This document shows, one piece after another, positions 1-64,000 of a DNA stretch of 64,000 bases. Location: assembly GCA_019058445.1 (NCBI GenBank), contig JAHPZA010000010.1, forward strand, positions 256,001 to 320,000, given 5' to 3'. The stretch is from Promethearchaeota archaeon (GTDB lineage Archaea; Asgardarchaeota; Lokiarchaeia; Sigyniarchaeales; SOKP01). The notes beneath the pieces were generated by a model, which worked only from the letters and a program-made list of their open reading frames with translations, did no database searches and was not told where the DNA came from. Positions within the stretch are counted from its first letter, which is position 1. Every line of letters starts with the position of its first letter. The translations under genes were made by a program, and so were the position numbers.

Positions 1-833
1 AACAATGCAGATGTAGCTGAAATTTGACATATCGTAATATATGTAATAAATACCACGAACTCAAATTCTAAAAATAAGATATTAACTATTAAACCAGTCA
101 ATAATCCAAAAACATCTGCTAAAATTAAATAAGTTCCATATTTTCTATGTATATTGTAAAATTCTGATTTCTGATCAAACCCTTCTAATTCACCTTTTGC
201 TTTAGAAGATATAAAACTTATTATTAAAATCATAGAAACAATACCAGATACAATAGTTCCTAACAGGAAAGCATAAGAAATTAGGAATATAGGTTTGTCT
301 AATTTATAGAAATAAATTAGAAAATTAATTGTAGTTACTGTTATAGGATTTAAAATTCTGGCAAAAAAAACTGATTTGAACTTATGAAAAGCATATAAAA
401 CGGAATCGTTAAGATCTATTAGTACTTTACATAATATCATAGGTGACATAATTAAAATCATTGAAAACAAAATGGTTCCAAAATCAGCTAATAATGTAAT
501 CAATAAATATAATAATAAAATGAGAAATGCACTAATTAATCTTATTTTATAGACATGTATTATAAATTTTCTTCTAACTTCTTGATTGTTACTGTTAATT
601 GATAAATGTGGGATATAATACATAATTGTTTCTTGAGCATTTGGGGGAAATAGATTACTGAGAAAAATAGCAATATTAATAAATGAAATTACTAGGATTA
701 ATAAGGCCCATTCTTCAGGGGTCAGTAACCTTGCAAGTACAAAAGTATTTGAAATACTAAAAAAAAAAGTCAAATAAACTGTTAATAAATTAAAACTGCT
801 ACTTTCTGCAACTTTTTTTTGTACTTTAAGCAT
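1..833 (-). CDS. Oligosaccharide flippase (Wzx/PST, MOP superfamily), N-terminal part; runs off the window
   Basis: Not in the ORF track. Manual translation from ATG at 833 gives MLKVQKKVAESSSFNLLTVYLTFFFSISNTFVLARLLTPEEWALLILV..., with the ARLLxPEExG-like Wzx N-terminal motif and successive hydrophobic helices. Confidence 0.8.
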   Translation of the reverse strand, partial: MLKVQKKVAESSSFNLLTVYLTFFFSISNTFVLARLLTPEEWALLILVISFINIAIFLSNLFPPNAQETIMYYIPHLSINSNNQEVRRKFIIHVYKIRLISAFLILLLYLLITLLADFGTILFSMILIMSPMILCKVLIDLNDSVLYAFHKFKSVFFARILNPITVTTINFLIYFYKLDKPIFLISYAFLLGTIVSGIVSMILIISFISSKAKGELEGFDQKSEFYNIHRKYGTYLILADVFGLLTGLIVNILFLEFEFVVFITYITICQISATSAL

Positions 834-876
834 CTATTTTTTTTATTTTCAGTTATATTTCAATTTATATTAATCA

Positions 877-1902
877 TCAAAAAATTAAATTCAAAATCTT
901 TAAAAATATTCTTAAAATTTTAACTTTACTTAAAATTCTACCTAAAATTATTGAATCCAAATTTCTATCTAGAAAATTCTTTTCAATTTTATTAGTTATA
1001 GTATTATCTTCCTTAAATCTCAGATATCTAATATTTTTAATATTTAATATGAGAAATTTATATATATTTAACCGTAATTTTAATTTGCTTGTAATAAAGG
1101 CTTGAAATAGGAGTATGAGTTCAGAAATAATAAGATACGGTATTAGACTCTTAAAATTTTTAATATTTTTATAAATTACTAAATATCGATTTCTTTCAAT
1201 ATAATAATAAGTAAAATCATTTATGCTCATATGTATCTTCTGATGAAACAATACTGATTCATTAGTAGTATATATAAGGTTTCCATTTCTAAGAGCCCTT
1301 AATGAAAAGTCAGTATCTTCATGATACATAAAAAAAATAGGATCAAATCCATTTAATTTAAGATACAAATTTCTTTTCATGAACATACTACATCCAGATG
1401 CTTTATGTGTTTTAAATGTAGCAGTTTGGTTTGGAATTTTGTGATACATCAAAGGTGAATAAGAAAAGCCTAAAAAGTGTATTTTTGCACCGTAATAATT
1501 AATAAAATGACCTGGAAAGATAATAGCTGGGCTAATGATTATTTCATGATCTTTTTTTAGCTTTTTGTATAATTTTAATAAAACAGTAAAAAAATCATTA
1601 GGAAAAGCTACATCTTGATTTGTTATGTAAATAAACTCTCCTTTAGCTTTTGAAATCGCGATATTACATGCCTGAGCAAAACCCAAATTAGTATTTTGAT
1701 TAATAAGAGTAATATTAATATCTTTTTTGAAAGAATTTATTATACCTTTGGTTGAATCTTTAGAATTATTATCAACTATTATTAATTCTATTTCAATTAA
1801 ATTATTCAAATTTTTTATTGATTGTAAATTATTATAAATCACTTCTTCCCCATTAAACGTTGGAAAAACTATTGAGATTTTAATCTGAGAGGCACTCATC
1901 AA
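877..1902 (-). CDS. GT2 family glycosyltransferase (rhamnosyl/galactofuranosyl-transferase-like)
   Basis: SIVFPTFN, IIVDNNSKD, NLGFAQACN, NQD, SGCSMF, GFDPIFFMYHEDTDFSLR motifs. Confidence 0.9.
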   Translation of the reverse strand: MMSASQIKISIVFPTFNGEEVIYNNLQSIKNLNNLIEIELIIVDNNSKDSTKGIINSFKKDINITLINQNTNLGFAQACNIAISKAKGEFIYITNQDVAFPNDFFTVLLKLYKKLKKDHEIIISPAIIFPGHFINYYGAKIHFLGFSYSPLMYHKIPNQTATFKTHKASGCSMFMKRNLYLKLNGFDPIFFMYHEDTDFSLRALRNGNLIYTTNESVLFHQKIHMSINDFTYYYIERNRYLVIYKNIKNFKSLIPYLIISELILLFQAFITSKLKLRLNIYKFLILNIKNIRYLRFKEDNTITNKIEKNFLDRNLDSIILGRILSKVKILRIFLKILNLIF

Positions 1903-2046
1903 AAACTAGATAGTTTGAAATTCTATGAGATCTAATTATTTTGTGAAATATATTTATAAAATGATTTTAACTAAAAAACATTTTTAATAATAATTATTTT
2001 TGGATTAAATATTAATTTAGAGGATTAATATTTGGTATTCACAATA

Positions 2047-3846
2047 TTAATATTTTGTTCTGAATATAAGCGCATCATTAATTTCAATCCTCTCAAAATA
2101 CTTTTCATCTTCAAAAAGTTCTATTTTAAATTCAATATCATGGAAATCTCGACCTTCAGGATAGTTATCAATTTCAAATGCAAAAACTAATTTGGTTGAA
2201 TTTTCCTTAAGCGTTAGAAAGATATAATCGATTCTATCGAATTTATTATTGACTATTTTCTTATAAACTTCTTTAGATGAATTGCATTCAGATAATTTAA
2301 TAAGGAATTTCACTCTTTCATTATGAAGCGCGCTTGGATGAGCGAAGTATGGATTAGGTAACAAGAACAAATAAATTGGTAAAAATGCTGCTATCCTCCA
2401 TTCACTTGTTAAAAATACCTTATCCTCATAATCAAGTTCCTCGAAAATGTCTCGTATTTCTCTCATAGATTGTCTTTTTAAGGCAAGCTGATAAGAAGGA
2501 GTAACCGAAATAAAATGCCAATGAGAATAACATTGAACAGTCATTATAGATATCACAAAAAATATCTCAAATTGATATAAGTTTATTTTGATTTTATTTG
2601 ATTTTAAAATATTATTTTCTGCTAAATAATAAAAAAATCTTACGTAGGCGATACATGTGCTTATAACTAAAATATATCCCGAGATTGATATTATCCTAAT
2701 ATGCATTATGGGAAAATTAATCATTAAGCCAATAAAACCAATTAAAAACAAAATATGAACGGATAATAAAAAATTCCCAAGGATCTTCATCTCACGTGAT
2801 AAATTATACTTATGAATGATATAAACTAAACCAATTATCCATGGACTAACCATTATAATGTTTAACAAAGGATAAGTAAACATAGTACTCCATATAAATC
2901 GGTTTTGATGGCTTTCAAAACCAATAAATAAAATATCTCTTAGAATCGGTATCCAAAACCAACAACTAAATAAAATTAAAAGACATGTGATAATTAAAAT
3001 GCGTTTTAAATTATTTTTAAATTCTCGTGGGTTTTGGATTAATGATATAAGATAATATATGGGAATTAATAAAAAATAGAGAAAATAAGTACAAAAAATG
3101 ATAGATCCAATGATACCTGCGATAAAATAGTCAGATTTGTCATATTTTATCTCTTTAATATTCTCATAATAATACATAAAATATGGAAGAATAAGAAAAC
3201 CTCCGATCATATGATCTGGATCATAAATATTAACCAGAAAACTTGAAGAGATTATTGTAATAATAAGGGCTAACTTTTGATCGTATATTTTTTTCCAAAA
3301 TTCAAAAAGAATGATTGGTAAAATATATACCGTTATCAACATCCCGATTCTTACCATCTTATAAGGTGCTATATGAAAAATTATAGCAATTAAAGCTAAA
3401 CAATACCAATAAAAGGGAGCGTAATATGCCGAAAGTCCTTTATAAGCAAAATCCTGAGGAATTCCTGAATAATACATTTTAGTGATATAGGCTGTACGGT
3501 AAAAATTATCCCCTTTTAAGGCATTATATCCCCAATGTGTATTATAAAATAAAAATAAATATGCAGCAAAATTGAAGATTGAGAATAAAATAATGGTTCT
3601 TTTATAATTTACGCTATAGAAATTATTTTTGGAATTCACTTGGTTTAGAACTAAAAAAATTAAAAAAAAAGATAATGTTAAAATCAAAAGAAAAGTCGTT
3701 CTATATATGGCATTCCAGTATTGTTTAGGAAAAAATTTATAGAGCCCGATAAAGAACAAGCATCCAATCGAAGAGAAAAAAAGTTCTTGTATAAAATCTG
3801 ATTTAAGTACAGATTTTACAGAATTTCTTAATTTTTCCTTATCCAT
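2047..3846 (-). CDS. AftA-like (GT85-like, GT-C fold) arabinofuranosyltransferase homologue, copy 1
   Basis: Multi-TM. DNFYRTAYITKM...DFAYKGLSAYYAPFYWY resembles the AftA N-domain (DQxFRTxYLTR...DMxYxGLPxFYPPxWFW); VFLT...PYFAHPSALHNER resembles the AftA C-domain (VVLT...HYANPLAxFxxR). Recognised by eye. Confidence 0.75.
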   Translation of the reverse strand: MDKEKLRNSVKSVLKSDFIQELFFSSIGCLFFIGLYKFFPKQYWNAIYRTTFLLILTLSFFLIFLVLNQVNSKNNFYSVNYKRTIILFSIFNFAAYLFLFYNTHWGYNALKGDNFYRTAYITKMYYSGIPQDFAYKGLSAYYAPFYWYCLALIAIIFHIAPYKMVRIGMLITVYILPIILFEFWKKIYDQKLALIITIISSSFLVNIYDPDHMIGGFLILPYFMYYYENIKEIKYDKSDYFIAGIIGSIIFCTYFLYFLLIPIYYLISLIQNPREFKNNLKRILIITCLLILFSCWFWIPILRDILFIGFESHQNRFIWSTMFTYPLLNIIMVSPWIIGLVYIIHKYNLSREMKILGNFLLSVHILFLIGFIGLMINFPIMHIRIISISGYILVISTCIAYVRFFYYLAENNILKSNKIKINLYQFEIFFVISIMTVQCYSHWHFISVTPSYQLALKRQSMREIRDIFEELDYEDKVFLTSEWRIAAFLPIYLFLLPNPYFAHPSALHNERVKFLIKLSECNSSKEVYKKIVNNKFDRIDYIFLTLKENSTKLVFAFEIDNYPEGRDFHDIEFKIELFEDEKYFERIEINDALIFRTKY

Positions 3847-3980
3847 ATAAATTATTTTATATAATATGATTAAAAAATTTTTATCTCAACGATTAATTTA
3901 AAAGATTTAAGCATACAAGCATACTTATATGTATATATTCATCCTTTAAAATAAATTAAATCAAAATAAATATTATTGAT

Positions 3981-5027
3981 ATGGCTAAAAGATTAAATTC
4001 AATTGATATCTTAAGAGGGATTTCAGTAATTCTTATGATATTTGGACATGTTTTTTATGCTTGGCCTATAGTTAATAACATTTTTCTGATCAATTTGTTT
4101 ATATTTATTTTCCTTTTGGCACCTCCTTTATTTTTAATTATTTCTGGTTTTAGCTTCTATCTTTTTGTAAACAACATGAAAATGAACTCTTACTCGAAAA
4201 AAAAAATTTTTATTGAAATATTAAAAAGAGCTTTATTTATATCAATTGTTACAACGATGTTTATCTTGATATTCGGATTTATTTATAATCTAAAAATATC
4301 CTTTATAATTTACTGGAGTATTTTTCAAGTTATTTCTTTATCAATGATATTATTCTGGTCAATCATTTTCATAAGACAAATTTACAGATTAATATGTTAT
4401 TTGTTTCTAATTTGTATAATTTTCTTAATAAATCTTATAATTTGTTTTTACAAAATTTACTTATTATATATTTTAATTAAAGGAGAATCTTTTTCATTCA
4501 TCCCGTGGTGCAATTTCTTTATATTTGGTCTATTAGTTAGTGATCTTTTAAATAACACTCAACAAGAGAAGATTAAAAAAATCATATTAATGTTTCTGGT
4601 TATAATTATTAATAATCTACTACTTTGGGCAATATTTTCAACTATGATAACAGATTCATTTTTCTTACATTATTTAAAATCTATAAGTTTTTTCGTTATA
4701 TCATTCGCTATATGTTATTATTATATTGATATCAAAAATTATGATACCAAATTTTCAAAATATTTGACCCAATGGGGTAGAATTGCTTTTTCTATTTACT
4801 ATATTCAATTTATACTTATTATTGGAGGAAGACTATTAATACCACTAATAATTTATGAATTAGTTTTATTTATTCCTGTTGAATTTCTTTTTTATTTAAT
4901 ATTGATATCTATATATTTGATATTGGAGATCATTATAAATATTTGGAAGAAATTTAATTATATTTACGGAATAGAATGGTTGATGAATCAAATTTCAAAA
5001 AAATCTTTATTTATAAAAAAAGATTAA
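3981..5027 (+). CDS. Transmembrane acyltransferase, HGSNAT/DUF1624 family
   Basis: RLNSIDILRGISVILMIFGH, APPLFLIISGFS, WSIFQVI, FIPW, GRIAFSIYYIQ; about 10 hydrophobic segments. Confidence 0.8.
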   Translation: MAKRLNSIDILRGISVILMIFGHVFYAWPIVNNIFLINLFIFIFLLAPPLFLIISGFSFYLFVNNMKMNSYSKKKIFIEILKRALFISIVTTMFILIFGFIYNLKISFIIYWSIFQVISLSMILFWSIIFIRQIYRLICYLFLICIIFLINLIICFYKIYLLYILIKGESFSFIPWCNFFIFGLLVSDLLNNTQQEKIKKIILMFLVIIINNLLLWAIFSTMITDSFFLHYLKSISFFVISFAICYYYIDIKNYDTKFSKYLTQWGRIAFSIYYIQFILIIGGRLLIPLIIYELVLFIPVEFLFYLILISIYLILEIIINIWKKFNYIYGIEWLMNQISKKSLFIKKD

Positions 5028-5085
5028 TCAATTACACTTATATTATAATTTGGTGATAATTAGATCATTTAAAAGTAAAGGATTT

Positions 5086-6900
5086 TTAATATTTTGTCTT
5101 ATAAATTAGTTCTCCATCAATTTCTATCCTTTCAAATAAGTTTTCATTTTCAAAAAGCTCAATATTAAATTCAATATCATAATAATCTCTACCATCGGGA
5201 AACTTCTCAATAGCTACTTGTAAAACTAATTTTGTGGAATTATCTTCCAAATCTAAATAAAAATAATCTATTGGACCAAATTTATTATCCATAATCTTAT
5301 CATAAAACTCTTTCGATGATTCGCACTCAGATAATTCAATTAAAAATTTTACTCTCTCATTATATAATGCGCTAGGGTGATTATAATAGGGATTTGGTAA
5401 TAAAAACAAATATATTTGCATGAACATGGCAACTTCCCACTTTTCTATAAGAAATACTTTATCTTCATAATCAAGCTCCTCAATTATATCTCTTACTTCT
5501 TCACTCATTGAATTTCCACTTTTGGCAGCTTTATAACCATCAGAATTGGCGATATATAATAAATTCCCTGTAGTTTGAACAATTGTTATTGAAATTAGGA
5601 GGAAAATTTCTATGTAACGAAAGTCTGCTTTAATTTTATTCTTTTTCAAAAAATCGTTCTCTTTTATAAAAATAAAAAATCTTACATAAAAAATACTTGA
5701 TGAAATCATTAAAATATATGCCGAGATTGGCATTATCCTAATATACATTAAGGAGATATTATTCATTACACAGATAAATCCTAATAAAAAATAAAAATGG
5801 ATAGCGATTAAAAGATTTCCGAGAATTCTCATATCTTGAGTTAAATTATATTTTCTTATTATGTAGACTATTCCAATTGTATTATATAAAGCGTAAATAC
5901 CAAAACCAAAATAATTTAATAAAGGATATTGAAACATTGATAAGTCAAAATAATTATTTTGATGGCTCTCAAATCCAATCAATAAAATATCTTTAGCAAG
6001 TGGAACCCAAAACCAACTACTAAATAAAAGTAATGCAACAGAAATGTAAAATAGATGTCTGAGATTTTTTCTAAATTTATTTTTATTCTGAATAAAAGAT
6101 ATTAAATAATAAATTGGAATTATTACAAAATACAAAAAATAGGTACATAATATTAAAGCTCCTAAAAAACCCCCAATTATATAGTCTTTTTTTGTAAACG
6201 TCTTATTTGTATAATTTTCAAAATAATAAATAAAATATGGAATTATAAAAAGAGATCCAAGCATGTGATCCGGTGAGTAAATATTAATAAAATAAATAGA
6301 AGACATTATTGAAATAACAAATGATATTTTTTCATCATAAATTTTTTTCCATGATTCGTATAAAATTATTGGAGAAAAAAAAATTGTAATTAACATTCCT
6401 ATTCTAAGCATTTTATAGGGTGCTATATTTAATAATATAGATAACAATGCTAAGCTATACCAATAAAGGGGAGAATAAAATGCTGAGTATCCTTTATAAG
6501 CAAAATCTTGCGGATACCCTGAATGTGCCATATGAGTAACATAAGCTGTACGATAGATATTATCCCCAGCCAATCCATTATATCCCCAATTTGTATGATA
6601 AAATAAGAATAAAAAAATAGAAAAATTAAATACGGTGAATAAAATAATATTCTTTTTATAACTTATTTTAAAGGAAGACTTATTAGAACCTATTTGGCTA
6701 ACAAATATAAAGACTAGAAAAAATGCCAAACTTAAGATTAAAATAATAGTACTTCTATAAAACTTATTCCAATAATGTTTTGGAAAAAAAAGATAAAGTA
6801 AAACAAAAAATCCACATCCAAGTGCGGAATAAAAAAGTTCTTGGACAATATCCTTTTCGAATATTGATAATAAAGAACTTTTATATTTCTTCTTTTCCAT
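5086..6900 (-). CDS. AftA-like GT-C glycosyltransferase, copy 2
   Basis: Close paralogue of 2047..3846: GDNIYRTAYVTHM...QDFAYKGYSAFYSPLYWY; PNPYYNHPSALYNER. Confidence 0.75.
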   Translation of the reverse strand: MEKKKYKSSLLSIFEKDIVQELFYSALGCGFFVLLYLFFPKHYWNKFYRSTIILILSLAFFLVFIFVSQIGSNKSSFKISYKKNIILFTVFNFSIFLFLFYHTNWGYNGLAGDNIYRTAYVTHMAHSGYPQDFAYKGYSAFYSPLYWYSLALLSILLNIAPYKMLRIGMLITIFFSPIILYESWKKIYDEKISFVISIMSSIYFINIYSPDHMLGSLFIIPYFIYYFENYTNKTFTKKDYIIGGFLGALILCTYFLYFVIIPIYYLISFIQNKNKFRKNLRHLFYISVALLLFSSWFWVPLAKDILLIGFESHQNNYFDLSMFQYPLLNYFGFGIYALYNTIGIVYIIRKYNLTQDMRILGNLLIAIHFYFLLGFICVMNNISLMYIRIMPISAYILMISSSIFYVRFFIFIKENDFLKKNKIKADFRYIEIFLLISITIVQTTGNLLYIANSDGYKAAKSGNSMSEEVRDIIEELDYEDKVFLIEKWEVAMFMQIYLFLLPNPYYNHPSALYNERVKFLIELSECESSKEFYDKIMDNKFGPIDYFYLDLEDNSTKLVLQVAIEKFPDGRDYYDIEFNIELFENENLFERIEIDGELIYKTKY

Positions 6901-7002
6901 ATATATGGTTTTTATTTTATATAATTAAAAAACCTTTATACTTGCACAAACTAGCTTTTGAGATCTTATGAATTTTTAAAACACTTCAAAAGAGTAAATA
7001 TA

Positions 7003-7057
7003 AATAGTAAATAACCAATAATCAATAGTAAATAACCAATAATCAATAGTAAATAAC
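7003..7057. repeat. Tandem repeat, about 2.6 copies of 21-bp AATAGTAAATAACCAATAATC
   Basis: Exact copies at 7003-7023 and 7024-7044, partial copy at 7045-7057; lies in a divergent intergenic region. Confidence 0.9.
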
Positions 7058-7155
7058 TGACTATGAAAAATATCTATAATAAATCAAAAAAAAATTTTAT
7101 TTTAAAATAAAAATTTAACTAACTAATTAAAATAACGATTTAAAATAATTTAATT

Positions 7156-9702
7156 TTGAGTTTTATAAACATAAGAAAAAATATTATTTTCCTACTGTTT
7201 GTAATTTTCTTTAGTTTCCTATACTTTATATTTTTCTTATACGTCTACTTAATACCAAATAAAATAAGTCTCTCTATTGTTATAATTATTGGATATTTCA
7301 TAGTTATTTTTGCTCTTTTTTTATTTATTAATTTAAACCATGATAAGGATAAAATTACTTTATTTTCTTATAGATTTTTATCAGAAAATTCGATAAAGTT
7401 AATTTTAATTATTGCTATGTGCGTAAGTTGGTTTATTGCACCTGTTTCAAACCCTAGAGTTATTATTAATTGGGATAGAATAGGTTATTTGAATTATATT
7501 AGAGCGATTGTTTTTATTATTGGAACTATATTTATACCAGGAGCAGCTATTTATAATATTCTTTTTCCTAAAAATGATTTACATGAAAATTTTAAAGTAG
7601 AATCCTATCTCCTTAAAATTGCATTATATCCTCTCATATCTTTATCTTTTATTGGTCTCTCAGTTTTAGTAATGGATCAAGTAAGATTCGAGAGAGAAAC
7701 AATTGGGATAACCTTATTTTTCCTAATTTTAATACTATATGTTCTTGAGGTTATTTTTAAAAAAAAAAGAAAAGAAAAAATAGAATTTGAATTTAAGACA
7801 TTAAAAATTTCCAATTATTCATTTATTATTCTATTGATGGCTTTAGGAATAGCTTTAATTGCGTTAGGAATTCACTTTGCTATGCTTTATCTTATACCTG
7901 GAGATAGTTGGATAGGATTGGCACAGACCAATTATATCGCAAAATCTGATAATTCTCCAATAGAATGGGGGAGAAAATGGTCTTATTATCCGATATTTTG
8001 GTCCTATATTTCCTTTGGATTATCTTTATTATGTGGGCTTCCATATTTTAATACAAATGCCTTATTAGCTCTCTTATGTTATATCTTTCCAATATCAATA
8101 TATTTGCTAATAAAAGCTATTTTAACTAATTTAAAAGAGATCTATGCTTGTTTTTCAACCATTTTGGTTATTATCTTCTCTGGTTTATTTTACATATCTA
8201 CAGATTATGGACATGGAAAAGCACCAAGTTTTATTGTTGATTGTGAATCTTTATTCTCTTACAAAACTATGTCGTATTTATGTCTTTTTATTGCTATTGC
8301 AATTTTCTTCAGTAGTCTAAAAACCACTAAAGATATTGAAATAAGTAGCAGAATTATTCATTTACTCAATGAATCTAATTTCCAAATTTTAATTGCACTC
8401 TTTTTATTAATCAGCTATATTCTCTATATGATTCCTTTATTAGCGGGATTTATCATAATTTTTATTTATTGTACAATCTCAGAAAAAAGAATTCACAATT
8501 TTAAATTATTTTCAATTATGATATTTTATTTTAATATATTTTTTATGGGATTGGATATTCTGATGGAATTTTACTTAAGTGATTCAGCATATTTTGCAAT
8601 TGGATGGTTCTTTGAAACACTATTTATATTTAAATTCACACAATATATCCCAGCATATATTTTAGCATATTCGGTTCTGTGGCTTTTTTTCATAATCTTA
8701 AATTTAATCCAATTTAGGTTTGCTAAATCTTTAATTAAAAGATATTATAAACTTTTTAATAATTTTGATTTTACTTTTGTTTTTAAAATATTTTTAATAA
8801 TTTTTACTTTGTTTTTAGTAACAGAGCTTATTATAATTAATTTAGAAGAATTTTTTCTTAAAACCAGATTTGATAATAAGTTAATATTTTTTTACTATTT
8901 AGATAAAATTTTTTTAAATATCGGATTTATTGGAATTACAGGTGTATATTTATCCTATTATTGCTATAAGAAAAAGAAAACCATATTCTTCTTTTTAGTT
9001 TCATGGATTATTGTTATCTTTTTAATTGGTTCTCTGCTCATATTTATTAATTCAATTATGAGTTTCTCTTTTTCAATTAGATATATTAAGAGTGAAAACT
9101 TTAAATCTATGGATTATTGGTATAATCGAACATGGATATATGCAGTTATCCCCCTATGTATATTATCTTCTATAGGATTGATAAAAATAGCAAAGATAAT
9201 GAGGAATCATCCAAAATTCAAAAAAATTCTTTCTAATCCTAATAAAAGGAATATTTTAAAATTCTCATCATTATCTTTAATAATCATTTTAACATATTCA
9301 AATCTAATTATGGCTGGAATGTGGAATGGAAATGAAAATAATCGCCCAACAGATGAGGAAATTGAATTATTTAGTTGGATGTCTGAAAATATTTCTCCTG
9401 ATTCTAATTTCCTAATAGATAACGAATATATTATCCGTGTAGGTATTTTTTCAATGGTGAATGGGCGGTACTTTTTCATTAATGATTATTTTGAGTCTGA
9501 TTATAACCAAACTGAGAATATTGAACAAATTAAGGATTTAAAAGGAGATGATATTGAATATCTTTTAATACATGAAGATTATCTTTTTGGATCTTCTAAC
9601 CGATCAAGATTTATAAGAAATTATTTAATACCTTATTTTTATAATGAAACAGAACACGAGACAAATCATTATAGATTATATTATGCTCCCTATTTTGATT
9701 AA
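7156..9702 (+). CDS. Large multi-TM membrane protein, putative GT-C fold glycosyltransferase
   Basis: Many TM segments, loop motif PGDSW...YYPIFW, soluble C-terminal domain (ELFSWMSENISPDSNFL...IEYLLI) typical of archaeal GT-C-like proteins; TTG start. Confidence 0.6.
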   Translation: MSFINIRKNIIFLLFVIFFSFLYFIFFLYVYLIPNKISLSIVIIIGYFIVIFALFLFINLNHDKDKITLFSYRFLSENSIKLILIIAMCVSWFIAPVSNPRVIINWDRIGYLNYIRAIVFIIGTIFIPGAAIYNILFPKNDLHENFKVESYLLKIALYPLISLSFIGLSVLVMDQVRFERETIGITLFFLILILYVLEVIFKKKRKEKIEFEFKTLKISNYSFIILLMALGIALIALGIHFAMLYLIPGDSWIGLAQTNYIAKSDNSPIEWGRKWSYYPIFWSYISFGLSLLCGLPYFNTNALLALLCYIFPISIYLLIKAILTNLKEIYACFSTILVIIFSGLFYISTDYGHGKAPSFIVDCESLFSYKTMSYLCLFIAIAIFFSSLKTTKDIEISSRIIHLLNESNFQILIALFLLISYILYMIPLLAGFIIIFIYCTISEKRIHNFKLFSIMIFYFNIFFMGLDILMEFYLSDSAYFAIGWFFETLFIFKFTQYIPAYILAYSVLWLFFIILNLIQFRFAKSLIKRYYKLFNNFDFTFVFKIFLIIFTLFLVTELIIINLEEFFLKTRFDNKLIFFYYLDKIFLNIGFIGITGVYLSYYCYKKKKTIFFFLVSWIIVIFLIGSLLIFINSIMSFSFSIRYIKSENFKSMDYWYNRTWIYAVIPLCILSSIGLIKIAKIMRNHPKFKKILSNPNKRNILKFSSLSLIIILTYSNLIMAGMWNGNENNRPTDEEIELFSWMSENISPDSNFLIDNEYIIRVGIFSMVNGRYFFINDYFESDYNQTENIEQIKDLKGDDIEYLLIHEDYLFGSSNRSRFIRNYLIPYFYNETEHETNHYRLYYAPYFD

Positions 9703-9899
9703 TCTCGAAGATAAGTGAAATTTAAATTTTTTAATTCTCTACTATTTAATACTTTAATATTTATTAGTAAGCTTTTACCTTTTTAGTTAAAGAAACGCAT
9801 ATATTTTTTAAAGACATTATATTAAAAAAAAAATTTAATTTTATGAGTAATTTTAATATATTAAAAACCAAACTTCTAAATACAAATTAGGGTAAGCAT

Positions 9900-10724
9900 T
9901 TGTCGCATCATGTTTCTTATAATAAAATGGACAAACATCTAGAACGGATTAATAAAGAAAAGGATAGTTATTTTTTATCAATCATTCTTCCGGTCTATAA
10001 TGAAGATAAGACAATTTGCTCAATTTTAAACAGTCTTCCTAATAAAGATTATATCGAAATTATTGCTATTGATGATAAATCTAACGATGATAGTATATGT
10101 GAGATTCAGAAAGCTCAAGAAAATCGTAATATAAAATTGTACAAGCATAGTAAAAATCAGGGCTATGGAAAGGCTATTTTAACAGGAATTAAAAACTCCA
10201 AGGGAAAAATTATAGTAACTATGGATGCGGATGGACAACATTCTCCTGAAGATATCTATACTTTAATTAAACCAATTTTAGATGGTGAAGCAGATTATAC
10301 TATTGGTTCAAGATATCTTGGCACTTATCATTATAAATTACCCCTCTCGACAAGATTAGGAGAATTATTTGTCGAAAAGCTCATCCAGGTTTTTTTTAGA
10401 CAAAGAATCGCAAGTAATCAAGGAGGTTTTCGAGCTATCGATCGAAAAATTATTAAAATTTTCGATAATATCCAATATCTAAATTATGCCTTTACAACTG
10501 AACTAATTATTCGAACAATTTTGTATGGATATAAAATAAAAGAATGTCCCATAAAATTAATGGATCGTGCTCATGGTAAATCAAGGATTATATTAAATAA
10601 ATTGGCTTTAAATCTATTTTCTCTTATATTGAGATATATTTTAATAAAAATAAAAATGAAAACTTCTAGAATAAATGAGATTTCTTTTAAAAAAGAGCCT
10701 CTAATTTTTAAGGAAATAGTTTAG
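9900..10724 (+). CDS. GT2 polyprenol/dolichol-phosphate glycosyltransferase (DPM1-like)
   Basis: SIILPVYNE, IDDKSND, NQGYGKA, MDADGQH, GSRY, GGFRA, R..GKS; true start may be the ATG at 9927. Confidence 0.88.
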   Translation: MSHHVSYNKMDKHLERINKEKDSYFLSIILPVYNEDKTICSILNSLPNKDYIEIIAIDDKSNDDSICEIQKAQENRNIKLYKHSKNQGYGKAILTGIKNSKGKIIVTMDADGQHSPEDIYTLIKPILDGEADYTIGSRYLGTYHYKLPLSTRLGELFVEKLIQVFFRQRIASNQGGFRAIDRKIIKIFDNIQYLNYAFTTELIIRTILYGYKIKECPIKLMDRAHGKSRIILNKLALNLFSLILRYILIKIKMKTSRINEISFKKEPLIFKEIV

Positions 10725-10748
10725 TTTTTTTTAAATCCTATTTTTAAG

Positions 10749-11264
10749 TTAGAAGTCATAATTCTTTAGATTTCTTATATCTCCAATAATTTTACTAGGA
10801 TTTCCTGTAACAATGCTATAATCTGGAATGTCTTTGACTACAACAGTACCAGCTCCTATTAATGCATATTTTCCAATATGAATCTCTGGTAGTATTGTAG
10901 AGTTTGCACCTATCTTTGCAAATTCTCCAATAGTAGGGCCAATCAGATTTTCTTTCACAGTTTTGGATTTTGGATATTTAGCATTGGTAAGAACAACATT
11001 TGGTCCAATCCAGCAATCATGTTTAAGAATAGAATATTCCGGGATAAAACAGTTAGAATGTATACGAACATTATCTTCAATTATTATATGATGTTCTATA
11101 TTAGAATGAGAACCAATACTCACATTATTACCAATCTTATTTTTTTCTCGAATAGTTACAAAATGACCCGTTTGAAAATTATCTCCAATTTCATTATCCG
11201 GATAAATTACTGTCGGTTCTCTAATAGTTGAATTTTTACCAATTTTATATTTTTTTTCTACCAA
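10749..11264 (-). CDS. Hexapeptide-repeat sugar N-acetyltransferase (WbpD/WlbB-like)
   Basis: Left-handed beta-helix repeats IGDN/IGNNVSIG, IGPNVVLTN, IGANSTIL, IGAGTVVVKD, GNPSK; last gene of a 3-gene operon. Confidence 0.85.
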   Translation of the reverse strand: MVEKKYKIGKNSTIREPTVIYPDNEIGDNFQTGHFVTIREKNKIGNNVSIGSHSNIEHHIIIEDNVRIHSNCFIPEYSILKHDCWIGPNVVLTNAKYPKSKTVKENLIGPTIGEFAKIGANSTILPEIHIGKYALIGAGTVVVKDIPDYSIVTGNPSKIIGDIRNLKNYDF

Positions 11265-11285
11265 TTGCTTTTATCTCCATAGATA

Positions 11286-12293
11286 TTAAAAATAGATTCT
11301 TTTATTTTCTTTAATTGAATTAAATACCGCTTCGCATATTTTTATCGCTTTATATCCAACAATTCCATCTGTTTCTGGAATAGCTCGATTTTTTACACAA
11401 TGTATAAAATGTAGAATTTCTTCTCTCAATGGTTCCTTGTATTCGATTACTATTTTATTAACGGCGTTCTCCTCTATCTCTAATAATGTTTTATTTTCGA
11501 TATTTTGTTTTTTAATTTTTGTATCATAAATTACATATTCATTTGGTAATAAATAGTCAATAATTGCGCTCTTCTCCGAACCAATTATCACTAATTCTCT
11601 TTTTCTTCCATACACAGGGATATTCCAACTTTCCATCATATATGATTTTGCTCCGTTTGGAAACTCCATTGATATATTTACCATTTCTTCTACATCATCT
11701 TGATGAAATCGAGCACTATCTGCAATTAACGATATTGGATATTCTGTATTTAATAGGTAGCAAGATAAATCAAGTTCATGAACAGCTAAAGCATAAACAA
11801 CACCCATGTCTTTTCTAGGTACACCTAGCGCAAACCGATAGGTGACAATCATGTTTATTTTTCCAAATTCACCTAAATCAATACGATTTTTTAAATCTTT
11901 TACAGCAGGATGATAACGAAAAAGGTGGCCAACCATTAAAATAGTATTTTTTTTATTCGCAATTTCAACTAAATCTTTTGCCCCCTCAGAGTTTAAGGTC
12001 ATTGGTTTCTCGATAAAAACATCTTTTCCATTTTCTAAAAACTTTTTTGCGATTTTATAGTGAGTCGAAGAAGGAGTTGCAATTACAATAGCAGATATGT
12101 TGCTATCGCTCAGAATTTCTTCGATATTTGAAGTATATTCCAGATCATAATCTCCTGCTATTTGCTTGGCCCTTCCTTCATTAATATCACATAATTTCAA
12201 ATAATCTATTTCTTTTTCAATTAAAAGCGCCTTATAATTACGAACATGATTTTTGCCCCAATAACCAGTACCTATAATTGCTATACCTACTAT
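11286..12293 (-). CDS. Gfo/Idh/MocA oxidoreductase (WbpB/WlbA-like UDP-sugar 3-dehydrogenase); start extended to ATA at 12293
   Basis: EKPM and MVGHLFRY motifs. The Rossmann motif IAIIGTGYWGKNHVR lies in frame upstream of the track start (12200). Confidence 0.85.
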   Translation of the reverse strand: MVGIAIIGTGYWGKNHVRNYKALLIEKEIDYLKLCDINEGRAKQIAGDYDLEYTSNIEEILSDSNISAIVIATPSSTHYKIAKKFLENGKDVFIEKPMTLNSEGAKDLVEIANKKNTILMVGHLFRYHPAVKDLKNRIDLGEFGKINMIVTYRFALGVPRKDMGVVYALAVHELDLSCYLLNTEYPISLIADSARFHQDDVEEMVNISMEFPNGAKSYMMESWNIPVYGRKRELVIIGSEKSAIIDYLLPNEYVIYDTKIKKQNIENKTLLEIEENAVNKIVIEYKEPLREEILHFIHCVKNRAIPETDGIVGYKAIKICEAVFNSIKENKRIYF

Positions 12294-13390
12294 GATGATC
12301 TCCTCATGAAATTATTTATTTCTAATTTAATACGCGCTAGTTCCTCATCGTTCAAAAGGGGTGAGAGGGGTAAGGAGACTATTTTTTTAACTATTTCCTC
12401 AGTTACGGGTAATTTAGGTTGTTTCCCATATAAATCTTCAATAATAGGTTGTTTATGAACTGGAATAGGATAATAAAGACCTGTTGCAATTTTCCTCTCC
12501 TTGAAAAACTTAATAAATTCATCTCGATCTTCTAATTGAATCGTATAGACATAATAAGAACATTTGGCCCAATCTCTTTCGACAGGTAGCTTCACGTTTG
12601 AATACTGCCTTAAAAAATCATTATAAACCTGGACAATAATTCTTCTTCTTTCAATCCATTCAGATAAATGTTTTAATTGTAATTTACCTATGACTGCTTG
12701 AATTTCATTTAAACGAAAATTCAATCCTAAATTGGCATTCTCATATTTTGAAGATCGCCCATGATCTCTACGCAATTTCAAAATTTCACCGTATTTGTCA
12801 TTATTAGTTACTATCATACCTCCATCACCTCCTACTGTCATAGACTTTGATGGAAAGAAGCTAAATACACCGAGATCTCCAAGAGCTCCAACTTTTTTAT
12901 TTTTATATTCTGAGCCATGAGCTTGACAAGCATCTTCAATTACTTTGATATTTTTCTCCTTAGCAATCTCGAGTATCGGGTCCATATCGACGGGATTGCC
13001 ATACAGATGCACTGGAGTTATAACTTTGGTTTTAGATGTTATTTTTTCTTTAACATCCTCAACGTCCATGCAATACGTATCTGGATCAACATCAACAAAT
13101 ACAGGTTTTGCTTTAAAAAATGCGAGAGGTGAAGCTGTTGCGATAAAGGTATGAGAGGGTAAAATTACCTCATCACCCGGTTTTAAATTCATTTCATAAT
13201 AAGATAAGAATAAAGCAGCTGTACCTGAACTAACCCCTATAGCGTATTTTACTCCTAAATATTCTTTAAAATCATTTTCAAAAGCTTTAAGATTAGGGCC
13301 ATTTATATAATACCCCGTGTCAAGTACTTTAATGACTTCATTTCTAATTACATCATCCATGTACATTTTAACTAGCTTAATTTCTTCCAT
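12290..13390 (-). CDS. DegT/DnrJ/EryC1/StrS PLP-dependent sugar aminotransferase (WbpE-like)
   Basis: SSGTAAL, TFIATA, PVHLYG, EDACQAHG, FSFFPSK, GDGGM, GLNFRL. Confidence 0.92.
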   Translation of the reverse strand: MEEIKLVKMYMDDVIRNEVIKVLDTGYYINGPNLKAFENDFKEYLGVKYAIGVSSGTAALFLSYYEMNLKPGDEVILPSHTFIATASPLAFFKAKPVFVDVDPDTYCMDVEDVKEKITSKTKVITPVHLYGNPVDMDPILEIAKEKNIKVIEDACQAHGSEYKNKKVGALGDLGVFSFFPSKSMTVGGDGGMIVTNNDKYGEILKLRRDHGRSSKYENANLGLNFRLNEIQAVIGKLQLKHLSEWIERRRIIVQVYNDFLRQYSNVKLPVERDWAKCSYYVYTIQLEDRDEFIKFFKERKIATGLYYPIPVHKQPIIEDLYGKQPKLPVTEEIVKKIVSLPLSPLLNDEELARIKLEINNFMRRSS

Positions 13391-13596
13391 CTGTTAATGA
13401 CCATAAGTTTATAATTAGAGTAATTTGTAGATATATTCTCTAATATTTTAAGATATTTGAATTGTTTTAATGGGATTTATTAGTGTCCATCTTTACTTAG
13501 AAAAGAATGAGACCTAGAATTACTTTGGCTTACCCACCATTCTAAAATTAAAAAAAAGTAGTTAAAATTAATTATTAGCCTATTTTCACATTTTCT

Positions 13597-14763
13597 TTAT
13601 AAATTTGATTTTAAAAAACTATAGATTTTATTTGTAATTACATTAATATCATAAATATTTAAAATTTCATTCTTTGCATTCTCGATGAGATTTTTAATGA
13701 TTTTTGGATTATTTTTATAAAAAACTAATTGATCTAATAACTTATCTTTCTTAAATGGATTAAATAATAGTCCATTTATTTGGTTTTTAATTAAATCTTT
13801 ATTGCCAATCGCATCTGATGCAATTACTAGTGTATTTGAACTCATTGCTTCTAAATTTGCATTTGAAATACCTTGAGCAAGAGCGGGATCTATTAAAACA
13901 TCAATATTTGAATATATCTCTCTTTTATCTTTCTTATAACCACAGAGAATAATATTTTGATTTAAATTATGATCTTCAGTGAATTTCGAAATCCATTTAC
14001 TCTCTGGACCTTTCCCATATATATATAATTTATCTAAAGGATATAAGGATAAATAATCTTTAAATGCATATAATAAAATTCTTATATTTTTAATTTGAAC
14101 TAATCTTCCAACATACCCAAAATGGGAAATTTCGCGATTTTTTTTACTTAAATTATCAAAAATTCTAATATTAATACCATTAGGAATTTCTAAGATTCTT
14201 TCTTTTGGATACTTTAATTTTATCAAATCATGGAAAATTGTGTTATTTATTACTCTTATGAAATTAATTTTTCTAATTATGAATTTTTTAAAGAATTTAT
14301 ACCACGTATAATTGAGAATTCGAGTTCGAAGTTTATTTTCTTTCAGCATGGCAGTATCATTAATAAAACTAGTGAAATCTAAGGGGATCTTCATTAATAT
14401 TGGAATTTTTTTTACAATTCGAACCAAGATAATCAAAGAATAAAAATAGGTTGAATTATGAATATTAATTAGGTTAATTGGAGTTCTTTTATGAATTTTT
14501 ATGATTTTAATGGGCGATTTTAAAAGAAAATAAAGAAGATCAAGAAGAAAATTATTAAATTTGTGAATCCTGTATATTTTAATTCTATTCGATGTCGGAG
14601 TATATTCTGAATATCTTGTTATTAATGAAATATTTATATTTTTAATTTTTTCAAATGATTGAAGTAAAAGCAATATTTGATTACTAATTCCACCGACATT
14701 AAGGTTTAATTGTTTGTTGGCATGTGTATTTCCTATTATTATACATAAATGCATATATAACAC
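13597..14763 (-). CDS. GT4 glycosyltransferase
   Basis: IPNGI, YVGRLVQIKN, QGISNANLEAMS; paralogue of 62048..63235; probable start MHLCII at 14754. Confidence 0.88.
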   Translation of the reverse strand: MLYMHLCIIIGNTHANKQLNLNVGGISNQILLLLQSFEKIKNINISLITRYSEYTPTSNRIKIYRIHKFNNFLLDLLYFLLKSPIKIIKIHKRTPINLINIHNSTYFYSLIILVRIVKKIPILMKIPLDFTSFINDTAMLKENKLRTRILNYTWYKFFKKFIIRKINFIRVINNTIFHDLIKLKYPKERILEIPNGINIRIFDNLSKKNREISHFGYVGRLVQIKNIRILLYAFKDYLSLYPLDKLYIYGKGPESKWISKFTEDHNLNQNIILCGYKKDKREIYSNIDVLIDPALAQGISNANLEAMSSNTLVIASDAIGNKDLIKNQINGLLFNPFKKDKLLDQLVFYKNNPKIIKNLIENAKNEILNIYDINVITNKIYSFLKSNL

Positions 14764-14810
14764 TATAATAGTGAAATTGAGTAACTTAATTAAATACTAT
14801 TGGAGAATTT

Positions 14811-16493
14811 TTATTTTTTTCTAATTCTAATAATTTTTTTTTCAGTAATTGAAATCATTAATACAATTTTATTGATTAGTGGAAATTTTTCAAATGTATT
14901 TTCGAAGAAATTTAATTCGTCTACTGTAATTTGAGAGAAAAAACCAATAAGGAATAAAAATACGATTATATAAAACGAGAATGCTATTGTCAATTTCAGC
15001 AATGTAAAAAGAATGATATCTTCATATATGTAAATTCCAAGGATATTGAATATTAAATAAGTTAGAAATCCACAAACGATTGAAATTAAAAATATAATGA
15101 TAATATTATATAAATTAGAATATAATTTTTTTCCATATTTCTTTAACATCAATAAATTTCCAAAAAATACGCTGATAACCGTTCCAATTACGATTCCAAA
15201 AATTACACCTATTCCCCCATAAAAATTAATTAATATCAATGCTAAAACTAAACTTGCCAAAAAATTTAGCAATTCTAAAAGAAATACATAATTAGTTTTT
15301 TTTTGCCCATTCAAAAATGCAGGAATAGATAAATATCCGAAAGAACATAGTAAGAATATGATTAAATAAGTTGAGATAAAGGGAGATGCTTCTCTGTATT
15401 TCTCTCCAAAAATCAATGGAAAAGTATTGCCAGAAAATAAGACTAATAAAATGGTTACAGGCAAAATTAATAAAGAACAAAATTTTAAAGAAAATTGGAA
15501 AGTTTTAATTAATTTTTCTCTTTCATCTATATTATCCCAATCTTTTTTTGAAAAAATAGGAAAAAGTGTATATTTAATAGATTTTGTTAATATTCCCATA
15601 ACTGAAGCACTTACTATAGCAACATTAAAATAACTTACTTCTGTTAAAAAACCATAAATTGTTAAGATTAATATGAAGCATTGAACGTGAATGCTAATAA
15701 TTATTGAATATAAAAAAAGAGGATACCCATATCTCACCATTTCCGATAATTTTTTCCAATCTATTGATTCATTTTCAATATTTCCCTTAAAGAAGAGCTT
15801 TTTTAACAAAAACAAATAAATGATAACCACAATTAATGGCGCGAGAACGAAACCAATCATCGGACCAACTAATGTAAACCCAATTAGTATTAAAGTAAGG
15901 GTTAATACAGTTCTTAATGATGTTTGGAGGATTGTACCTATTTGAACCATTTTTGTATTTAAAGCACCCAAGAAAAAGGAATTTATTGTGTCATATAAGA
16001 TATTGGCTATAATTCCAATTGAAGATAGTTGAATTAGTAAAACCATTCGTGCATCGTTAATATTATAAATGTTTTTAGCAATATAATTTGAAAAAATAAT
16101 AATAAGTAATGTAAAGATTATGCTAATAGTGATTTTAATAATCAAGTTAATTTTTATGATATTTCTAACATCTTCATATTTCTCTTCCTTAATTTTTCTC
16201 GCGATGAAGTGAGTACTTGCATAATTTAAGCCTAATTCTGAAATTACAATCAAAATTGCCGGAATTATAAAAGCTATGGTGATGTAACTATATTCTTCAA
16301 CCGAAATTAGTCTAATCATCAATATTGTCCCTATTGATGATATTGCAGAGGACATTAAATACCCCATCATTAGAATGTAGGAATTTTGTACAAATCTATC
16401 TCTTTCTTGTTGTTCCATTTTAATATCAAAGTCTTTTCTAACTTTAAAACTTAAGTATTTATAAAAAATGAGACAATGCATTAAATTTTCCAT
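14811..16493 (-). CDS. Oligosaccharide flippase (Wzx/MATE-like)
   Basis: About 14 TM helices; RLISVEEYS, ELGLNYA, RYGYPL, LFPIFS, FGEKY; probable start MEQQERD at about 16418. Confidence 0.88.
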   Translation of the reverse strand: MENLMHCLIFYKYLSFKVRKDFDIKMEQQERDRFVQNSYILMMGYLMSSAISSIGTILMIRLISVEEYSYITIAFIIPAILIVISELGLNYASTHFIARKIKEEKYEDVRNIIKINLIIKITISIIFTLLIIIFSNYIAKNIYNINDARMVLLIQLSSIGIIANILYDTINSFFLGALNTKMVQIGTILQTSLRTVLTLTLILIGFTLVGPMIGFVLAPLIVVIIYLFLLKKLFFKGNIENESIDWKKLSEMVRYGYPLFLYSIIISIHVQCFILILTIYGFLTEVSYFNVAIVSASVMGILTKSIKYTLFPIFSKKDWDNIDEREKLIKTFQFSLKFCSLLILPVTILLVLFSGNTFPLIFGEKYREASPFISTYLIIFLLCSFGYLSIPAFLNGQKKTNYVFLLELLNFLASLVLALILINFYGGIGVIFGIVIGTVISVFFGNLLMLKKYGKKLYSNLYNIIIIFLISIVCGFLTYLIFNILGIYIYEDIILFTLLKLTIAFSFYIIVFLFLIGFFSQITVDELNFFENTFEKFPLINKIVLMISITEKKIIRIRKK

Positions 16494-16589
16494 AATTTTG
16501 TAGAAGAAAATTGAAAAGAATACTAAAAATAGGCTTTCTTTTTTACTTTAATTTTTTAAGTTGTTAATTTTAAAAGAGTTAAGTATTTT

Positions 16590-17786
16590 TTAGATATTAT
16601 TTATCAATTGAACTAAATCTCTATTAAAGTCTTTCATAATTTTTTCCCACCTGAATTTTTGATTAATCTTTTCAATGCCATTTTTTCCTAATTTCGTTCT
16701 TAAGCTTTTATCTTCTATTAAAATAGACAAATATTCAAATATATCTCTTTTTTTAAAATTTTTTTTTAAAACTAAACCCACATCATTATCCTTTATTATA
16801 TCTGTTGAAATTGGCGCAGTAATAAAGGGTTTCATGCATGCCATATATTCTAAACATTTTACGGGAATCATATATCGCCAAATTGCATCATGTGTTATTC
16901 TACCAATACCTATATCACTATTATTAATAAAATAAGGGATTTCATAGTGAGGTTTTATCCCAAGTAAATGCACATTATTTGTTAGATTATTATTTTGTAT
17001 ATATTTTAACAGATTTTTTTCATATATTCCACTTCCAATAATTAAAAAATGAGTTTCTTTATAAGTTTTTAAAAGTTCTGGAAGAATTTTTACAATATAT
17101 TGTAAATCATAGTCCCTAGAAATTTGACCAACAAAACTAATAATGGTATCACATCCATACTTATCTTTTAATTCCTCCTGATTCTTAAAAGGAAAGAATT
17201 CATTTACATCAATTCCATTATATTGAATTTTAAAGTTGATATTTTTTAATTTCTTAAAATGTAAAAAATATTTTTTCATTTCAGATGTAGTAACATAAAA
17301 AATATCAGAATTAAAGATAGAGTGATAAATTTTAGTATAAATTAAAGAATGAAAAATCTTAAATGGAAGAGAGAAAGTATATGTTGGAAAAAATATATCA
17401 TGTGAACGTATTACATGGGGGATTTTAAATATTTTAGATGTATATCCTCCAACTACACTAGCATAATGATAGGCATGATATTGAGATAGGACCAAATCTG
17501 CCTTGAATTTTTGTTTTAATTTTAAAATGTATTTTAATAAATTGTCAAAATGAGAAAAAATTAAATTTAAGGGGACTTTAAAAAGATTACTTGAATAATT
17601 TATATGGACATAAGAATTGGGAGCCCATTTGAAATCATTAAAATCAGATGTTTTACTAAATACACTTGGACTTAATACTAAAATATGATGCCCGAATTTA
17701 GCTAGAAATTCTACAATTTTATACGAATTAAGCGCAGCCGCTCCAATACTAGGAGGAAAACCTTGCACAAAATATAAAATTTTCAT
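16590..17786 (-). CDS. GT4 glycosyltransferase
   Basis: MKIL...FPPSIG, YNGID, FVGQI, IPVKCLEYMACMKP. Confidence 0.9.
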   Translation of the reverse strand: MKILYFVQGFPPSIGAAALNSYKIVEFLAKFGHHILVLSPSVFSKTSDFNDFKWAPNSYVHINYSSNLFKVPLNLIFSHFDNLLKYILKLKQKFKADLVLSQYHAYHYASVVGGYTSKIFKIPHVIRSHDIFFPTYTFSLPFKIFHSLIYTKIYHSIFNSDIFYVTTSEMKKYFLHFKKLKNINFKIQYNGIDVNEFFPFKNQEELKDKYGCDTIISFVGQISRDYDLQYIVKILPELLKTYKETHFLIIGSGIYEKNLLKYIQNNNLTNNVHLLGIKPHYEIPYFINNSDIGIGRITHDAIWRYMIPVKCLEYMACMKPFITAPISTDIIKDNDVGLVLKKNFKKRDIFEYLSILIEDKSLRTKLGKNGIEKINQKFRWEKIMKDFNRDLVQLINNI

Positions 17787-17965
17787 ATTTTAACTAATAA
17801 ATTATGATTTTATACTTATTTTATAAAAATCTTAAAATTAATAAAATATTATTATAATTTCAAACTTAGATTATAACAATCATTAATATTTTTGTAAAGA
17901 AATAATTTGAAACTATTATTTAATAACTTTTTATCATGTATAAATAATATTTTTGGTGGATCTTA

Positions 17966-19183
17966 CTGAATATTGGCATCTTTTTTATGCACCCACCGGG
18001 TGAAAGCATGGGCTCAATTTTTCGAGTAAGAAGTCTCTGCCAAGGATTAACCAAACTATCACATAAATGTTTTATCTTTACGCCTTTCCATTATTATCAA
18101 GATTGGGGGCCTCTAGTTAAATTTTTTACAGTCCCGGTTATAACTTCAGACGGAAAAATCTCAAAAAAGCTATATAAAATAGTGAGAAAGGTATTAGATA
18201 TTCAAATTCTATCTAATATTACTGTGTTAAATCCAACTGTTTTAGATTTAACATTAATACGTATTTCTAACAGTCTTTTGAATGTTATCAAAGAATTTTC
18301 TATTGATATAGATGTAATGATAGGAGAGACTGAAATAGGCGGCTTAGTTTTAACTAAAATTAAAGATCAATTAAATTGTCCTATAATTGTTGATTATCAA
18401 AATTATTGGCCTGAAGAATTAGTTGATCATAAAATCATTAAGCGCTTTGGAAGAAAATATAATCATTTGATTACCTTAGAGAATGAAGTTATAAATAAGA
18501 CAGATATGATTTTTACAGTAAGTAATACTCTAAAGAGTTTTTTGTTAAAAAATTTTAATCAAATAGATTCATCTAAAATAAAAACAGAAATAATTGGGGG
18601 TTTCCCAGTTTTAGAAAAACCTAAAGAAAAAAGTTTACCTCCAAAAATAATAAATGCTGGAATGGTTGTCCATAGAAGCAATTTTAAATTTTTTTTTGAT
18701 TGTGTACCTTATATTTTAAAAAGTTATCCTAGTACTCAAATATATATTACAAAAAAGGGAGAGAAATTAAAAGAAACTATGAAGATGGCAAATAAAAAAC
18801 ATCTCAATATCAATTTTTATTGGAAGGACACACATCAAGAGTTTATTGAGTTATTAAGTCAATGTCATGTAGGAGTAGTTACTTCTACATATGAACTAAC
18901 AAGAAAATTTGGATTTGTAACTAAAATTTATGATTATTTTTCTGTCGGTATACCTGTTGTTGGAAATGACATAGGAGGTTGGACAAAAATAATTGAAAAA
19001 GAAAGGTTAGGAATTTTATCAACAAATGATCCTAAAGATTTAGCTGAAAAAATAATTTTTTTCATTAAAAATCCAGATATAGGATATGAGTATGGGCAAA
19101 GAGCTATTAATTTTCTAAAAAAAAAACACAATGTGGTAATCTCTGCTCAAAATATAATAAATCATATAAATAATCTTTTATAA
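17966..19183 (+). CDS. GT4-like glycosyltransferase; start extended to CTG at 17966
   Basis: TKIYDYFSVGIPVVGND C-terminal GT-B motif. The in-frame upstream extension (M)NIGIFF restores the first beta-strand and follows GGTGG. Confidence 0.8.
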   Translation: MNIGIFFMHPPGESMGSIFRVRSLCQGLTKLSHKCFIFTPFHYYQDWGPLVKFFTVPVITSDGKISKKLYKIVRKVLDIQILSNITVLNPTVLDLTLIRISNSLLNVIKEFSIDIDVMIGETEIGGLVLTKIKDQLNCPIIVDYQNYWPEELVDHKIIKRFGRKYNHLITLENEVINKTDMIFTVSNTLKSFLLKNFNQIDSSKIKTEIIGGFPVLEKPKEKSLPPKIINAGMVVHRSNFKFFFDCVPYILKSYPSTQIYITKKGEKLKETMKMANKKHLNINFYWKDTHQEFIELLSQCHVGVVTSTYELTRKFGFVTKIYDYFSVGIPVVGNDIGGWTKIIEKERLGILSTNDPKDLAEKIIFFIKNPDIGYEYGQRAINFLKKKHNVVISAQNIINHINNLL

Positions 19184-19270
19184 CAAGGTTTATATATTCT
19201 TTTAAGTTAATATACAGCAAATTATATATAAGAATTATAGAAAAATTGAATTTAAGAAAGTAACATTAAG

Positions 19271-20236
19271 TTATTTCCTAAAAAAAATTCGTCTAATCAA
19301 ATTAGAAAATACAACTTTGGGAAATAAAACGCTCGTATAATCACATTCTTTACAAATTCTTATTCTACTATTTCGTATCAATTCATTTCTTAATAGTACA
19401 TATTTTTTATTTGACCATATCTCTATTAATCTATTTTTCTTAACATCTCCCATTATTTCATTAAATAACCAATCATTACAACAAAATAGAGCTTCTCCTT
19501 TAAAATTAATGTACATTTGTTCAAAAGGGCGATTACAGAATAAATTTAGAGGTGTTGGAGTCGTTCTCCCTTCCATAAGCCCAGATCTATTCGACATCTT
19601 CTTAATACTGGGAAAAAAACGATATATTTTTATTTTTTTTTGATTAGCTGCATAACAAATAAAGGTCTTTATTTCGGATTCAACTGTATAACATTCCTCA
19701 GTTTTTACATTATTAAATTGAACCATTGAATAATCATTAATTCTTATAAAAGTCAATCCAACATTAAATAAATTGCATAATAAACCATTTGTTAAATTAG
19801 TTCCATTAGAATATAATCCAATAATCGCATTAGGACAATTTTTATTAGCTATTTGGACAAATTCTACAATTCTTTTGTCTAACAATGGTTCATTTTGTAA
19901 ATACAGCATTATTTCACCCCTGTAATTTAATTCTGAAAGTTCATGGATAATTTTGTTAAACACATCTAATGACATTTTACCATGTTCCCTCTTTATCTTA
20001 TTATTAGGACAAAATTGACAATTTAGATTGCAATAGGTTTGTGTCTGAATTTGTATAGAATGGAAAAGATCTTTGGTTTGATCAAATTTTCGATAATTTA
20101 ATTTAACAAATTCGATAAAAGGTTTAATTATTAGTTTTTTAATATTCCAATTAGAATTTTGATATAATAGATAATAGTATTTAAATAAATAATTAAGATA
20201 GATTTTATTTATAAGATTTTTAAAGAAGCTCATCAT
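19271..20236 (-). CDS. Radical SAM protein with SPASM/twitch domain
   Basis: CNLNCQFC (CxxxCxxC), NEPLL, SNG; C-terminal CNRPF...GEALFCCND...CKECD. Confidence 0.9.
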   Translation of the reverse strand: MMSFFKNLINKIYLNYLFKYYYLLYQNSNWNIKKLIIKPFIEFVKLNYRKFDQTKDLFHSIQIQTQTYCNLNCQFCPNNKIKREHGKMSLDVFNKIIHELSELNYRGEIMLYLQNEPLLDKRIVEFVQIANKNCPNAIIGLYSNGTNLTNGLLCNLFNVGLTFIRINDYSMVQFNNVKTEECYTVESEIKTFICYAANQKKIKIYRFFPSIKKMSNRSGLMEGRTTPTPLNLFCNRPFEQMYINFKGEALFCCNDWLFNEIMGDVKKNRLIEIWSNKKYVLLRNELIRNSRIRICKECDYTSVLFPKVVFSNLIRRIFFRK

Positions 20237-20358
20237 TTTTTCAAATTTAAAATAATATATCTTTTAAATTATCTAAATAACTTAATTTTTATGGTTTTTA
20301 ATAACGTCTTTTCTTATTATTTGAGAGAATTTTTAAATTTTTAAGCATTTTTTAATGT

Positions 20359-21543
20359 ATGGATGATTTGAATACTTCTACCTTACTTTATATTACGCAA
20401 ACAAGACAAAAAAACCTTGATAAACTAATTGGACATAGATTTACTGAAGCTTTTTCATGGAGGTATTATTTTAAGAGAGTTATTGTTTTATTTTACTCAT
20501 CTACAAATAATTATCTTTTTAAAAAAATACATAGTAATACGTATACGATTGGAATACCATTTGATTTATCATCTTCAACTGGGAAAAGTATTTTTAATCT
20601 CGGGAAAAATTATTTAAATTTATTAGTATTTTTGTTTAAACTTACAAAAATAATTAAAATTGATATGATTAGATTAGAGAATATTGTTATATCGGGACCA
20701 CCAATATTCGTAATAAGTAAAATTAAAAAAATTCCACATGTTCTATGGTTAGGTGGTTATGAAAGAAAAGCAATATTCGCAAAATACAAAAAAAATTTAT
20801 TGACTTGGTTTATATCAAAAATTATTGTTATTTTTGAATCAATAATTTTCAGGAATGCTAATTTTGTTTATCCTGTATCAGATGAACTTTTAGATTTAGT
20901 AAAAAAAAGATTTGTTAAAAATGTTTTTTTAAGTCCCAATTATATAGATTTATCCCTTTTTAGTGATCACCATGAAAATGAACAAACTATAGAAAATAAG
21001 ATTTCCCTATTGTATGTTGGAAGATTTGAAGAAGAAAAAGGAATAAAAATTCTTATAAAATCAATAAAAATCTTATTAAAAGAAACTAATAATTTTGAAT
21101 TAAATTTAGTTGGTGATGGCTCACTTAAAGATTGGATAGTCAATTTTATTGAGAGAAATAATATTAAAAATATAAGACTTCTTGGATTAATAGATTATAA
21201 AGATATGCCTAATATTTATAATATGGCAGACGTGTTTATTTTACCATCAATAACAGAAGGTTCACCAGGATCGATAATTGAGGCAATGGGATGTGGAACT
21301 GCTACAATCTGCACTGCTGTTGGAGAATGTCCAAAAATAATTAAAGATGGTATTGATGGGATTATAATAGAACCAAATGATCCTCAAAAACTAGCAGAGG
21401 CAATTATATATCTTATTAATAATAGAGATTTAATTACAAAATTTAGGAAAAATGGAAGACTTTCTGCTATTAGACGGACAAAGAATTATATAAAAATACA
21501 TAAATATGTTTATGAACAAATTTTAAAAACTTTTAAGGTTTAG
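20359..21543 (+). CDS. GT4 glycosyltransferase
   Basis: YVGRFEEEKG, ADVFILPSITEGSPGSIIEAMGCG. Confidence 0.92.
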   Translation: MDDLNTSTLLYITQTRQKNLDKLIGHRFTEAFSWRYYFKRVIVLFYSSTNNYLFKKIHSNTYTIGIPFDLSSSTGKSIFNLGKNYLNLLVFLFKLTKIIKIDMIRLENIVISGPPIFVISKIKKIPHVLWLGGYERKAIFAKYKKNLLTWFISKIIVIFESIIFRNANFVYPVSDELLDLVKKRFVKNVFLSPNYIDLSLFSDHHENEQTIENKISLLYVGRFEEEKGIKILIKSIKILLKETNNFELNLVGDGSLKDWIVNFIERNNIKNIRLLGLIDYKDMPNIYNMADVFILPSITEGSPGSIIEAMGCGTATICTAVGECPKIIKDGIDGIIIEPNDPQKLAEAIIYLINNRDLITKFRKNGRLSAIRRTKNYIKIHKYVYEQILKTFKV

Positions 21544-21578
21544 AATTTATACAATATAATAACTGAAGGAATTCTATC

Positions 21579-23444
21579 ATGGAGTATCTTATAGGGGGAT
21601 ATATAGAAAATCCTCAACTATTGATTGAGAAAACTTTAAAATTTTTTGAGAAAAGATTTTCTCAACCTGTTGTATTTGAAGGAATCACCAAAAGTAATTC
21701 TTTTATGGGTATTATTAAAGAAAAGTCAAAAAAAACGAATGTTAATATTTGGTTTTTTGATGAGTGTAAGTTATTTAAAAGCTTATATTATAGTAAGATC
21801 CCAGAAAATATAAAAGGAAAAAAATCTGATAAGGATCATCGAATAGAATTAGCTAATTTAAAAAATGATTATATTTTTGTCAATTATGATGAACAAAAAG
21901 GAATAAAAGTTTATAAGGATATATTTGCACGTGAAAAAGTATATTATACAATAAACAAGCCATATTTATTCAGTACTTCTTTAAAATTATTAATTTTTTT
22001 ATTGGAGAAACCAAATTTCAATTATATATCATTAGGACGTTATTTAGGATCTGGTTTAAACAACGGAAATGAAACTATCTTTAAAGAAATTAACAGATTA
22101 GAACTTGGAGAGAATTTATATATTAACTCAGATAATATCAAAGTATTTAAAACTTGGATACCATCAAAAGAATTTTTTAAAATATCAAACCACACTGTAT
22201 TAGATACTCAATACTGGGTTGATTATATTTATGATACGTTAAAAGAAACCTTAGACTTACCAACTGAGCAACCAATTTTATCAATGATGAGTGGTGGTTT
22301 AGATTCAACTGTTCTTACTTCGATTTTTAAAAAAGAATACGAAACTCCTATTGAAGCATTAACAGTCTTTGTTCCTGGTTATAATGAAGAAGAAGTTGAA
22401 AAAGCAAGAGAAATAGCTGAATATATTGATATTCCTCATTTTATTAATGAAATAAAAATCAGAGATTATGAAAGTTTTATAAATACTTCTACGGAAATAT
22501 TTAATATCTTAGAAGAACCAATGGGAGGAACAGCATATTTTTCAAGATTTTCGGGATACCATGAAATTAATAAATTAGCTAAAAAAAATTCTATGATTGG
22601 TGAGGGTGCTGGTGAATCAATGAGTTACTTAAGACACCATGTCTTAAATAATTTTAAAAGAACTTCCTATTTATTTCATATACCCAGAAAAATGAGAATT
22701 CATGCTTCTAGATTATTACATCATTTTTATTATCCGTCTTTTAAGATTACTAATTTATTGAAAAATAAGAATACAATAAATTCTATTGATATTTTGCTTA
22801 ATTCTAATTTTTTAGACACTAATTCTAAATTTCAAACTTTTATGACTTCTGTTCAATTTACCCATATGGAAGATGTTTTTAAATTAACTCGTCGTAGATT
22901 AAGTTTAGATGTATATTCAGATGTGAATGTAAACATTTATAACTCTTATCCTTATAATGATTATAATAAATTTGGATATCAACTCTTATATTTAAGTCCA
23001 AATGGAGATCCTTTAATTTCTAGTGTTTTATCCAGTTATTATGATCTAAAACTATATATTCCTTTTAATTCAGATCTATCTTTTAAAAAGCTTATACCTT
23101 TACCACCTTATATTAAATTAACTGGAGAAGGTTATAGAAGTCGATATAAATGGATTGTTCGTGAAATGGCAATGAGAAAAAGACTTTTACCTGAAAAATA
23201 TTTTGAGTGGAAACCAAAGTATGGTTTAAGGCAGGAGTTTTTCAATCCAGATTCGTTCAATACTGTTAAAACCTATGCCCTTGATATAATTAAAACATTG
23301 AATCCTGAATTCTACCTTAATTTAAATAGTTTTAAAAACTTTTTTAAAAAATCAACTTTAAAGAGAATAAAACATCACTCATCTGAATATTTGAAATTTA
23401 ATATTTGGCTTGGATTTTTAGGATGGTTAGCTTCAATTTCTTAA
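21579..23444 (+). CDS. Asparagine-synthase-like ATP-dependent amide ligase with a degenerate glutaminase domain
   Basis: MSGGLDS PP-loop, EEPMG, GEGAGE, KWIVRE...LLP...KPKYG; no N-terminal catalytic Cys. Confidence 0.78.
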   Translation: MEYLIGGYIENPQLLIEKTLKFFEKRFSQPVVFEGITKSNSFMGIIKEKSKKTNVNIWFFDECKLFKSLYYSKIPENIKGKKSDKDHRIELANLKNDYIFVNYDEQKGIKVYKDIFAREKVYYTINKPYLFSTSLKLLIFLLEKPNFNYISLGRYLGSGLNNGNETIFKEINRLELGENLYINSDNIKVFKTWIPSKEFFKISNHTVLDTQYWVDYIYDTLKETLDLPTEQPILSMMSGGLDSTVLTSIFKKEYETPIEALTVFVPGYNEEEVEKAREIAEYIDIPHFINEIKIRDYESFINTSTEIFNILEEPMGGTAYFSRFSGYHEINKLAKKNSMIGEGAGESMSYLRHHVLNNFKRTSYLFHIPRKMRIHASRLLHHFYYPSFKITNLLKNKNTINSIDILLNSNFLDTNSKFQTFMTSVQFTHMEDVFKLTRRRLSLDVYSDVNVNIYNSYPYNDYNKFGYQLLYLSPNGDPLISSVLSSYYDLKLYIPFNSDLSFKKLIPLPPYIKLTGEGYRSRYKWIVREMAMRKRLLPEKYFEWKPKYGLRQEFFNPDSFNTVKTYALDIIKTLNPEFYLNLNSFKNFFKKSTLKRIKHHSSEYLKFNIWLGFLGWLASIS

Positions 23445-23464
23445 TCTATTAATCTATTATTAAT

Positions 23465-23480
23465 CCCTATAAATATAGGG
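23465..23480. terminator. Short inverted repeat CCCTATA-AA-TATAGGG between convergent genes
   Basis: Perfect 7-bp arms about 20 nt after the stop of 21579..23444; the terminator role is inferred. Confidence 0.3.
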
Positions 23481-23488
23481 TTTATATC

Positions 23489-23678
23489 TTAATTTATATC
23501 TAAATTTATTGATATATTTGAAAATTCACTAAATGAGGAAGTTTTACTAAATACTCCCGGGAATAAAACTAATACTTTATGTCCATATTTAGCAAGATAT
23601 TCAACGATTTTAAACGCATTAAGTGCTACTGCCCCAATACTTGGAGGAAAATCCATGGACTATGGATAAAATATTCAT
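23489..23678 (-). pseudogene. Frameshifted, truncated GT4 remnant paralogous to 16590..17786
   Basis: MNILSIVHGF / (extra T) PPSIGAVALNAFKIVEYLAKYGHKVLVLFPGVFSKTSSFSEF...DIN* aligns with MKILYFVQGFPPSIGAAALNSYKIVEFLAKFGHHILVLSPSVFSKTSDF. Confidence 0.88.
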
Positions 23679-23917
23679 TTTTTAAACCAAAGAGTATTTA
23701 TACGTTTATAGATACTAATTATTTTTAACAAAATTTAAAGTTAGTTAAATTTAAAATGTGACGAGAATTGGACAGATCTCTAGATTTTATCCTTAATTTT
23801 AAATCAAATGACTTGTCAGAAATAATTTAAAATATATTTAATTCTAAAAAGTATTTAATTTATAAAAATTAGAATAGAAATTTACCTTTAAGAAAAGAGA
23901 TTTTAGATTTAGAAATA

Positions 23918-25783
23918 ATGTCCGAAGAGAACTCGGTTATCATAAAGTCAAGTTTTCGAAATCTAAGGAAAAAAATATCCGAATTATCTCATCTCGATTT
24001 AGTTCAAGAATTTTTTTATGCTGGAATCGGGATACTCCCTTTCCTGATTTTATATAGTTTTCTTCCGAGTAGTTATTGGGAAGAACCCTACAGAAATATA
24101 ATTTGTGCCATCATAATCTTATCCTTTTTTATGGTTTTTATTATATTAAACCAACCAACCTCCCAATTAAAAGTCTTGAAGGTAAATTATAAGAGAAATA
24201 TTATTCTTTTTACAGTTTGTAATCTTGCAATTTTAACTTTCTTATTTTTTAGAACGGATTTTGGGTATTATGGTTTGTATGCAGATAATTATTATCGTAC
24301 AGCTTATGTTACTCAAATGGCTTATAGCATGTATCCTCAGGACATGGCCATTAAAGGTTATTCGGCTTTTATGGCTCCTTTGTATTGGTATATACTAGCT
24401 TTAATCGCAGTACTATTTCACATCGAACCATACAAAATGATACGAATTGGATTTCTTATCTCATACTACATATTACCGATACTCTTGTATGAGGTTTGGA
24501 AAAAGTTAGTAGACAAAAAATCATCTTTTTATATAACAGCTATTTTTTTTACCTTCATCGCTAATTTTAATGAAATAACTTGGATTGATCATTTAATTGG
24601 ATATGCATTCTTCGTTCCATTTTTTATATATTATTTTGAAAACTATAAAAATAAAGATTTTATAAAGAAAGATTATATTATCGCAGGGCTCCTCGGATCT
24701 TTACTGATATGTACTTTTTATTTATATTTTATACTAGTTCCTATTTATTTAATGATAGTTTTTATTCAAAGTAAACTAAAAAAAGAGCTCTATGAATTTA
24801 AACGGAAACTAATAAGAATTTCTCATATTACAATCTTCATTATTTTATTTAGTTTATGGTTTTGGGTCCCATTAACAATAAATATAATTCTTATAGGCTA
24901 TGAGAACCATCAAAACCTTTTTTTTCCGAATTATGCTTTAGACATGCCTTTTGAAGCTTATTTAAAATTTAATTTATTTAGTATAGTATTGATATTAGGA
25001 GTAATATTTATCTTAATGAATTACAGTACTTCAAAATTCCTGAATATTCTTGGAAATCTTATATTATCAGTCTATATCCTCTATTTATTAGGATTTGTAG
25101 GATTACTAATTGGGTTTCCTCTAGTGCATTACAGAGTTTTAGTAGTATCTCATTATGTTATTTTAATTGCTTTTAGTATATTCTATATAAAATTCTTCCA
25201 AATTTTAAGAGAAAGCAATATAATTGTCCAATTTAAGAAAAAGATTAATTTAAAAACTGTTGAGATATATATCATTATAATTATCATATTTTACCAAAAT
25301 TATGAGAATACGGTAAAACTTTATAAATCAGAAGGTTATAAACGTAGTGTTAACGAGGAAATTCCAGATGAAGTTGAGATATTTCGTGAATTAGATTATA
25401 AAGATAAAGTTTTTTTAACACAATATTATGAAGTTGCTGCATATTTACCTATTTATCTATTTGTTGTTTATAATACCCATTTTAGTCATCCTAGTGCGTT
25501 AAATAATGAAAGAATAAAGTTCTTAAAAGATTTATCCGAATGTAAGTCATCAAAAGAATTTTATGATAAAATAATGAATAATAAGTTTGGTCCCATTGAT
25601 TATTTTATTCTTGAACCTACAAATGATAATGAAACTGAATATCTATTTGATACGGCTGAAATAGAGTATTATCCAAATCGCTGGAATGTAAAAATAACTT
25701 TTGATGCAGAACTTTTTGAAAGCAGTAGTTATTTTGAGAGACATAAAATTAAAGAAGTAATTATTTATAAGACAATTTATTAA
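23918..25783 (+). CDS. AftA-like GT-C glycosyltransferase, copy 3
   Basis: ADNYYRTAYVTQM...QDMAIKGYSAFMAPLYWY; DKVFLT...THFSHPSALNNER. Confidence 0.75.
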   Translation: MSEENSVIIKSSFRNLRKKISELSHLDLVQEFFYAGIGILPFLILYSFLPSSYWEEPYRNIICAIIILSFFMVFIILNQPTSQLKVLKVNYKRNIILFTVCNLAILTFLFFRTDFGYYGLYADNYYRTAYVTQMAYSMYPQDMAIKGYSAFMAPLYWYILALIAVLFHIEPYKMIRIGFLISYYILPILLYEVWKKLVDKKSSFYITAIFFTFIANFNEITWIDHLIGYAFFVPFFIYYFENYKNKDFIKKDYIIAGLLGSLLICTFYLYFILVPIYLMIVFIQSKLKKELYEFKRKLIRISHITIFIILFSLWFWVPLTINIILIGYENHQNLFFPNYALDMPFEAYLKFNLFSIVLILGVIFILMNYSTSKFLNILGNLILSVYILYLLGFVGLLIGFPLVHYRVLVVSHYVILIAFSIFYIKFFQILRESNIIVQFKKKINLKTVEIYIIIIIIFYQNYENTVKLYKSEGYKRSVNEEIPDEVEIFRELDYKDKVFLTQYYEVAAYLPIYLFVVYNTHFSHPSALNNERIKFLKDLSECKSSKEFYDKIMNNKFGPIDYFILEPTNDNETEYLFDTAEIEYYPNRWNVKITFDAELFESSSYFERHKIKEVIIYKTIY

Positions 25784-25798
25784 GAAAATATAAGCATA

Positions 25799-27802
25799 AT
25801 GTTAGTTGGTACAAAAGATTATTTCCTGAATTTTTTACTAGTTTGTCTAATCTTTTATTTATTTGTCATCTTAATCTCTGTTTTTGGATTTATTTTTATA
25901 TACTATATTCGAAAAATAAACAAGAAAGATTGGGAATTAAATTTCATAGAAACATTCATAATTAGTTTTGCCATCGGCTTATCTATATACATTTCTTATT
26001 GTTTTATATTAGATATTTTCAAATTTTATAATTTTTTCTCTGGATACTACATATTTGCTATAATTGATGCCTACTTTATTTGGTATTTAATATATCGAGG
26101 AGAAATTAATAGTAAACAGATTTCAAATTATTTTTCCTCTTTAATAAAAAAAATCAAAACCCAAACTAAACAGACAATTACACTAATCCTTATTCTAATT
26201 TTCGTATTCTGTTGGCAAATATGGGTTCAGTGGGAAATAATAACCAGTGAGTATGCCATTCCTTCCAGAGATACCTACGTTTGGCTAGGACAGTCATGGT
26301 ATTTATTAGAAAACGGTTATCTTTGGAGAGAACATATGCCACTCCATTATCCGAAAGGATATACCTTTTATCTGGCTGGACCAGAGCTAATTTATCCCGA
26401 TTGGCGTTTAGCATATTTTTATATGAAGTTTGGAGGAATACCTTTTTTTTCCTTTTATATTTTTGTTGTTTTTATTATTTTAAAGCGTTTATTCCAACTA
26501 AATTATATGATTTTCATAGGTTTATTATTAATTTTGATATCTAACTACTTATATTCTAGCTTTGATTCTTTCGTTTCATCCTCAATTCCCACTTTATTAA
26601 TTCTAATATCTTTAATTATTTTTATTTCGAAATCACCATTTTATCTTACAGGATTTTTTATATCAGTAATTTTCCTTTTTAATGCAATATTTGGATTATT
26701 TTACCTAATGATAATTATTCCATTGCTTTTTATAAAATTTTTATCTGTAAAACGAGAATATAGTAAATTTATAGTTAATTTTATTGGAAAAACAGGGATT
26801 ATCACAGTAACTTTATTGATATCCTACGTAATTCATACTATTATTGTTCAAAATGTTTCCATTTTTGATATAATATATGCATATTTATTTGAATTTGGAT
26901 ATCTAAATACTAATATCTCTAATAGAATTGTTTTAACAGGATCAACCCCTGTTATCTTACAATTTAGGTATATTTTAAGAGATTTATTTCCCCATAATGA
27001 TATTATTTCTCAATTTTTAGACATTGAAAAGAAAGTGTTATCTTATTTCTTTATATTTGTTTTAATAAGTTTGTTCTTACCTACAAAACGATTTTTTAAT
27101 AAAAAATATCGAGATTTTATTAACCTAGCAAAAATTGCAGTTTTAGTAATCATTACTTTCTACGTGGCAGAAATAATTTTTGAAGATTCTTCAAATATTT
27201 TTGCTCAAAGCATACCGTGGTTTAAGTGGAGAGCTTTAGAGGCTTTTGCTGCACCCTCAATCATTTTATGTTGTTTTGTAATTGAAAAGGTTATTGAAAA
27301 GACAAATAAGCTTACATTTTACTTGTTCAATAAAAGTAGACTATATAAAAACCTCATAAGAAATACAACAATCTCAAAATTCGTTAGAATCGAAAATATT
27401 GTGATATCTTTATTGATAATTTCAAGCTTAGCCACCCTTGTAAGTCAACAAAGGATTTATACCAGTTATTATTTTGAAAAAGATCAAATTGATACAATTT
27501 TCTACATTAAAGAAAATATTCCCGATGAATCCAAAATCTTAGTTTCGGATTTTAATGATGGCCCTAATTGTCTTTATAATTTACTAAGCACCTATAAAGT
27601 CTACAAATGGGATTTTGAATTCAGCGAAAATACATTTAATGAAACTATTGAATATATCATTGATAAGGGGATTGATTATATTTTGTTGGATTACACCATG
27701 ATTAATTCTACTGAAAAGGGTTTTTTTACCAGCTATTACTATTTTGATGATTTGTATGAAAATGATTATGATATCATTTTTGAAGTTGAAATTAAGACTT
27801 AA
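25799..27802 (+). CDS. Multi-TM putative GT-C fold glycosyltransferase
   Basis: SRDTYVW...HYPKGY loop motif, many TM helices, C-terminal soluble domain (YIKENIPDESKIL...IDYILL); paralogue of 51772..53772. Confidence 0.6.
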   Translation: MLVGTKDYFLNFLLVCLIFYLFVILISVFGFIFIYYIRKINKKDWELNFIETFIISFAIGLSIYISYCFILDIFKFYNFFSGYYIFAIIDAYFIWYLIYRGEINSKQISNYFSSLIKKIKTQTKQTITLILILIFVFCWQIWVQWEIITSEYAIPSRDTYVWLGQSWYLLENGYLWREHMPLHYPKGYTFYLAGPELIYPDWRLAYFYMKFGGIPFFSFYIFVVFIILKRLFQLNYMIFIGLLLILISNYLYSSFDSFVSSSIPTLLILISLIIFISKSPFYLTGFFISVIFLFNAIFGLFYLMIIIPLLFIKFLSVKREYSKFIVNFIGKTGIITVTLLISYVIHTIIVQNVSIFDIIYAYLFEFGYLNTNISNRIVLTGSTPVILQFRYILRDLFPHNDIISQFLDIEKKVLSYFFIFVLISLFLPTKRFFNKKYRDFINLAKIAVLVIITFYVAEIIFEDSSNIFAQSIPWFKWRALEAFAAPSIILCCFVIEKVIEKTNKLTFYLFNKSRLYKNLIRNTTISKFVRIENIVISLLIISSLATLVSQQRIYTSYYFEKDQIDTIFYIKENIPDESKILVSDFNDGPNCLYNLLSTYKVYKWDFEFSENTFNETIEYIIDKGIDYILLDYTMINSTEKGFFTSYYYFDDLYENDYDIIFEVEIKT

Positions 27803-28095
27803 AAGAAGCACGGTCCCTCTTGAGTTCAATCTTATCAATTCCAACAGCAAAAAGAAATAAACTATAATTTAGTAAATAAAAAGAAAATCTTTTTTTCTAA
27901 CTTATATTGAAGTTCCCTTCTTAAAATAAAAATGAGAATAAATCCCAGAAGGAATTTTGTTTGATTTACAAATAAATATAAGATTAAATTTCCATTTGAA
28001 ATTGCAAATAAAAAAATAAATCTATGAAATAACTATTACTTTAAATAATTTTAATGAGATTTAAGATTTATTTTAATTCTTTATTTTTTTTGCTT

Positions 28096-29814
28096 TTATT
28101 TGGTATAATTCCCGTATTCTTCGACTGTATTTGGAAGATGGGGGGAAAAATCTTGTAGATTTTCGATTAAATCATCCCATTCTTCTGGATCAACCGCATA
28201 AAAAGTAACTTTACTAGAATAACATACAACATTTCTTGAGATTTTCCAAGATCCCGCCTTAATCCATTCTGAAGGGATTTCATAGCCAAAATAATTGCTT
28301 TCATAAACTATAGCAATTTTGACTCCTTTTTGCTTTGCTAATTTATAGACGGTATCTGTATCTAAATCATCATTAACAATTTCATTTGCTGAGTCAATAT
28401 CACCCAATCCCCATAGATCCACACACTCAATGTCAGAGAGATAATCGATAGCACCAATATCATTTGCAGCAACGCATTCTTCATTATAATATTCACGAAG
28501 AAAAAGACCCATTTGATACTGTTGTTCATAAATATTATTTGTCGCCTGAGGAATATCAGGTATAGTTTCGATTGCTCTATAGCTAAGAGGTGTGAAAAAA
28601 GAAATAAGGATAATAATAATCGTTAATAATCTAAAAAAACCGTATTCAAATGCTTCATTTTTTTTGAAAAGATAGTTTTTAAGTGCTTCAAATGAAAGAA
28701 ATGGGGGAATTTTGTTCGATATTGATGTAAATATTAGAACTATACCAATTGTTAGTAAATATGCGTCGTACCTGGATTCATATATGCCTCTTATACATAC
28801 AGTTGCAAAAAAAAGTTGACAGACTGAAGTAAACATAAAAATTAGAGCAAATATGGCCCGTTCATTCCATATATCTTTTGTCTTAAAGCATTTAGTATAA
28901 AATATGATTAATGCAATTATAAAAAAAATCAGTAGATGTGGAGCATAAAGATACATACCCATAGGATTAAACACTTTTAACTTATTGTCTAAGGAGGAAG
29001 AATTAAAATCTATAAGAGATCCTTTTATCACAACTGGATTTGGAAAAAAATACCATCCATAAGATAATGAAATTATCCCATAGATTATAATAGGAAGGAA
29101 GCCAAATAACGCTATGAGAAAAAAAAACCTATAATGCTTTTTGAGTAAGAAAAGGAAACAAACTATGATGATTAGAAACATCCCTTCAAATCTTATCATT
29201 GTAACTAATGGAGCCAATAATAATAATCGAAATTTATCCTTAGAAGAAAATATTTTATTTTTATTTGTATCAACATTAGAGAGCAATTGTGCTGTAATTA
29301 CTACGAAAATCAAATCTATTACATTCTGCATAGTATGTTCTAAACCAATAAAAACCAATGAGTGCAAAGGAAGAAAAAAAATAATGCACAATATTCCAAC
29401 AAAAGTAGCATAAGGGGGAAGGTGAGTTTTCATCTTTAGAATGTAATAAATCCCATAAATTAACAGATGAGCAAAAATAAGATTAATTATTAGAGGAATT
29501 AGTTCATAAGGGCCGAAAATAAGAAATAATAATGAAATTAACAAAGTATACAAAAGAGAGGATGAAGATGACGAAAATTCTTTTTTATTTACTCCCCATA
29601 CTCCATGTTGTGAAAAATTTTTTGCAATTGCCATATGAATATATGCGTCATCTAAAGAGTATATGAAATGTCCTTTATTTAGATGTAAAGAAAAAAGAAG
29701 TAATATAATCATTATTATCCAGAAAATGGCTAAATTGGAATAAAACTCCCAATTTTTTTTAATGTCCCTTAAACTATAATCCCTTTTAATATAATCTTGA
29801 GTTTGTTTAATCAA
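28096..29814 (-). CDS. GT-C fold membrane glycosyltransferase (DDAYI type, distantly AftB-like)
   Basis: SLDDAYIH..A.NF..G, SSSLLY, GLE, RFEG, G..FPN...K, DIGAIDY, DLWGL motifs. Confidence 0.7.
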   Translation of the reverse strand: MIKQTQDYIKRDYSLRDIKKNWEFYSNLAIFWIIMIILLLFSLHLNKGHFIYSLDDAYIHMAIAKNFSQHGVWGVNKKEFSSSSSSLLYTLLISLLFLIFGPYELIPLIINLIFAHLLIYGIYYILKMKTHLPPYATFVGILCIIFFLPLHSLVFIGLEHTMQNVIDLIFVVITAQLLSNVDTNKNKIFSSKDKFRLLLLAPLVTMIRFEGMFLIIIVCFLFLLKKHYRFFFLIALFGFLPIIIYGIISLSYGWYFFPNPVVIKGSLIDFNSSSLDNKLKVFNPMGMYLYAPHLLIFFIIALIIFYTKCFKTKDIWNERAIFALIFMFTSVCQLFFATVCIRGIYESRYDAYLLTIGIVLIFTSISNKIPPFLSFEALKNYLFKKNEAFEYGFFRLLTIIIILISFFTPLSYRAIETIPDIPQATNNIYEQQYQMGLFLREYYNEECVAANDIGAIDYLSDIECVDLWGLGDIDSANEIVNDDLDTDTVYKLAKQKGVKIAIVYESNYFGYEIPSEWIKAGSWKISRNVVCYSSKVTFYAVDPEEWDDLIENLQDFSPHLPNTVEEYGNYTK

Positions 29815-30097
29815 AAAACTTCACAACTATAGAATTTAAATTTGCGGTATCCTCATACAAAGATTCTTTTGAATTTAAAAGATTATTTATTATTTTATTT
29901 TAAACTATATCTGTTAAAATTAATATTAAATTAAATTTATTTTGTAGATGAGTATCCAGAGGGTTATTTTATAATCTGTAGTAAGAAATAAAGTAAATTT
30001 ATTAAAAATCGATTTATTATAATGTTTGGAATAATTACGTAAAAATCTATATAAAAGTTACTTTAAAATTATTTTAGAAAATATCGAGGAATTTTTA

Positions 30098-31321
30098 GTG
30101 CCACACAAAAAATATACTATGAAAAATGTACCACAGGGTAAAAAAAAGAGAGAATTATTCCAAATCTTATTTTTGGGTTTTATTTCCTTTTCACTAATTT
30201 TCTATTTTTATTATATTAGTGATACTTTGACAGTTCCAACGAACTTACCGAAAGTCTACATTACTTGTAATTCTGATATTAGTAAAAATCGTTATAGAGA
30301 ATGTGTAATTGAAGTAGAATATGATTCTACATTAGCAGATGTTAGACTAAGAGGCAATGCTAAAACAAGATACGATAAGAAAGAATACCGAGTACGACTA
30401 TATCAACCGAAATCGTTTGTAGGAATGCGTCGTGACGATGACTGGCAACTTTTTGCAATGTATGATGACTTTACATATATGAGAACTAAGTTAGCATTCG
30501 ATGTATGGCGTAGTCTGGAGCCTTCAAATCCAACGGCTATTTTACCAGACTCGGAATATGTAAATCTTTATTTAAACAATGAATACAAAGGTCTTTATTT
30601 ATTAGCAGAAAAAAATGATAGGAGATTATTCGGATTGGATCACCCAAGAAATAATACAGATTCGAGTTTAATATTTCAAGCTGAACCCTTTACACTGCTT
30701 AGAGAATATGATAAAGATGTCTGGCAACAAGACCTCCCAGATCCTGAAAATGTCAACATCATAGATGAGATATTAACTAACTTAATTTATTTTATCAATA
30801 ATACATCTAATGAGGATTTTTTTAATCCAGTTTCGGGGATTTATTCAATTTTTTATAAACAAAACTTAATAGATTTTTTTATATTTAATCTTTTCATACT
30901 TCATGGGGATTTTTGGCATCATAATTATTTTATTGTTAGAAATACTAATCCCAGTAAATTCTTTATGATTCCATGGGATTTTGATATAAGTTTTGGTCAA
31001 GCAGCTGAACATATTTATAGCGCTAATGAGAATCCAGAATCAGAAATTAGACGAGTAAATGAATTATTTCGTCGTTTACTAGATTATGAAGAATTTAGGG
31101 CAGATTGTAAAAATCGATGGATAAATCTTAGAAATAATCTTTGGACAAATGGATTTTTTGAAGATCTGATTTTAGATAATTATGAAGAAATAAAAGATAG
31201 TTTACCACTTGATTGGAATATGTGGTATTCTAAAATAGATGATAAAAATTATATAAAAATTCTAATTGAATGGATACCTGAGCGTTTAGAATATTGCGAT
31301 TCTTATTTCTCTCAATTTTAA
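30098..31321 (+). CDS. cotH: CotH-family atypical kinase with N-terminal membrane anchor
   Basis: RLRGN...KKEYR, YVNLYLN.EY.GLYLLAEK, DFWHHNY, IPWDFD; single N-terminal TM helix. Confidence 0.88.
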   Translation: MPHKKYTMKNVPQGKKKRELFQILFLGFISFSLIFYFYYISDTLTVPTNLPKVYITCNSDISKNRYRECVIEVEYDSTLADVRLRGNAKTRYDKKEYRVRLYQPKSFVGMRRDDDWQLFAMYDDFTYMRTKLAFDVWRSLEPSNPTAILPDSEYVNLYLNNEYKGLYLLAEKNDRRLFGLDHPRNNTDSSLIFQAEPFTLLREYDKDVWQQDLPDPENVNIIDEILTNLIYFINNTSNEDFFNPVSGIYSIFYKQNLIDFFIFNLFILHGDFWHHNYFIVRNTNPSKFFMIPWDFDISFGQAAEHIYSANENPESEIRRVNELFRRLLDYEEFRADCKNRWINLRNNLWTNGFFEDLILDNYEEIKDSLPLDWNMWYSKIDDKNYIKILIEWIPERLEYCDSYFSQF

Positions 31322-31361
31322 ATAAAAGAATTGCATAATTTTAACAGGTATCTCTTGATTT

Positions 31362-32126
31362 TTATATTTCTACGGAACTACTACCCTCAATTACTTTTAC
31401 ATGAGTAATATATTTGAAATTTTGAATTTCTCTTAAAAGTTGAGCCTTAGGAGTGAGTTTATCTTCAAAGATTTCTCTACTTTTTCTAAAACTCGTTAAT
31501 GAGAACAAGGGCGATTTTTGTTTAAAAGTAACGATAAAACTAAGACGATTTGTTTTCTCATCGACAGAATCAACACCTAATAAAGAATAGTATTTCAAAT
31601 AAGAGATAAAGATTGGAGTTAAGATTTTAGCATAATCTTTATCAACAGGGAAGTACATCTCTAAAATATCTTGAGCTAACCCTTTTTGACCAAATTGAGT
31701 ATAGGTCAGGAAATACATTAGACCACAGCCGACAAAGGTACCAATCATTGCTAAAGGATAAAACCTTGTGCCACAAGCCATACCAATGGCCATAACAAAG
31801 AAAATAAACCCTACATCTCTGCTATCTTTTACAGCATTTCTAAACCGAACGATAGAGAGTGCTCCGAGTAAAGTAAATGCACGAGCGATGTTTGTTCCGA
31901 TTATTAACATTACCATTGCAACAATCATTCCAATGAGTACTAAATTCTGCGTAAAAGTTTGAGAATAACTTACTCCTCTATGAGTTCCTCTATAAGTTAT
32001 TGCAATAATAATGCTTAAAACTAGACTCCAGAAAAGGACAAGAAGGACATCCATTAAATCTATTTCAGTCCCTAAATTACGGAAAGATTGTTCCATAAAG
32101 ATCGTAAAAAAATCTTGAAATATCAT
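31362..32126 (-). CDS. DUF4956 membrane protein (TM bundle plus ACT-like C-terminus)
   Basis: NIARAFTLLGALSIVRFRNAVKD.RD..FIF..MAIGMACG signature. Confidence 0.9.
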   Translation of the reverse strand: MIFQDFFTIFMEQSFRNLGTEIDLMDVLLVLFWSLVLSIIIAITYRGTHRGVSYSQTFTQNLVLIGMIVAMVMLIIGTNIARAFTLLGALSIVRFRNAVKDSRDVGFIFFVMAIGMACGTRFYPLAMIGTFVGCGLMYFLTYTQFGQKGLAQDILEMYFPVDKDYAKILTPIFISYLKYYSLLGVDSVDEKTNRLSFIVTFKQKSPLFSLTSFRKSREIFEDKLTPKAQLLREIQNFKYITHVKVIEGSSSVEI

Positions 32127-32163
32127 ATAAAAAACACCAATTTTGTATTATAAAAAAACTTTA

Positions 32164-32904
32164 TTAAACAATACTCAGTATTATTCCACGCTCTAAACCA
32201 CTGGCAAATTTGCTCATTTTTTGTTGGAGAATATTATTTCTTTGAAGCATTTTAACTGCCCAATGAGGGATAAAACTATTGAATTTAATTTCCATTATGG
32301 ATACATTAGGAGAAACTACATACTTAGAACCATTTCCAACATGAAGATCAAAGTTAAAATATCGGACTCTAACATTTGTATCAAATGTTATCCTAAATCT
32401 ATTCTCCAATCTATCCATATATGGTTGCCTATCATAGCAGACAACACAAACGGGTTGTAAACTATATCTCTTATATAGATACCAAATTTCATCTAAATTT
32501 ACTTTATCTTCCTTACTAGCGTTCTCATAGAAGTTTTGTGCTTCAGGAGTTGTGTTATCAATAATTTTGAAAGCATCATTAAATGGAACAAGAACTCTAT
32601 TTTTAGATACATTTTCATTATTTTTTTTTTTTAGCTCGATAAAAACCAATTCATCATCCCCGTTTTGAAAATCGGGGTAGAACCGTATCCTTAATTTTAT
32701 TCTCGTCTTAATTCCATTAGTTTTTTCAAAAAAAGATTTTTTGAATGGTGAGTCAAAATATACACTTCTCACTTCATAATGATGATTGTTAGTAACATGT
32801 GTATCTAATTTCATAAAAGGTTGGATTTGTCTAATTACATTATTTTGCTGTATCATTGAAAGTTGATACTTAATCTCAAATCGATTGAAATATTTTTGCT
32901 GCAA
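32164..32904 (-). CDS. VTC-domain (CYTH-like) polyphosphate polymerase domain protein
   Basis: RFEIKY, VRSVYFDS, KLRIRFY, FIELKKK, YDRQPY, RITFD, IMEIKF, SKF. Confidence 0.92.
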   Translation of the reverse strand: MQQKYFNRFEIKYQLSMIQQNNVIRQIQPFMKLDTHVTNNHHYEVRSVYFDSPFKKSFFEKTNGIKTRIKLRIRFYPDFQNGDDELVFIELKKKNNENVSKNRVLVPFNDAFKIIDNTTPEAQNFYENASKEDKVNLDEIWYLYKRYSLQPVCVVCYDRQPYMDRLENRFRITFDTNVRVRYFNFDLHVGNGSKYVVSPNVSIMEIKFNSFIPHWAVKMLQRNNILQQKMSKFASGLERGIILSIV

Positions 32905-33189
32905 TTTTATCTTACACTCTATACTCTTTAATACAACAATTTAAGTAATTAATAGTGTAATAAAAATTTCTTTTTTTATATTTAATCCATTTAATTAAAA
33001 GTCTGAAGTGTTTAGGATATATCGCTCAAAAGTCGTTAATTTCGATTATTTTAATAAAAATCAAATGAGATAATAAGGATTTTAACCAAAACACTCTAAT
33101 TATAATTTAGGAGGCATAAAGTTAAAAGTGTGCATTATTTATGAAAATTTAAGATATATGATAATGATGAAACTTGGTTCAAAATCTTC

Positions 33190-34473
33190 ATGATTAAATC
33201 AAAGATCTTAATAACCAAATTACCAATGCACCGACGGAAAAAGGAAGTATTGGTGCTATTTACTACAGGAATTCTCGCGTTTTCAGCAATTTTTTTTTAT
33301 TCCTATATCTTGTATTCCCAATTAAGTCTTTTGGAATTTCCTAGAATAAATATTACATGTGATGATGAAAGCCTTACTAATGAAGAGTATATAAATTGTA
33401 CCTTTGAACTAGAAAATGAGGAGGATTCTGAAAGAATCCTACTCTTAAATTCTAAGATTCGAATTAGGGGATCAGGATCAGGCGGAGGAGTTCATCGATG
33501 GCCAAAAAAGGGATATCGTATTGAATTATCTCAGCAAGTGTCATTATTAGGAATGAGAAAGGAAGATGATTGGATTTTATTTGCTTTATATACAGATTAT
33601 CCGAGGATGAGAATTAAGCACTCCATGGATATTTGGCGGAGTTTAGAGTCGAGTGATCCAACTGCTATTTTACCAGAATCCGAATACGTTATTTTATATC
33701 TTAACGGTGAATTTCAGGGGCTTTATTTACTTGCAGAAAAAAATAATAGAAGACTATTCGGACTTGATGATGCAACAAATAATATTAATTCTAGTCTCAT
33801 CATTCAAGCGGGACCGAATGCTTTTTTTACGGAATATGATGAAACTGAATGGGAACAAGACTGGCCAAATGAGGATGACGATATATTTATTAAAGATAAA
33901 ATTATGACTGAATTAATAGATTTTATTAACAATTCTAAAGATGAAGAATTTTTTAATGACAAAAAGGGTATTTATAGTATTTTTGATAAGCAAAATTTAA
34001 TTGATTTTTATGTATATAATTACTTCATACTCCATGAAGATTTTTGGAGGAAAAATTATTTTATCGTCAGAAATAGCGAACCAAGCAAATTTTTTTTAGT
34101 TCCATGGGATTTTGATCACGCACTAGGACAGTATATGGATAAAACATATCCTTTTTATATGGATCCTGAATCTGAACTTAGAAAAAACAATGAATTATAT
34201 AATCGTCTTTTAGATAATAAAGAATTCAGAATGGAATGTAAGCTACGTTGGTTTCAATTAAGAGAAGAACTGTGGACTGAAGAGTTTTTCTTAGAGATGT
34301 GTGAAGATTATTATGAAACAATAAAGCCTATTTTGGAATATGATACAAGTGTATGGAATCCTTTTTTGATAAAAGAAAGTTGGAATAATGATGTGGATGA
34401 ATCTGTCTCAGAATTGATTGAGTGGATTCCTAACAGAATTGAATTTTGTGATGATTATTTTGCTCAATTTTAG
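33190..34473 (+). CDS. cotH: CotH-family atypical kinase with N-terminal membrane anchor, paralogue 2
   Basis: RIRGSGS...PKKGYRIEL, GLYLLAEK, DFWRKNY, VPWDFD. Confidence 0.88.
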   Translation: MIKSKILITKLPMHRRKKEVLVLFTTGILAFSAIFFYSYILYSQLSLLEFPRINITCDDESLTNEEYINCTFELENEEDSERILLLNSKIRIRGSGSGGGVHRWPKKGYRIELSQQVSLLGMRKEDDWILFALYTDYPRMRIKHSMDIWRSLESSDPTAILPESEYVILYLNGEFQGLYLLAEKNNRRLFGLDDATNNINSSLIIQAGPNAFFTEYDETEWEQDWPNEDDDIFIKDKIMTELIDFINNSKDEEFFNDKKGIYSIFDKQNLIDFYVYNYFILHEDFWRKNYFIVRNSEPSKFFLVPWDFDHALGQYMDKTYPFYMDPESELRKNNELYNRLLDNKEFRMECKLRWFQLREELWTEEFFLEMCEDYYETIKPILEYDTSVWNPFLIKESWNNDVDESVSELIEWIPNRIEFCDDYFAQF

Positions 34474-34735
34474 AAAAATAACTTAAATGATTTTTTTTAA
34501 CTTCACTATTTATAATATCCAATTTCTTGCATATCAATAGCCAGAGCAAAAATAAGAATTAAGAGTTTATTTTTTTCATTTAAAGGAAATTGATTTTTTT
34601 CAAAATATATTGCTATGGGAAATATCAGAAAAGGATATATATAAGAACACACCTCTATTAATGCTAAAAACTAATAGATACATAATTAGTAACTAAATTA
34701 TAGTTACTCAAGTTAAAAAAGTAAGTAAAATATTA

Positions 34736-35149
34736 ATGAATTGGAGAATTAAAACAATGGAGAAAAGCTTTTCAATTTCTAAAAAAATAACAAAAGAAGA
34801 TATCCAGAAGTTTATTGAAATTAGTGGTGATGACAATCCTGTTCATACAGATGAAAATTTTGCTAAGAGAACAATTTTTAGAAAACCTATAGCACACGGC
34901 TTAATTTCTGCTTCTTTAATATCCTGTGGTTTAACTAAACTTATGGGAGAAGGAAATATTTGGCTCACTCAAGATTTAAAATTTGAAAAACCAGTATATA
35001 TAGGTGATGAGATAACAGCAAATCTGAAAATTGTAAACATTGATTCGAATAAAGTATATAAAATTGAAACTACTTTGACAAACCAAAACGGAAAAGTTGT
35101 TATTAGCGGTTTTGCTGAATGCAAACTTTTCCCCGTTAAAAAGACTTAA
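34736..35149 (+). CDS. MaoC/PhaJ-family (R)-specific enoyl-thioester hydratase/dehydratase
   Basis: SGDDNPVHTD...PIAHG, F.KPVYIGD; probable start at ATG 34757. Confidence 0.9.
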   Translation: MNWRIKTMEKSFSISKKITKEDIQKFIEISGDDNPVHTDENFAKRTIFRKPIAHGLISASLISCGLTKLMGEGNIWLTQDLKFEKPVYIGDEITANLKIVNIDSNKVYKIETTLTNQNGKVVISGFAECKLFPVKKT

Positions 35150-35179
35150 TTTGTTAGTTTAATTATAAAAATTGAAGAA

Positions 35180-35989
35180 TTGATGCAAAATATTAAATTA
35201 CCTTATTATCTTTCTTTCGATAAATTGCTATACTCAACAAACCTATATGGTTATGAATATAATTTTTATACTGCTATGATAAGCAATAACTTCATTTTAA
35301 TTGGTCATAGCTCAAAAAACCCTAAAAAAGGAAATAGGCAGAAAGCAATCAATAAAATATTAAAAAGTAGGTTAATTTGGAATAAATCTGAATTAAAAGC
35401 TCTCAATTTAATCTTAGGGGAGAAGCAATTATATAAAATTACCGAATGGATTTTAACTAGAATATTATTAAAGTTAGGATTAATTTTATTCTGGAAGGAA
35501 TGCGATACTAATATAAAATGTTCCATAAAAGAGATCTCACTAGAGAAAAATCACTTGAATAAGCCAAATATTAAAATTATTTCAAATAACAATACTTTAT
35601 CAAACCATAAATCTTTCGTATCAATTTCACACTCTAAAAAAGAAGTTTTTGTAGCTCTATGCAATAATCCCATTGGAATTGATACTGAACTAATAGATAA
35701 TCATTCGGAATCCTGGGAAAACAAAATCGTTTCAGAACTAGAAATTATAAATCTAAGTTATTTGCTAAAAAAATGCTGTGATTTATCGAAAGAAACAATA
35801 CTTACGATCATATGGGCTCTAAAAGAATCAACATTAAAGATCCAAGATGAGATTTCAATAGGTTCTTTACCAGAAATAGTTATTAGTATAGATAATAATA
35901 GAATAATAACTAGAGCTCCCACAAACAATAGAATCTATTATAACTATATTTCATTTAATAATGATTCTGTCTTAGTACTAACGATTTAA
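35180..35989 (+). CDS. 4'-phosphopantetheinyl transferase (Sfp/AcpS superfamily)
   Basis: KP...VSISHS, PIGIDTE, WALKESTLK motifs. Confidence 0.82.
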   Translation: MMQNIKLPYYLSFDKLLYSTNLYGYEYNFYTAMISNNFILIGHSSKNPKKGNRQKAINKILKSRLIWNKSELKALNLILGEKQLYKITEWILTRILLKLGLILFWKECDTNIKCSIKEISLEKNHLNKPNIKIISNNNTLSNHKSFVSISHSKKEVFVALCNNPIGIDTELIDNHSESWENKIVSELEIINLSYLLKKCCDLSKETILTIIWALKESTLKIQDEISIGSLPEIVISIDNNRIITRAPTNNRIYYNYISFNNDSVLVLTI

Positions 35990-36004
35990 AGATTCTAATT
36001 AAAT

Positions 36005-37291
36005 TTACCTTCCAATATAGACTGTAACCCAGTTAACTAATCTTGACAAGAATAGCATTCCATCCCATGGGGAATCAAATAAATGCATTTGTCCCAGATT
36101 TACACACCGAGATACTCCCCGCATTGTAACTTGATTCGCGAAATCAAGTAATTTAGATTTGTTTTCTATAGCGCAACCTATAGTTTGGACTTTTTTAGTA
36201 ATTAAAGGGATAAGTTGCTGTATGGAATCTATCTGCTTAATAAATATTGTTCTAGATTCAACAGGTTCCTCTAATGTCAAATCATTATTTATTAAAATTG
36301 TCCAATCATTTTCCCAAGGACAAATTACCGATTTTGAGGGACTCAGAGCGTAATCTGCTCTTACATTTATGATTTTTGTGGTTATATATTGATCAATCTC
36401 GGTTTTAGGATATCTTCTTGCTGCTTTTTTGAATTCTTCAGCTATGATTTGCGCTATTTCGTTTAAAGATTTGTTACTTCTTTCAAAAAATACAGTATGT
36501 GGTGATGTGCATGCTGCTTGATCGAATAAAAGTATATTGTTAATTAGAAAACGGATCTGTCTTGCAAAACTATCTAATTGAATTGCCTCAGTATCAAACA
36601 CAGAAAAGGAATATTTAGGTCCAAAAATAATATCTTCGCAATGTGTTCTTTTAGGTAACCCGGTTATTGCATTAACTGCCTCTTCACCTCCCCACACAAT
36701 TCTTGCATCGGCAATCTCAGAGAGCTCCAGATTAGCTTTATTATTGGTTCTCTCATAGTAGATAATACCCACCGATTTCAGAAGTTCTAACCCGGTAAGT
36801 CCTGTTTCAGTTTTGGTATTTGAAAAAACCTTTAACAACTTTATTATTGCTTCATGGCTATTCGGGGGAATTCTTAAGATATTTGCATTTCCAACAAATA
36901 AAGACTGTAATAATGAAAATAATCCTAAAGTGGGTACATTGCCAGCAATCCAATGACATGCTATACCACGTGGTTGGGCTTTAATACGCTTTTTATCTCC
37001 AACAAAGTTTTCCAAATATTCAAGATTGAAAAAATTTTTCTCAACTATTTGCATAAAATTACTTCGTCTTAACCAGGCTGACAGAAAAATTGCTCCTTCT
37101 AATCGATTAACTTCTCTATTTTTTCTAAGATTCTCGCTATACCCTTGAAAAAGGTCAATGATATCACTTTTCTCAACCTTATTTAAATTTAAAAAGCCTT
37201 CTTGTATTGTGTTTAATAGCGGTCTAATAGAAGCCACTTTTTTACATTGAGGATAATAAAATTCTCCTCCAAACATGGCTAAATCGATCAT
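36005..37291 (-). CDS. luxC: LuxC-family acyl-thioester reductase
   Basis: PRGIACHWIAGNVP, WGGEEAV, FGPKYS, FDQAACTSP (catalytic Cys), PWDG. Confidence 0.9.
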   Translation of the reverse strand: MIDLAMFGGEFYYPQCKKVASIRPLLNTIQEGFLNLNKVEKSDIIDLFQGYSENLRKNREVNRLEGAIFLSAWLRRSNFMQIVEKNFFNLEYLENFVGDKKRIKAQPRGIACHWIAGNVPTLGLFSLLQSLFVGNANILRIPPNSHEAIIKLLKVFSNTKTETGLTGLELLKSVGIIYYERTNNKANLELSEIADARIVWGGEEAVNAITGLPKRTHCEDIIFGPKYSFSVFDTEAIQLDSFARQIRFLINNILLFDQAACTSPHTVFFERSNKSLNEIAQIIAEEFKKAARRYPKTEIDQYITTKIINVRADYALSPSKSVICPWENDWTILINNDLTLEEPVESRTIFIKQIDSIQQLIPLITKKVQTIGCAIENKSKLLDFANQVTMRGVSRCVNLGQMHLFDSPWDGMLFLSRLVNWVTVYIGR

Positions 37292-39496
37292 TTAATTGCC
37301 CCCTCCCAACTCTGCGAATGTGTCTCCACAGCCCCGAGTTTCAGTTTTCTCAACTCTAGAACGAAACTTAAAATATTTCCCTTTTCTGCCACAAGCACAA
37401 TCATCTATACCGCATAACTCACCTATATCTTCTGTTATAATTGCTAATCCGGGATAACTGGAAGGAATCAAACTTAAAATTTCGATTAATCCTGGTTTAC
37501 CAATAGGATTTTCTTTCATAGTGTAAAAATCGCGAATTATTACATCAGCAAAATCGGGTACATGTTTATAACCTTGCTCACAGTCAAGAAAGACTACCCC
37601 TAATTGTTCAACCATTCCATAAAAATCTATCACATTCTCAGGTACAGTGCCAAAAATTTCAGCAAGAGTTTGTGAAAAGATTTTCTTATCGACAGACTGC
37701 GCAGTTAATTTTTTCCATCCGCCGCTATGAATTAATTTCATATTAGGAAAGTTAAGTTTTATGTCAAACTTTAATACTTGGTCAACAAATCGAGTCCAAA
37801 TGATATATGTAAACCCTGATACTAAAATATCGTGTCCAGCATATTTTTCACAAAATTCGTTCAATCTATCGAAATTGAGAACCAATTCACCATTTTCCTC
37901 ATCCATCACATAGACGATACCTTTTGCAAAATTGGATATTCCTCTTACAGCAGCTCCCCGCGCAGATAATGTATCCATATTTGGTATATTTATATTTTCG
38001 GTATCAATTACAAGCAGAGGGCGTCTTTTCCCTCCAAGATAGTTTTTTAAGGTTGAGATCAATGCTTTAGATTGACGAAATGAAGTTTCTTTATTAATGT
38101 AAATTTTGCTTGGAATTCCAGTAGTTGTAGCACTTGATTTTAGAATTCGAAATATTTCTTCGTCAGGACATGTCTTTAAATCAAATTTTTTAAACATGGA
38201 TACAGGAATAGGAGGAATTTGACTTAATGAAAAATAATAGTCCGGATTTCGTCCTATCGATAAATAGAATTCTCTCAATATGGGAGAAAATTCTATATGT
38301 TCCCTAATCCTCTCTGCAATTAAGGGAAGAAGCAATTTATGTTTAGTCTTCTGATTCATTGTAAATTGCTCGTTTGCAAAAAATTCATCAATATTTGATT
38401 TAAGGACATGTCCTGATTTTTGTTCAAGGATCCAATTGATTAAATCGATTAAATTTTCTCTTTTCATTCGGACAGGACTCGTTTTAATAGATGGATCGAT
38501 TAAAGCTATATCTGCCCATTGCTCTGGATTAATATCTTTAAGAACATCTGTGTTCCGAAATTTGTCAAATCCAATGTCCTCATAGAGTTCTAAAAATTCA
38601 TCATATACAACTTGATTGCGCATATTTTTGAGCCATTGAAGAGTTGGCTTTAACACAGTTAAAATCGAACTTGAGTGGGATGTTTTAAATTGTTGTTCTA
38701 GAGCATGTGCTAAGGCATGAACGGCTCCTACGTATGCATTACCTTGCACAACACCGCCAAGATACCCGGCATACATGATTTCTGATAAACCATTTGTATC
38801 GTCTAAATTTTCTTTTATTTTAGAAAATCCTAGTTTCAATAATTCTAAACAACTCCTACTAATAGCTTTTATTAAAGGTGAGCTCGCCATTGAAACTTGT
38901 CCTTCAGAGGCATGAGAGAAGATATCTGCTCCAAAAATAAAAAGATCTTTAATTTCAATTGTCTCGAGAAAAGTATGGTCTAAAATTGCCAAATCGGGTA
39001 AGAAACCCTTATTAATGAATGGTAACTTTTTTCCTTCATTATTATTTAAGACAGCAATAGCAGTAGCTTCAGAACCCGTGCCTGGTGTAGTTGGAATTGC
39101 CACTAATTTTATTGCATTATATTCACAGAATTGTTGATTTTCTAGATCTAAAAATGTCAAATTTGGATTATCTAACAAAACTTTCAACACTTTGGCTGAA
39201 TCAATTACTTTTCCACCTCCAATTGCGACAATAACTTCTGGTTTATTAGTAGAATATCTCTTTTTTAAATTTAGAATAGTTTTTTGATTTGGTGCCTGAA
39301 TGATTTCTTCGTCGATTGACTTTTCTGAAAAATATGTCTTAATTTTTTCATAATATTCAGAATTTTTTATCGTATTCGAAATTAGAATTAAAAATTTTGT
39401 ATATTCTATATGTTTTAAAACAGATACTGCACCTTTTCGATAATATACCTCAGGACTGTTATATATTTTTTTTACCATTAAGTTTTTATTTATCAT
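37292..39496 (-). CDS. Fusion: iron-containing alcohol dehydrogenase (N) plus LuxE acyl-protein synthetase (C)
   Basis: N-half: AIGGGKVIDSAK, IPTTPGTGSEAT, DIFSHA, VHALAH. C-half: IPVSMFK, KSSATT, HSGGWKK, DFYGMVEQ, SYPG...TED, RGCGD. Confidence 0.88.
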   Translation of the reverse strand: MINKNLMVKKIYNSPEVYYRKGAVSVLKHIEYTKFLILISNTIKNSEYYEKIKTYFSEKSIDEEIIQAPNQKTILNLKKRYSTNKPEVIVAIGGGKVIDSAKVLKVLLDNPNLTFLDLENQQFCEYNAIKLVAIPTTPGTGSEATAIAVLNNNEGKKLPFINKGFLPDLAILDHTFLETIEIKDLFIFGADIFSHASEGQVSMASSPLIKAISRSCLELLKLGFSKIKENLDDTNGLSEIMYAGYLGGVVQGNAYVGAVHALAHALEQQFKTSHSSSILTVLKPTLQWLKNMRNQVVYDEFLELYEDIGFDKFRNTDVLKDINPEQWADIALIDPSIKTSPVRMKRENLIDLINWILEQKSGHVLKSNIDEFFANEQFTMNQKTKHKLLLPLIAERIREHIEFSPILREFYLSIGRNPDYYFSLSQIPPIPVSMFKKFDLKTCPDEEIFRILKSSATTTGIPSKIYINKETSFRQSKALISTLKNYLGGKRRPLLVIDTENINIPNMDTLSARGAAVRGISNFAKGIVYVMDEENGELVLNFDRLNEFCEKYAGHDILVSGFTYIIWTRFVDQVLKFDIKLNFPNMKLIHSGGWKKLTAQSVDKKIFSQTLAEIFGTVPENVIDFYGMVEQLGVVFLDCEQGYKHVPDFADVIIRDFYTMKENPIGKPGLIEILSLIPSSYPGLAIITEDIGELCGIDDCACGRKGKYFKFRSRVEKTETRGCGDTFAELGGGN

Positions 39497-39497
39497 A

Positions 39498-41009
39498 TTA
39501 TATTTTCGAATTTTTTTGCTCCATTTTCTTTAAAAATACTTTATCAATCTTCCTTGATATATTTTTAGGAAGTGATTTCATGAATTCTACTTGTTTGGGT
39601 ACTTTATGAATTGGAAAATATTGTTGACAGTGGGAGATAATATCCTTTTCTATAATTTTTGAGTTATCTGATAACGAAACAAACACCTTTAGAGCTTCAC
39701 CTAAAAGATCATCTTTGATTCCAATGATTGCTACTTCTACAACATCTTTAAGCTTCGAAATATGATTTTCTATTTCTTTTGGACCGACACGATGGCCTCC
39801 AACTTTAATGAAATCTGAAGCTCTATCTGTTAAATAGACATATCCCTCATCATCAACAATTCCAAGATCTCCAGTATAAAGTTTGCCTCCTTTCAAAATT
39901 TTTTTAGTTTCTTCAGGATCTTTCCAATAGCCCATCATAATATTACCTCCTGAAGCAACTATCTCACCAACCTCCCCAGGCTTAACGGGGAGACCCTGTT
40001 TGTTTAAAACTTCAATGTTTGTTCCAGGAATACCTTTTCCAATTGAACCTAACTTTGAATCTAACAGTTCTGGGGGTAAATATGATAACCTCGCCGTTGC
40101 TTCAGTTTGTCCATACATAACAAAGATTTTCGTTGTAGGTAAATAATTTTTTAATTCTTCGATATAGGTATTTGTCAATTTACCCCCTGCTTGTTGGATT
40201 AATCTGAGTGTTGGAAATTCCATTTTTTTCAAAGGGGATCTCCTTAATAGTATAGAAAAAACACTAGGAACACCAGCAAAATTCGTACATTCCTTTTCAT
40301 TAATCTCATTCAGAACTTTTCCTGGAAACATGAACATATTATTTAATACAATCTGACCTCCTACTCTTAGATGCGTATGTAATAGCGATGCCCCAAAGCA
40401 ATATGAAAATGGAAGTATTACCATTATTCGATCGAAGTCCTGTAATTGGAGATATTCTATGATTGAATTAGTATTATAACGGAGATTATAATGGCTCAAC
40501 ATAACTCCTTTAGGAGTGCCCGTTGAGCCAGATGTAAAGAATATAATTGCTAGATCATTTTTCTCTCCAATTTCTTTAATGAATCCCTCATTATTTTCCA
40601 AGGTGAAAATATTTACATTAGTATTTTTATCAGTATCAGAAAAAACTACTTTTGTATGAATCCCATAGCTAGTAAATCTTTTCCAGTATTTAGTTTGAAT
40701 GAAAAAAGTATTTATATCACAGCTTTGACATACAAATCGAAAATTTTCCCTACCAAAATCTGGATGGATGGGAACAACAACTCTACCGCTTCCAATAATT
40801 GCTAAATAGGAGGCAATAAAAAAGAAAGAATTATCTCCCATTAAAATTATATTTTCATCAGCTTTAGTTTTTAAAGAGTCTAATTTACCAATAATTTTCA
40901 CTACAAGTGAATAGAGTTCTGAATATGAAAGTACTTTATCTTTATGAAAAATTGCTATCTTATCATTCAAATCTCGCGATTTTTCAAAGAGATATTGTGT
41001 AAAATTCAT
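39498..41009 (-). CDS. AMP-binding (ANL superfamily) acyl-CoA/acyl-ACP ligase
   Basis: FTSGSTGTPKG, YGQTE, TGDLG, PK..SRKID. Confidence 0.92.
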   Translation of the reverse strand: MNFTQYLFEKSRDLNDKIAIFHKDKVLSYSELYSLVVKIIGKLDSLKTKADENIILMGDNSFFFIASYLAIIGSGRVVVPIHPDFGRENFRFVCQSCDINTFFIQTKYWKRFTSYGIHTKVVFSDTDKNTNVNIFTLENNEGFIKEIGEKNDLAIIFFTSGSTGTPKGVMLSHYNLRYNTNSIIEYLQLQDFDRIMVILPFSYCFGASLLHTHLRVGGQIVLNNMFMFPGKVLNEINEKECTNFAGVPSVFSILLRRSPLKKMEFPTLRLIQQAGGKLTNTYIEELKNYLPTTKIFVMYGQTEATARLSYLPPELLDSKLGSIGKGIPGTNIEVLNKQGLPVKPGEVGEIVASGGNIMMGYWKDPEETKKILKGGKLYTGDLGIVDDEGYVYLTDRASDFIKVGGHRVGPKEIENHISKLKDVVEVAIIGIKDDLLGEALKVFVSLSDNSKIIEKDIISHCQQYFPIHKVPKQVEFMKSLPKNISRKIDKVFLKKMEQKNSKI

Positions 41010-41251
41010 AACTCAACTCCATATTGTCTTAAAATTTCTTTCATAGCTCCCAGAGAGTCCATTTCAGTAATATCTTCCACATCTATCTCTATATTAAAAG
41101 TTTCTTCAAATCTACAGATTAATTCCATGTGAGATATGGAACTCCAAGTTTCAATATCATCTGGAGTTAGCTCATCTCCATCAATCACCGTATCTCGGTC
41201 GACTTCGAAAACTTCAGTAAGAATATCAATGAATTCTTCAAGTAGACTCAT
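41006..41251 (-). CDS. Acyl carrier protein
   Basis: 81 aa, acidic, four-helix pattern; ETWSSISHMELI...EETFNIEI corresponds to the WDSLxH phosphopantetheine site; 4-nt overlap with the ligase gene. Confidence 0.85.
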   Translation of the reverse strand: MSLLEEFIDILTEVFEVDRDTVIDGDELTPDDIETWSSISHMELICRFEETFNIEIDVEDITEMDSLGAMKEILRQYGVEL

Positions 41252-41443
41252 ATTAAATATATTAAATCAAAAGTTTTAAAAATTATTAATTCAATATTAG
41301 CTTTCTAATGAGGCTTTGAATTTGGTATCTTCTACTTATTGAATGGAAACCATACTGGCGTGAAAAAAAAAAAGTTTTTTTTATTTAATAGTATAATGTA
41401 AATTAATATAATTCATATTAATTCTAAAAAGGATGTACATTCT

Positions 41444-42091
41444 ATGAAAGTTTTAGCTATTGGCGTTCATCCTGATGATATTGAATTCGGAATGGGTGCG
41501 ACACTTGCAAAACATATACGTCTTGGTCATGAGATCTCAGTTGTGGTTTTAACTGATGGAAAAAGAGATGAGGTTGGAAGATATACTAAATCTCTTGATA
41601 GAAGAGAAGAATCGATTAGAGCATTAAAGATTTTAGGATACAATGACGAGATTAATTTCCTTAATCTCGCTAAAGTAAGTGTTTCCCAGTCTACGATTCA
41701 TGTGATAGAAAAAATAATTAATAAATTCAAACCAAATAGAATTTATACTCATTCTAGGAATGATCGACATCAAGATCACAGAAAATGTAGCTATGCTGTC
41801 TTAAGTGCTGGACGATATATAAGTGAAATACTTCTGTATGAAATATATTCTTCATTACCTGAATTTGTGCCAAATTATTTAATTTGCTTTTCAAAAGAAT
41901 TATTAGATTTAAAAATACAAGCCAATTCTGAATTTAAAAGTCAATTTCAAAATATGGATTTAATTGCTAAAATGATTGAAGGAATGGCAATTAAGAATAG
42001 CTTTATCACATATGCCACTCAGAGACAGGAAATCCAATATACTGAAGCTTTTGAGATAGCAAAAATCGTGAAGCAAAATAATGAAATTTAA
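41444..42091 (+). CDS. PIG-L/LmbE-family N-deacetylase
   Basis: HPDDIE, RREE, D.HQDH, EAF. Confidence 0.9.
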   Translation: MKVLAIGVHPDDIEFGMGATLAKHIRLGHEISVVVLTDGKRDEVGRYTKSLDRREESIRALKILGYNDEINFLNLAKVSVSQSTIHVIEKIINKFKPNRIYTHSRNDRHQDHRKCSYAVLSAGRYISEILLYEIYSSLPEFVPNYLICFSKELLDLKIQANSEFKSQFQNMDLIAKMIEGMAIKNSFITYATQRQEIQYTEAFEIAKIVKQNNEI

Positions 42092-42111
42092 ACCAGGAGG
42101 TTATTAATAAG

Positions 42112-43107
42112 ATGGCTAATTGGATTTTGAGAAAATTTATTGAAAAAGATTTTGAACAACTCTTAGAATGGAGAAAAGTAGTTGCTAGAAGAGATAAAAC
42201 TCCAGAGTATATTGATTGGGAGTATAAAAATGGTCCTTGGGGTCCTGCTGAGACATGGGTGGCAGATGATAATGGCAAACTTGTGGGACAATATTCTACT
42301 CAAAGATATGAAGCTTTTTATTTTGGTGAAAAGATGAAAGCTTCACAGAGTTTTGATACAGGAGCTCATCCAGAATATTTCCATCCTAAAAATAATATCT
42401 TTCAAGCACTTGGAAATAAATTTTTTGAAGAAGAAGCAAAACAAAATATCCATTTCTCAACAGGTTTTCCAAATCAATATTTTTTATTTGGTGGTCTAAG
42501 ATTTGGCTGGAAAATTGTTTGTTCAATTCCTTTATTAGAACATCATAATGTTAACCAATTAGCGATCAAAGAAAGTTCTCGATATAATATAATCCAAATT
42601 CATGAGTTTGATAATGAATTTAAATATTTTAGTGAAAATTTTAAGGACGAGATACCGATATATTTAAACAGAACTCAGAAATATTTAAATTGGCGATTTA
42701 GAGATAAACCAAATTTAGTAAATCCAAAACATCATTATGATTATTTAAAATACAAAATTCTGGATAAAACGGGTGAATTAGTCTCATATATAGTTACTAA
42801 ATATTACCCCTCAGATCAAGGAATGATTCTTCAGCTAATGGATTTTCTCATTCCTCACGAAGAAGAGATATATCAATCTATAATCGCTTTTTTGGTAAAA
42901 GAAGCTAAGAAGAAAAATATTAACAGTATTTCTTTATTTGTAAATCGATTTAATCATTTTAGTGAATTTTTAAAAAATCTCGGATTCAATTTTCCTAAAA
43001 CTAAACGTAAATTTATTGCTAGAAACAATACTAATGTGCTTGATGACAAAGATTTATTTGATGACAAAAATCATTTTATCACTATGGGAGACCATGATGT
43101 TTATTAA
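42112..43107 (+). CDS. GNAT-family N-acyltransferase (tandem GNAT fold)
   Basis: W.Y.NGP.G, LVGQY, DTGAHPEY, GFPN, R...YLNWRF..KP, C-terminal GDHD. Confidence 0.78.
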   Translation: MANWILRKFIEKDFEQLLEWRKVVARRDKTPEYIDWEYKNGPWGPAETWVADDNGKLVGQYSTQRYEAFYFGEKMKASQSFDTGAHPEYFHPKNNIFQALGNKFFEEEAKQNIHFSTGFPNQYFLFGGLRFGWKIVCSIPLLEHHNVNQLAIKESSRYNIIQIHEFDNEFKYFSENFKDEIPIYLNRTQKYLNWRFRDKPNLVNPKHHYDYLKYKILDKTGELVSYIVTKYYPSDQGMILQLMDFLIPHEEEIYQSIIAFLVKEAKKKNINSISLFVNRFNHFSEFLKNLGFNFPKTKRKFIARNNTNVLDDKDLFDDKNHFITMGDHDVY

Positions 43108-43324
43108 AATGGATTAGATTGAAAATATTTTTCATGAATTATTAAAACTCTCACAAGATTTTTTTAAGTTTAAGAAGTTTTGCTATTTTAAGCCTATACC
43201 TACCATTGAAAAAGATGAATTCTCCATTTCTGCCAATTCCTTCTATAATATCATCATCTGGTATTCTCATCACTTTACTATTTCCATAATTTACAATATT
43301 TCCTTCTAATTCCTTAAGTTTGGT
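43104..43324 (-). pseudogene. Remnant of a ParB/Srx-like domain protein
   Basis: Manual translation ...PDDDIIEGIGRNGEFIFFNGRYRLKIAKLLKLKKI / (frameshift) VRVLIIHEKYF resembles the ParB N-domain pattern DGxHRLxxAxxLxxxxIPVxV. Confidence 0.55.
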
Positions 43325-43419
43325 TTATAATTTAATTTATAAGATACGTTAATATGTATTCTAACAATAATAGTTATAAAAAAGTCCCTAGAAATCATTC
43401 ATTATAGTAGCTTTTTGAT

Positions 43420-44586
43420 TTATTTATTTAAAATTTCATTATAAAATGAATACTCTTTTTCGATAATTGTTCTAAATGAACAATTGTCTAAAATAAACTC
43501 TCTTGCCTGATTTGCCATACTTATCCTTAGATTTTTATCCCCATATACTTTAACAATTGCTTCTCGCATAGATTCTGGATTTGTCTCACATAAGTATCCA
43601 TTTTTCTTATGATTAATTATATTATTAATCCCTTGGATATTAGTTCCAATACAGGCAATTCCGCAGCTCATAGCTTCCAATAGTACTTTGGGATTTCCCT
43701 CATCAATCGAAGGTAATATAAAAATTTGATATTGATTCAAAATTTGTGGCAACTCCTTATTTGGAAAGAGACCAAGAAAATTAATATTAATGTTGTGTTT
43801 TTTGGCAATTTTTTCCATTTCTTCTCTATCCTCCCCTTCACCAATGATATCTAAATGAAAATCTTTCAATCCTATAAAAGCTTTTACTAAATTTATTACA
43901 TTTTTACCTCGACGTAAATTCCCAATATATATAATATGCTTATCCTTTTTTGTTATAGCAAGTGGTTTAAAAACAGATTCATCGATATAATTATAAATAA
44001 GTCGTATTCTGTTTTTTTTGTACTTTTTATTCAATCTATAATATTTAATTAAAAAAGGGATATCATAATCGCTTGTAACGATTATTCCGTCTGCCATTTT
44101 ATAAGCAAAAAGTTCAAATAGGAAAATAAAGGAATATCTCATTAGATATTTGATGTAACTCCTGAGATTATTTCTTTTAAATACATTTTTTGTTGCTCTT
44201 AACATTATAAATCCGGATCTAATTATAAGTTTTTTACCATATAGTATTTTCGCAATAAATGAAACCCAACTGCCATAGGTTTGAAAAGCTTTTATGATAT
44301 CAAAATTTACAAATAATTTCTTTAATCTAAATGGAAGAAATATTGATTTTATGAATTTGAGCAAAAAATTTTTAGAATTAACATATTTAGAGATCGGAAA
44401 TAAATGAATCCCTTCTACTAAATTAGCATAATTAAAATCTCTTTGATCCCCATATGTTAAAAAACCATATTCTACATTTTTATTTTTTAGTATTTCATTA
44501 TAAAAAGCATTTTCTCTAAAAATAATACCAGATTCATGCCAATCATATAGCGACATACCAAAGGTAAAAACTAGGAGAGCTTTCAT
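43420..44586 (-). CDS. GT4 glycosyltransferase
   Basis: NYID, YIGNLRRGKN, FILPSIDEGNPKVLLEAMSCG. Confidence 0.92.
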   Translation of the reverse strand: MKALLVFTFGMSLYDWHESGIIFRENAFYNEILKNKNVEYGFLTYGDQRDFNYANLVEGIHLFPISKYVNSKNFLLKFIKSIFLPFRLKKLFVNFDIIKAFQTYGSWVSFIAKILYGKKLIIRSGFIMLRATKNVFKRNNLRSYIKYLMRYSFIFLFELFAYKMADGIIVTSDYDIPFLIKYYRLNKKYKKNRIRLIYNYIDESVFKPLAITKKDKHIIYIGNLRRGKNVINLVKAFIGLKDFHLDIIGEGEDREEMEKIAKKHNININFLGLFPNKELPQILNQYQIFILPSIDEGNPKVLLEAMSCGIACIGTNIQGINNIINHKKNGYLCETNPESMREAIVKVYGDKNLRISMANQAREFILDNCSFRTIIEKEYSFYNEILNK

Positions 44587-44724
44587 TTTAATTAACTGAG
44601 GATAAATTATTCCAAAAGTATTGAGAAATAATAGTGATGGCCCTCATAATAATTTTTTATTATTAATTTTTTCGAGGCAATTATCTTAGATGAGAATGTG
44701 AGAATTAATAAATTAATTATTAAT

Positions 44725-45486
44725 TTATCTTTTAATCGCTTTAATCAAAACAATAGGATTAAAATCTCTTAAGAGATTTATGGGGATGAATTCCAATTCT
44801 ATTCTATTAAAAAATCGTTTAATTTCCTTAATAACGATTCTCCAATCAAAATTTTTATGTGGATTTTCTAATGTTCTAGGACCTGGTTTTTTTAATAATG
44901 CACTCTGTATTAATTCTTTTTTTGTGTAAGGCGGTCTATGAAATTTAGTAATCCTCCCGATAATTTCTCTCAATAATAATGATGGCCCAATTTCCACAGG
45001 GATTGTGCAAATAAATGAACCCTTTTTTTTTAAAATTCGAAAAATCTCTTCAATAGCAATAGATGGTTCTTTCACATGCTCTAAAACTTCCAAACAAAAA
45101 ATTGTATTAAAACTTTCATTTCTAAAGGGTAAAGCTAATCCATCTGAAGTCAATAAACTAATTTTTCTTGAATTAAATAGTACTTTTTTAGTGATAAAAT
45201 TAGATCTATGAATTAGCTCTTTATTGATATCAGTACCAACTATTTTCTTTCCATAATAATTAAGAGTTGGTAAAAATGGGCCATCAGCACATCCTACATC
45301 TAAAATTCGATAACTTTTGTTAAAATTTACTTTTTTTAATGCATAAATAAAGGGCATATAAGCGTAATATCTTATAAGAAAAAATTTTGAATTATAAAAT
45401 TCAAAAGAAGATTTGCCATCACTATCATAGAAAAGATTCTCTGTAATATATCTAAAAATTTTTTTAGTTTTTTTCTTTGAAGGCAT
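44725..45486 (-). CDS. Class I SAM-dependent methyltransferase
   Basis: ILDVGCADG, GTDI, LPF..ESF..IFCLEVLEHV, RILKKKG. Confidence 0.9.
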   Translation of the reverse strand: MPSKKKTKKIFRYITENLFYDSDGKSSFEFYNSKFFLIRYYAYMPFIYALKKVNFNKSYRILDVGCADGPFLPTLNYYGKKIVGTDINKELIHRSNFITKKVLFNSRKISLLTSDGLALPFRNESFNTIFCLEVLEHVKEPSIAIEEIFRILKKKGSFICTIPVEIGPSLLLREIIGRITKFHRPPYTKKELIQSALLKKPGPRTLENPHKNFDWRIVIKEIKRFFNRIELEFIPINLLRDFNPIVLIKAIKR

Positions 45487-45520
45487 AAAGCATTTATTTG
45501 TCTATAATTACCTTTTTATT

Positions 45521-46168
45521 TTATTCTAATACATATCTCATAACATAGAAAGCTTCAGCATATTCTGTTTCCACCTGCATTCCTCTAAATTTAGCTAAAC
45601 TGACATTAGACTCGATCCATTTTTCTTTACCATATTTATTATATTCTGTTTGATGTATCCTTAATGCTTCTTTCTTCTTCTCTATAAAGTCAGAGATGTC
45701 TATGTAATAATTTGGAATCATTAATCCAGAGGCAAAATTGAACATAATTTCAAATAAAAAAATATTTTTAACAAATCTTCGAGCACTAGCCATAGAAATA
45801 TTATGAGCAGCTCTGTGGTCTTGATGATAGGTATCTGGATTAGGATGGGTAAATATTGTTTTGATATTATGATCAATGATAAACTTTTGTAAATTTGATA
45901 TTGTTTCTTTGTTAACTTTAAGTTTAGTTGCTGGAATATCGGTATAATGTATGTTTTCTTCTTTTACCCCTAAAATTTTGAAACTCTTTTTCGTGGTTTC
46001 ATAGATCTCTTCAAAATTCCTTACCGGATTTTCATTTACATCAGTATATTCACCATTAGTTAAATGATAGCAATAAACTTCATATTTTTTCTTAATAAAA
46101 TAACAAATAGTACCAGCACAGCCGAGCTCTATATCATCGGGATGTGCTCCAATAAATAATAAAGACAT
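45521..46168 (-). CDS. PIG-L/LmbE-family N-deacetylase, copy 2
   Basis: GAHPDDIELG, HQDH, FRG....YAEAF. Confidence 0.9.
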   Translation of the reverse strand: MSLLFIGAHPDDIELGCAGTICYFIKKKYEVYCYHLTNGEYTDVNENPVRNFEEIYETTKKSFKILGVKEENIHYTDIPATKLKVNKETISNLQKFIIDHNIKTIFTHPNPDTYHQDHRAAHNISMASARRFVKNIFLFEIMFNFASGLMIPNYYIDISDFIEKKKEALRIHQTEYNKYGKEKWIESNVSLAKFRGMQVETEYAEAFYVMRYVLE

Positions 46169-46380
46169 ATTATTCTTTTTCTATAGTTTTAATTTGTTTA
46201 AATAATCATATATATAGTTTTAATGAATAACTGAATATAATAAATTTGATATTATCTGATTTGGTTTAAGTGCCCTCTTTTGAAAAAAAAGGGATCAAAT
46301 TTGTTCTTGATTTTTGAAAGACTTGAATACTAAAGATGAATAATAATACATATTGATCAAATGAACATAAAAGAAAGAGA

Positions 46381-47448
46381 ATGAAAATACCTCATAATAA
46401 ACCCTCAATCGATGATAATGAGATAGAAGCATTGAAAGAAGTAATTGAAAGTGGATGGATAGTTCAAGGGGAAAAAGTAAAAGATTTTGAAAATCAAATG
46501 TGTAATTATATTGGTTTAAAAAAAGGTTTTGGAGTAGCGTTATCAAATGGAACCTCAGCACTATATTTAGCCTTGAAGATTTTAGGTATTAATTCTCAAC
46601 TGGATGAAGTATTAGTGCCTAATTATGTATGTTCTGCTGTACTTAATGCAATTTTTATGAATAATGCTACTCCAGTCGTTGTGGATGTTGATGAAGTCGA
46701 TTTTAATATTAAATTTGAAAAAATTAAAGAGAAAATCAATAATAAAACAAAAGTAATCATAATTCCACATACTTTCGGCATTCCCGCTGATGTAATAAGT
46801 ATTAAAGAGTTAGGAATACCAATTATAGAAGATTGTGCCCAAGCATTAGGTTCAAAAATAAATGATAAACACGTAGGTTTATTTGGAGATATAGCAATAT
46901 TTTCTTTTTATGCAACTAAATTGATTACAACGGGTCAAGGAGGTATGATTATTTCAACAAACTCGGAATTCGTTGATAATGCACGGGACTATAGAGAATA
47001 TGATATGCGAAAAGATTATTATCCTCGTTTTAATTTTCAGATGACTGATATACAAGCAGCAATGGGAATAGTTCAATTAAAAAAATTTAATAATTTGTTA
47101 GAAAAGAGAAAAAAAATTGCATATAAATATATAGAAATATGTGAAGAGAAAAATTGGGATTATCAGAAAGCAAAATATTCCAATTTTACTCAAAATTGGT
47201 TTCGATTTGTACTAAAACAGGAACGAGATTTTATTCTTAAGCTCAAAAATAAACTCAATGAAATTGGGGTTAATTGTGTGATTCCTATTGAAAATTGGCA
47301 ACTTTTAAGTGAATATCTCAAGATGAATACAACTGACTTTAAAATTAGCCAGAAAATAACAGAAACAACTCTTTCGTTACCGATTTTTCCAGATTTAATA
47401 GATAATACTGATTTCGAATTAATATTAGAATTTCTAAGGGGAATTTAA
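46381..47448 (+). CDS. DegT-family sugar aminotransferase (4-amino-sugar synthase type)
   Basis: SNGTSAL, EDCAQALG, FSFYATK..TTGQGG, FNFQMTDIQAAMG. Confidence 0.9.
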   Translation: MKIPHNKPSIDDNEIEALKEVIESGWIVQGEKVKDFENQMCNYIGLKKGFGVALSNGTSALYLALKILGINSQLDEVLVPNYVCSAVLNAIFMNNATPVVVDVDEVDFNIKFEKIKEKINNKTKVIIIPHTFGIPADVISIKELGIPIIEDCAQALGSKINDKHVGLFGDIAIFSFYATKLITTGQGGMIISTNSEFVDNARDYREYDMRKDYYPRFNFQMTDIQAAMGIVQLKKFNNLLEKRKKIAYKYIEICEEKNWDYQKAKYSNFTQNWFRFVLKQERDFILKLKNKLNEIGVNCVIPIENWQLLSEYLKMNTTDFKISQKITETTLSLPIFPDLIDNTDFELILEFLRGI

Positions 47449-47449
47449 A

Positions 47450-48172
47450 ATGATTTTAACAGCACATCAACCAGCTTATTTACCTTGGCTTGGTTTTTTT
47501 CATAAAATCGCAATTTCAGATATTTTTGTAGTACTTGATAGTGTACAATATCAAAAAAATTATTTTACGAATCGAAATAAAATTAAAACGGCACATGGAG
47601 ATAGATGGTTAACTATTCCTGTCTTAACATCTGGGCATTTAAATAAAACAATAGCTGAAATGAATATCAATAATAATACCAAATGGCGGAAAAAGCACTG
47701 GAAAACAATCGAATTTAATTATAGAAAAGCTCCGTTTTTTGAAAAATATCGGGTTTATTTTGAAACATTATATCAGAAGAAATGGATCAATCTCTTTGAC
47801 TTACTTTATGAAAATATGATGTTTTTTATTAAGGAACTAGGTATTAAAACTAAAATCCATCTTCAGAGTGAATTCACATTTAAAGAGACAAAACAAGAGT
47901 TAATACTGGAAATGTGCAATTATTTCGATTCAGATGTTTTTGTTTTTGGAAAGGATGGCAAACGCTATGCTGATATAGATTTTTTCAAAAAGAACAATAG
48001 GAAAATCTATTTTCAAGATTACAAGCATCCTACATACCCACAATTATATGATGATTTTCTCTCTAATTTATCAATAATCGATTTGCTTTTTAATGTAGGG
48101 CCAAACAAAGCAATAGAAATTATCATGAAAGATAATGTCACAAAAAGCGATCTTATCAGAAATTATTCTTGA
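47450..48172 (+). CDS. wbqC: WbqC-family protein (putative aminoacyl/glycyl transferase for amino sugars)
   Basis: HQPAYLPWLGFF.K, D.VQY....TNRN, LTIPV, YPQ...F..NLSIIDLLFNVG. Confidence 0.92.
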   Translation: MILTAHQPAYLPWLGFFHKIAISDIFVVLDSVQYQKNYFTNRNKIKTAHGDRWLTIPVLTSGHLNKTIAEMNINNNTKWRKKHWKTIEFNYRKAPFFEKYRVYFETLYQKKWINLFDLLYENMMFFIKELGIKTKIHLQSEFTFKETKQELILEMCNYFDSDVFVFGKDGKRYADIDFFKKNNRKIYFQDYKHPTYPQLYDDFLSNLSIIDLLFNVGPNKAIEIIMKDNVTKSDLIRNYS

Positions 48173-48191
48173 TAGAATAAAATTAAGATTC

Positions 48192-49364
48192 TTAATTAGA
48201 GGTTTTGATTAACCTTTTATATACTGAAATCGTTTGTTTTACTACTCTTTTCCAGGAATAATAATCTTCTACTAATTTCCTTCCATTTTTTCCAAATTTT
48301 TCATACTCATTATTTTTTTTTATATCCTCTAGCTTACTAATTGCTTGATTTACATTTGTCTTTTCAAAAAGATATCCAGTTATTCCATTCTTAATCAATT
48401 CTGGATTCCCCCCCACATCTGACGCAATACAGGGTACTTCACAAGAAAGAGCTTCTAATAAGACGGTTGAAAGCCCCTCTGATCGAGTAATCACTACAAT
48501 TACAGTGCACATATTATAGAAATTTATCATTTCTTCGTGGGGTACTTTTTCATAAAAAACAATGGGATAATGTTCCATGGCTTTTTTGACATCTGAGAGA
48601 TACGGACCCTTACCTATTATTAAAAATTCTTGATTCTTATCAATTTCATTGTATTTTTTAATTAATTCTAAAAAAAGATCAATTCCGCTATAAGTGGAAA
48701 GTCTATTTATGTAACCTATAAATTTTCTTTTTAGATTGCTTACTTTCTTAAACATCTCGAGATCTATTGCATTTGGAATATAAAATGCTTTACTCTTATC
48801 TTTTAAATTTACCCTGAAAACTTCATGGGAAATTAGTAAATCTTCTTTACTTACACTAAATACAACGTCTGCTATTTTGAACATTATTTTACCAAAAGTA
48901 AGATCATAAAAATATTTTTTAAATAAAAATAAAAGTTTCTCGAGCATGTTAGTCGTTTGAGCTACATGATCTTCAAGTATTCCATGCAAATGTAAAATTA
49001 AGGGTATTTTCCTTCCAAACAATAATTTATAAAAAAAGGTTTGGATTGTGGAAAAATAAATATAAGAATGCACATGGATTAAATCATATCTCTTTCCATA
49101 TCTTAATAAGTATGTTAATACATTAAAAACAGGATTCTTCATTCGTAATGCATTATCATTATCTGCAAAAGCGTAGCATTTTTTCTTAATGACACGAAAA
49201 TTCTTGGAAAACTTTTCGCATTTAGTGCCCTTCTTTGTTAGAGAGGAGCATAGTAAATCAACTTGTATATTTTTTTCTCCAAGATATTTAGATAAGAACT
49301 TCGTGTAATGTGCTAAACCACCAAGATAATCCGGGGGAGATGGTGCTATTTGTAAGATTTTCAT
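48192..49364 (-). CDS. GT4 glycosyltransferase
   Basis: MKILQI...GG, IPNAID, SEGLSTVLLEALSCEVP...SDVGG. Confidence 0.92.
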   Translation of the reverse strand: MKILQIAPSPPDYLGGLAHYTKFLSKYLGEKNIQVDLLCSSLTKKGTKCEKFSKNFRVIKKKCYAFADNDNALRMKNPVFNVLTYLLRYGKRYDLIHVHSYIYFSTIQTFFYKLLFGRKIPLILHLHGILEDHVAQTTNMLEKLLFLFKKYFYDLTFGKIMFKIADVVFSVSKEDLLISHEVFRVNLKDKSKAFYIPNAIDLEMFKKVSNLKRKFIGYINRLSTYSGIDLFLELIKKYNEIDKNQEFLIIGKGPYLSDVKKAMEHYPIVFYEKVPHEEMINFYNMCTVIVVITRSEGLSTVLLEALSCEVPCIASDVGGNPELIKNGITGYLFEKTNVNQAISKLEDIKKNNEYEKFGKNGRKLVEDYYSWKRVVKQTISVYKRLIKTSN

Positions 49365-49496
49365 GAATTATTGTTGTAATTATTGATATAATAAATAATT
49401 ATAATTTTAAATTACTTCTGAAATTTACATTGTTCTAAGCATGAAGAGTGAAAAAATAGCAAGTTATTTTTTTTTCATTTTATTTTTTATCTTTAT

Positions 49497-50330
49497 TTAT
49501 GTTTTAAACATTTTAAATACTTTTCTGCGAATATCTCTTTTTATATATTTATAAGAATATCGATGAAGTATAGGAAATAAATAGAATTTAGTAAATGAAA
49601 AGAGAGATTTATAAAAATACTTTTTAAGCTTAATAAAAGATTCTCCATACTCTCGTTGATTTATTTTTATAGGAATCTCACAGGATTTAAAAAAAGGGAT
49701 TATTTTGAATAACATCTCGAGTGTTATTGAATATCTGGACTCAAAATCTAAATATTTTACAATTCGTGAGGATAAGGCTCTATAGCCCATCGTTGGATCC
49801 GATATCTTTTGACCGAGAATAAATGATAATATAAAACTCATTACTCTTGAGCATACTTTTTTAGTCGTACTCATATTATAGTAGTAATGAAATCTATTTC
49901 CAATGACATAATCATAGTCCTCCTCTATAATCGGTTTAATAAAATCATTAATATATTTAGGTTCGTGCTGGCCATCAGCATCGATTATTATAACTATATC
50001 ATAATTTTTTTCCCTACAATATTCTAGTCCAGTTTGAATGGCAGCTCCGTTTCCTTTATTAATTTGATGACGAATGATAATGGTTTCATATTTACCTGCT
50101 ATTTTAACCGTCTTATCAGTAGACCCATCATCTACAACAATAACATCTAATTTATTAGATATATTATTAGGAATTAGAGAAAGTGTTCTACCTATATTCA
50201 TTTGTTCATTATAGGCAGGCATTACTATACCAACTCTTAAATCAGGGTAAAGATAATTATTTTCAGTATTGAATTCCCCCTGCTTTTTATTGTTATAATC
50301 AATATTTTCTGGGGATACAGACATCTTCAT
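49497..50330 (-). CDS. GT2 polyprenol/dolichol-phosphate glycosyltransferase (DPM1-like)
   Basis: VMPAYNE, VVDDGSTD, NKGNGAA, DADGQH, GNRF, DPTMGYRA, R.YGES. Confidence 0.9.
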   Translation of the reverse strand: MKMSVSPENIDYNNKKQGEFNTENNYLYPDLRVGIVMPAYNEQMNIGRTLSLIPNNISNKLDVIVVDDGSTDKTVKIAGKYETIIIRHQINKGNGAAIQTGLEYCREKNYDIVIIIDADGQHEPKYINDFIKPIIEEDYDYVIGNRFHYYYNMSTTKKVCSRVMSFILSFILGQKISDPTMGYRALSSRIVKYLDFESRYSITLEMLFKIIPFFKSCEIPIKINQREYGESFIKLKKYFYKSLFSFTKFYLFPILHRYSYKYIKRDIRRKVFKMFKT

Positions 50331-50463
50331 ACAGAAAAAGGTGATTTCCTGATTTAATATTAAATTTTTAAAATCTTTTTAATAAGATATTTTTATATCA
50401 GTAAATGATGTAATTTTATATAAATTTATTTAAATAATCTTATTTATGAATGGCGCTCTGATT

Positions 50464-51639
50464 CTAAGCTTTGGTTATATATAAATTAACAATTTGCTTC
50501 ACAATTTTCTGCCATGAGTAATTTTTTCTTGCTAAATTAATATTATTATCTCTGATCTTTTTTATTTCATCATCTGATAAAGTTAATGATTTGATTAATT
50601 TTTCAGTTAATTCCTCTATGTTTCTTGGTGTTGCTAAAAATCCATTTTGATTTTCAATAATTGCTTCTGGAATTCCCTCAGTAGCAGAAGCGACGATAAT
50701 TAATCCAATTGATAAAGCTTCAGCAATACTTAAAGGAAATCCCTCATGAATAGATGGTAAGCAGAAAATATCAGCAGAAGAGTAGAATTCGGCCATCTTT
50801 TCCAATGGAATCATGTCTAAAAATGTGATATTGTTTAATATTTTTAGTTCGGCAGCAAGATTTTTTAAAATGTTTTCCAAATTTCCATTTCCAAGGATAA
50901 TAAAATGAACTTTATTATATTCTTTTATAATATTTGGTATTGCTCTAATAAGGTATTCCACTCCTTTTTGAGCATCCAATCTTCCTACAAAAACAACTTT
51001 TTTATAGTCCTTTTTTCCATCAAGAAATTTATCAAAAAATTTGGCATTAGGAATTTTTGTAAATTCTGAAATATCAACACCATTTGAAATAACAGAAATT
51101 TTCTCTTCTTTAACACCTAATCTTATTAATCTTAATTTTAGAGATTCGCTTACACAAATGATTTTTTTTAATGCTCTTTGATATACATGTTTCGTAATTA
51201 TTTTATCAAATATATTTTCAATAAATCCGGAAATTCCAACTTCTAGTCGACCTTGAACACTGACTAACATTGGTCGTTTGAATACAAGTTTATTCATTAT
51301 GGCAGTTAACCATGAAATTGGGAACAATCTTCCCTGGGCATGAATCAATTGTATTTTGTGTTTCTTTATAATTCTTGGTAATTTTAGGAGCATAAAAGGA
51401 TTAAATCTTAGACTAGAAATTTGAGTTATACCCTTTATTTCAGGAGGATTATAAGATTTAAATCTATATACCAAAAAGCCATCTAATTCGTGAGTTTTAC
51501 GTCTCTCGTCTGCCCATTTACTTGTGACAACAACAACATTATGACCAAACTTACTTAGGAATTTCGCAGTATTATAAGCAGCAGTTTGAACTCCTCCTCT
51601 TTTAGGAGGGAAAACTTGAGAAAGTATTAGTATATTCAT
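50464..51639 (-). CDS. GT4 glycosyltransferase
   Basis: FPPKRGG, NGVD, FVGRLDAQKG, PSIHEGFPLSIAEA. Confidence 0.93.
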   Translation of the reverse strand: MNILILSQVFPPKRGGVQTAAYNTAKFLSKFGHNVVVVTSKWADERRKTHELDGFLVYRFKSYNPPEIKGITQISSLRFNPFMLLKLPRIIKKHKIQLIHAQGRLFPISWLTAIMNKLVFKRPMLVSVQGRLEVGISGFIENIFDKIITKHVYQRALKKIICVSESLKLRLIRLGVKEEKISVISNGVDISEFTKIPNAKFFDKFLDGKKDYKKVVFVGRLDAQKGVEYLIRAIPNIIKEYNKVHFIILGNGNLENILKNLAAELKILNNITFLDMIPLEKMAEFYSSADIFCLPSIHEGFPLSIAEALSIGLIIVASATEGIPEAIIENQNGFLATPRNIEELTEKLIKSLTLSDDEIKKIRDNNINLARKNYSWQKIVKQIVNLYITKA

Positions 51640-51771
51640 AGTTAATAATGATATGTAATAAATCTGTCGTCAGACTATTTAATAATTTAATGACCTTTAT
51701 AAAAATAAAAATATTTAATCATTAAATAACATTTTTTCAATTAATCAGATAAATCGAAGCATAAAAAAATA

Positions 51772-53772
51772 ATGGATATTAGCAGCAATTATGTATTTAA
51801 CTTTTTGTTAGTAGGTTTAATATTTTTTTTATTTTTTTTCATAATTACGATATTTGGTTATTTTTTTTTATTTTTCATTAAAAAATTCAACAAAAACAAG
51901 GAAGGTATAGATAATAAATCGATTTTAGAGGAGCTCTTTATATCATTTGGGATTGGAGTATCTGTATATATTAGCTTAGGATACTTTTTAGATTTGTTCT
52001 CTCTCTTCAATTTTTATACAGCTTATCTGTCAATTATAGTATTTAATTTTTTATTCTTAATTTATTATTATTTTAAGAATAAAGAAATACTGAAAAAGAA
52101 ATGGAATAGTAATGTTCTTTATAACTTCTTAAAAGCTTATTTTTCAAGAAGAGACAATATTTTCCTTTTAGGAGTCATTATTTTAACAATTACAATCATT
52201 TCTATTATACAATGGTTTGTTATTATAGAATCAACCTCTTTAAATTATTCAGATCCATTTAAATGGTATTCTGACACATTTTATTTAATAGATAATGGAC
52301 ATATTAATTATAAGCATTTGGATTATAATTATCCCTCAGGATACACATATTTTAATGCAGGGGTCCTCTTAATTTATCCCGATTACCTTTTTGGATATTA
52401 TTATTTTAAATTTATTCCATTATACTTTATTTCACTTTATTTAATTATAGCATTCTCGATAATTAGAAAATTATTTAATGAGAGATATATAATTCTATTA
52501 GCAGGTTTATTAATTTTAACATCGAGATATTTTTTATCACGTACATTACTCTATTTATCTTCAGCATTAGCTTCTGGAATCCTCATTATTTCGCTAATAA
52601 TAATCATTAAGAAATATCCAGATTATATTATGGGTTTTTTTATAGCTGGTATGTATTTTATTCATAATTTAACTACTTTTTATTATCTTTTTGTACTGAT
52701 TGGTTTCTATTTGTACAGGCTTTTTTATATCCGAGAAAATCGCAAAGAGTTAATGAAACAAGTACGATTTTTAACGCTATCAATTTTAATAATAACTATA
52801 CTACTAATCCCTTATATTGTAGGGATTTATACTATTTATGGAGATAGCCTCCTTGATTTTATCGGACATTTTTTCTATAGATTTGAAGAGACTGACTACG
52901 GTTATATTCTATTCGATCCAAATGTGTCTGATCAAGGATTAGCCAAATTAATTTATCCATTAGATTTTTTTACACCTCTCATTGAAATTGAATTGTTAAA
53001 GTTATTTGATGAATTATTTGAAAGATCGATATATCTTTTCTTTATTTTACCGCTTATAGGTTTATTAATAAATATTAAACAGCCAGTAAATAACAATGAA
53101 GATCAGGAAAAATTGATATTTTTTAAGCTATTTATTATTATAATCTTAATTTTTTTCTTTTTACCTTACATTTTTCTCAATTTAAATTTATTCATCAAAT
53201 TTAGGAAAAGGATACTCCAGAGTTTCAGTTTACCAATCATCATAATGTCCTTATATTCTATTAAATGGATCGTGAAGCTTGCTAATAAGTTAACTCAATT
53301 TTTAGTATTAAAGTTCAATCTTTACAGAAAAATAGTAAATTCGAATGCTTTTTACAGTAGAATATTCAAAATAGAGTCTTTGTTTATTTTCATGTTGATG
53401 ATATCAACAAGTTCATCATTTGTGATGCATAGATATCCAGATTATTATTATTATTATGATGATGAGTTGGTGGAAGTTGTACTTTATTTGCGAACTCATG
53501 CGGAATCCGGATCTAAAATTCTTCGAGAGGATTTTGATTCTGCTGTAATTTTTAGGATGCTCTATGATATGGAAATTAAGAAATATGATGTAAATGAAAC
53601 GTCCTCATATGAAGATCTTATTAACGAGGTGCATGAAAGACATATAGATTATCTAATTTTCTCTAAAGATTTTTTTGATAACGCAACAATAGAAGATAGG
53701 CTCTGTGGTAATTCAAGATTTAAGGTACTATTAGAAAATGATGAATTTATTTTATTTAAATATAAAAATTGA
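51772..53772 (+). CDS. Multi-TM putative GT-C fold glycosyltransferase
   Basis: SDPFKW...NYPSGY loop, many TM helices, C-terminal IDYLIF domain; paralogue of 25799..27802. Confidence 0.6.
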   Translation: MDISSNYVFNFLLVGLIFFLFFFIITIFGYFFLFFIKKFNKNKEGIDNKSILEELFISFGIGVSVYISLGYFLDLFSLFNFYTAYLSIIVFNFLFLIYYYFKNKEILKKKWNSNVLYNFLKAYFSRRDNIFLLGVIILTITIISIIQWFVIIESTSLNYSDPFKWYSDTFYLIDNGHINYKHLDYNYPSGYTYFNAGVLLIYPDYLFGYYYFKFIPLYFISLYLIIAFSIIRKLFNERYIILLAGLLILTSRYFLSRTLLYLSSALASGILIISLIIIIKKYPDYIMGFFIAGMYFIHNLTTFYYLFVLIGFYLYRLFYIRENRKELMKQVRFLTLSILIITILLIPYIVGIYTIYGDSLLDFIGHFFYRFEETDYGYILFDPNVSDQGLAKLIYPLDFFTPLIEIELLKLFDELFERSIYLFFILPLIGLLINIKQPVNNNEDQEKLIFFKLFIIIILIFFFLPYIFLNLNLFIKFRKRILQSFSLPIIIMSLYSIKWIVKLANKLTQFLVLKFNLYRKIVNSNAFYSRIFKIESLFIFMLMISTSSSFVMHRYPDYYYYYDDELVEVVLYLRTHAESGSKILREDFDSAVIFRMLYDMEIKKYDVNETSSYEDLINEVHERHIDYLIFSKDFFDNATIEDRLCGNSRFKVLLENDEFILFKYKN

Positions 53773-53784
53773 TTGTGCTAACAT

Positions 53785-54975
53785 TTGAATATAATTAGAC
53801 TTACAACTAGAATCTTCCCTGATAAAGCAGGTCCAGCTGTTTATGCTTATTCGCTATCTGAACATACTTCAAACAAAGATTTCACTTTTTTTAATATTAC
53901 TTGTCAACCTCAAGAAGTCAAGGAAAAATATAAATACGTTAATCCAAATTTTAAAATATATTATTTACCGATGTATACTCCTAGATGGGATGCAAAGCTT
54001 TATGAACACCTCCTATTTTTAATTAAATTTGGAATATATTCTATTAAGAAAATAGTACGCTTACATAGGGAAAATCGAATTGATCTAATTCATTGTGACA
54101 ATCCTGCAATAACGGGGTTAATTGCGGTATTAATAAACAGAATATTTAAAATCCCATTTATTTATACTCACCATGGACTTGATTCACATTTTAAACTAAA
54201 TTTTTTAATTGAATTAAAATTGATTTATCGTTTTTCAAAATATCATATTATTGTTAGTAGACGTATGAAATATTTTTTTGAAAAAAATAAACTAGATACT
54301 CAAAAATTAAAATGGATCCCAGTTGGAATTGATCTAAATAAATTTTTTCATGTAAGTACTGAGAGTGAGAAAAAAGGTTTAATTAAAGAACTAGAATTGG
54401 AGAAAATTCTTAATATGGATGACCTAATTATACTTTATGTAGGATATATGGATCTAAAGCAGAAAGTATTCGGTATGATTGATTTTTTAAATGGATTTAA
54501 TAATTTTATAAATATTTTACCTGAGAATGAGAAAAAAAAAATAAAGTTATTATATTTGGGGGAAGGAAAATATAAACATTTATTGGAAAATGAAATAAAC
54601 AAGTTAAAACTAAAAAAAAATGCCTATTTATTAGGGACTACTTCCGAAATAGAGAAATTTTATGCTATTTCGGATTTTAGTGCTTTAACGTCATATATGG
54701 AGGGCTTTCCTATTACAGTTTTAGAAGCAATTGCCTCTAATGTTCCATGTATCTGTACTGATGTGGGAGAAATTCAAGAAATAGTTGATGAAAAAGCAAT
54801 TGTTCCTTGTGGAAAAAGAGAAGAAATTACCGCGAAGCTTAAAGATTTCTATGAAAGTAAAGAAGTATGTAATGAAATAAGCGAAAGATCATTTAAAAAA
54901 ATTGAAAGATTTGAATGGAAAAATATAGCTAAACAAATTAAATTAATCTATAAGAAAGCGCTTTTAAATAATTAG
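53785..54975 (+). CDS. GT4 glycosyltransferase
   Basis: IPVGID, YVGYM..K, TSYMEGFPITVLEAIASNVP. Confidence 0.92.
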   Translation: MNIIRLTTRIFPDKAGPAVYAYSLSEHTSNKDFTFFNITCQPQEVKEKYKYVNPNFKIYYLPMYTPRWDAKLYEHLLFLIKFGIYSIKKIVRLHRENRIDLIHCDNPAITGLIAVLINRIFKIPFIYTHHGLDSHFKLNFLIELKLIYRFSKYHIIVSRRMKYFFEKNKLDTQKLKWIPVGIDLNKFFHVSTESEKKGLIKELELEKILNMDDLIILYVGYMDLKQKVFGMIDFLNGFNNFINILPENEKKKIKLLYLGEGKYKHLLENEINKLKLKKNAYLLGTTSEIEKFYAISDFSALTSYMEGFPITVLEAIASNVPCICTDVGEIQEIVDEKAIVPCGKREEITAKLKDFYESKEVCNEISERSFKKIERFEWKNIAKQIKLIYKKALLNN

Positions 54976-54981
54976 ATTAAC

Positions 54982-55956
54982 ATGATAAAAAATAAAAAAA
55001 TTTTAATAACTGGTGGAGCTGGATTTATTGGCTCTCATCTTTTTGAAAATCTAATCCAAGAAGGTAATAATACAATAATTATTGATAATTTTAATGATTA
55101 CTACCCCGGAAAGGAGGAGCAAATAGAGGAAATTATAAAGAAATGCTCAAAATCAACAGAATATAGTATAATTAAAGGTGATCTTACACAAGAATCCATT
55201 TTTAATAAAATAGACCGTGATATTGATATTATATTCCATCTTGCTGCCCAAGCAGGTGTAAGATATTCAATTGAGCATGCTTCTGAGGTTACTAAAAATA
55301 ATATAGTAAGTACAGTTAACATTTATGAATTTGCCTTAAAAAATGAGATAAAAAAAGTAGTCTATGCTTCCTCATCTTCTGTATATGGGAATCCAATTTA
55401 TACTCCTCTTGATGAAGAACACCCAAAAAATCCAATATCTCCTTATGCGGTCTCAAAATTATGTGGAGAATTCTATGCTGATCTATATTTCAAGGAATAT
55501 AATTTACCAGTCACCTCACTTAGGTTTTACACCGTCTATGGACCTAGGGGAAGACCTGATATGGCCATAAGAAAATTCTTTGAGCTTATTTTGGGAGATA
55601 AAGAAATTTCTATTTATGGCGACGGAGAACAACTCAGAGATTTTACCTATGTTTCAGATATAATCGATGGACTTATCTTAGCAGGGGAGAAAAAGGAAGC
55701 AATTGGTCAAGTTTTTAATCTTGGTTGCTCAAATCCTATAAAAGTTAATGAATTGGTTGAAAAAATGTATAAGATTGTAGGGAAAAATAAAAATGTAAGG
55801 TATATAGAAAAACAGAAAGGTGATGTTGATATAACCTATTCAAATACTAAAAAAGCCAATAAAATCTTAAATTATTATCCAAAAATAGAAATTGATGAAG
55901 GATTACAAAAAACATTCAACTGGCAGAGAATATATTACAAAAAGAATATAGTGTAA
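54982..55956 (+). CDS. NAD-dependent nucleotide-sugar epimerase (UDP-glucuronate/UDP-glucose 4-epimerase-like)
   Basis: TGGAGFIG, HLAAQAGVR, ASSSSVYG, YAVSK, RFYTVYGPRGRPDMA. Confidence 0.92.
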   Translation: MIKNKKILITGGAGFIGSHLFENLIQEGNNTIIIDNFNDYYPGKEEQIEEIIKKCSKSTEYSIIKGDLTQESIFNKIDRDIDIIFHLAAQAGVRYSIEHASEVTKNNIVSTVNIYEFALKNEIKKVVYASSSSVYGNPIYTPLDEEHPKNPISPYAVSKLCGEFYADLYFKEYNLPVTSLRFYTVYGPRGRPDMAIRKFFELILGDKEISIYGDGEQLRDFTYVSDIIDGLILAGEKKEAIGQVFNLGCSNPIKVNELVEKMYKIVGKNKNVRYIEKQKGDVDITYSNTKKANKILNYYPKIEIDEGLQKTFNWQRIYYKKNIV

Positions 55957-56012
55957 GGATTTTTTTAATTCAATAATCTCTTTCCTATAATAAATTATTG
56001 AGACTTAACTTC

Positions 56013-56798
56013 TTAAAATAACTCCAAATTAAATGGATGAAATTTAGATGATTTATAAAATGTATTTGTTAGCTTTTGGTATTCTATATCTGTATCTATA
56101 TCTAACCAAATTGTATTAGGAAAATCTAAATAAGCAACTTTTAAATTTAAACTAATTGCAGAAAGCACAATATCAGATACTCCGAAGTTTTGCTTTTCCT
56201 TTTCAATTTTTTTCGTAACTTTTCTAATTGTTTGAGATTTCATCATAAATACTCCCATATCAAGTCTGTTATAATTTGGTATTTTTTTTCCAATCATTTT
56301 AATATCCAAATTATTCCCATATACTTTAGTACAATCATCCAAGTCATAAATACCGTTTATTTTCATAGGATCAGTTGCTAGTATTATATCTTCGTCAGAG
56401 TAATTTTTCATCAAATGAAGATAAATATTTTCAGAAAAAACATGGTCTGCCATAGATAATATAAAATAATTTGATTCAACTTCATTTATTCCTAAAAAAA
56501 GGCTAAACCCATTTTCTCTTTCAGGATTAGAATTCTTTATAAAATTTAGGTCTGGGGGATCGATTGCCAATTTTTCAATAAATTTATTGAAAGAAGTCAT
56601 AAGATGAAAGAAATCTGCTTTTTCATCAACAATAATATTAATTTTATTAATATTTGCTTTTTGCATTGCAATAATAATATAATTCAAAATATTACTTCGC
56701 TCCAATGGAAGCATATACTTCTTAAATGCGCTATTATCAAAATTAAATCTACTACAATAACCAGCGGCAAGTATTATGCTCTCTAAAATAATCACCAA
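56013..56798 (-). CDS. Sugar/polyol-phosphate cytidylyltransferase (IPCT/LicC-like)
   Basis: IILAAG..SRF, ERENGFSL, LSMADH, DLDDCTKV, IGK......DMG.F, WLDIDT. Confidence 0.8.
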   Translation of the reverse strand: MVIILESIILAAGYCSRFNFDNSAFKKYMLPLERSNILNYIIIAMQKANINKINIIVDEKADFFHLMTSFNKFIEKLAIDPPDLNFIKNSNPERENGFSLFLGINEVESNYFILSMADHVFSENIYLHLMKNYSDEDIILATDPMKINGIYDLDDCTKVYGNNLDIKMIGKKIPNYNRLDMGVFMMKSQTIRKVTKKIEKEKQNFGVSDIVLSAISLNLKVAYLDFPNTIWLDIDTDIEYQKLTNTFYKSSKFHPFNLELF

Positions 56799-56968
56799 TC
56801 AAAATTTTATTTATATAAAAAATTATCGATATTTCTTTAAGTTTTCGAGCATACAGATCTTCTTAAACGTACTAAAATAGAGGATTTAAATTGCTTCTAA
56901 TTTTATCTTACATACTAATAATGTTTAAATAAGTAATAATCTGTGGAATTTGTGGGTAATTACGGTTA

Positions 56969-57859
56969 ATGAAAAATAAAAAAGTGATTGTAATTAACGG
57001 TTTTCAGAGGGGTGGTACTAATATTGTCTATAATATTTTACAATCACATCCTCAGGTTTGTTCAGCTAATGATCTCGAAATAGGTCAAATCCTTACACAA
57101 AATTATAGAATTCCCTCCCAAAAAAAAATTGGATATCTTATAAAACGTCTAAAATTAGCTTTTTATGATTTATTAAACAAAAAATTTATCTTGAATTCAT
57201 TTATAGTTAATATTTTAGGGATATTAGTTGATTATCTATTCTATATATATAAATTAAAAAACTTTCATAATCAATATAATCGCTATAAATATGAAAATAT
57301 CCCTTATTCTTTGAATGAGATAAAAGAAAGTGTATTATGTTTAAAATCAGTAAATAATGATATAAGTTTAACTCGATTTCTATCTAAAATTTATGAAAAT
57401 ATTTATTTTATTGGTTTGATTAGAAATGGATATGCTCTTTGTGAAAGTTGGATTAGAAGGGGTAAGACTGCTAGAATAAGTGGCCAAAGATATAAAAGAT
57501 TCTGTGAAATGATTATTAAAGACAGTAAAAAGATTAAGAATTATAAAATTATTAAATTTGAAGATGTTTTGAATAATCCCTTTGCTGAAGCAAAAAAATT
57601 ATTTAAATTTACTCAATTAGAACCTGCCAACCTTGAAAAATTGCGATTTAAGTCTAAAAAGGTCTTGACTAATCAAGGGATACATGAAGTAAAATACGGA
57701 AAATTGGATTCTAAATATTGGTTTAATCAAGAAAGTATTTTGAATTTATTTGATCCTAGTATAAATAATATTCAAATAGATTTACTATCAGAATTAGATA
57801 AAAAGATTTTTGAAAAGGAAGCTAATCCAATTTTGGAATATTTTGATTACTTAGGTTAG
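56969..57859 (+). CDS. PAPS-dependent sulfotransferase
   Basis: GFQRGGTN (5'-PSB loop)...LQSHPQV, LIRNG....ES (3'-PB), IKFED...NP. Confidence 0.82.
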   Translation: MKNKKVIVINGFQRGGTNIVYNILQSHPQVCSANDLEIGQILTQNYRIPSQKKIGYLIKRLKLAFYDLLNKKFILNSFIVNILGILVDYLFYIYKLKNFHNQYNRYKYENIPYSLNEIKESVLCLKSVNNDISLTRFLSKIYENIYFIGLIRNGYALCESWIRRGKTARISGQRYKRFCEMIIKDSKKIKNYKIIKFEDVLNNPFAEAKKLFKFTQLEPANLEKLRFKSKKVLTNQGIHEVKYGKLDSKYWFNQESILNLFDPSINNIQIDLLSELDKKIFEKEANPILEYFDYLG

Positions 57860-57915
57860 AAAATTAATAAAATTATTGAATAAATCTCTATATCATCAAA
57901 AAAAAAGAATAAAAT

Positions 57916-59184
57916 ATGAATATCGCATTGATCTCTGGTAATTTTTTAAGCAAAAAAGGAGGAATTTCAACAACTTTAAAAAACTTTTACGAAAAGTTAA
58001 CAGATTTAGGAGAAACTATTCATCTTATTGATAATTCCTCGAGTGATATCCAAGGTTTAAATATTATTCATTCTAGGGAGAAATTTAAAAATTTTTTTTT
58101 TCAGAATTTGGGTTTTTACCTTTTTCTATTTTATTTATTTTTTAGAATTCTAATTATACAAAATATAAAATTTAGAGAAAAGCTGAAAGTTTCATTTTAT
58201 TATTGCTTTTATCCCAAAGATCTTGTCAACCGCATAAAATCCATAAAAAAACTTATTGTATACTTTCAAAAAGTTAAAGTAGATATTGTTTTTTGTATAA
58301 GTTCATCGTTTCCATTATTTTATGGGTTTATATTATCAAAATTTTTTAATAAACCCTTAGTTACATTAGCTCATGGTGAAGATTTTATTAAAAGATATCC
58401 TTATAGCCTAAATACTATAATATTCAGACATATTGAGAAAATAATTGTAAGTAATATCATTATGAAAAGATTATTTTTAAAAATTCATAATGTAAGAGAA
58501 GATAAAATTAAAATTATTTTTCGAGGAATTAATCTTGAAAAAATCAGTATAGACAGTTCTAAAATAGAATTAAGAGAAAAACTGAATATTTCCAAAAATG
58601 ATTTCATAATTATGACAGTTAGCCGAATTCATCCTCGAAAAGGGATTGAAAATGTAATTAATGTTATTAAGCAAATAAAAGAAGAGAATACTAATTTACC
58701 TATAAAATATTATATAATTGGAACAGGGAAAGAATTAATACGATTAAAAAAGAAAATTTCTGAATCAAGACTTACGGATACTATAAAATTTCTAGGAGAA
58801 ATTAATGATATTACGAGGAATCAATATTATAAGTTATCTGATCTATTTATTTTAGTTCCAGAAATTCAAAAAAATACTATTGAAGGATTTGGTATAGTAT
58901 ATCTTGAAGCAAATTATTTTAAATTACCTGTAATCGGTACTCGATCTGGCGGTGTTAAAATTGCAATTGAAGATGGAAAAACGGGTTTTCTTATTGACCC
59001 TAAAGACGAGAAAGGATTAAAAGAAAAAATCCTAATGCTTTATTATAATAAAGATCTTCGAGAAAAATTAGGAGAGAATGGATATAAAAGAGTTTTAAAG
59101 TTTTTCGACTGGAAAAATAAAGCAATTGAGTATAGAGATGTTTTAAAAAATACAATAAAAGATAAAAGTACCAGTATTTCATAA
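57916..59184 (+). CDS. GT4 glycosyltransferase
   Basis: HGED, TVSRIHPRKG, EGFGIVYLEA...PVIG..SGG. Confidence 0.93.
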   Translation: MNIALISGNFLSKKGGISTTLKNFYEKLTDLGETIHLIDNSSSDIQGLNIIHSREKFKNFFFQNLGFYLFLFYLFFRILIIQNIKFREKLKVSFYYCFYPKDLVNRIKSIKKLIVYFQKVKVDIVFCISSSFPLFYGFILSKFFNKPLVTLAHGEDFIKRYPYSLNTIIFRHIEKIIVSNIIMKRLFLKIHNVREDKIKIIFRGINLEKISIDSSKIELREKLNISKNDFIIMTVSRIHPRKGIENVINVIKQIKEENTNLPIKYYIIGTGKELIRLKKKISESRLTDTIKFLGEINDITRNQYYKLSDLFILVPEIQKNTIEGFGIVYLEANYFKLPVIGTRSGGVKIAIEDGKTGFLIDPKDEKGLKEKILMLYYNKDLREKLGENGYKRVLKFFDWKNKAIEYRDVLKNTIKDKSTSIS

Positions 59185-59198
59185 AATTATATTTAAAA

Positions 59199-60482
59199 AT
59201 GAATATCGCTCTAATTACTAATGACTTTTTGCCCATAAAAGGGGGAATTACAAATGTAATGTTAAATGTTAGTAAGAATTTGACAGAGCTCGGTGATAAA
59301 GTATATGTTTTTAATAAGACATGTAATAATGAAGAAAAATTATATTTCAGGATTTTAAGTAATGATAACTCTTTGAAAGGTTTTGTAAGTCATAATATCA
59401 AATTTATATCCTTTTTATTCGAATTAGTATTTAGATTTTTTTTTTCATTTAAAGGAATTAATTTTAAAGATAAGTTAAAATTAGCTTTTATTTATTGCTT
59501 TTATTTAAAATTCATTGTTAGACGTGTTATATCAATTAAAAATTTAGTTGAATATTTTAAAAAATTTAAAATTGATATAATTCTTAGTGGAACTTCAAGT
59601 ATACCTTTATTATATAGTTATATCCTGTCAATATGGTTTAAAATTCCAATTATTTCCATCGCTCATGGTGATGACTTCCTTGTTAGATATCCATTTAAAA
59701 TAAAGGAATATATTTTTGAGCATATTCAGAAAATCATTGTTACTAACAAATTTATGAAAAGATTATTTTTAAAAATCTATGATAGCATTCCATCAGAGAA
59801 GATTAAAATAATCAATTTAGGTGTGGATATTCAAAATTGCGAAGTTAAAGAAACCCTTATTGATTTAAGGAATAAATTTGGATTTGATAAAAAAGACTTT
59901 ATTATATTAACTGTGAGTAGATTATATCCTAGGAAAGGTTTTGAAACGATTTTAAAAGCTTTAAGACTTATAATGGATGAACATCCCAATCTATCTATAA
60001 AATATCTAATTATCGGTGCTGGGGAAGAACAAAAAACAATCGAAAAACAAGTTTCTTCCTTGAAATTAGAAAATATGGTAAATTTATTAGGCGAAATTGA
60101 TGAATTAAAGAAAAATCAATATTATAAATTATCTAATCTTTTTATAATGGTCCCAGAGATAAAAAAAAATTCGATTGAAGGATTTGGAATTGTATATATT
60201 GAAGCCAATTATTTTCATTTACCAGTAATCGGAACGAGAACAGGAGGTGTGAAATTGGCTATTGAAGATGGAAGAACAGGTTTTCTTATTGAACCAAAAG
60301 ATGAGATTAGCTTAAAGCATAAAATCATGTTATTATATTACGATAAACCACTTCGAATCAAATTGGGAGATTATGGACATAATCGAGTTATTGAACATTT
60401 TAACTGGCAGAAATTAGGTTTAAAATATAGATCTACTCTATTAAATGTTTTAAAAGAGTATCATAAGAAAGATTTTCAATAA
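59199..60482 (+). CDS. GT4 glycosyltransferase, tandem paralogue of 57916..59184
   Basis: HGDD, TVSRLYPRKG, EGFGIVYIEA...PVIG. Confidence 0.93.
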   Translation: MNIALITNDFLPIKGGITNVMLNVSKNLTELGDKVYVFNKTCNNEEKLYFRILSNDNSLKGFVSHNIKFISFLFELVFRFFFSFKGINFKDKLKLAFIYCFYLKFIVRRVISIKNLVEYFKKFKIDIILSGTSSIPLLYSYILSIWFKIPIISIAHGDDFLVRYPFKIKEYIFEHIQKIIVTNKFMKRLFLKIYDSIPSEKIKIINLGVDIQNCEVKETLIDLRNKFGFDKKDFIILTVSRLYPRKGFETILKALRLIMDEHPNLSIKYLIIGAGEEQKTIEKQVSSLKLENMVNLLGEIDELKKNQYYKLSNLFIMVPEIKKNSIEGFGIVYIEANYFHLPVIGTRTGGVKLAIEDGRTGFLIEPKDEISLKHKIMLLYYDKPLRIKLGDYGHNRVIEHFNWQKLGLKYRSTLLNVLKEYHKKDFQ

Positions 60483-60656
60483 ATGATTAGATTCATTAAG
60501 ATTAATAAAAGATATTACAAAAGAGATTTGAAGTATAATTGTTGATAGGTTAGTTTGAAAAATTATCTTTAAAAAATTACAATTAAATATGCTTTACTCA
60601 ACACAATAAAAAAATCAGTGAGTCTCATAAAAATAGTAAATTTATATTTTTTATTC

Positions 60657-61712
60657 CTATAATTTGATAATTCTTTTCATAAATGAATATAATCCACTGA
60701 TTTTCGCTTTGAATTTGATAAAATTATTATCGGATAGTAATCTTTTTAATTTAAATAAATCCGTATTTGAAGTATTTAATCCGCTTATTGTGGTGACACC
60801 TGTCAGATATTCGTATTTTTTTGCAAACCTTATCGTTATATCATTAAATGCTCCAGCAGGATAGCATAAATGATTTATTTTATATCCTACATAATTTTCG
60901 ATTTCAATCTTTGCTTCATATAATTCTTTTTCAAATTCTTCCTTTTTTTTCAAACTAGGTAGATTGGGATGGCTTTTTGTATGTGATCCGATTTCTAGAA
61001 TAGTTCTGTCTAATGATGCGATTTCTTTGGATTCTGCTAAAATATACTCTTCAGGTATATTAGAGAATGAAGATAGTTTATTAGGAATTTGAAATTGCTT
61101 TAAATGTTGGATTCTTTCATCATTACCTAAAGATTTTAACCTTTCTTTGATATCATTAATGCAATACTTTATCATTTTATTAGAAAATAAAGGATATTCA
61201 ATATTTTTATCTTTGAATTTGAAATTCAAAGTAGAGTTTTTATAATTTAGAATAGTAAGTTCGATATAATCTGTCCATAATAATTGGTTACTATCTATTA
61301 AATCAGATATAACATAAAAACATCCTTTTAAATTATATTTTTTCATTAATGGATAAGCATTCTTAATAATATTTTTAAAACCATCATCAAAACTAAAGAT
61401 CACAGTTTTGGATTTGATTTTCTTTTTACTATATATTGTTTTTATCAATTCTGTTAATGTAAAGAAGCTATACCCCTTCCTTTTAAGATATTTGATTTGT
61501 TTTTCAAATTCTGATTTTGCGATATGTCTTGTCGAGAAAGAGATAAAACGATGACTTACTCCATGGTACCATAAAATAATATATTTTTTACGATTTAACA
61601 ATCTAAAAAATTCGTTAAAAAAAAAAAAATCTAAAGTTTTTAGTAGTATATCCCTTATTATAAAAATTTTATAATCTGGTATACACTGAATGATATTTCT
61701 ATAAAACCTCAA
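60657..61712 (-). CDS. Polysaccharide deacetylase (CE4/NodB family)
   Basis: LWYHGV, SFDDG, GSHTKSH, CYPAG. Confidence 0.9.
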   Translation of the reverse strand: MRFYRNIIQCIPDYKIFIIRDILLKTLDFFFFNEFFRLLNRKKYIILWYHGVSHRFISFSTRHIAKSEFEKQIKYLKRKGYSFFTLTELIKTIYSKKKIKSKTVIFSFDDGFKNIIKNAYPLMKKYNLKGCFYVISDLIDSNQLLWTDYIELTILNYKNSTLNFKFKDKNIEYPLFSNKMIKYCINDIKERLKSLGNDERIQHLKQFQIPNKLSSFSNIPEEYILAESKEIASLDRTILEIGSHTKSHPNLPSLKKKEEFEKELYEAKIEIENYVGYKINHLCYPAGAFNDITIRFAKKYEYLTGVTTISGLNTSNTDLFKLKRLLSDNNFIKFKAKISGLYSFMKRIIKL

Positions 61713-61924
61713 CGAAGTTAATCCACTTAATGAAATTTTTAATATCTAAGTAAATATTAATAGTCTTTATTAGTATTTTTATGTTTTTTTTTTAAGCCAT
61801 CACGGAACATTACAATTTTCCAGTAATCTTAAGTTTTTTGTTGAATGTAGTAGAAAATTTTTAACAGATATTATTAGATTTTAATAATTTTTGTTCTTTA
61901 TTCTATAAATACGCAATATTATAG

Positions 61925-61967
61925 GAGGATAAAATTTTGCTATTAAAAAAAAATAAAATTTATCCTC
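61925..61967. promoter_or_regulatory. Inverted repeat GAGGATAAA-N25-TTTATCCTC in a divergent intergenic region
   Basis: 9-bp perfect arms at 61925-61933 and 61959-61967; function inferred only from position. Confidence 0.25.
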
Positions 61968-62047
61968 TCTTTACTTATATTGAACTTAATTAATGAGATT
62001 TTTTATCAATGATTTATTGATAATATCGAACATATAGCATTTTCACG

Positions 62048-63235
62048 GTGATTTTTATTCACATTTGTATAATCTTATTTGCAACCCATTCGAATGAAAG
62101 TTTAAATCAGAAAGTCGGAGGAATCGCAAATCAGGTTTTACAACTACTTCCTGCTTATGAAAAGATTAAGGATCTCAAAGTTTCAGTATTTTCTAAATAT
62201 TCAAAATATAAACCAAATACCACGAGAGTTAAAATCTATAATATACAAAAATTTAGTAATATTCAGAAATTCGCTCTTCGAACAGTCAATACAATCTATT
62301 TTTATCTTAGATTTTTTATAACAGTTAAAAAGCTAGCTAAAGAAAATCCAATACACGTAATTCATCAGCAAAATTATGGTTTTTATTTAATGGGACCATT
62401 AATTGTAGCTAAAATTTTACATATTCCAATTTTAGTCAAAACCCCTGCTGATATAAGAAGTCATATGATACACGCATATCTAACAAGGCGTCATGGAATA
62501 ATAACAAAGATGTTGATTTATGGTTGGTTTAATTTTTTTAAAAAAATCATTATTAAAAAAATTGATTTTATACAAGCTTTAAATGATCGAATTTATCAAG
62601 ATTTAATTTCTTTAAATTTTCCAAGAGAAAATATTTTAAAATTACCAAATGGAATTTCTCTTGATTATTTCCAAAATATTAAGAAAATAAATAAGAAATT
62701 TACTGCTTTTGGGTATATAGGGAGGCTGGAAAAACATAAAAATGTCAATTTTTTATTGCATACATTTAAGGAATATTTAAAAATATATCCATCCGATAAA
62801 TTATATATTTTTGGAAAAGGACCCGAGTACAAAAATATAACCACTATTATCAGTGAGAATGCCTTAGATCAAAATGTAGTAGTCTTTGGATTTGAAAATG
62901 ATAAAAATAAGATGTATTCCAATATTGATGTGCTAATAAATCCTTCTTATGGTGAAGGTATTTCCAATGTGATTTTGGAAGCAATGAGCACAGATACGTT
63001 TGTCATTGCTTCTAATGTTCATGGGAATAATGATATTATTGTACATAAATTCTCTGGTTTACTTTTTAATCCACATATGCAAAAAGAGTTATTAGAGCAA
63101 TTATTTTTTTATAAAGAAAATTCTAAAGCTGTTCAAAATATTCTCTTGAATGCTAAAAATGAAATATTAATTAAATATGAGATCAACGCAATTGCAAAAA
63201 GTATATTTGAGTTTTTAAAAACCAAATTGCATTAA
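62048..63235 (+). CDS. GT4 glycosyltransferase
   Basis: LPNGI, YIGRLEKHKN, PSYGEGISNVILEAMS; paralogue of 13597..14763. Confidence 0.9.
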   Translation: MIFIHICIILFATHSNESLNQKVGGIANQVLQLLPAYEKIKDLKVSVFSKYSKYKPNTTRVKIYNIQKFSNIQKFALRTVNTIYFYLRFFITVKKLAKENPIHVIHQQNYGFYLMGPLIVAKILHIPILVKTPADIRSHMIHAYLTRRHGIITKMLIYGWFNFFKKIIIKKIDFIQALNDRIYQDLISLNFPRENILKLPNGISLDYFQNIKKINKKFTAFGYIGRLEKHKNVNFLLHTFKEYLKIYPSDKLYIFGKGPEYKNITTIISENALDQNVVVFGFENDKNKMYSNIDVLINPSYGEGISNVILEAMSTDTFVIASNVHGNNDIIVHKFSGLLFNPHMQKELLEQLFFYKENSKAVQNILLNAKNEILIKYEINAIAKSIFEFLKTKLH

Positions 63236-63311
63236 TGCTGTTAATGAATTTCTAACAAATTCCTTGATAAAAATTTATAATTTGATATCCAGATTAATTA
63301 TAATTGGAGTT

Positions 63312-64000
63312 TTAAAAACTTTTATTAGAGTTCTTATTTTTTATGGCTAAATTTTCATATAACAACTTTATTAATGCTTTAATATTTAACATCAACTTAA
63401 AATATTTAATATCATCACGTTTTATAGCTTTTAGAAGATATAAAATTCCAAAATAGAATGTTAAATTAACAACAATAAAAATAGGAATTAAATAAATATA
63501 TTCAATTAAATTTAATGAGAATGGAAAAATGAAGTTTAGTGCCAAGACTACTAATATAGCGAATAGATATAAAAAAATTTGAAAGTTAAAACCATAACCA
63601 TACTTTTTCCATAAAATAAAACGATATATGGGGGAATATGTTGCATAACCAAACAATACTGCTAAAGCAACACCGTTAATTCCTAAATTCAAGCCATTAG
63701 GTGCAATAAAAAGTACTGTAAGAAAAATGGTATAGAGATCACCTATAATTTTTATTGAAGAATATAATTTAGTTAATCCTTTAGCATTTAATTCAGCAAA
63801 AACAGGAATATCATTTATCCAAATAAAATAAGATAAGATTAAAATATTAAAGACAAAAATGGATGGCTTATATATGTCCCCAATCAATAAAATAATTAAT
63901 TCATCCGAATACAAAAACGATAAGAGAACGACTGCTCCCCATAATATACAAGAATATTTTGATATTTTTTTTATTAATTCCTTATTCTTTTCCAACTTAT
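63312..64000 (-). CDS. Oligosaccharide flippase, C-terminal part; begins outside the window
   Basis: Frame is open to the window edge; LLIGDIY, LGINGVALA and the TM pattern match a Wzx/MATE C-terminus. Confidence 0.75.
   Translation of the reverse strand, partial: KLEKNKELIKKISKYSCILWGAVVLLSFLYSDELIILLIGDIYKPSIFVFNILILSYFIWINDIPVFAELNAKGLTKLYSSIKIIGDLYTIFLTVLFIAPNGLNLGINGVALAVLFGYATYSPIYRFILWKKYGYGFNFQIFLYLFAILVVLALNFIFPFSLNLIEYIYLIPIFIVVNLTFYFGILYLLKAIKRDDIKYFKLMLNIKALIKLLYENLAIKNKNSNKSF

Follow-up and report, generated by a model that had tools for sequence, protein, structure and literature searches.

The ACP-ligase-FeADH::LuxE-LuxC operon described here is one instance of an ACP-ANL-LuxE-LuxC cassette that is widespread in the glycan loci of bacteria and archaea, and we consider it likely, at a probability of roughly two thirds (0.68), that the locus is a self-priming member of this 'glycan acyl' cassette, making a small hydroxy-acyl decoration for a surface sugar. 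The setting agrees with what was proposed at the outset: the whole stretch of DNA analysed, 64 kb long and called the window below, is a glycan island, and its host is indeed archaeal, with ribosomal protein L31e and six eukaryote-type actins encoded in the genome, two of the latter on the window's own contig. A taxonomic placement tool assigns this Asgard-like genome to the order that also contains the cultured Promethearchaeum syntrophicum MK-D1.

Layout and integrity of the locus

All eight genes of the original prediction were recovered where it had placed them and in the families it had given them, and its description of their junctions was accurate. On the minus strand, an acyl carrier protein (ACP, 81 aa, 41006-41251; PF00550, 22.8 bits, above the cutoff of 20.8 bits) overlaps by 4 nt an ANL-superfamily adenylating ligase, the predicted acyl-ACP loader (503 aa, 39498-41009; PF00501 and PF13193). 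A 1-nt gap leads to an Fe-ADH::LuxE fusion (734 aa, 37292-39496; PF00465, PF25137 and PF04443), and a 0-nt gap from there to a LuxC-family acyl-thioester reductase (428 aa, 36005-37291; PF05893, E=8e-73). Within the fusion, also on the minus strand, Fe-ADH takes up approximately residues 1-345 (nt 38462-39496) and the LuxE acyl-protein synthetase approximately residues 367-734 (nt 37292-38395). Convergent with LuxC, at 15 nt between the stop codons, are two plus-strand genes, for a MaoC/PhaJ-type (R)-specific enoyl-thioester hydratase (137 aa, 34736-35149; PF01575, E=6e-22) and an Sfp-type 4'-phosphopantetheinyl transferase (PPTase, 269 aa, TTG start as listed, 35180-35989; PF01648, 21 bits, below the cutoff of 25 bits). 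On the other side, and also on the plus strand, a PIG-L family de-N-acetylase (215 aa, 41444-42091; PF02585, E=2e-24) and a two-domain GNAT (331 aa, 42112-43107; PF13527 and a weak PF13420) diverge from the ACP across 192 nt of AT-rich intergenic sequence, read directly (41252-41443).

The arrangement is not an assembly chimera: its MaoC/PPTase, PPTase/LuxC, LuxC/ADH::LuxE and ACP/PIG-L junctions are spanned by short contigs that come from four further sediment metagenome runs in two studies. A contig of run X3 crosses the ACP/PIG-L intergenic region with 100% identity; related-strain contigs in the second study, on the other hand, end at 41250, exactly at the ACP start, so this junction may be strain-variable.

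Priming, enzymes and the proposed acyl route

The window ACP carries the Ser-bearing helix-II motif WSSISHMEL and is the sole PP-binding domain found in the genome. The PPTase retains intact Sfp motifs (SISHS, GIDxE and WxxKExxLK) that are invariant in six Asgard homologues; a profile of such homologues matches Bacillus subtilis Sfp (1qr0, E=5e-6), and the window protein is the sole ACPS-family match in the 4.6-Mb genome. As a search of the same genome found no true ketosynthase, a single ACP and a single PPTase make this a self-contained module, which upholds the idea of a cassette that brings its own PPTase. Nine of ten other archaeal carriers checked keep a PPTase beside the cassette: four of five more distant Asgard carriers, at a distance of 3 kb or less, and five methanogen or DPANN carriers, in which the genome's only PPTase match adjoins cassette genes. 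In three of these last five (L041, L042 and L047) the gene lies directly upstream of the ACP; in L075 its place is just upstream of the ligase, and in L088 it stands between ligase and LuxC.

The catalytic motifs are likewise in place. The ligase has its P-loop (TSGSTGTPK), YGxTE and TGD motifs, and the single-copy LuxC has the conserved nucleophile Cys261 within DQAACTSP, whilst the C-terminal Cys of LuxE is conserved in RGCGDTF. MaoC carries the hydratase-2 motif SGDDNPVH, with the PhaJ (R)-enoyl-CoA hydratases 5cpg and 1iq6 as its nearest solved structures (E ~1e-22); its orthologues, at 51-66% identity, stand first or second in the cassette operon of five relatives (L017 and L020-L023), and it can thus be counted, as predicted, a true cassette member. 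The ADH::LuxE fusion recurs in three independent database proteins (P0002-P0004) and is confined to the window's genus (these three and L025), with separate genes in all nine other Asgard loci. Fusions between neighbours of the cassette, namely ANL::LuxE, LuxE::LuxC and FeADH::LuxE, argue that the enzymes act as one unit.

Around this observed gene content, with its motifs, order, context and ACP/PPTase uniqueness, family chemistry suggests a route of five steps. The Sfp-type PPTase would convert apo-ACP to holo-ACP, onto which the ANL ligase would thioester a short acid with a second carboxyl, probably a C4 diacid (fumarate/malate), after adenylating it. MaoC would then hydrate the 2-enoyl thioester to a (3R)-hydroxyacyl thioester. 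The free distal carboxyl could be adenylated by LuxE, passed to the LuxC cysteine and reduced to the aldehyde, which the Fe-ADH fused to LuxE would take on to the alcohol, giving a dihydroxybutyryl-type acyl-ACP. Finally, an N-acyltransferase would place the acyl group on an amino sugar of a surface or N-linked glycan, a role that in close relatives would fall to an operon-encoded hexapeptide (LbH) acyltransferase. One point weighs against this reading: the nearest solved relatives of the ligase are mixed (feruloyl-CoA synthetase, NRPS adenylation domains, oxalate- and malonyl-CoA ligases, and FadD) and do not separate short diacids from other acids.

A mass reported for MK-D1 is suggestive here, though not proof. 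The N-glycans of this organism begin with an unassigned linking sugar of 304.127 Da, which the authors themselves read as HexNAc+Thr (PMC11284389). An amino-HexNAc that is N-acylated with dihydroxybutyryl has the formula C12H20N2O7 and a mass of 304.12705 Da, the sole match among 24 combinations of acyl group and sugar skeleton tried; the formula has many isomers, the HexNAc+Thr reading among them, and the mass comes from MK-D1 rather than from the window's organism.

Spread of the cassette and alternative readings

All ten Asgard loci examined, that of MK-D1 included, have the operon in collinear form; nine show the ANL-FeADH-LuxE-LuxC order, and in eight an ACP gene was detected. The ACP-ANL-LuxE-LuxC core is found in nearly all of 80 named loci, with DegT near ~30 of them, and further carriers of the cassette are Methanoregula, Methanospirillum, Methanomassiliicoccus, MAGs of Woese- and Pacearchaeota, and many bacteria; the archaeal novelty is therefore smaller than first implied. 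In MK-D1, the gene directly upstream of the ACP, on its strand, encodes a family-4 phosphoglycosyl transferase, and the cassette neighbours include LbH-MaoC, DegT, DUF354 and the PPTase. A concatenated tree makes Clostridium together with a Woesearchaeota MAG the sister of the Asgard clade (support 0.955), whereas in the tree of LuxE alone Clostridium falls within the Asgard group.

Which enzyme would perform the transfer in the window is the point at which the readings diverge. A hexapeptide acyltransferase at the operon head is the conserved partner in the four closest cassette loci, heading the operon in L017-L019; the window has no operon-linked LbH acyltransferase, and the genome no cassette-type LbH orthologue above 34% identity. 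The original prediction had the GNAT transfer the hydroxyacyl group to an amino sugar. On that wiring PIG-L, which has its HPDD and HQDH motifs, would de-N-acetylate a HexNAc and the GNAT re-acylate the amine with the ACP-borne group, and in this genus the pair would functionally replace a lost LbH. Consistent with this, the pair sits upstream of the ACP where LbH sits in L017-L019, and it shares the 192-nt divergent region with the ACP. The GNAT, for which a sequence search returned no solved relative, matches ~55 database clusters, those with names being Loki-, Odin-, Hermod- or Promethearchaeota; its family is found almost only in Asgard archaea. The window protein is a candidate for acyl transfer. 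However, whilst a PIG-L gene always precedes the GNAT in the Asgard contexts examined, three of four such contexts have no ACP cassette within 8 kb, with pairs on Loki-, Odin- and Promethearchaeota contigs standing apart from any ACP, ligase, LuxE or LuxC over that distance. PIG-L followed by GNAT is an independent, conserved two-gene module of Asgard glycan islands; as it is conserved without the cassette, the GNAT does not need acyl-ACP, and PIG-L is probably a neighbour of the cassette and not a dedicated member. GNATs, moreover, usually use acyl-CoA, and the possible strain variability of the ACP/PIG-L junction weighs the same way. The claim of a dedicated transfer enzyme is thus weakened, and we regard this wiring as rather unlikely; transfer here may fall to an LbH protein in trans (on contig C6 or at 10749-11264 of the window) or to the adjacent GNAT.

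Two further readings dispense with a glycan substituent or with its transfer, and both appear far less probable. Perhaps the ACP product leaves as a small metabolite such as a hydroxy acid, lactone or aldehyde, or enters an unrelated pathway, in which case the island location would reflect an insertion hot spot acquired horizontally: the window shows no dedicated transferase linked to the cassette, the patchy Asgard spread (LuxC orthologues in 13 of 400 genomes) and the sister group of Clostridium and a Woesearchaeota MAG suggest mobility, and an alpha/beta-hydrolase, a possible thioesterase, adjoins the cassette in MK-D1 and L017. We nevertheless hold this to be very unlikely, since DegT, LbH or PglD-like acyltransferases and phosphoglycosyl transferases recur with the cassette in distant lineages, and a Woesearchaeota MAG holds what looks, by eye, like an LbH::AcpS fusion. 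Least probable of all is a lux-like fatty-acid reductase that supplies lipids or waxes with long-chain aldehydes or alcohols. LuxC and LuxE do take their names from the fatty-acid reductase of bioluminescence, and several NCBIfam long-chain-fatty-acid ligase models match the ANL protein, but its scores fall below all FadD cutoffs, and the reductases are far below their lux equivalogs (112 bits against a cutoff of 750 for LuxC, which is thus not a lux-operon LuxC, and 62 against 550 for LuxE). Nearly all cassette contexts examined are glycan or nucleotide-sugar loci, the genome offers no ketosynthase for making acyl-ACPs, and two adenylating enzymes suit a substrate with two carboxyl groups. 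The likeness of MaoC to PhaJ also counts against long chains, as PhaJ hydratases act on short ones.

Comparison with known systems

Returning to a glycan acyl cassette, the closest published counterpart is the wbe/rfb K-L-M-N(-O) set of Vibrio cholerae O1, whose proposed product is the 3-deoxy-L-glycero-tetronyl (2,4-dihydroxybutyryl) group on perosamine (Morona et al. 1995, as cited in PMC12208996). It comprises the carrier protein rfbK, wbeL (VC0249), the Fe-ADH wbeM (VC0250) and the acyl-protein synthase/acyl-CoA reductase wbeN (VC0251) (PMC12208996, PMC3441752, PMC9915646). Compared by published family and gene order, the two sets match as predicted, with ACP-ligase-FeADH-LuxE-LuxC in the order of wbeK-L-M-N, and in both cases the surrounding locus is one for a surface glycan and includes amino-sugar genes. 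V. cholerae combines LuxE and LuxC in a single protein (wbeN, 2478 nt), whereas the window has LuxE joined to ADH and a stand-alone LuxC; MaoC and an Sfp-type PPTase of its own are additions of the Asgard set, whose archaeal host lacks fatty-acid synthesis. The window also lacks an adjacent hexapeptide acyltransferase, unlike V. cholerae if RfbO is of that class, as we presume.

The flagellin glycosylation islands of Aeromonas group II and Enterobacteriaceae, with their 'fatty-acid-synthesis-like' ACP, FabG, AMP-ligase, LuxE and LuxC (PMC7874193, PMC4875605), share the ACP-ligase-LuxE-LuxC core within a glycan locus, and our LuxE profile picked up gammaproteobacterial loci of the kind. They differ, however: a FabG-type reductase is present, in-line Fe-ADH, MaoC and PPTase are absent, and they fall in a separate clade (LuxE 37-41% and LuxC 22-27% identical to the window's). 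The closest non-Asgard relatives are cassettes of Clostridium spp. (C. tyrobutyricum, C. drakei, C. arbusti and others), with LuxE 55-60% identical; two have MaoC after LuxC, none has Fe-ADH between ligase and LuxE, and no homologue of the window PPTase was detected in the Clostridium loci fetched.

Lipid A synthesis offers a parallel in logic. In LpxA and LpxD, an LbH acyltransferase moves a (3R)-hydroxyacyl group, there long-chain and drawn from fatty-acid synthesis, from ACP onto a UDP-amino sugar, and this resembles the cassettes with LbH at the operon head (L017-L019).

An intact operon within an archaeal glycan island

The cassette is real, intact and conserved. At its core is a tight minus-strand operon, in which the ACP gene (41006-41251) comes first and overlaps by 4 nt the ANL ligase directly after it (39498-41009), followed across a 1-nt gap by a fused Fe-ADH::LuxE (37292-39496) and, with a 0-nt gap, by LuxC (36005-37291). 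On the plus strand, MaoC (34736-35149) and a PPTase (35180-35989) lie to one side of the operon, and a PIG-L deacetylase (41444-42091) and a two-domain GNAT (42112-43107) to the other. The original prediction had named these eight genes and the close junctions of the operon, and both are recovered by the ORF listing and by Pfam/NCBIfam scans.

The ACP scores over its cutoff with PF00550 and carries the phosphopantetheine-attachment Ser motif WSSISHMEL, and the ligase (PF00501/PF13193) has intact adenylation motifs (TSGSTGTPK, YGxTE and TGD). Fe-ADH forms the N-terminal half of a 734-aa protein, between ligase and LuxE, which is the position of wbeM in V. cholerae; it holds the same position, but as a separate gene, in nine other Asgard loci. 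LuxE (PF04443) and LuxC (PF05893) contain a C-terminal Cys (RGCGDTF) and Cys261 (DQAACTSP), respectively, both conserved in 39 sequences. MaoC is a single hot-dog domain (PF01575) with the hydratase-2 motif SGDDNPVH, including its catalytic Asp and His, and its closest solved structures are the PhaJ (R)-enoyl-CoA hydratases, whilst the HPDD and HQDH motifs of PIG-L are intact. In the PPTase, the motifs SISHS, GIDxE and WxxKExxLK are invariant across six Asgard homologues, a profile of which matches Sfp of B. subtilis (E=5e-6); the window copy itself scores 21.4 bits with Pfam ACPS, for which the cutoff is 25 bits, and its homologues in genomes G128 and G332 score over that cutoff.

Two studies, with four other sediment metagenome runs between them, supply contigs that bridge the internal junctions; these contigs are short, with low depth. 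Contigs of related strains (90-99% identity, second study) run into unrelated sequence exactly at the start of the ACP gene, at 41250, and show a 1-nt deletion at 37308, close to the 3' end of the LuxE frame. Two apparent metagenome joints (39277-41365 and 41727-44646), with sides of only 22-23 nt and less than 95% likeness, were treated as noise from related organisms.

That the contig is archaeal, as originally proposed, is borne out by the genome (4.6 Mb in 10 contigs, 31% GC, 93% complete), of which the window is C10:256001-320000. The host is an Asgard archaeon: among our controls, only archaeal genomes matched its ribosomal protein L31e, and it has six eukaryote-type actins (the best at E=4e-132), of which two lie on contig C10, one on each side of the window. 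Two of the six actin matches, at C10:653495-654577 and C9:593898-595019, contain in-frame TAA codons (2 and 1), and may each be a pseudogene, an interrupted gene or an error. Searches of the genome for rRNA found nothing, nor did Rfam and tRNA scans give any match in the window. Taxonomically, the genome is placed in the same order as Promethearchaeum syntrophicum MK-D1 (G143, NZ_CP042905.2); NCBI labels a relative from its own genus 'Candidatus Hermodarchaeota archaeon'.

The glycan-island setting likewise stands, as all 64 kb consist of glycan genes: at least 14 glycosyltransferases (GT4 or GT2), three AftA-like proteins, a Wzx-type flippase, a WbpB/E/D-like trio, two DegT aminotransferases, WbqC, two PIG-L deacetylases, a polysaccharide deacetylase, a sulfotransferase, a methyltransferase, an AsnB-like protein and a radical-SAM/SPASM protein. 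The AftA (arabinofuranosyltransferase) N- and C-domain matches are weak, fall in three proteins of ~600 aa (2047-3846, 5086-6900 and 23918-25783), and are unusual in an archaeal glycan island. At 10749-13390, a WbpD-like acetyltransferase of the hexapeptide-repeat family (LbH), a GFO/IDH/MocA oxidoreductase and a DegT aminotransferase stand in a row, the classic trio for a 2,3-diacetamido-2,3-dideoxy sugar. At the cassette edge (30098-34473) is a compact module of a CotH kinase, DUF4956, a VTC-domain protein and a second CotH kinase. Further along, at 46381-48172, the stop and start codons of DegT and WbqC overlap, with the second PIG-L and a methyltransferase nearby; on a related contig (L108), WbqC adjoins the second PIG-L.

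Distribution and a private carrier-protein chemistry

Of 400 genomes in the phylum, 13 have a LuxC orthologue (E<1e-100, with two fragments also counted), and these genomes belong to several families. ANL, FeADH, LuxE and LuxC are present in all ten Asgard loci that we fetched, and in that order in nine, the exception being L024, whose ligase sits downstream in the opposite orientation. We detected an ACP gene in eight of the ten loci; MaoC is the first or second operon gene in five, and a homologue of the window PPTase is adjacent in five. Among these loci the ADH/LuxE fusion is confined to the window's genus, and the fused architecture is common to three independent database proteins. An exhaustive LuxE search (346 representative clusters at E<=1e-30) returned stand-alone LuxE, LuxE::LuxC and ANL::LuxE, with ADH::LuxE in a single cluster, and a profile scan of named genomes placed the core ACP-ANL-LuxE-LuxC in nearly all of the best 80 loci, with DegT near it in ~30.

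Other archaeal carriers are Methanoregula, Methanospirillum, Methanomassiliicoccus, and Woese- and Pacearchaeota MAGs, whilst the nearest LuxE outside the Asgard archaea belongs to Clostridium species (55-60% identity). A FastTree phylogeny of concatenated ANL, LuxE and LuxC places the Asgard sequences in one group, sister to Clostridium and a Woesearchaeota MAG (support 0.955). The internal order of the Asgard group does not follow taxonomy, and the single-gene trees give no direction of transfer. An unusually long protein (~570 aa) resembling HMG-CoA synthase or KS-III is conserved near the cassette in MK-D1 and in genome G138 (L016:632-2353 and L017:2934); the window genome has its long protein of this kind elsewhere (C9:518880-520484).

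Carrier-protein (phosphopantetheine) chemistry is generally regarded as nearly absent from archaea, and among the titles listed in our literature searches none was on ACP or PPTase in Asgard archaea. What, then, does the ACP serve? A type II fatty-acid or polyketide synthase using it is not supported, as the genome holds no genuine ketoacyl-ACP synthase: matches reach at most 22 bits over ~40 residues, and are of a kind also found in control archaea. A fatty-acid reductase of the lux-operon type fares no better, as the NCBIfam equivalogs give 112 versus 750 bits for LuxC and 62 versus 550 for LuxE. The module is self-contained, in keeping with what had been predicted, since the cassette ACP is the genome's only PP-binding domain and the cassette PPTase its only ACPS-family match. 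LuxC is single-copy in the genome, and LuxE has one distant paralogue.

The pairing extends to other hosts. Of five more distant Asgard carriers, four have the PPTase no more than 3 kb from the cassette. Five methanogen or DPANN carriers each yield a single PPTase match in the genome, an AcpS-type gene next to cassette genes: it sits directly upstream of ACP in three, adjoins the ligase in L075, and in L088 separates LuxC from the ligase. In one Woesearchaeota MAG (L042:6231-7274), a single 347-aa ORF joins the AcpS-type PPTase to an N-terminal part that resembles, by eye, an LbH of the NeuD/PglD type, directly upstream of the cassette ACP. In the archaea nearest to eukaryotes, a complete and conserved carrier-protein chemistry probably serves glycan decoration and is unconnected with lipid synthesis, which bears on arguments that take ACP and PPTase genes in Asgard archaea as signs of bacterial-type fatty-acid metabolism.

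A proposed route and the choice of transferase

A substrate with two carboxyl groups is the simplest explanation for a cassette with two adenylating enzymes, the ligase and LuxE. One carboxyl would be tethered to ACP. LuxE/LuxC would turn the second into an aldehyde, from which Fe-ADH would make an alcohol; MaoC could hydrate a 2-enoyl thioester such as fumaryl-ACP, giving 3,4-dihydroxybutyryl-ACP, a role which fits its closeness to the PhaJ hydratases. We infer this whole route from the enzyme families; the nearest solved structures of the ligase are too mixed to name its substrate.

The only Asgard glycoproteome, that of MK-D1, contains three linear N-glycans, each with an unassigned 304.127-Da sugar as its first, linking residue (tentatively HexNAc+Thr), and includes two further unassigned residues of 311.08 and 303.10 Da (PMC11284389). 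An amino-HexNAc bearing an N-dihydroxybutyryl group (C12H20N2O7, 304.12705 Da) has the same formula as this linking sugar, and was the only match among the eight acyl groups and three sugar skeletons that we tried, although many isomers share that formula. For a uronic acid with threonine in amide linkage, the Methanococcus case, the mass would be 318.106 Da. We hypothesise that what the cassette makes is an amino sugar with an amide-linked hydroxyacyl group, as suggested by this mass match in MK-D1, an organism other than the window's. The hypothesis is attractive because, in MK-D1, the cassette directly follows an enzyme handling the linking sugar: on one strand, a family-4 phosphoglycosyl transferase (PGT) precedes ACP-ANL-FeADH-LuxE-LuxC. 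Beyond these lie an alpha/beta-hydrolase, PPTase, DUF354 and an LbH overlapping MaoC, with DegT near.

In outline the original prediction stands; its assignment of the acyl transfer to the GNAT is wrong or at least unproven. The GNAT family (~55 clusters, almost only in Asgard archaea, with no solved relative by sequence) is always preceded by PIG-L in four other contigs, three of which have no ACP cassette within 8 kb of the pair; the fourth, which ends 241 nt upstream of PIG-L, is uninformative. Since the pair occurs in three contigs with no cassette that close, PIG-L/GNAT is an independent tailoring module; in the window's genus, its place next to the ACP could be either functional or incidental. 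An LbH, on the other hand, heads the cassette operon in L017-L019. None lies beside the window cassette, and the best matches to the MK-D1 LbH in the window genome are only 33-34% identical: one on contig C6 (L112:10854-11609), the other the WbpD-like LbH of the window (10749-11264), which is one candidate for an acyltransferase acting in trans. The C6 locus (L112, G000:C6:1106000-1124000) brings together a family-4 PGT, a Trm112-like protein, a Ribophorin-I (Ost1-like) homologue, LbH, DUF354 and GT4, without the cassette; it is syntenic with the cassette-hosting locus of MK-D1, and is probably an N-glycosylation locus.

Particular to the window are the genus-restricted ADH::LuxE fusion, an operon that has lost its LbH, a cassette moved away from the PGT/Ribophorin-I locus, and a PIG-L/GNAT pair that is independent. 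We tentatively posit, with a chance of roughly three in ten, that an Asgard carrier-protein pathway with its private PPTase makes a dihydroxybutyryl-type amide on an amino-HexNAc, in MK-D1 the 304.127-Da Asn-linking residue of all three known N-glycans, and that in the window lineage the cassette left the N-glycosylation locus (on contig C6, with PGT, Ribophorin-I, LbH and DUF354), gained its ADH::LuxE fusion and came to be wired to a deacetylase/GNAT pair re-acylating a different sugar. The window's own gain is the smaller one: a fused ADH::LuxE variant, and the finding that cassette and transferase can be uncoupled.

Comparison with V. cholerae and flagellin islands

In V. cholerae O1, RfbK is a carrier protein, WbeL (VC0249, 471 aa) the ligase for 2,4-dihydroxybutanoate and WbeM (VC0250, 1125 nt) an iron alcohol dehydrogenase; VC0249-VC0251 are consecutive, and mutations in them remove or alter the O1 antigen (PMC12208996, PMC3441752, PMC9915646). 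The Asgard operon shares these families and their order, and it is in this sense that the rfbK-N-like arrangement first proposed for it agrees with the published genes. RfbN/WbeN of V. cholerae did not appear among 50%-identity representatives, in clusters of ten proteins of ~806-831 aa, or in a homology search of longer proteins, and no V. cholerae sequence came up in the profile scan of named genomes. The two systems would differ in their products, as the Asgard MaoC route would lead to 3,4-dihydroxybutyryl-ACP whereas V. cholerae makes the 2,4-isomer, and an RfbO-like adjacent LbH is present in L016-L019 but absent beside the window cassette. Flagellin glycosylation islands of Aeromonas and Enterobacteriaceae likewise combine ACP, FabG, an AMP-ligase, LuxE and LuxC (PMC7874193, PMC4875605). 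The kind of cassette is thus known genetically, not biochemically. In culturable MK-D1, it shares one operon with the initiating PGT, and the N-glycans start with a sugar of exactly the predicted composition; this operon and this sugar mass make the chemistry of the whole cassette family, including the substituent of the V. cholerae O1 antigen, testable.
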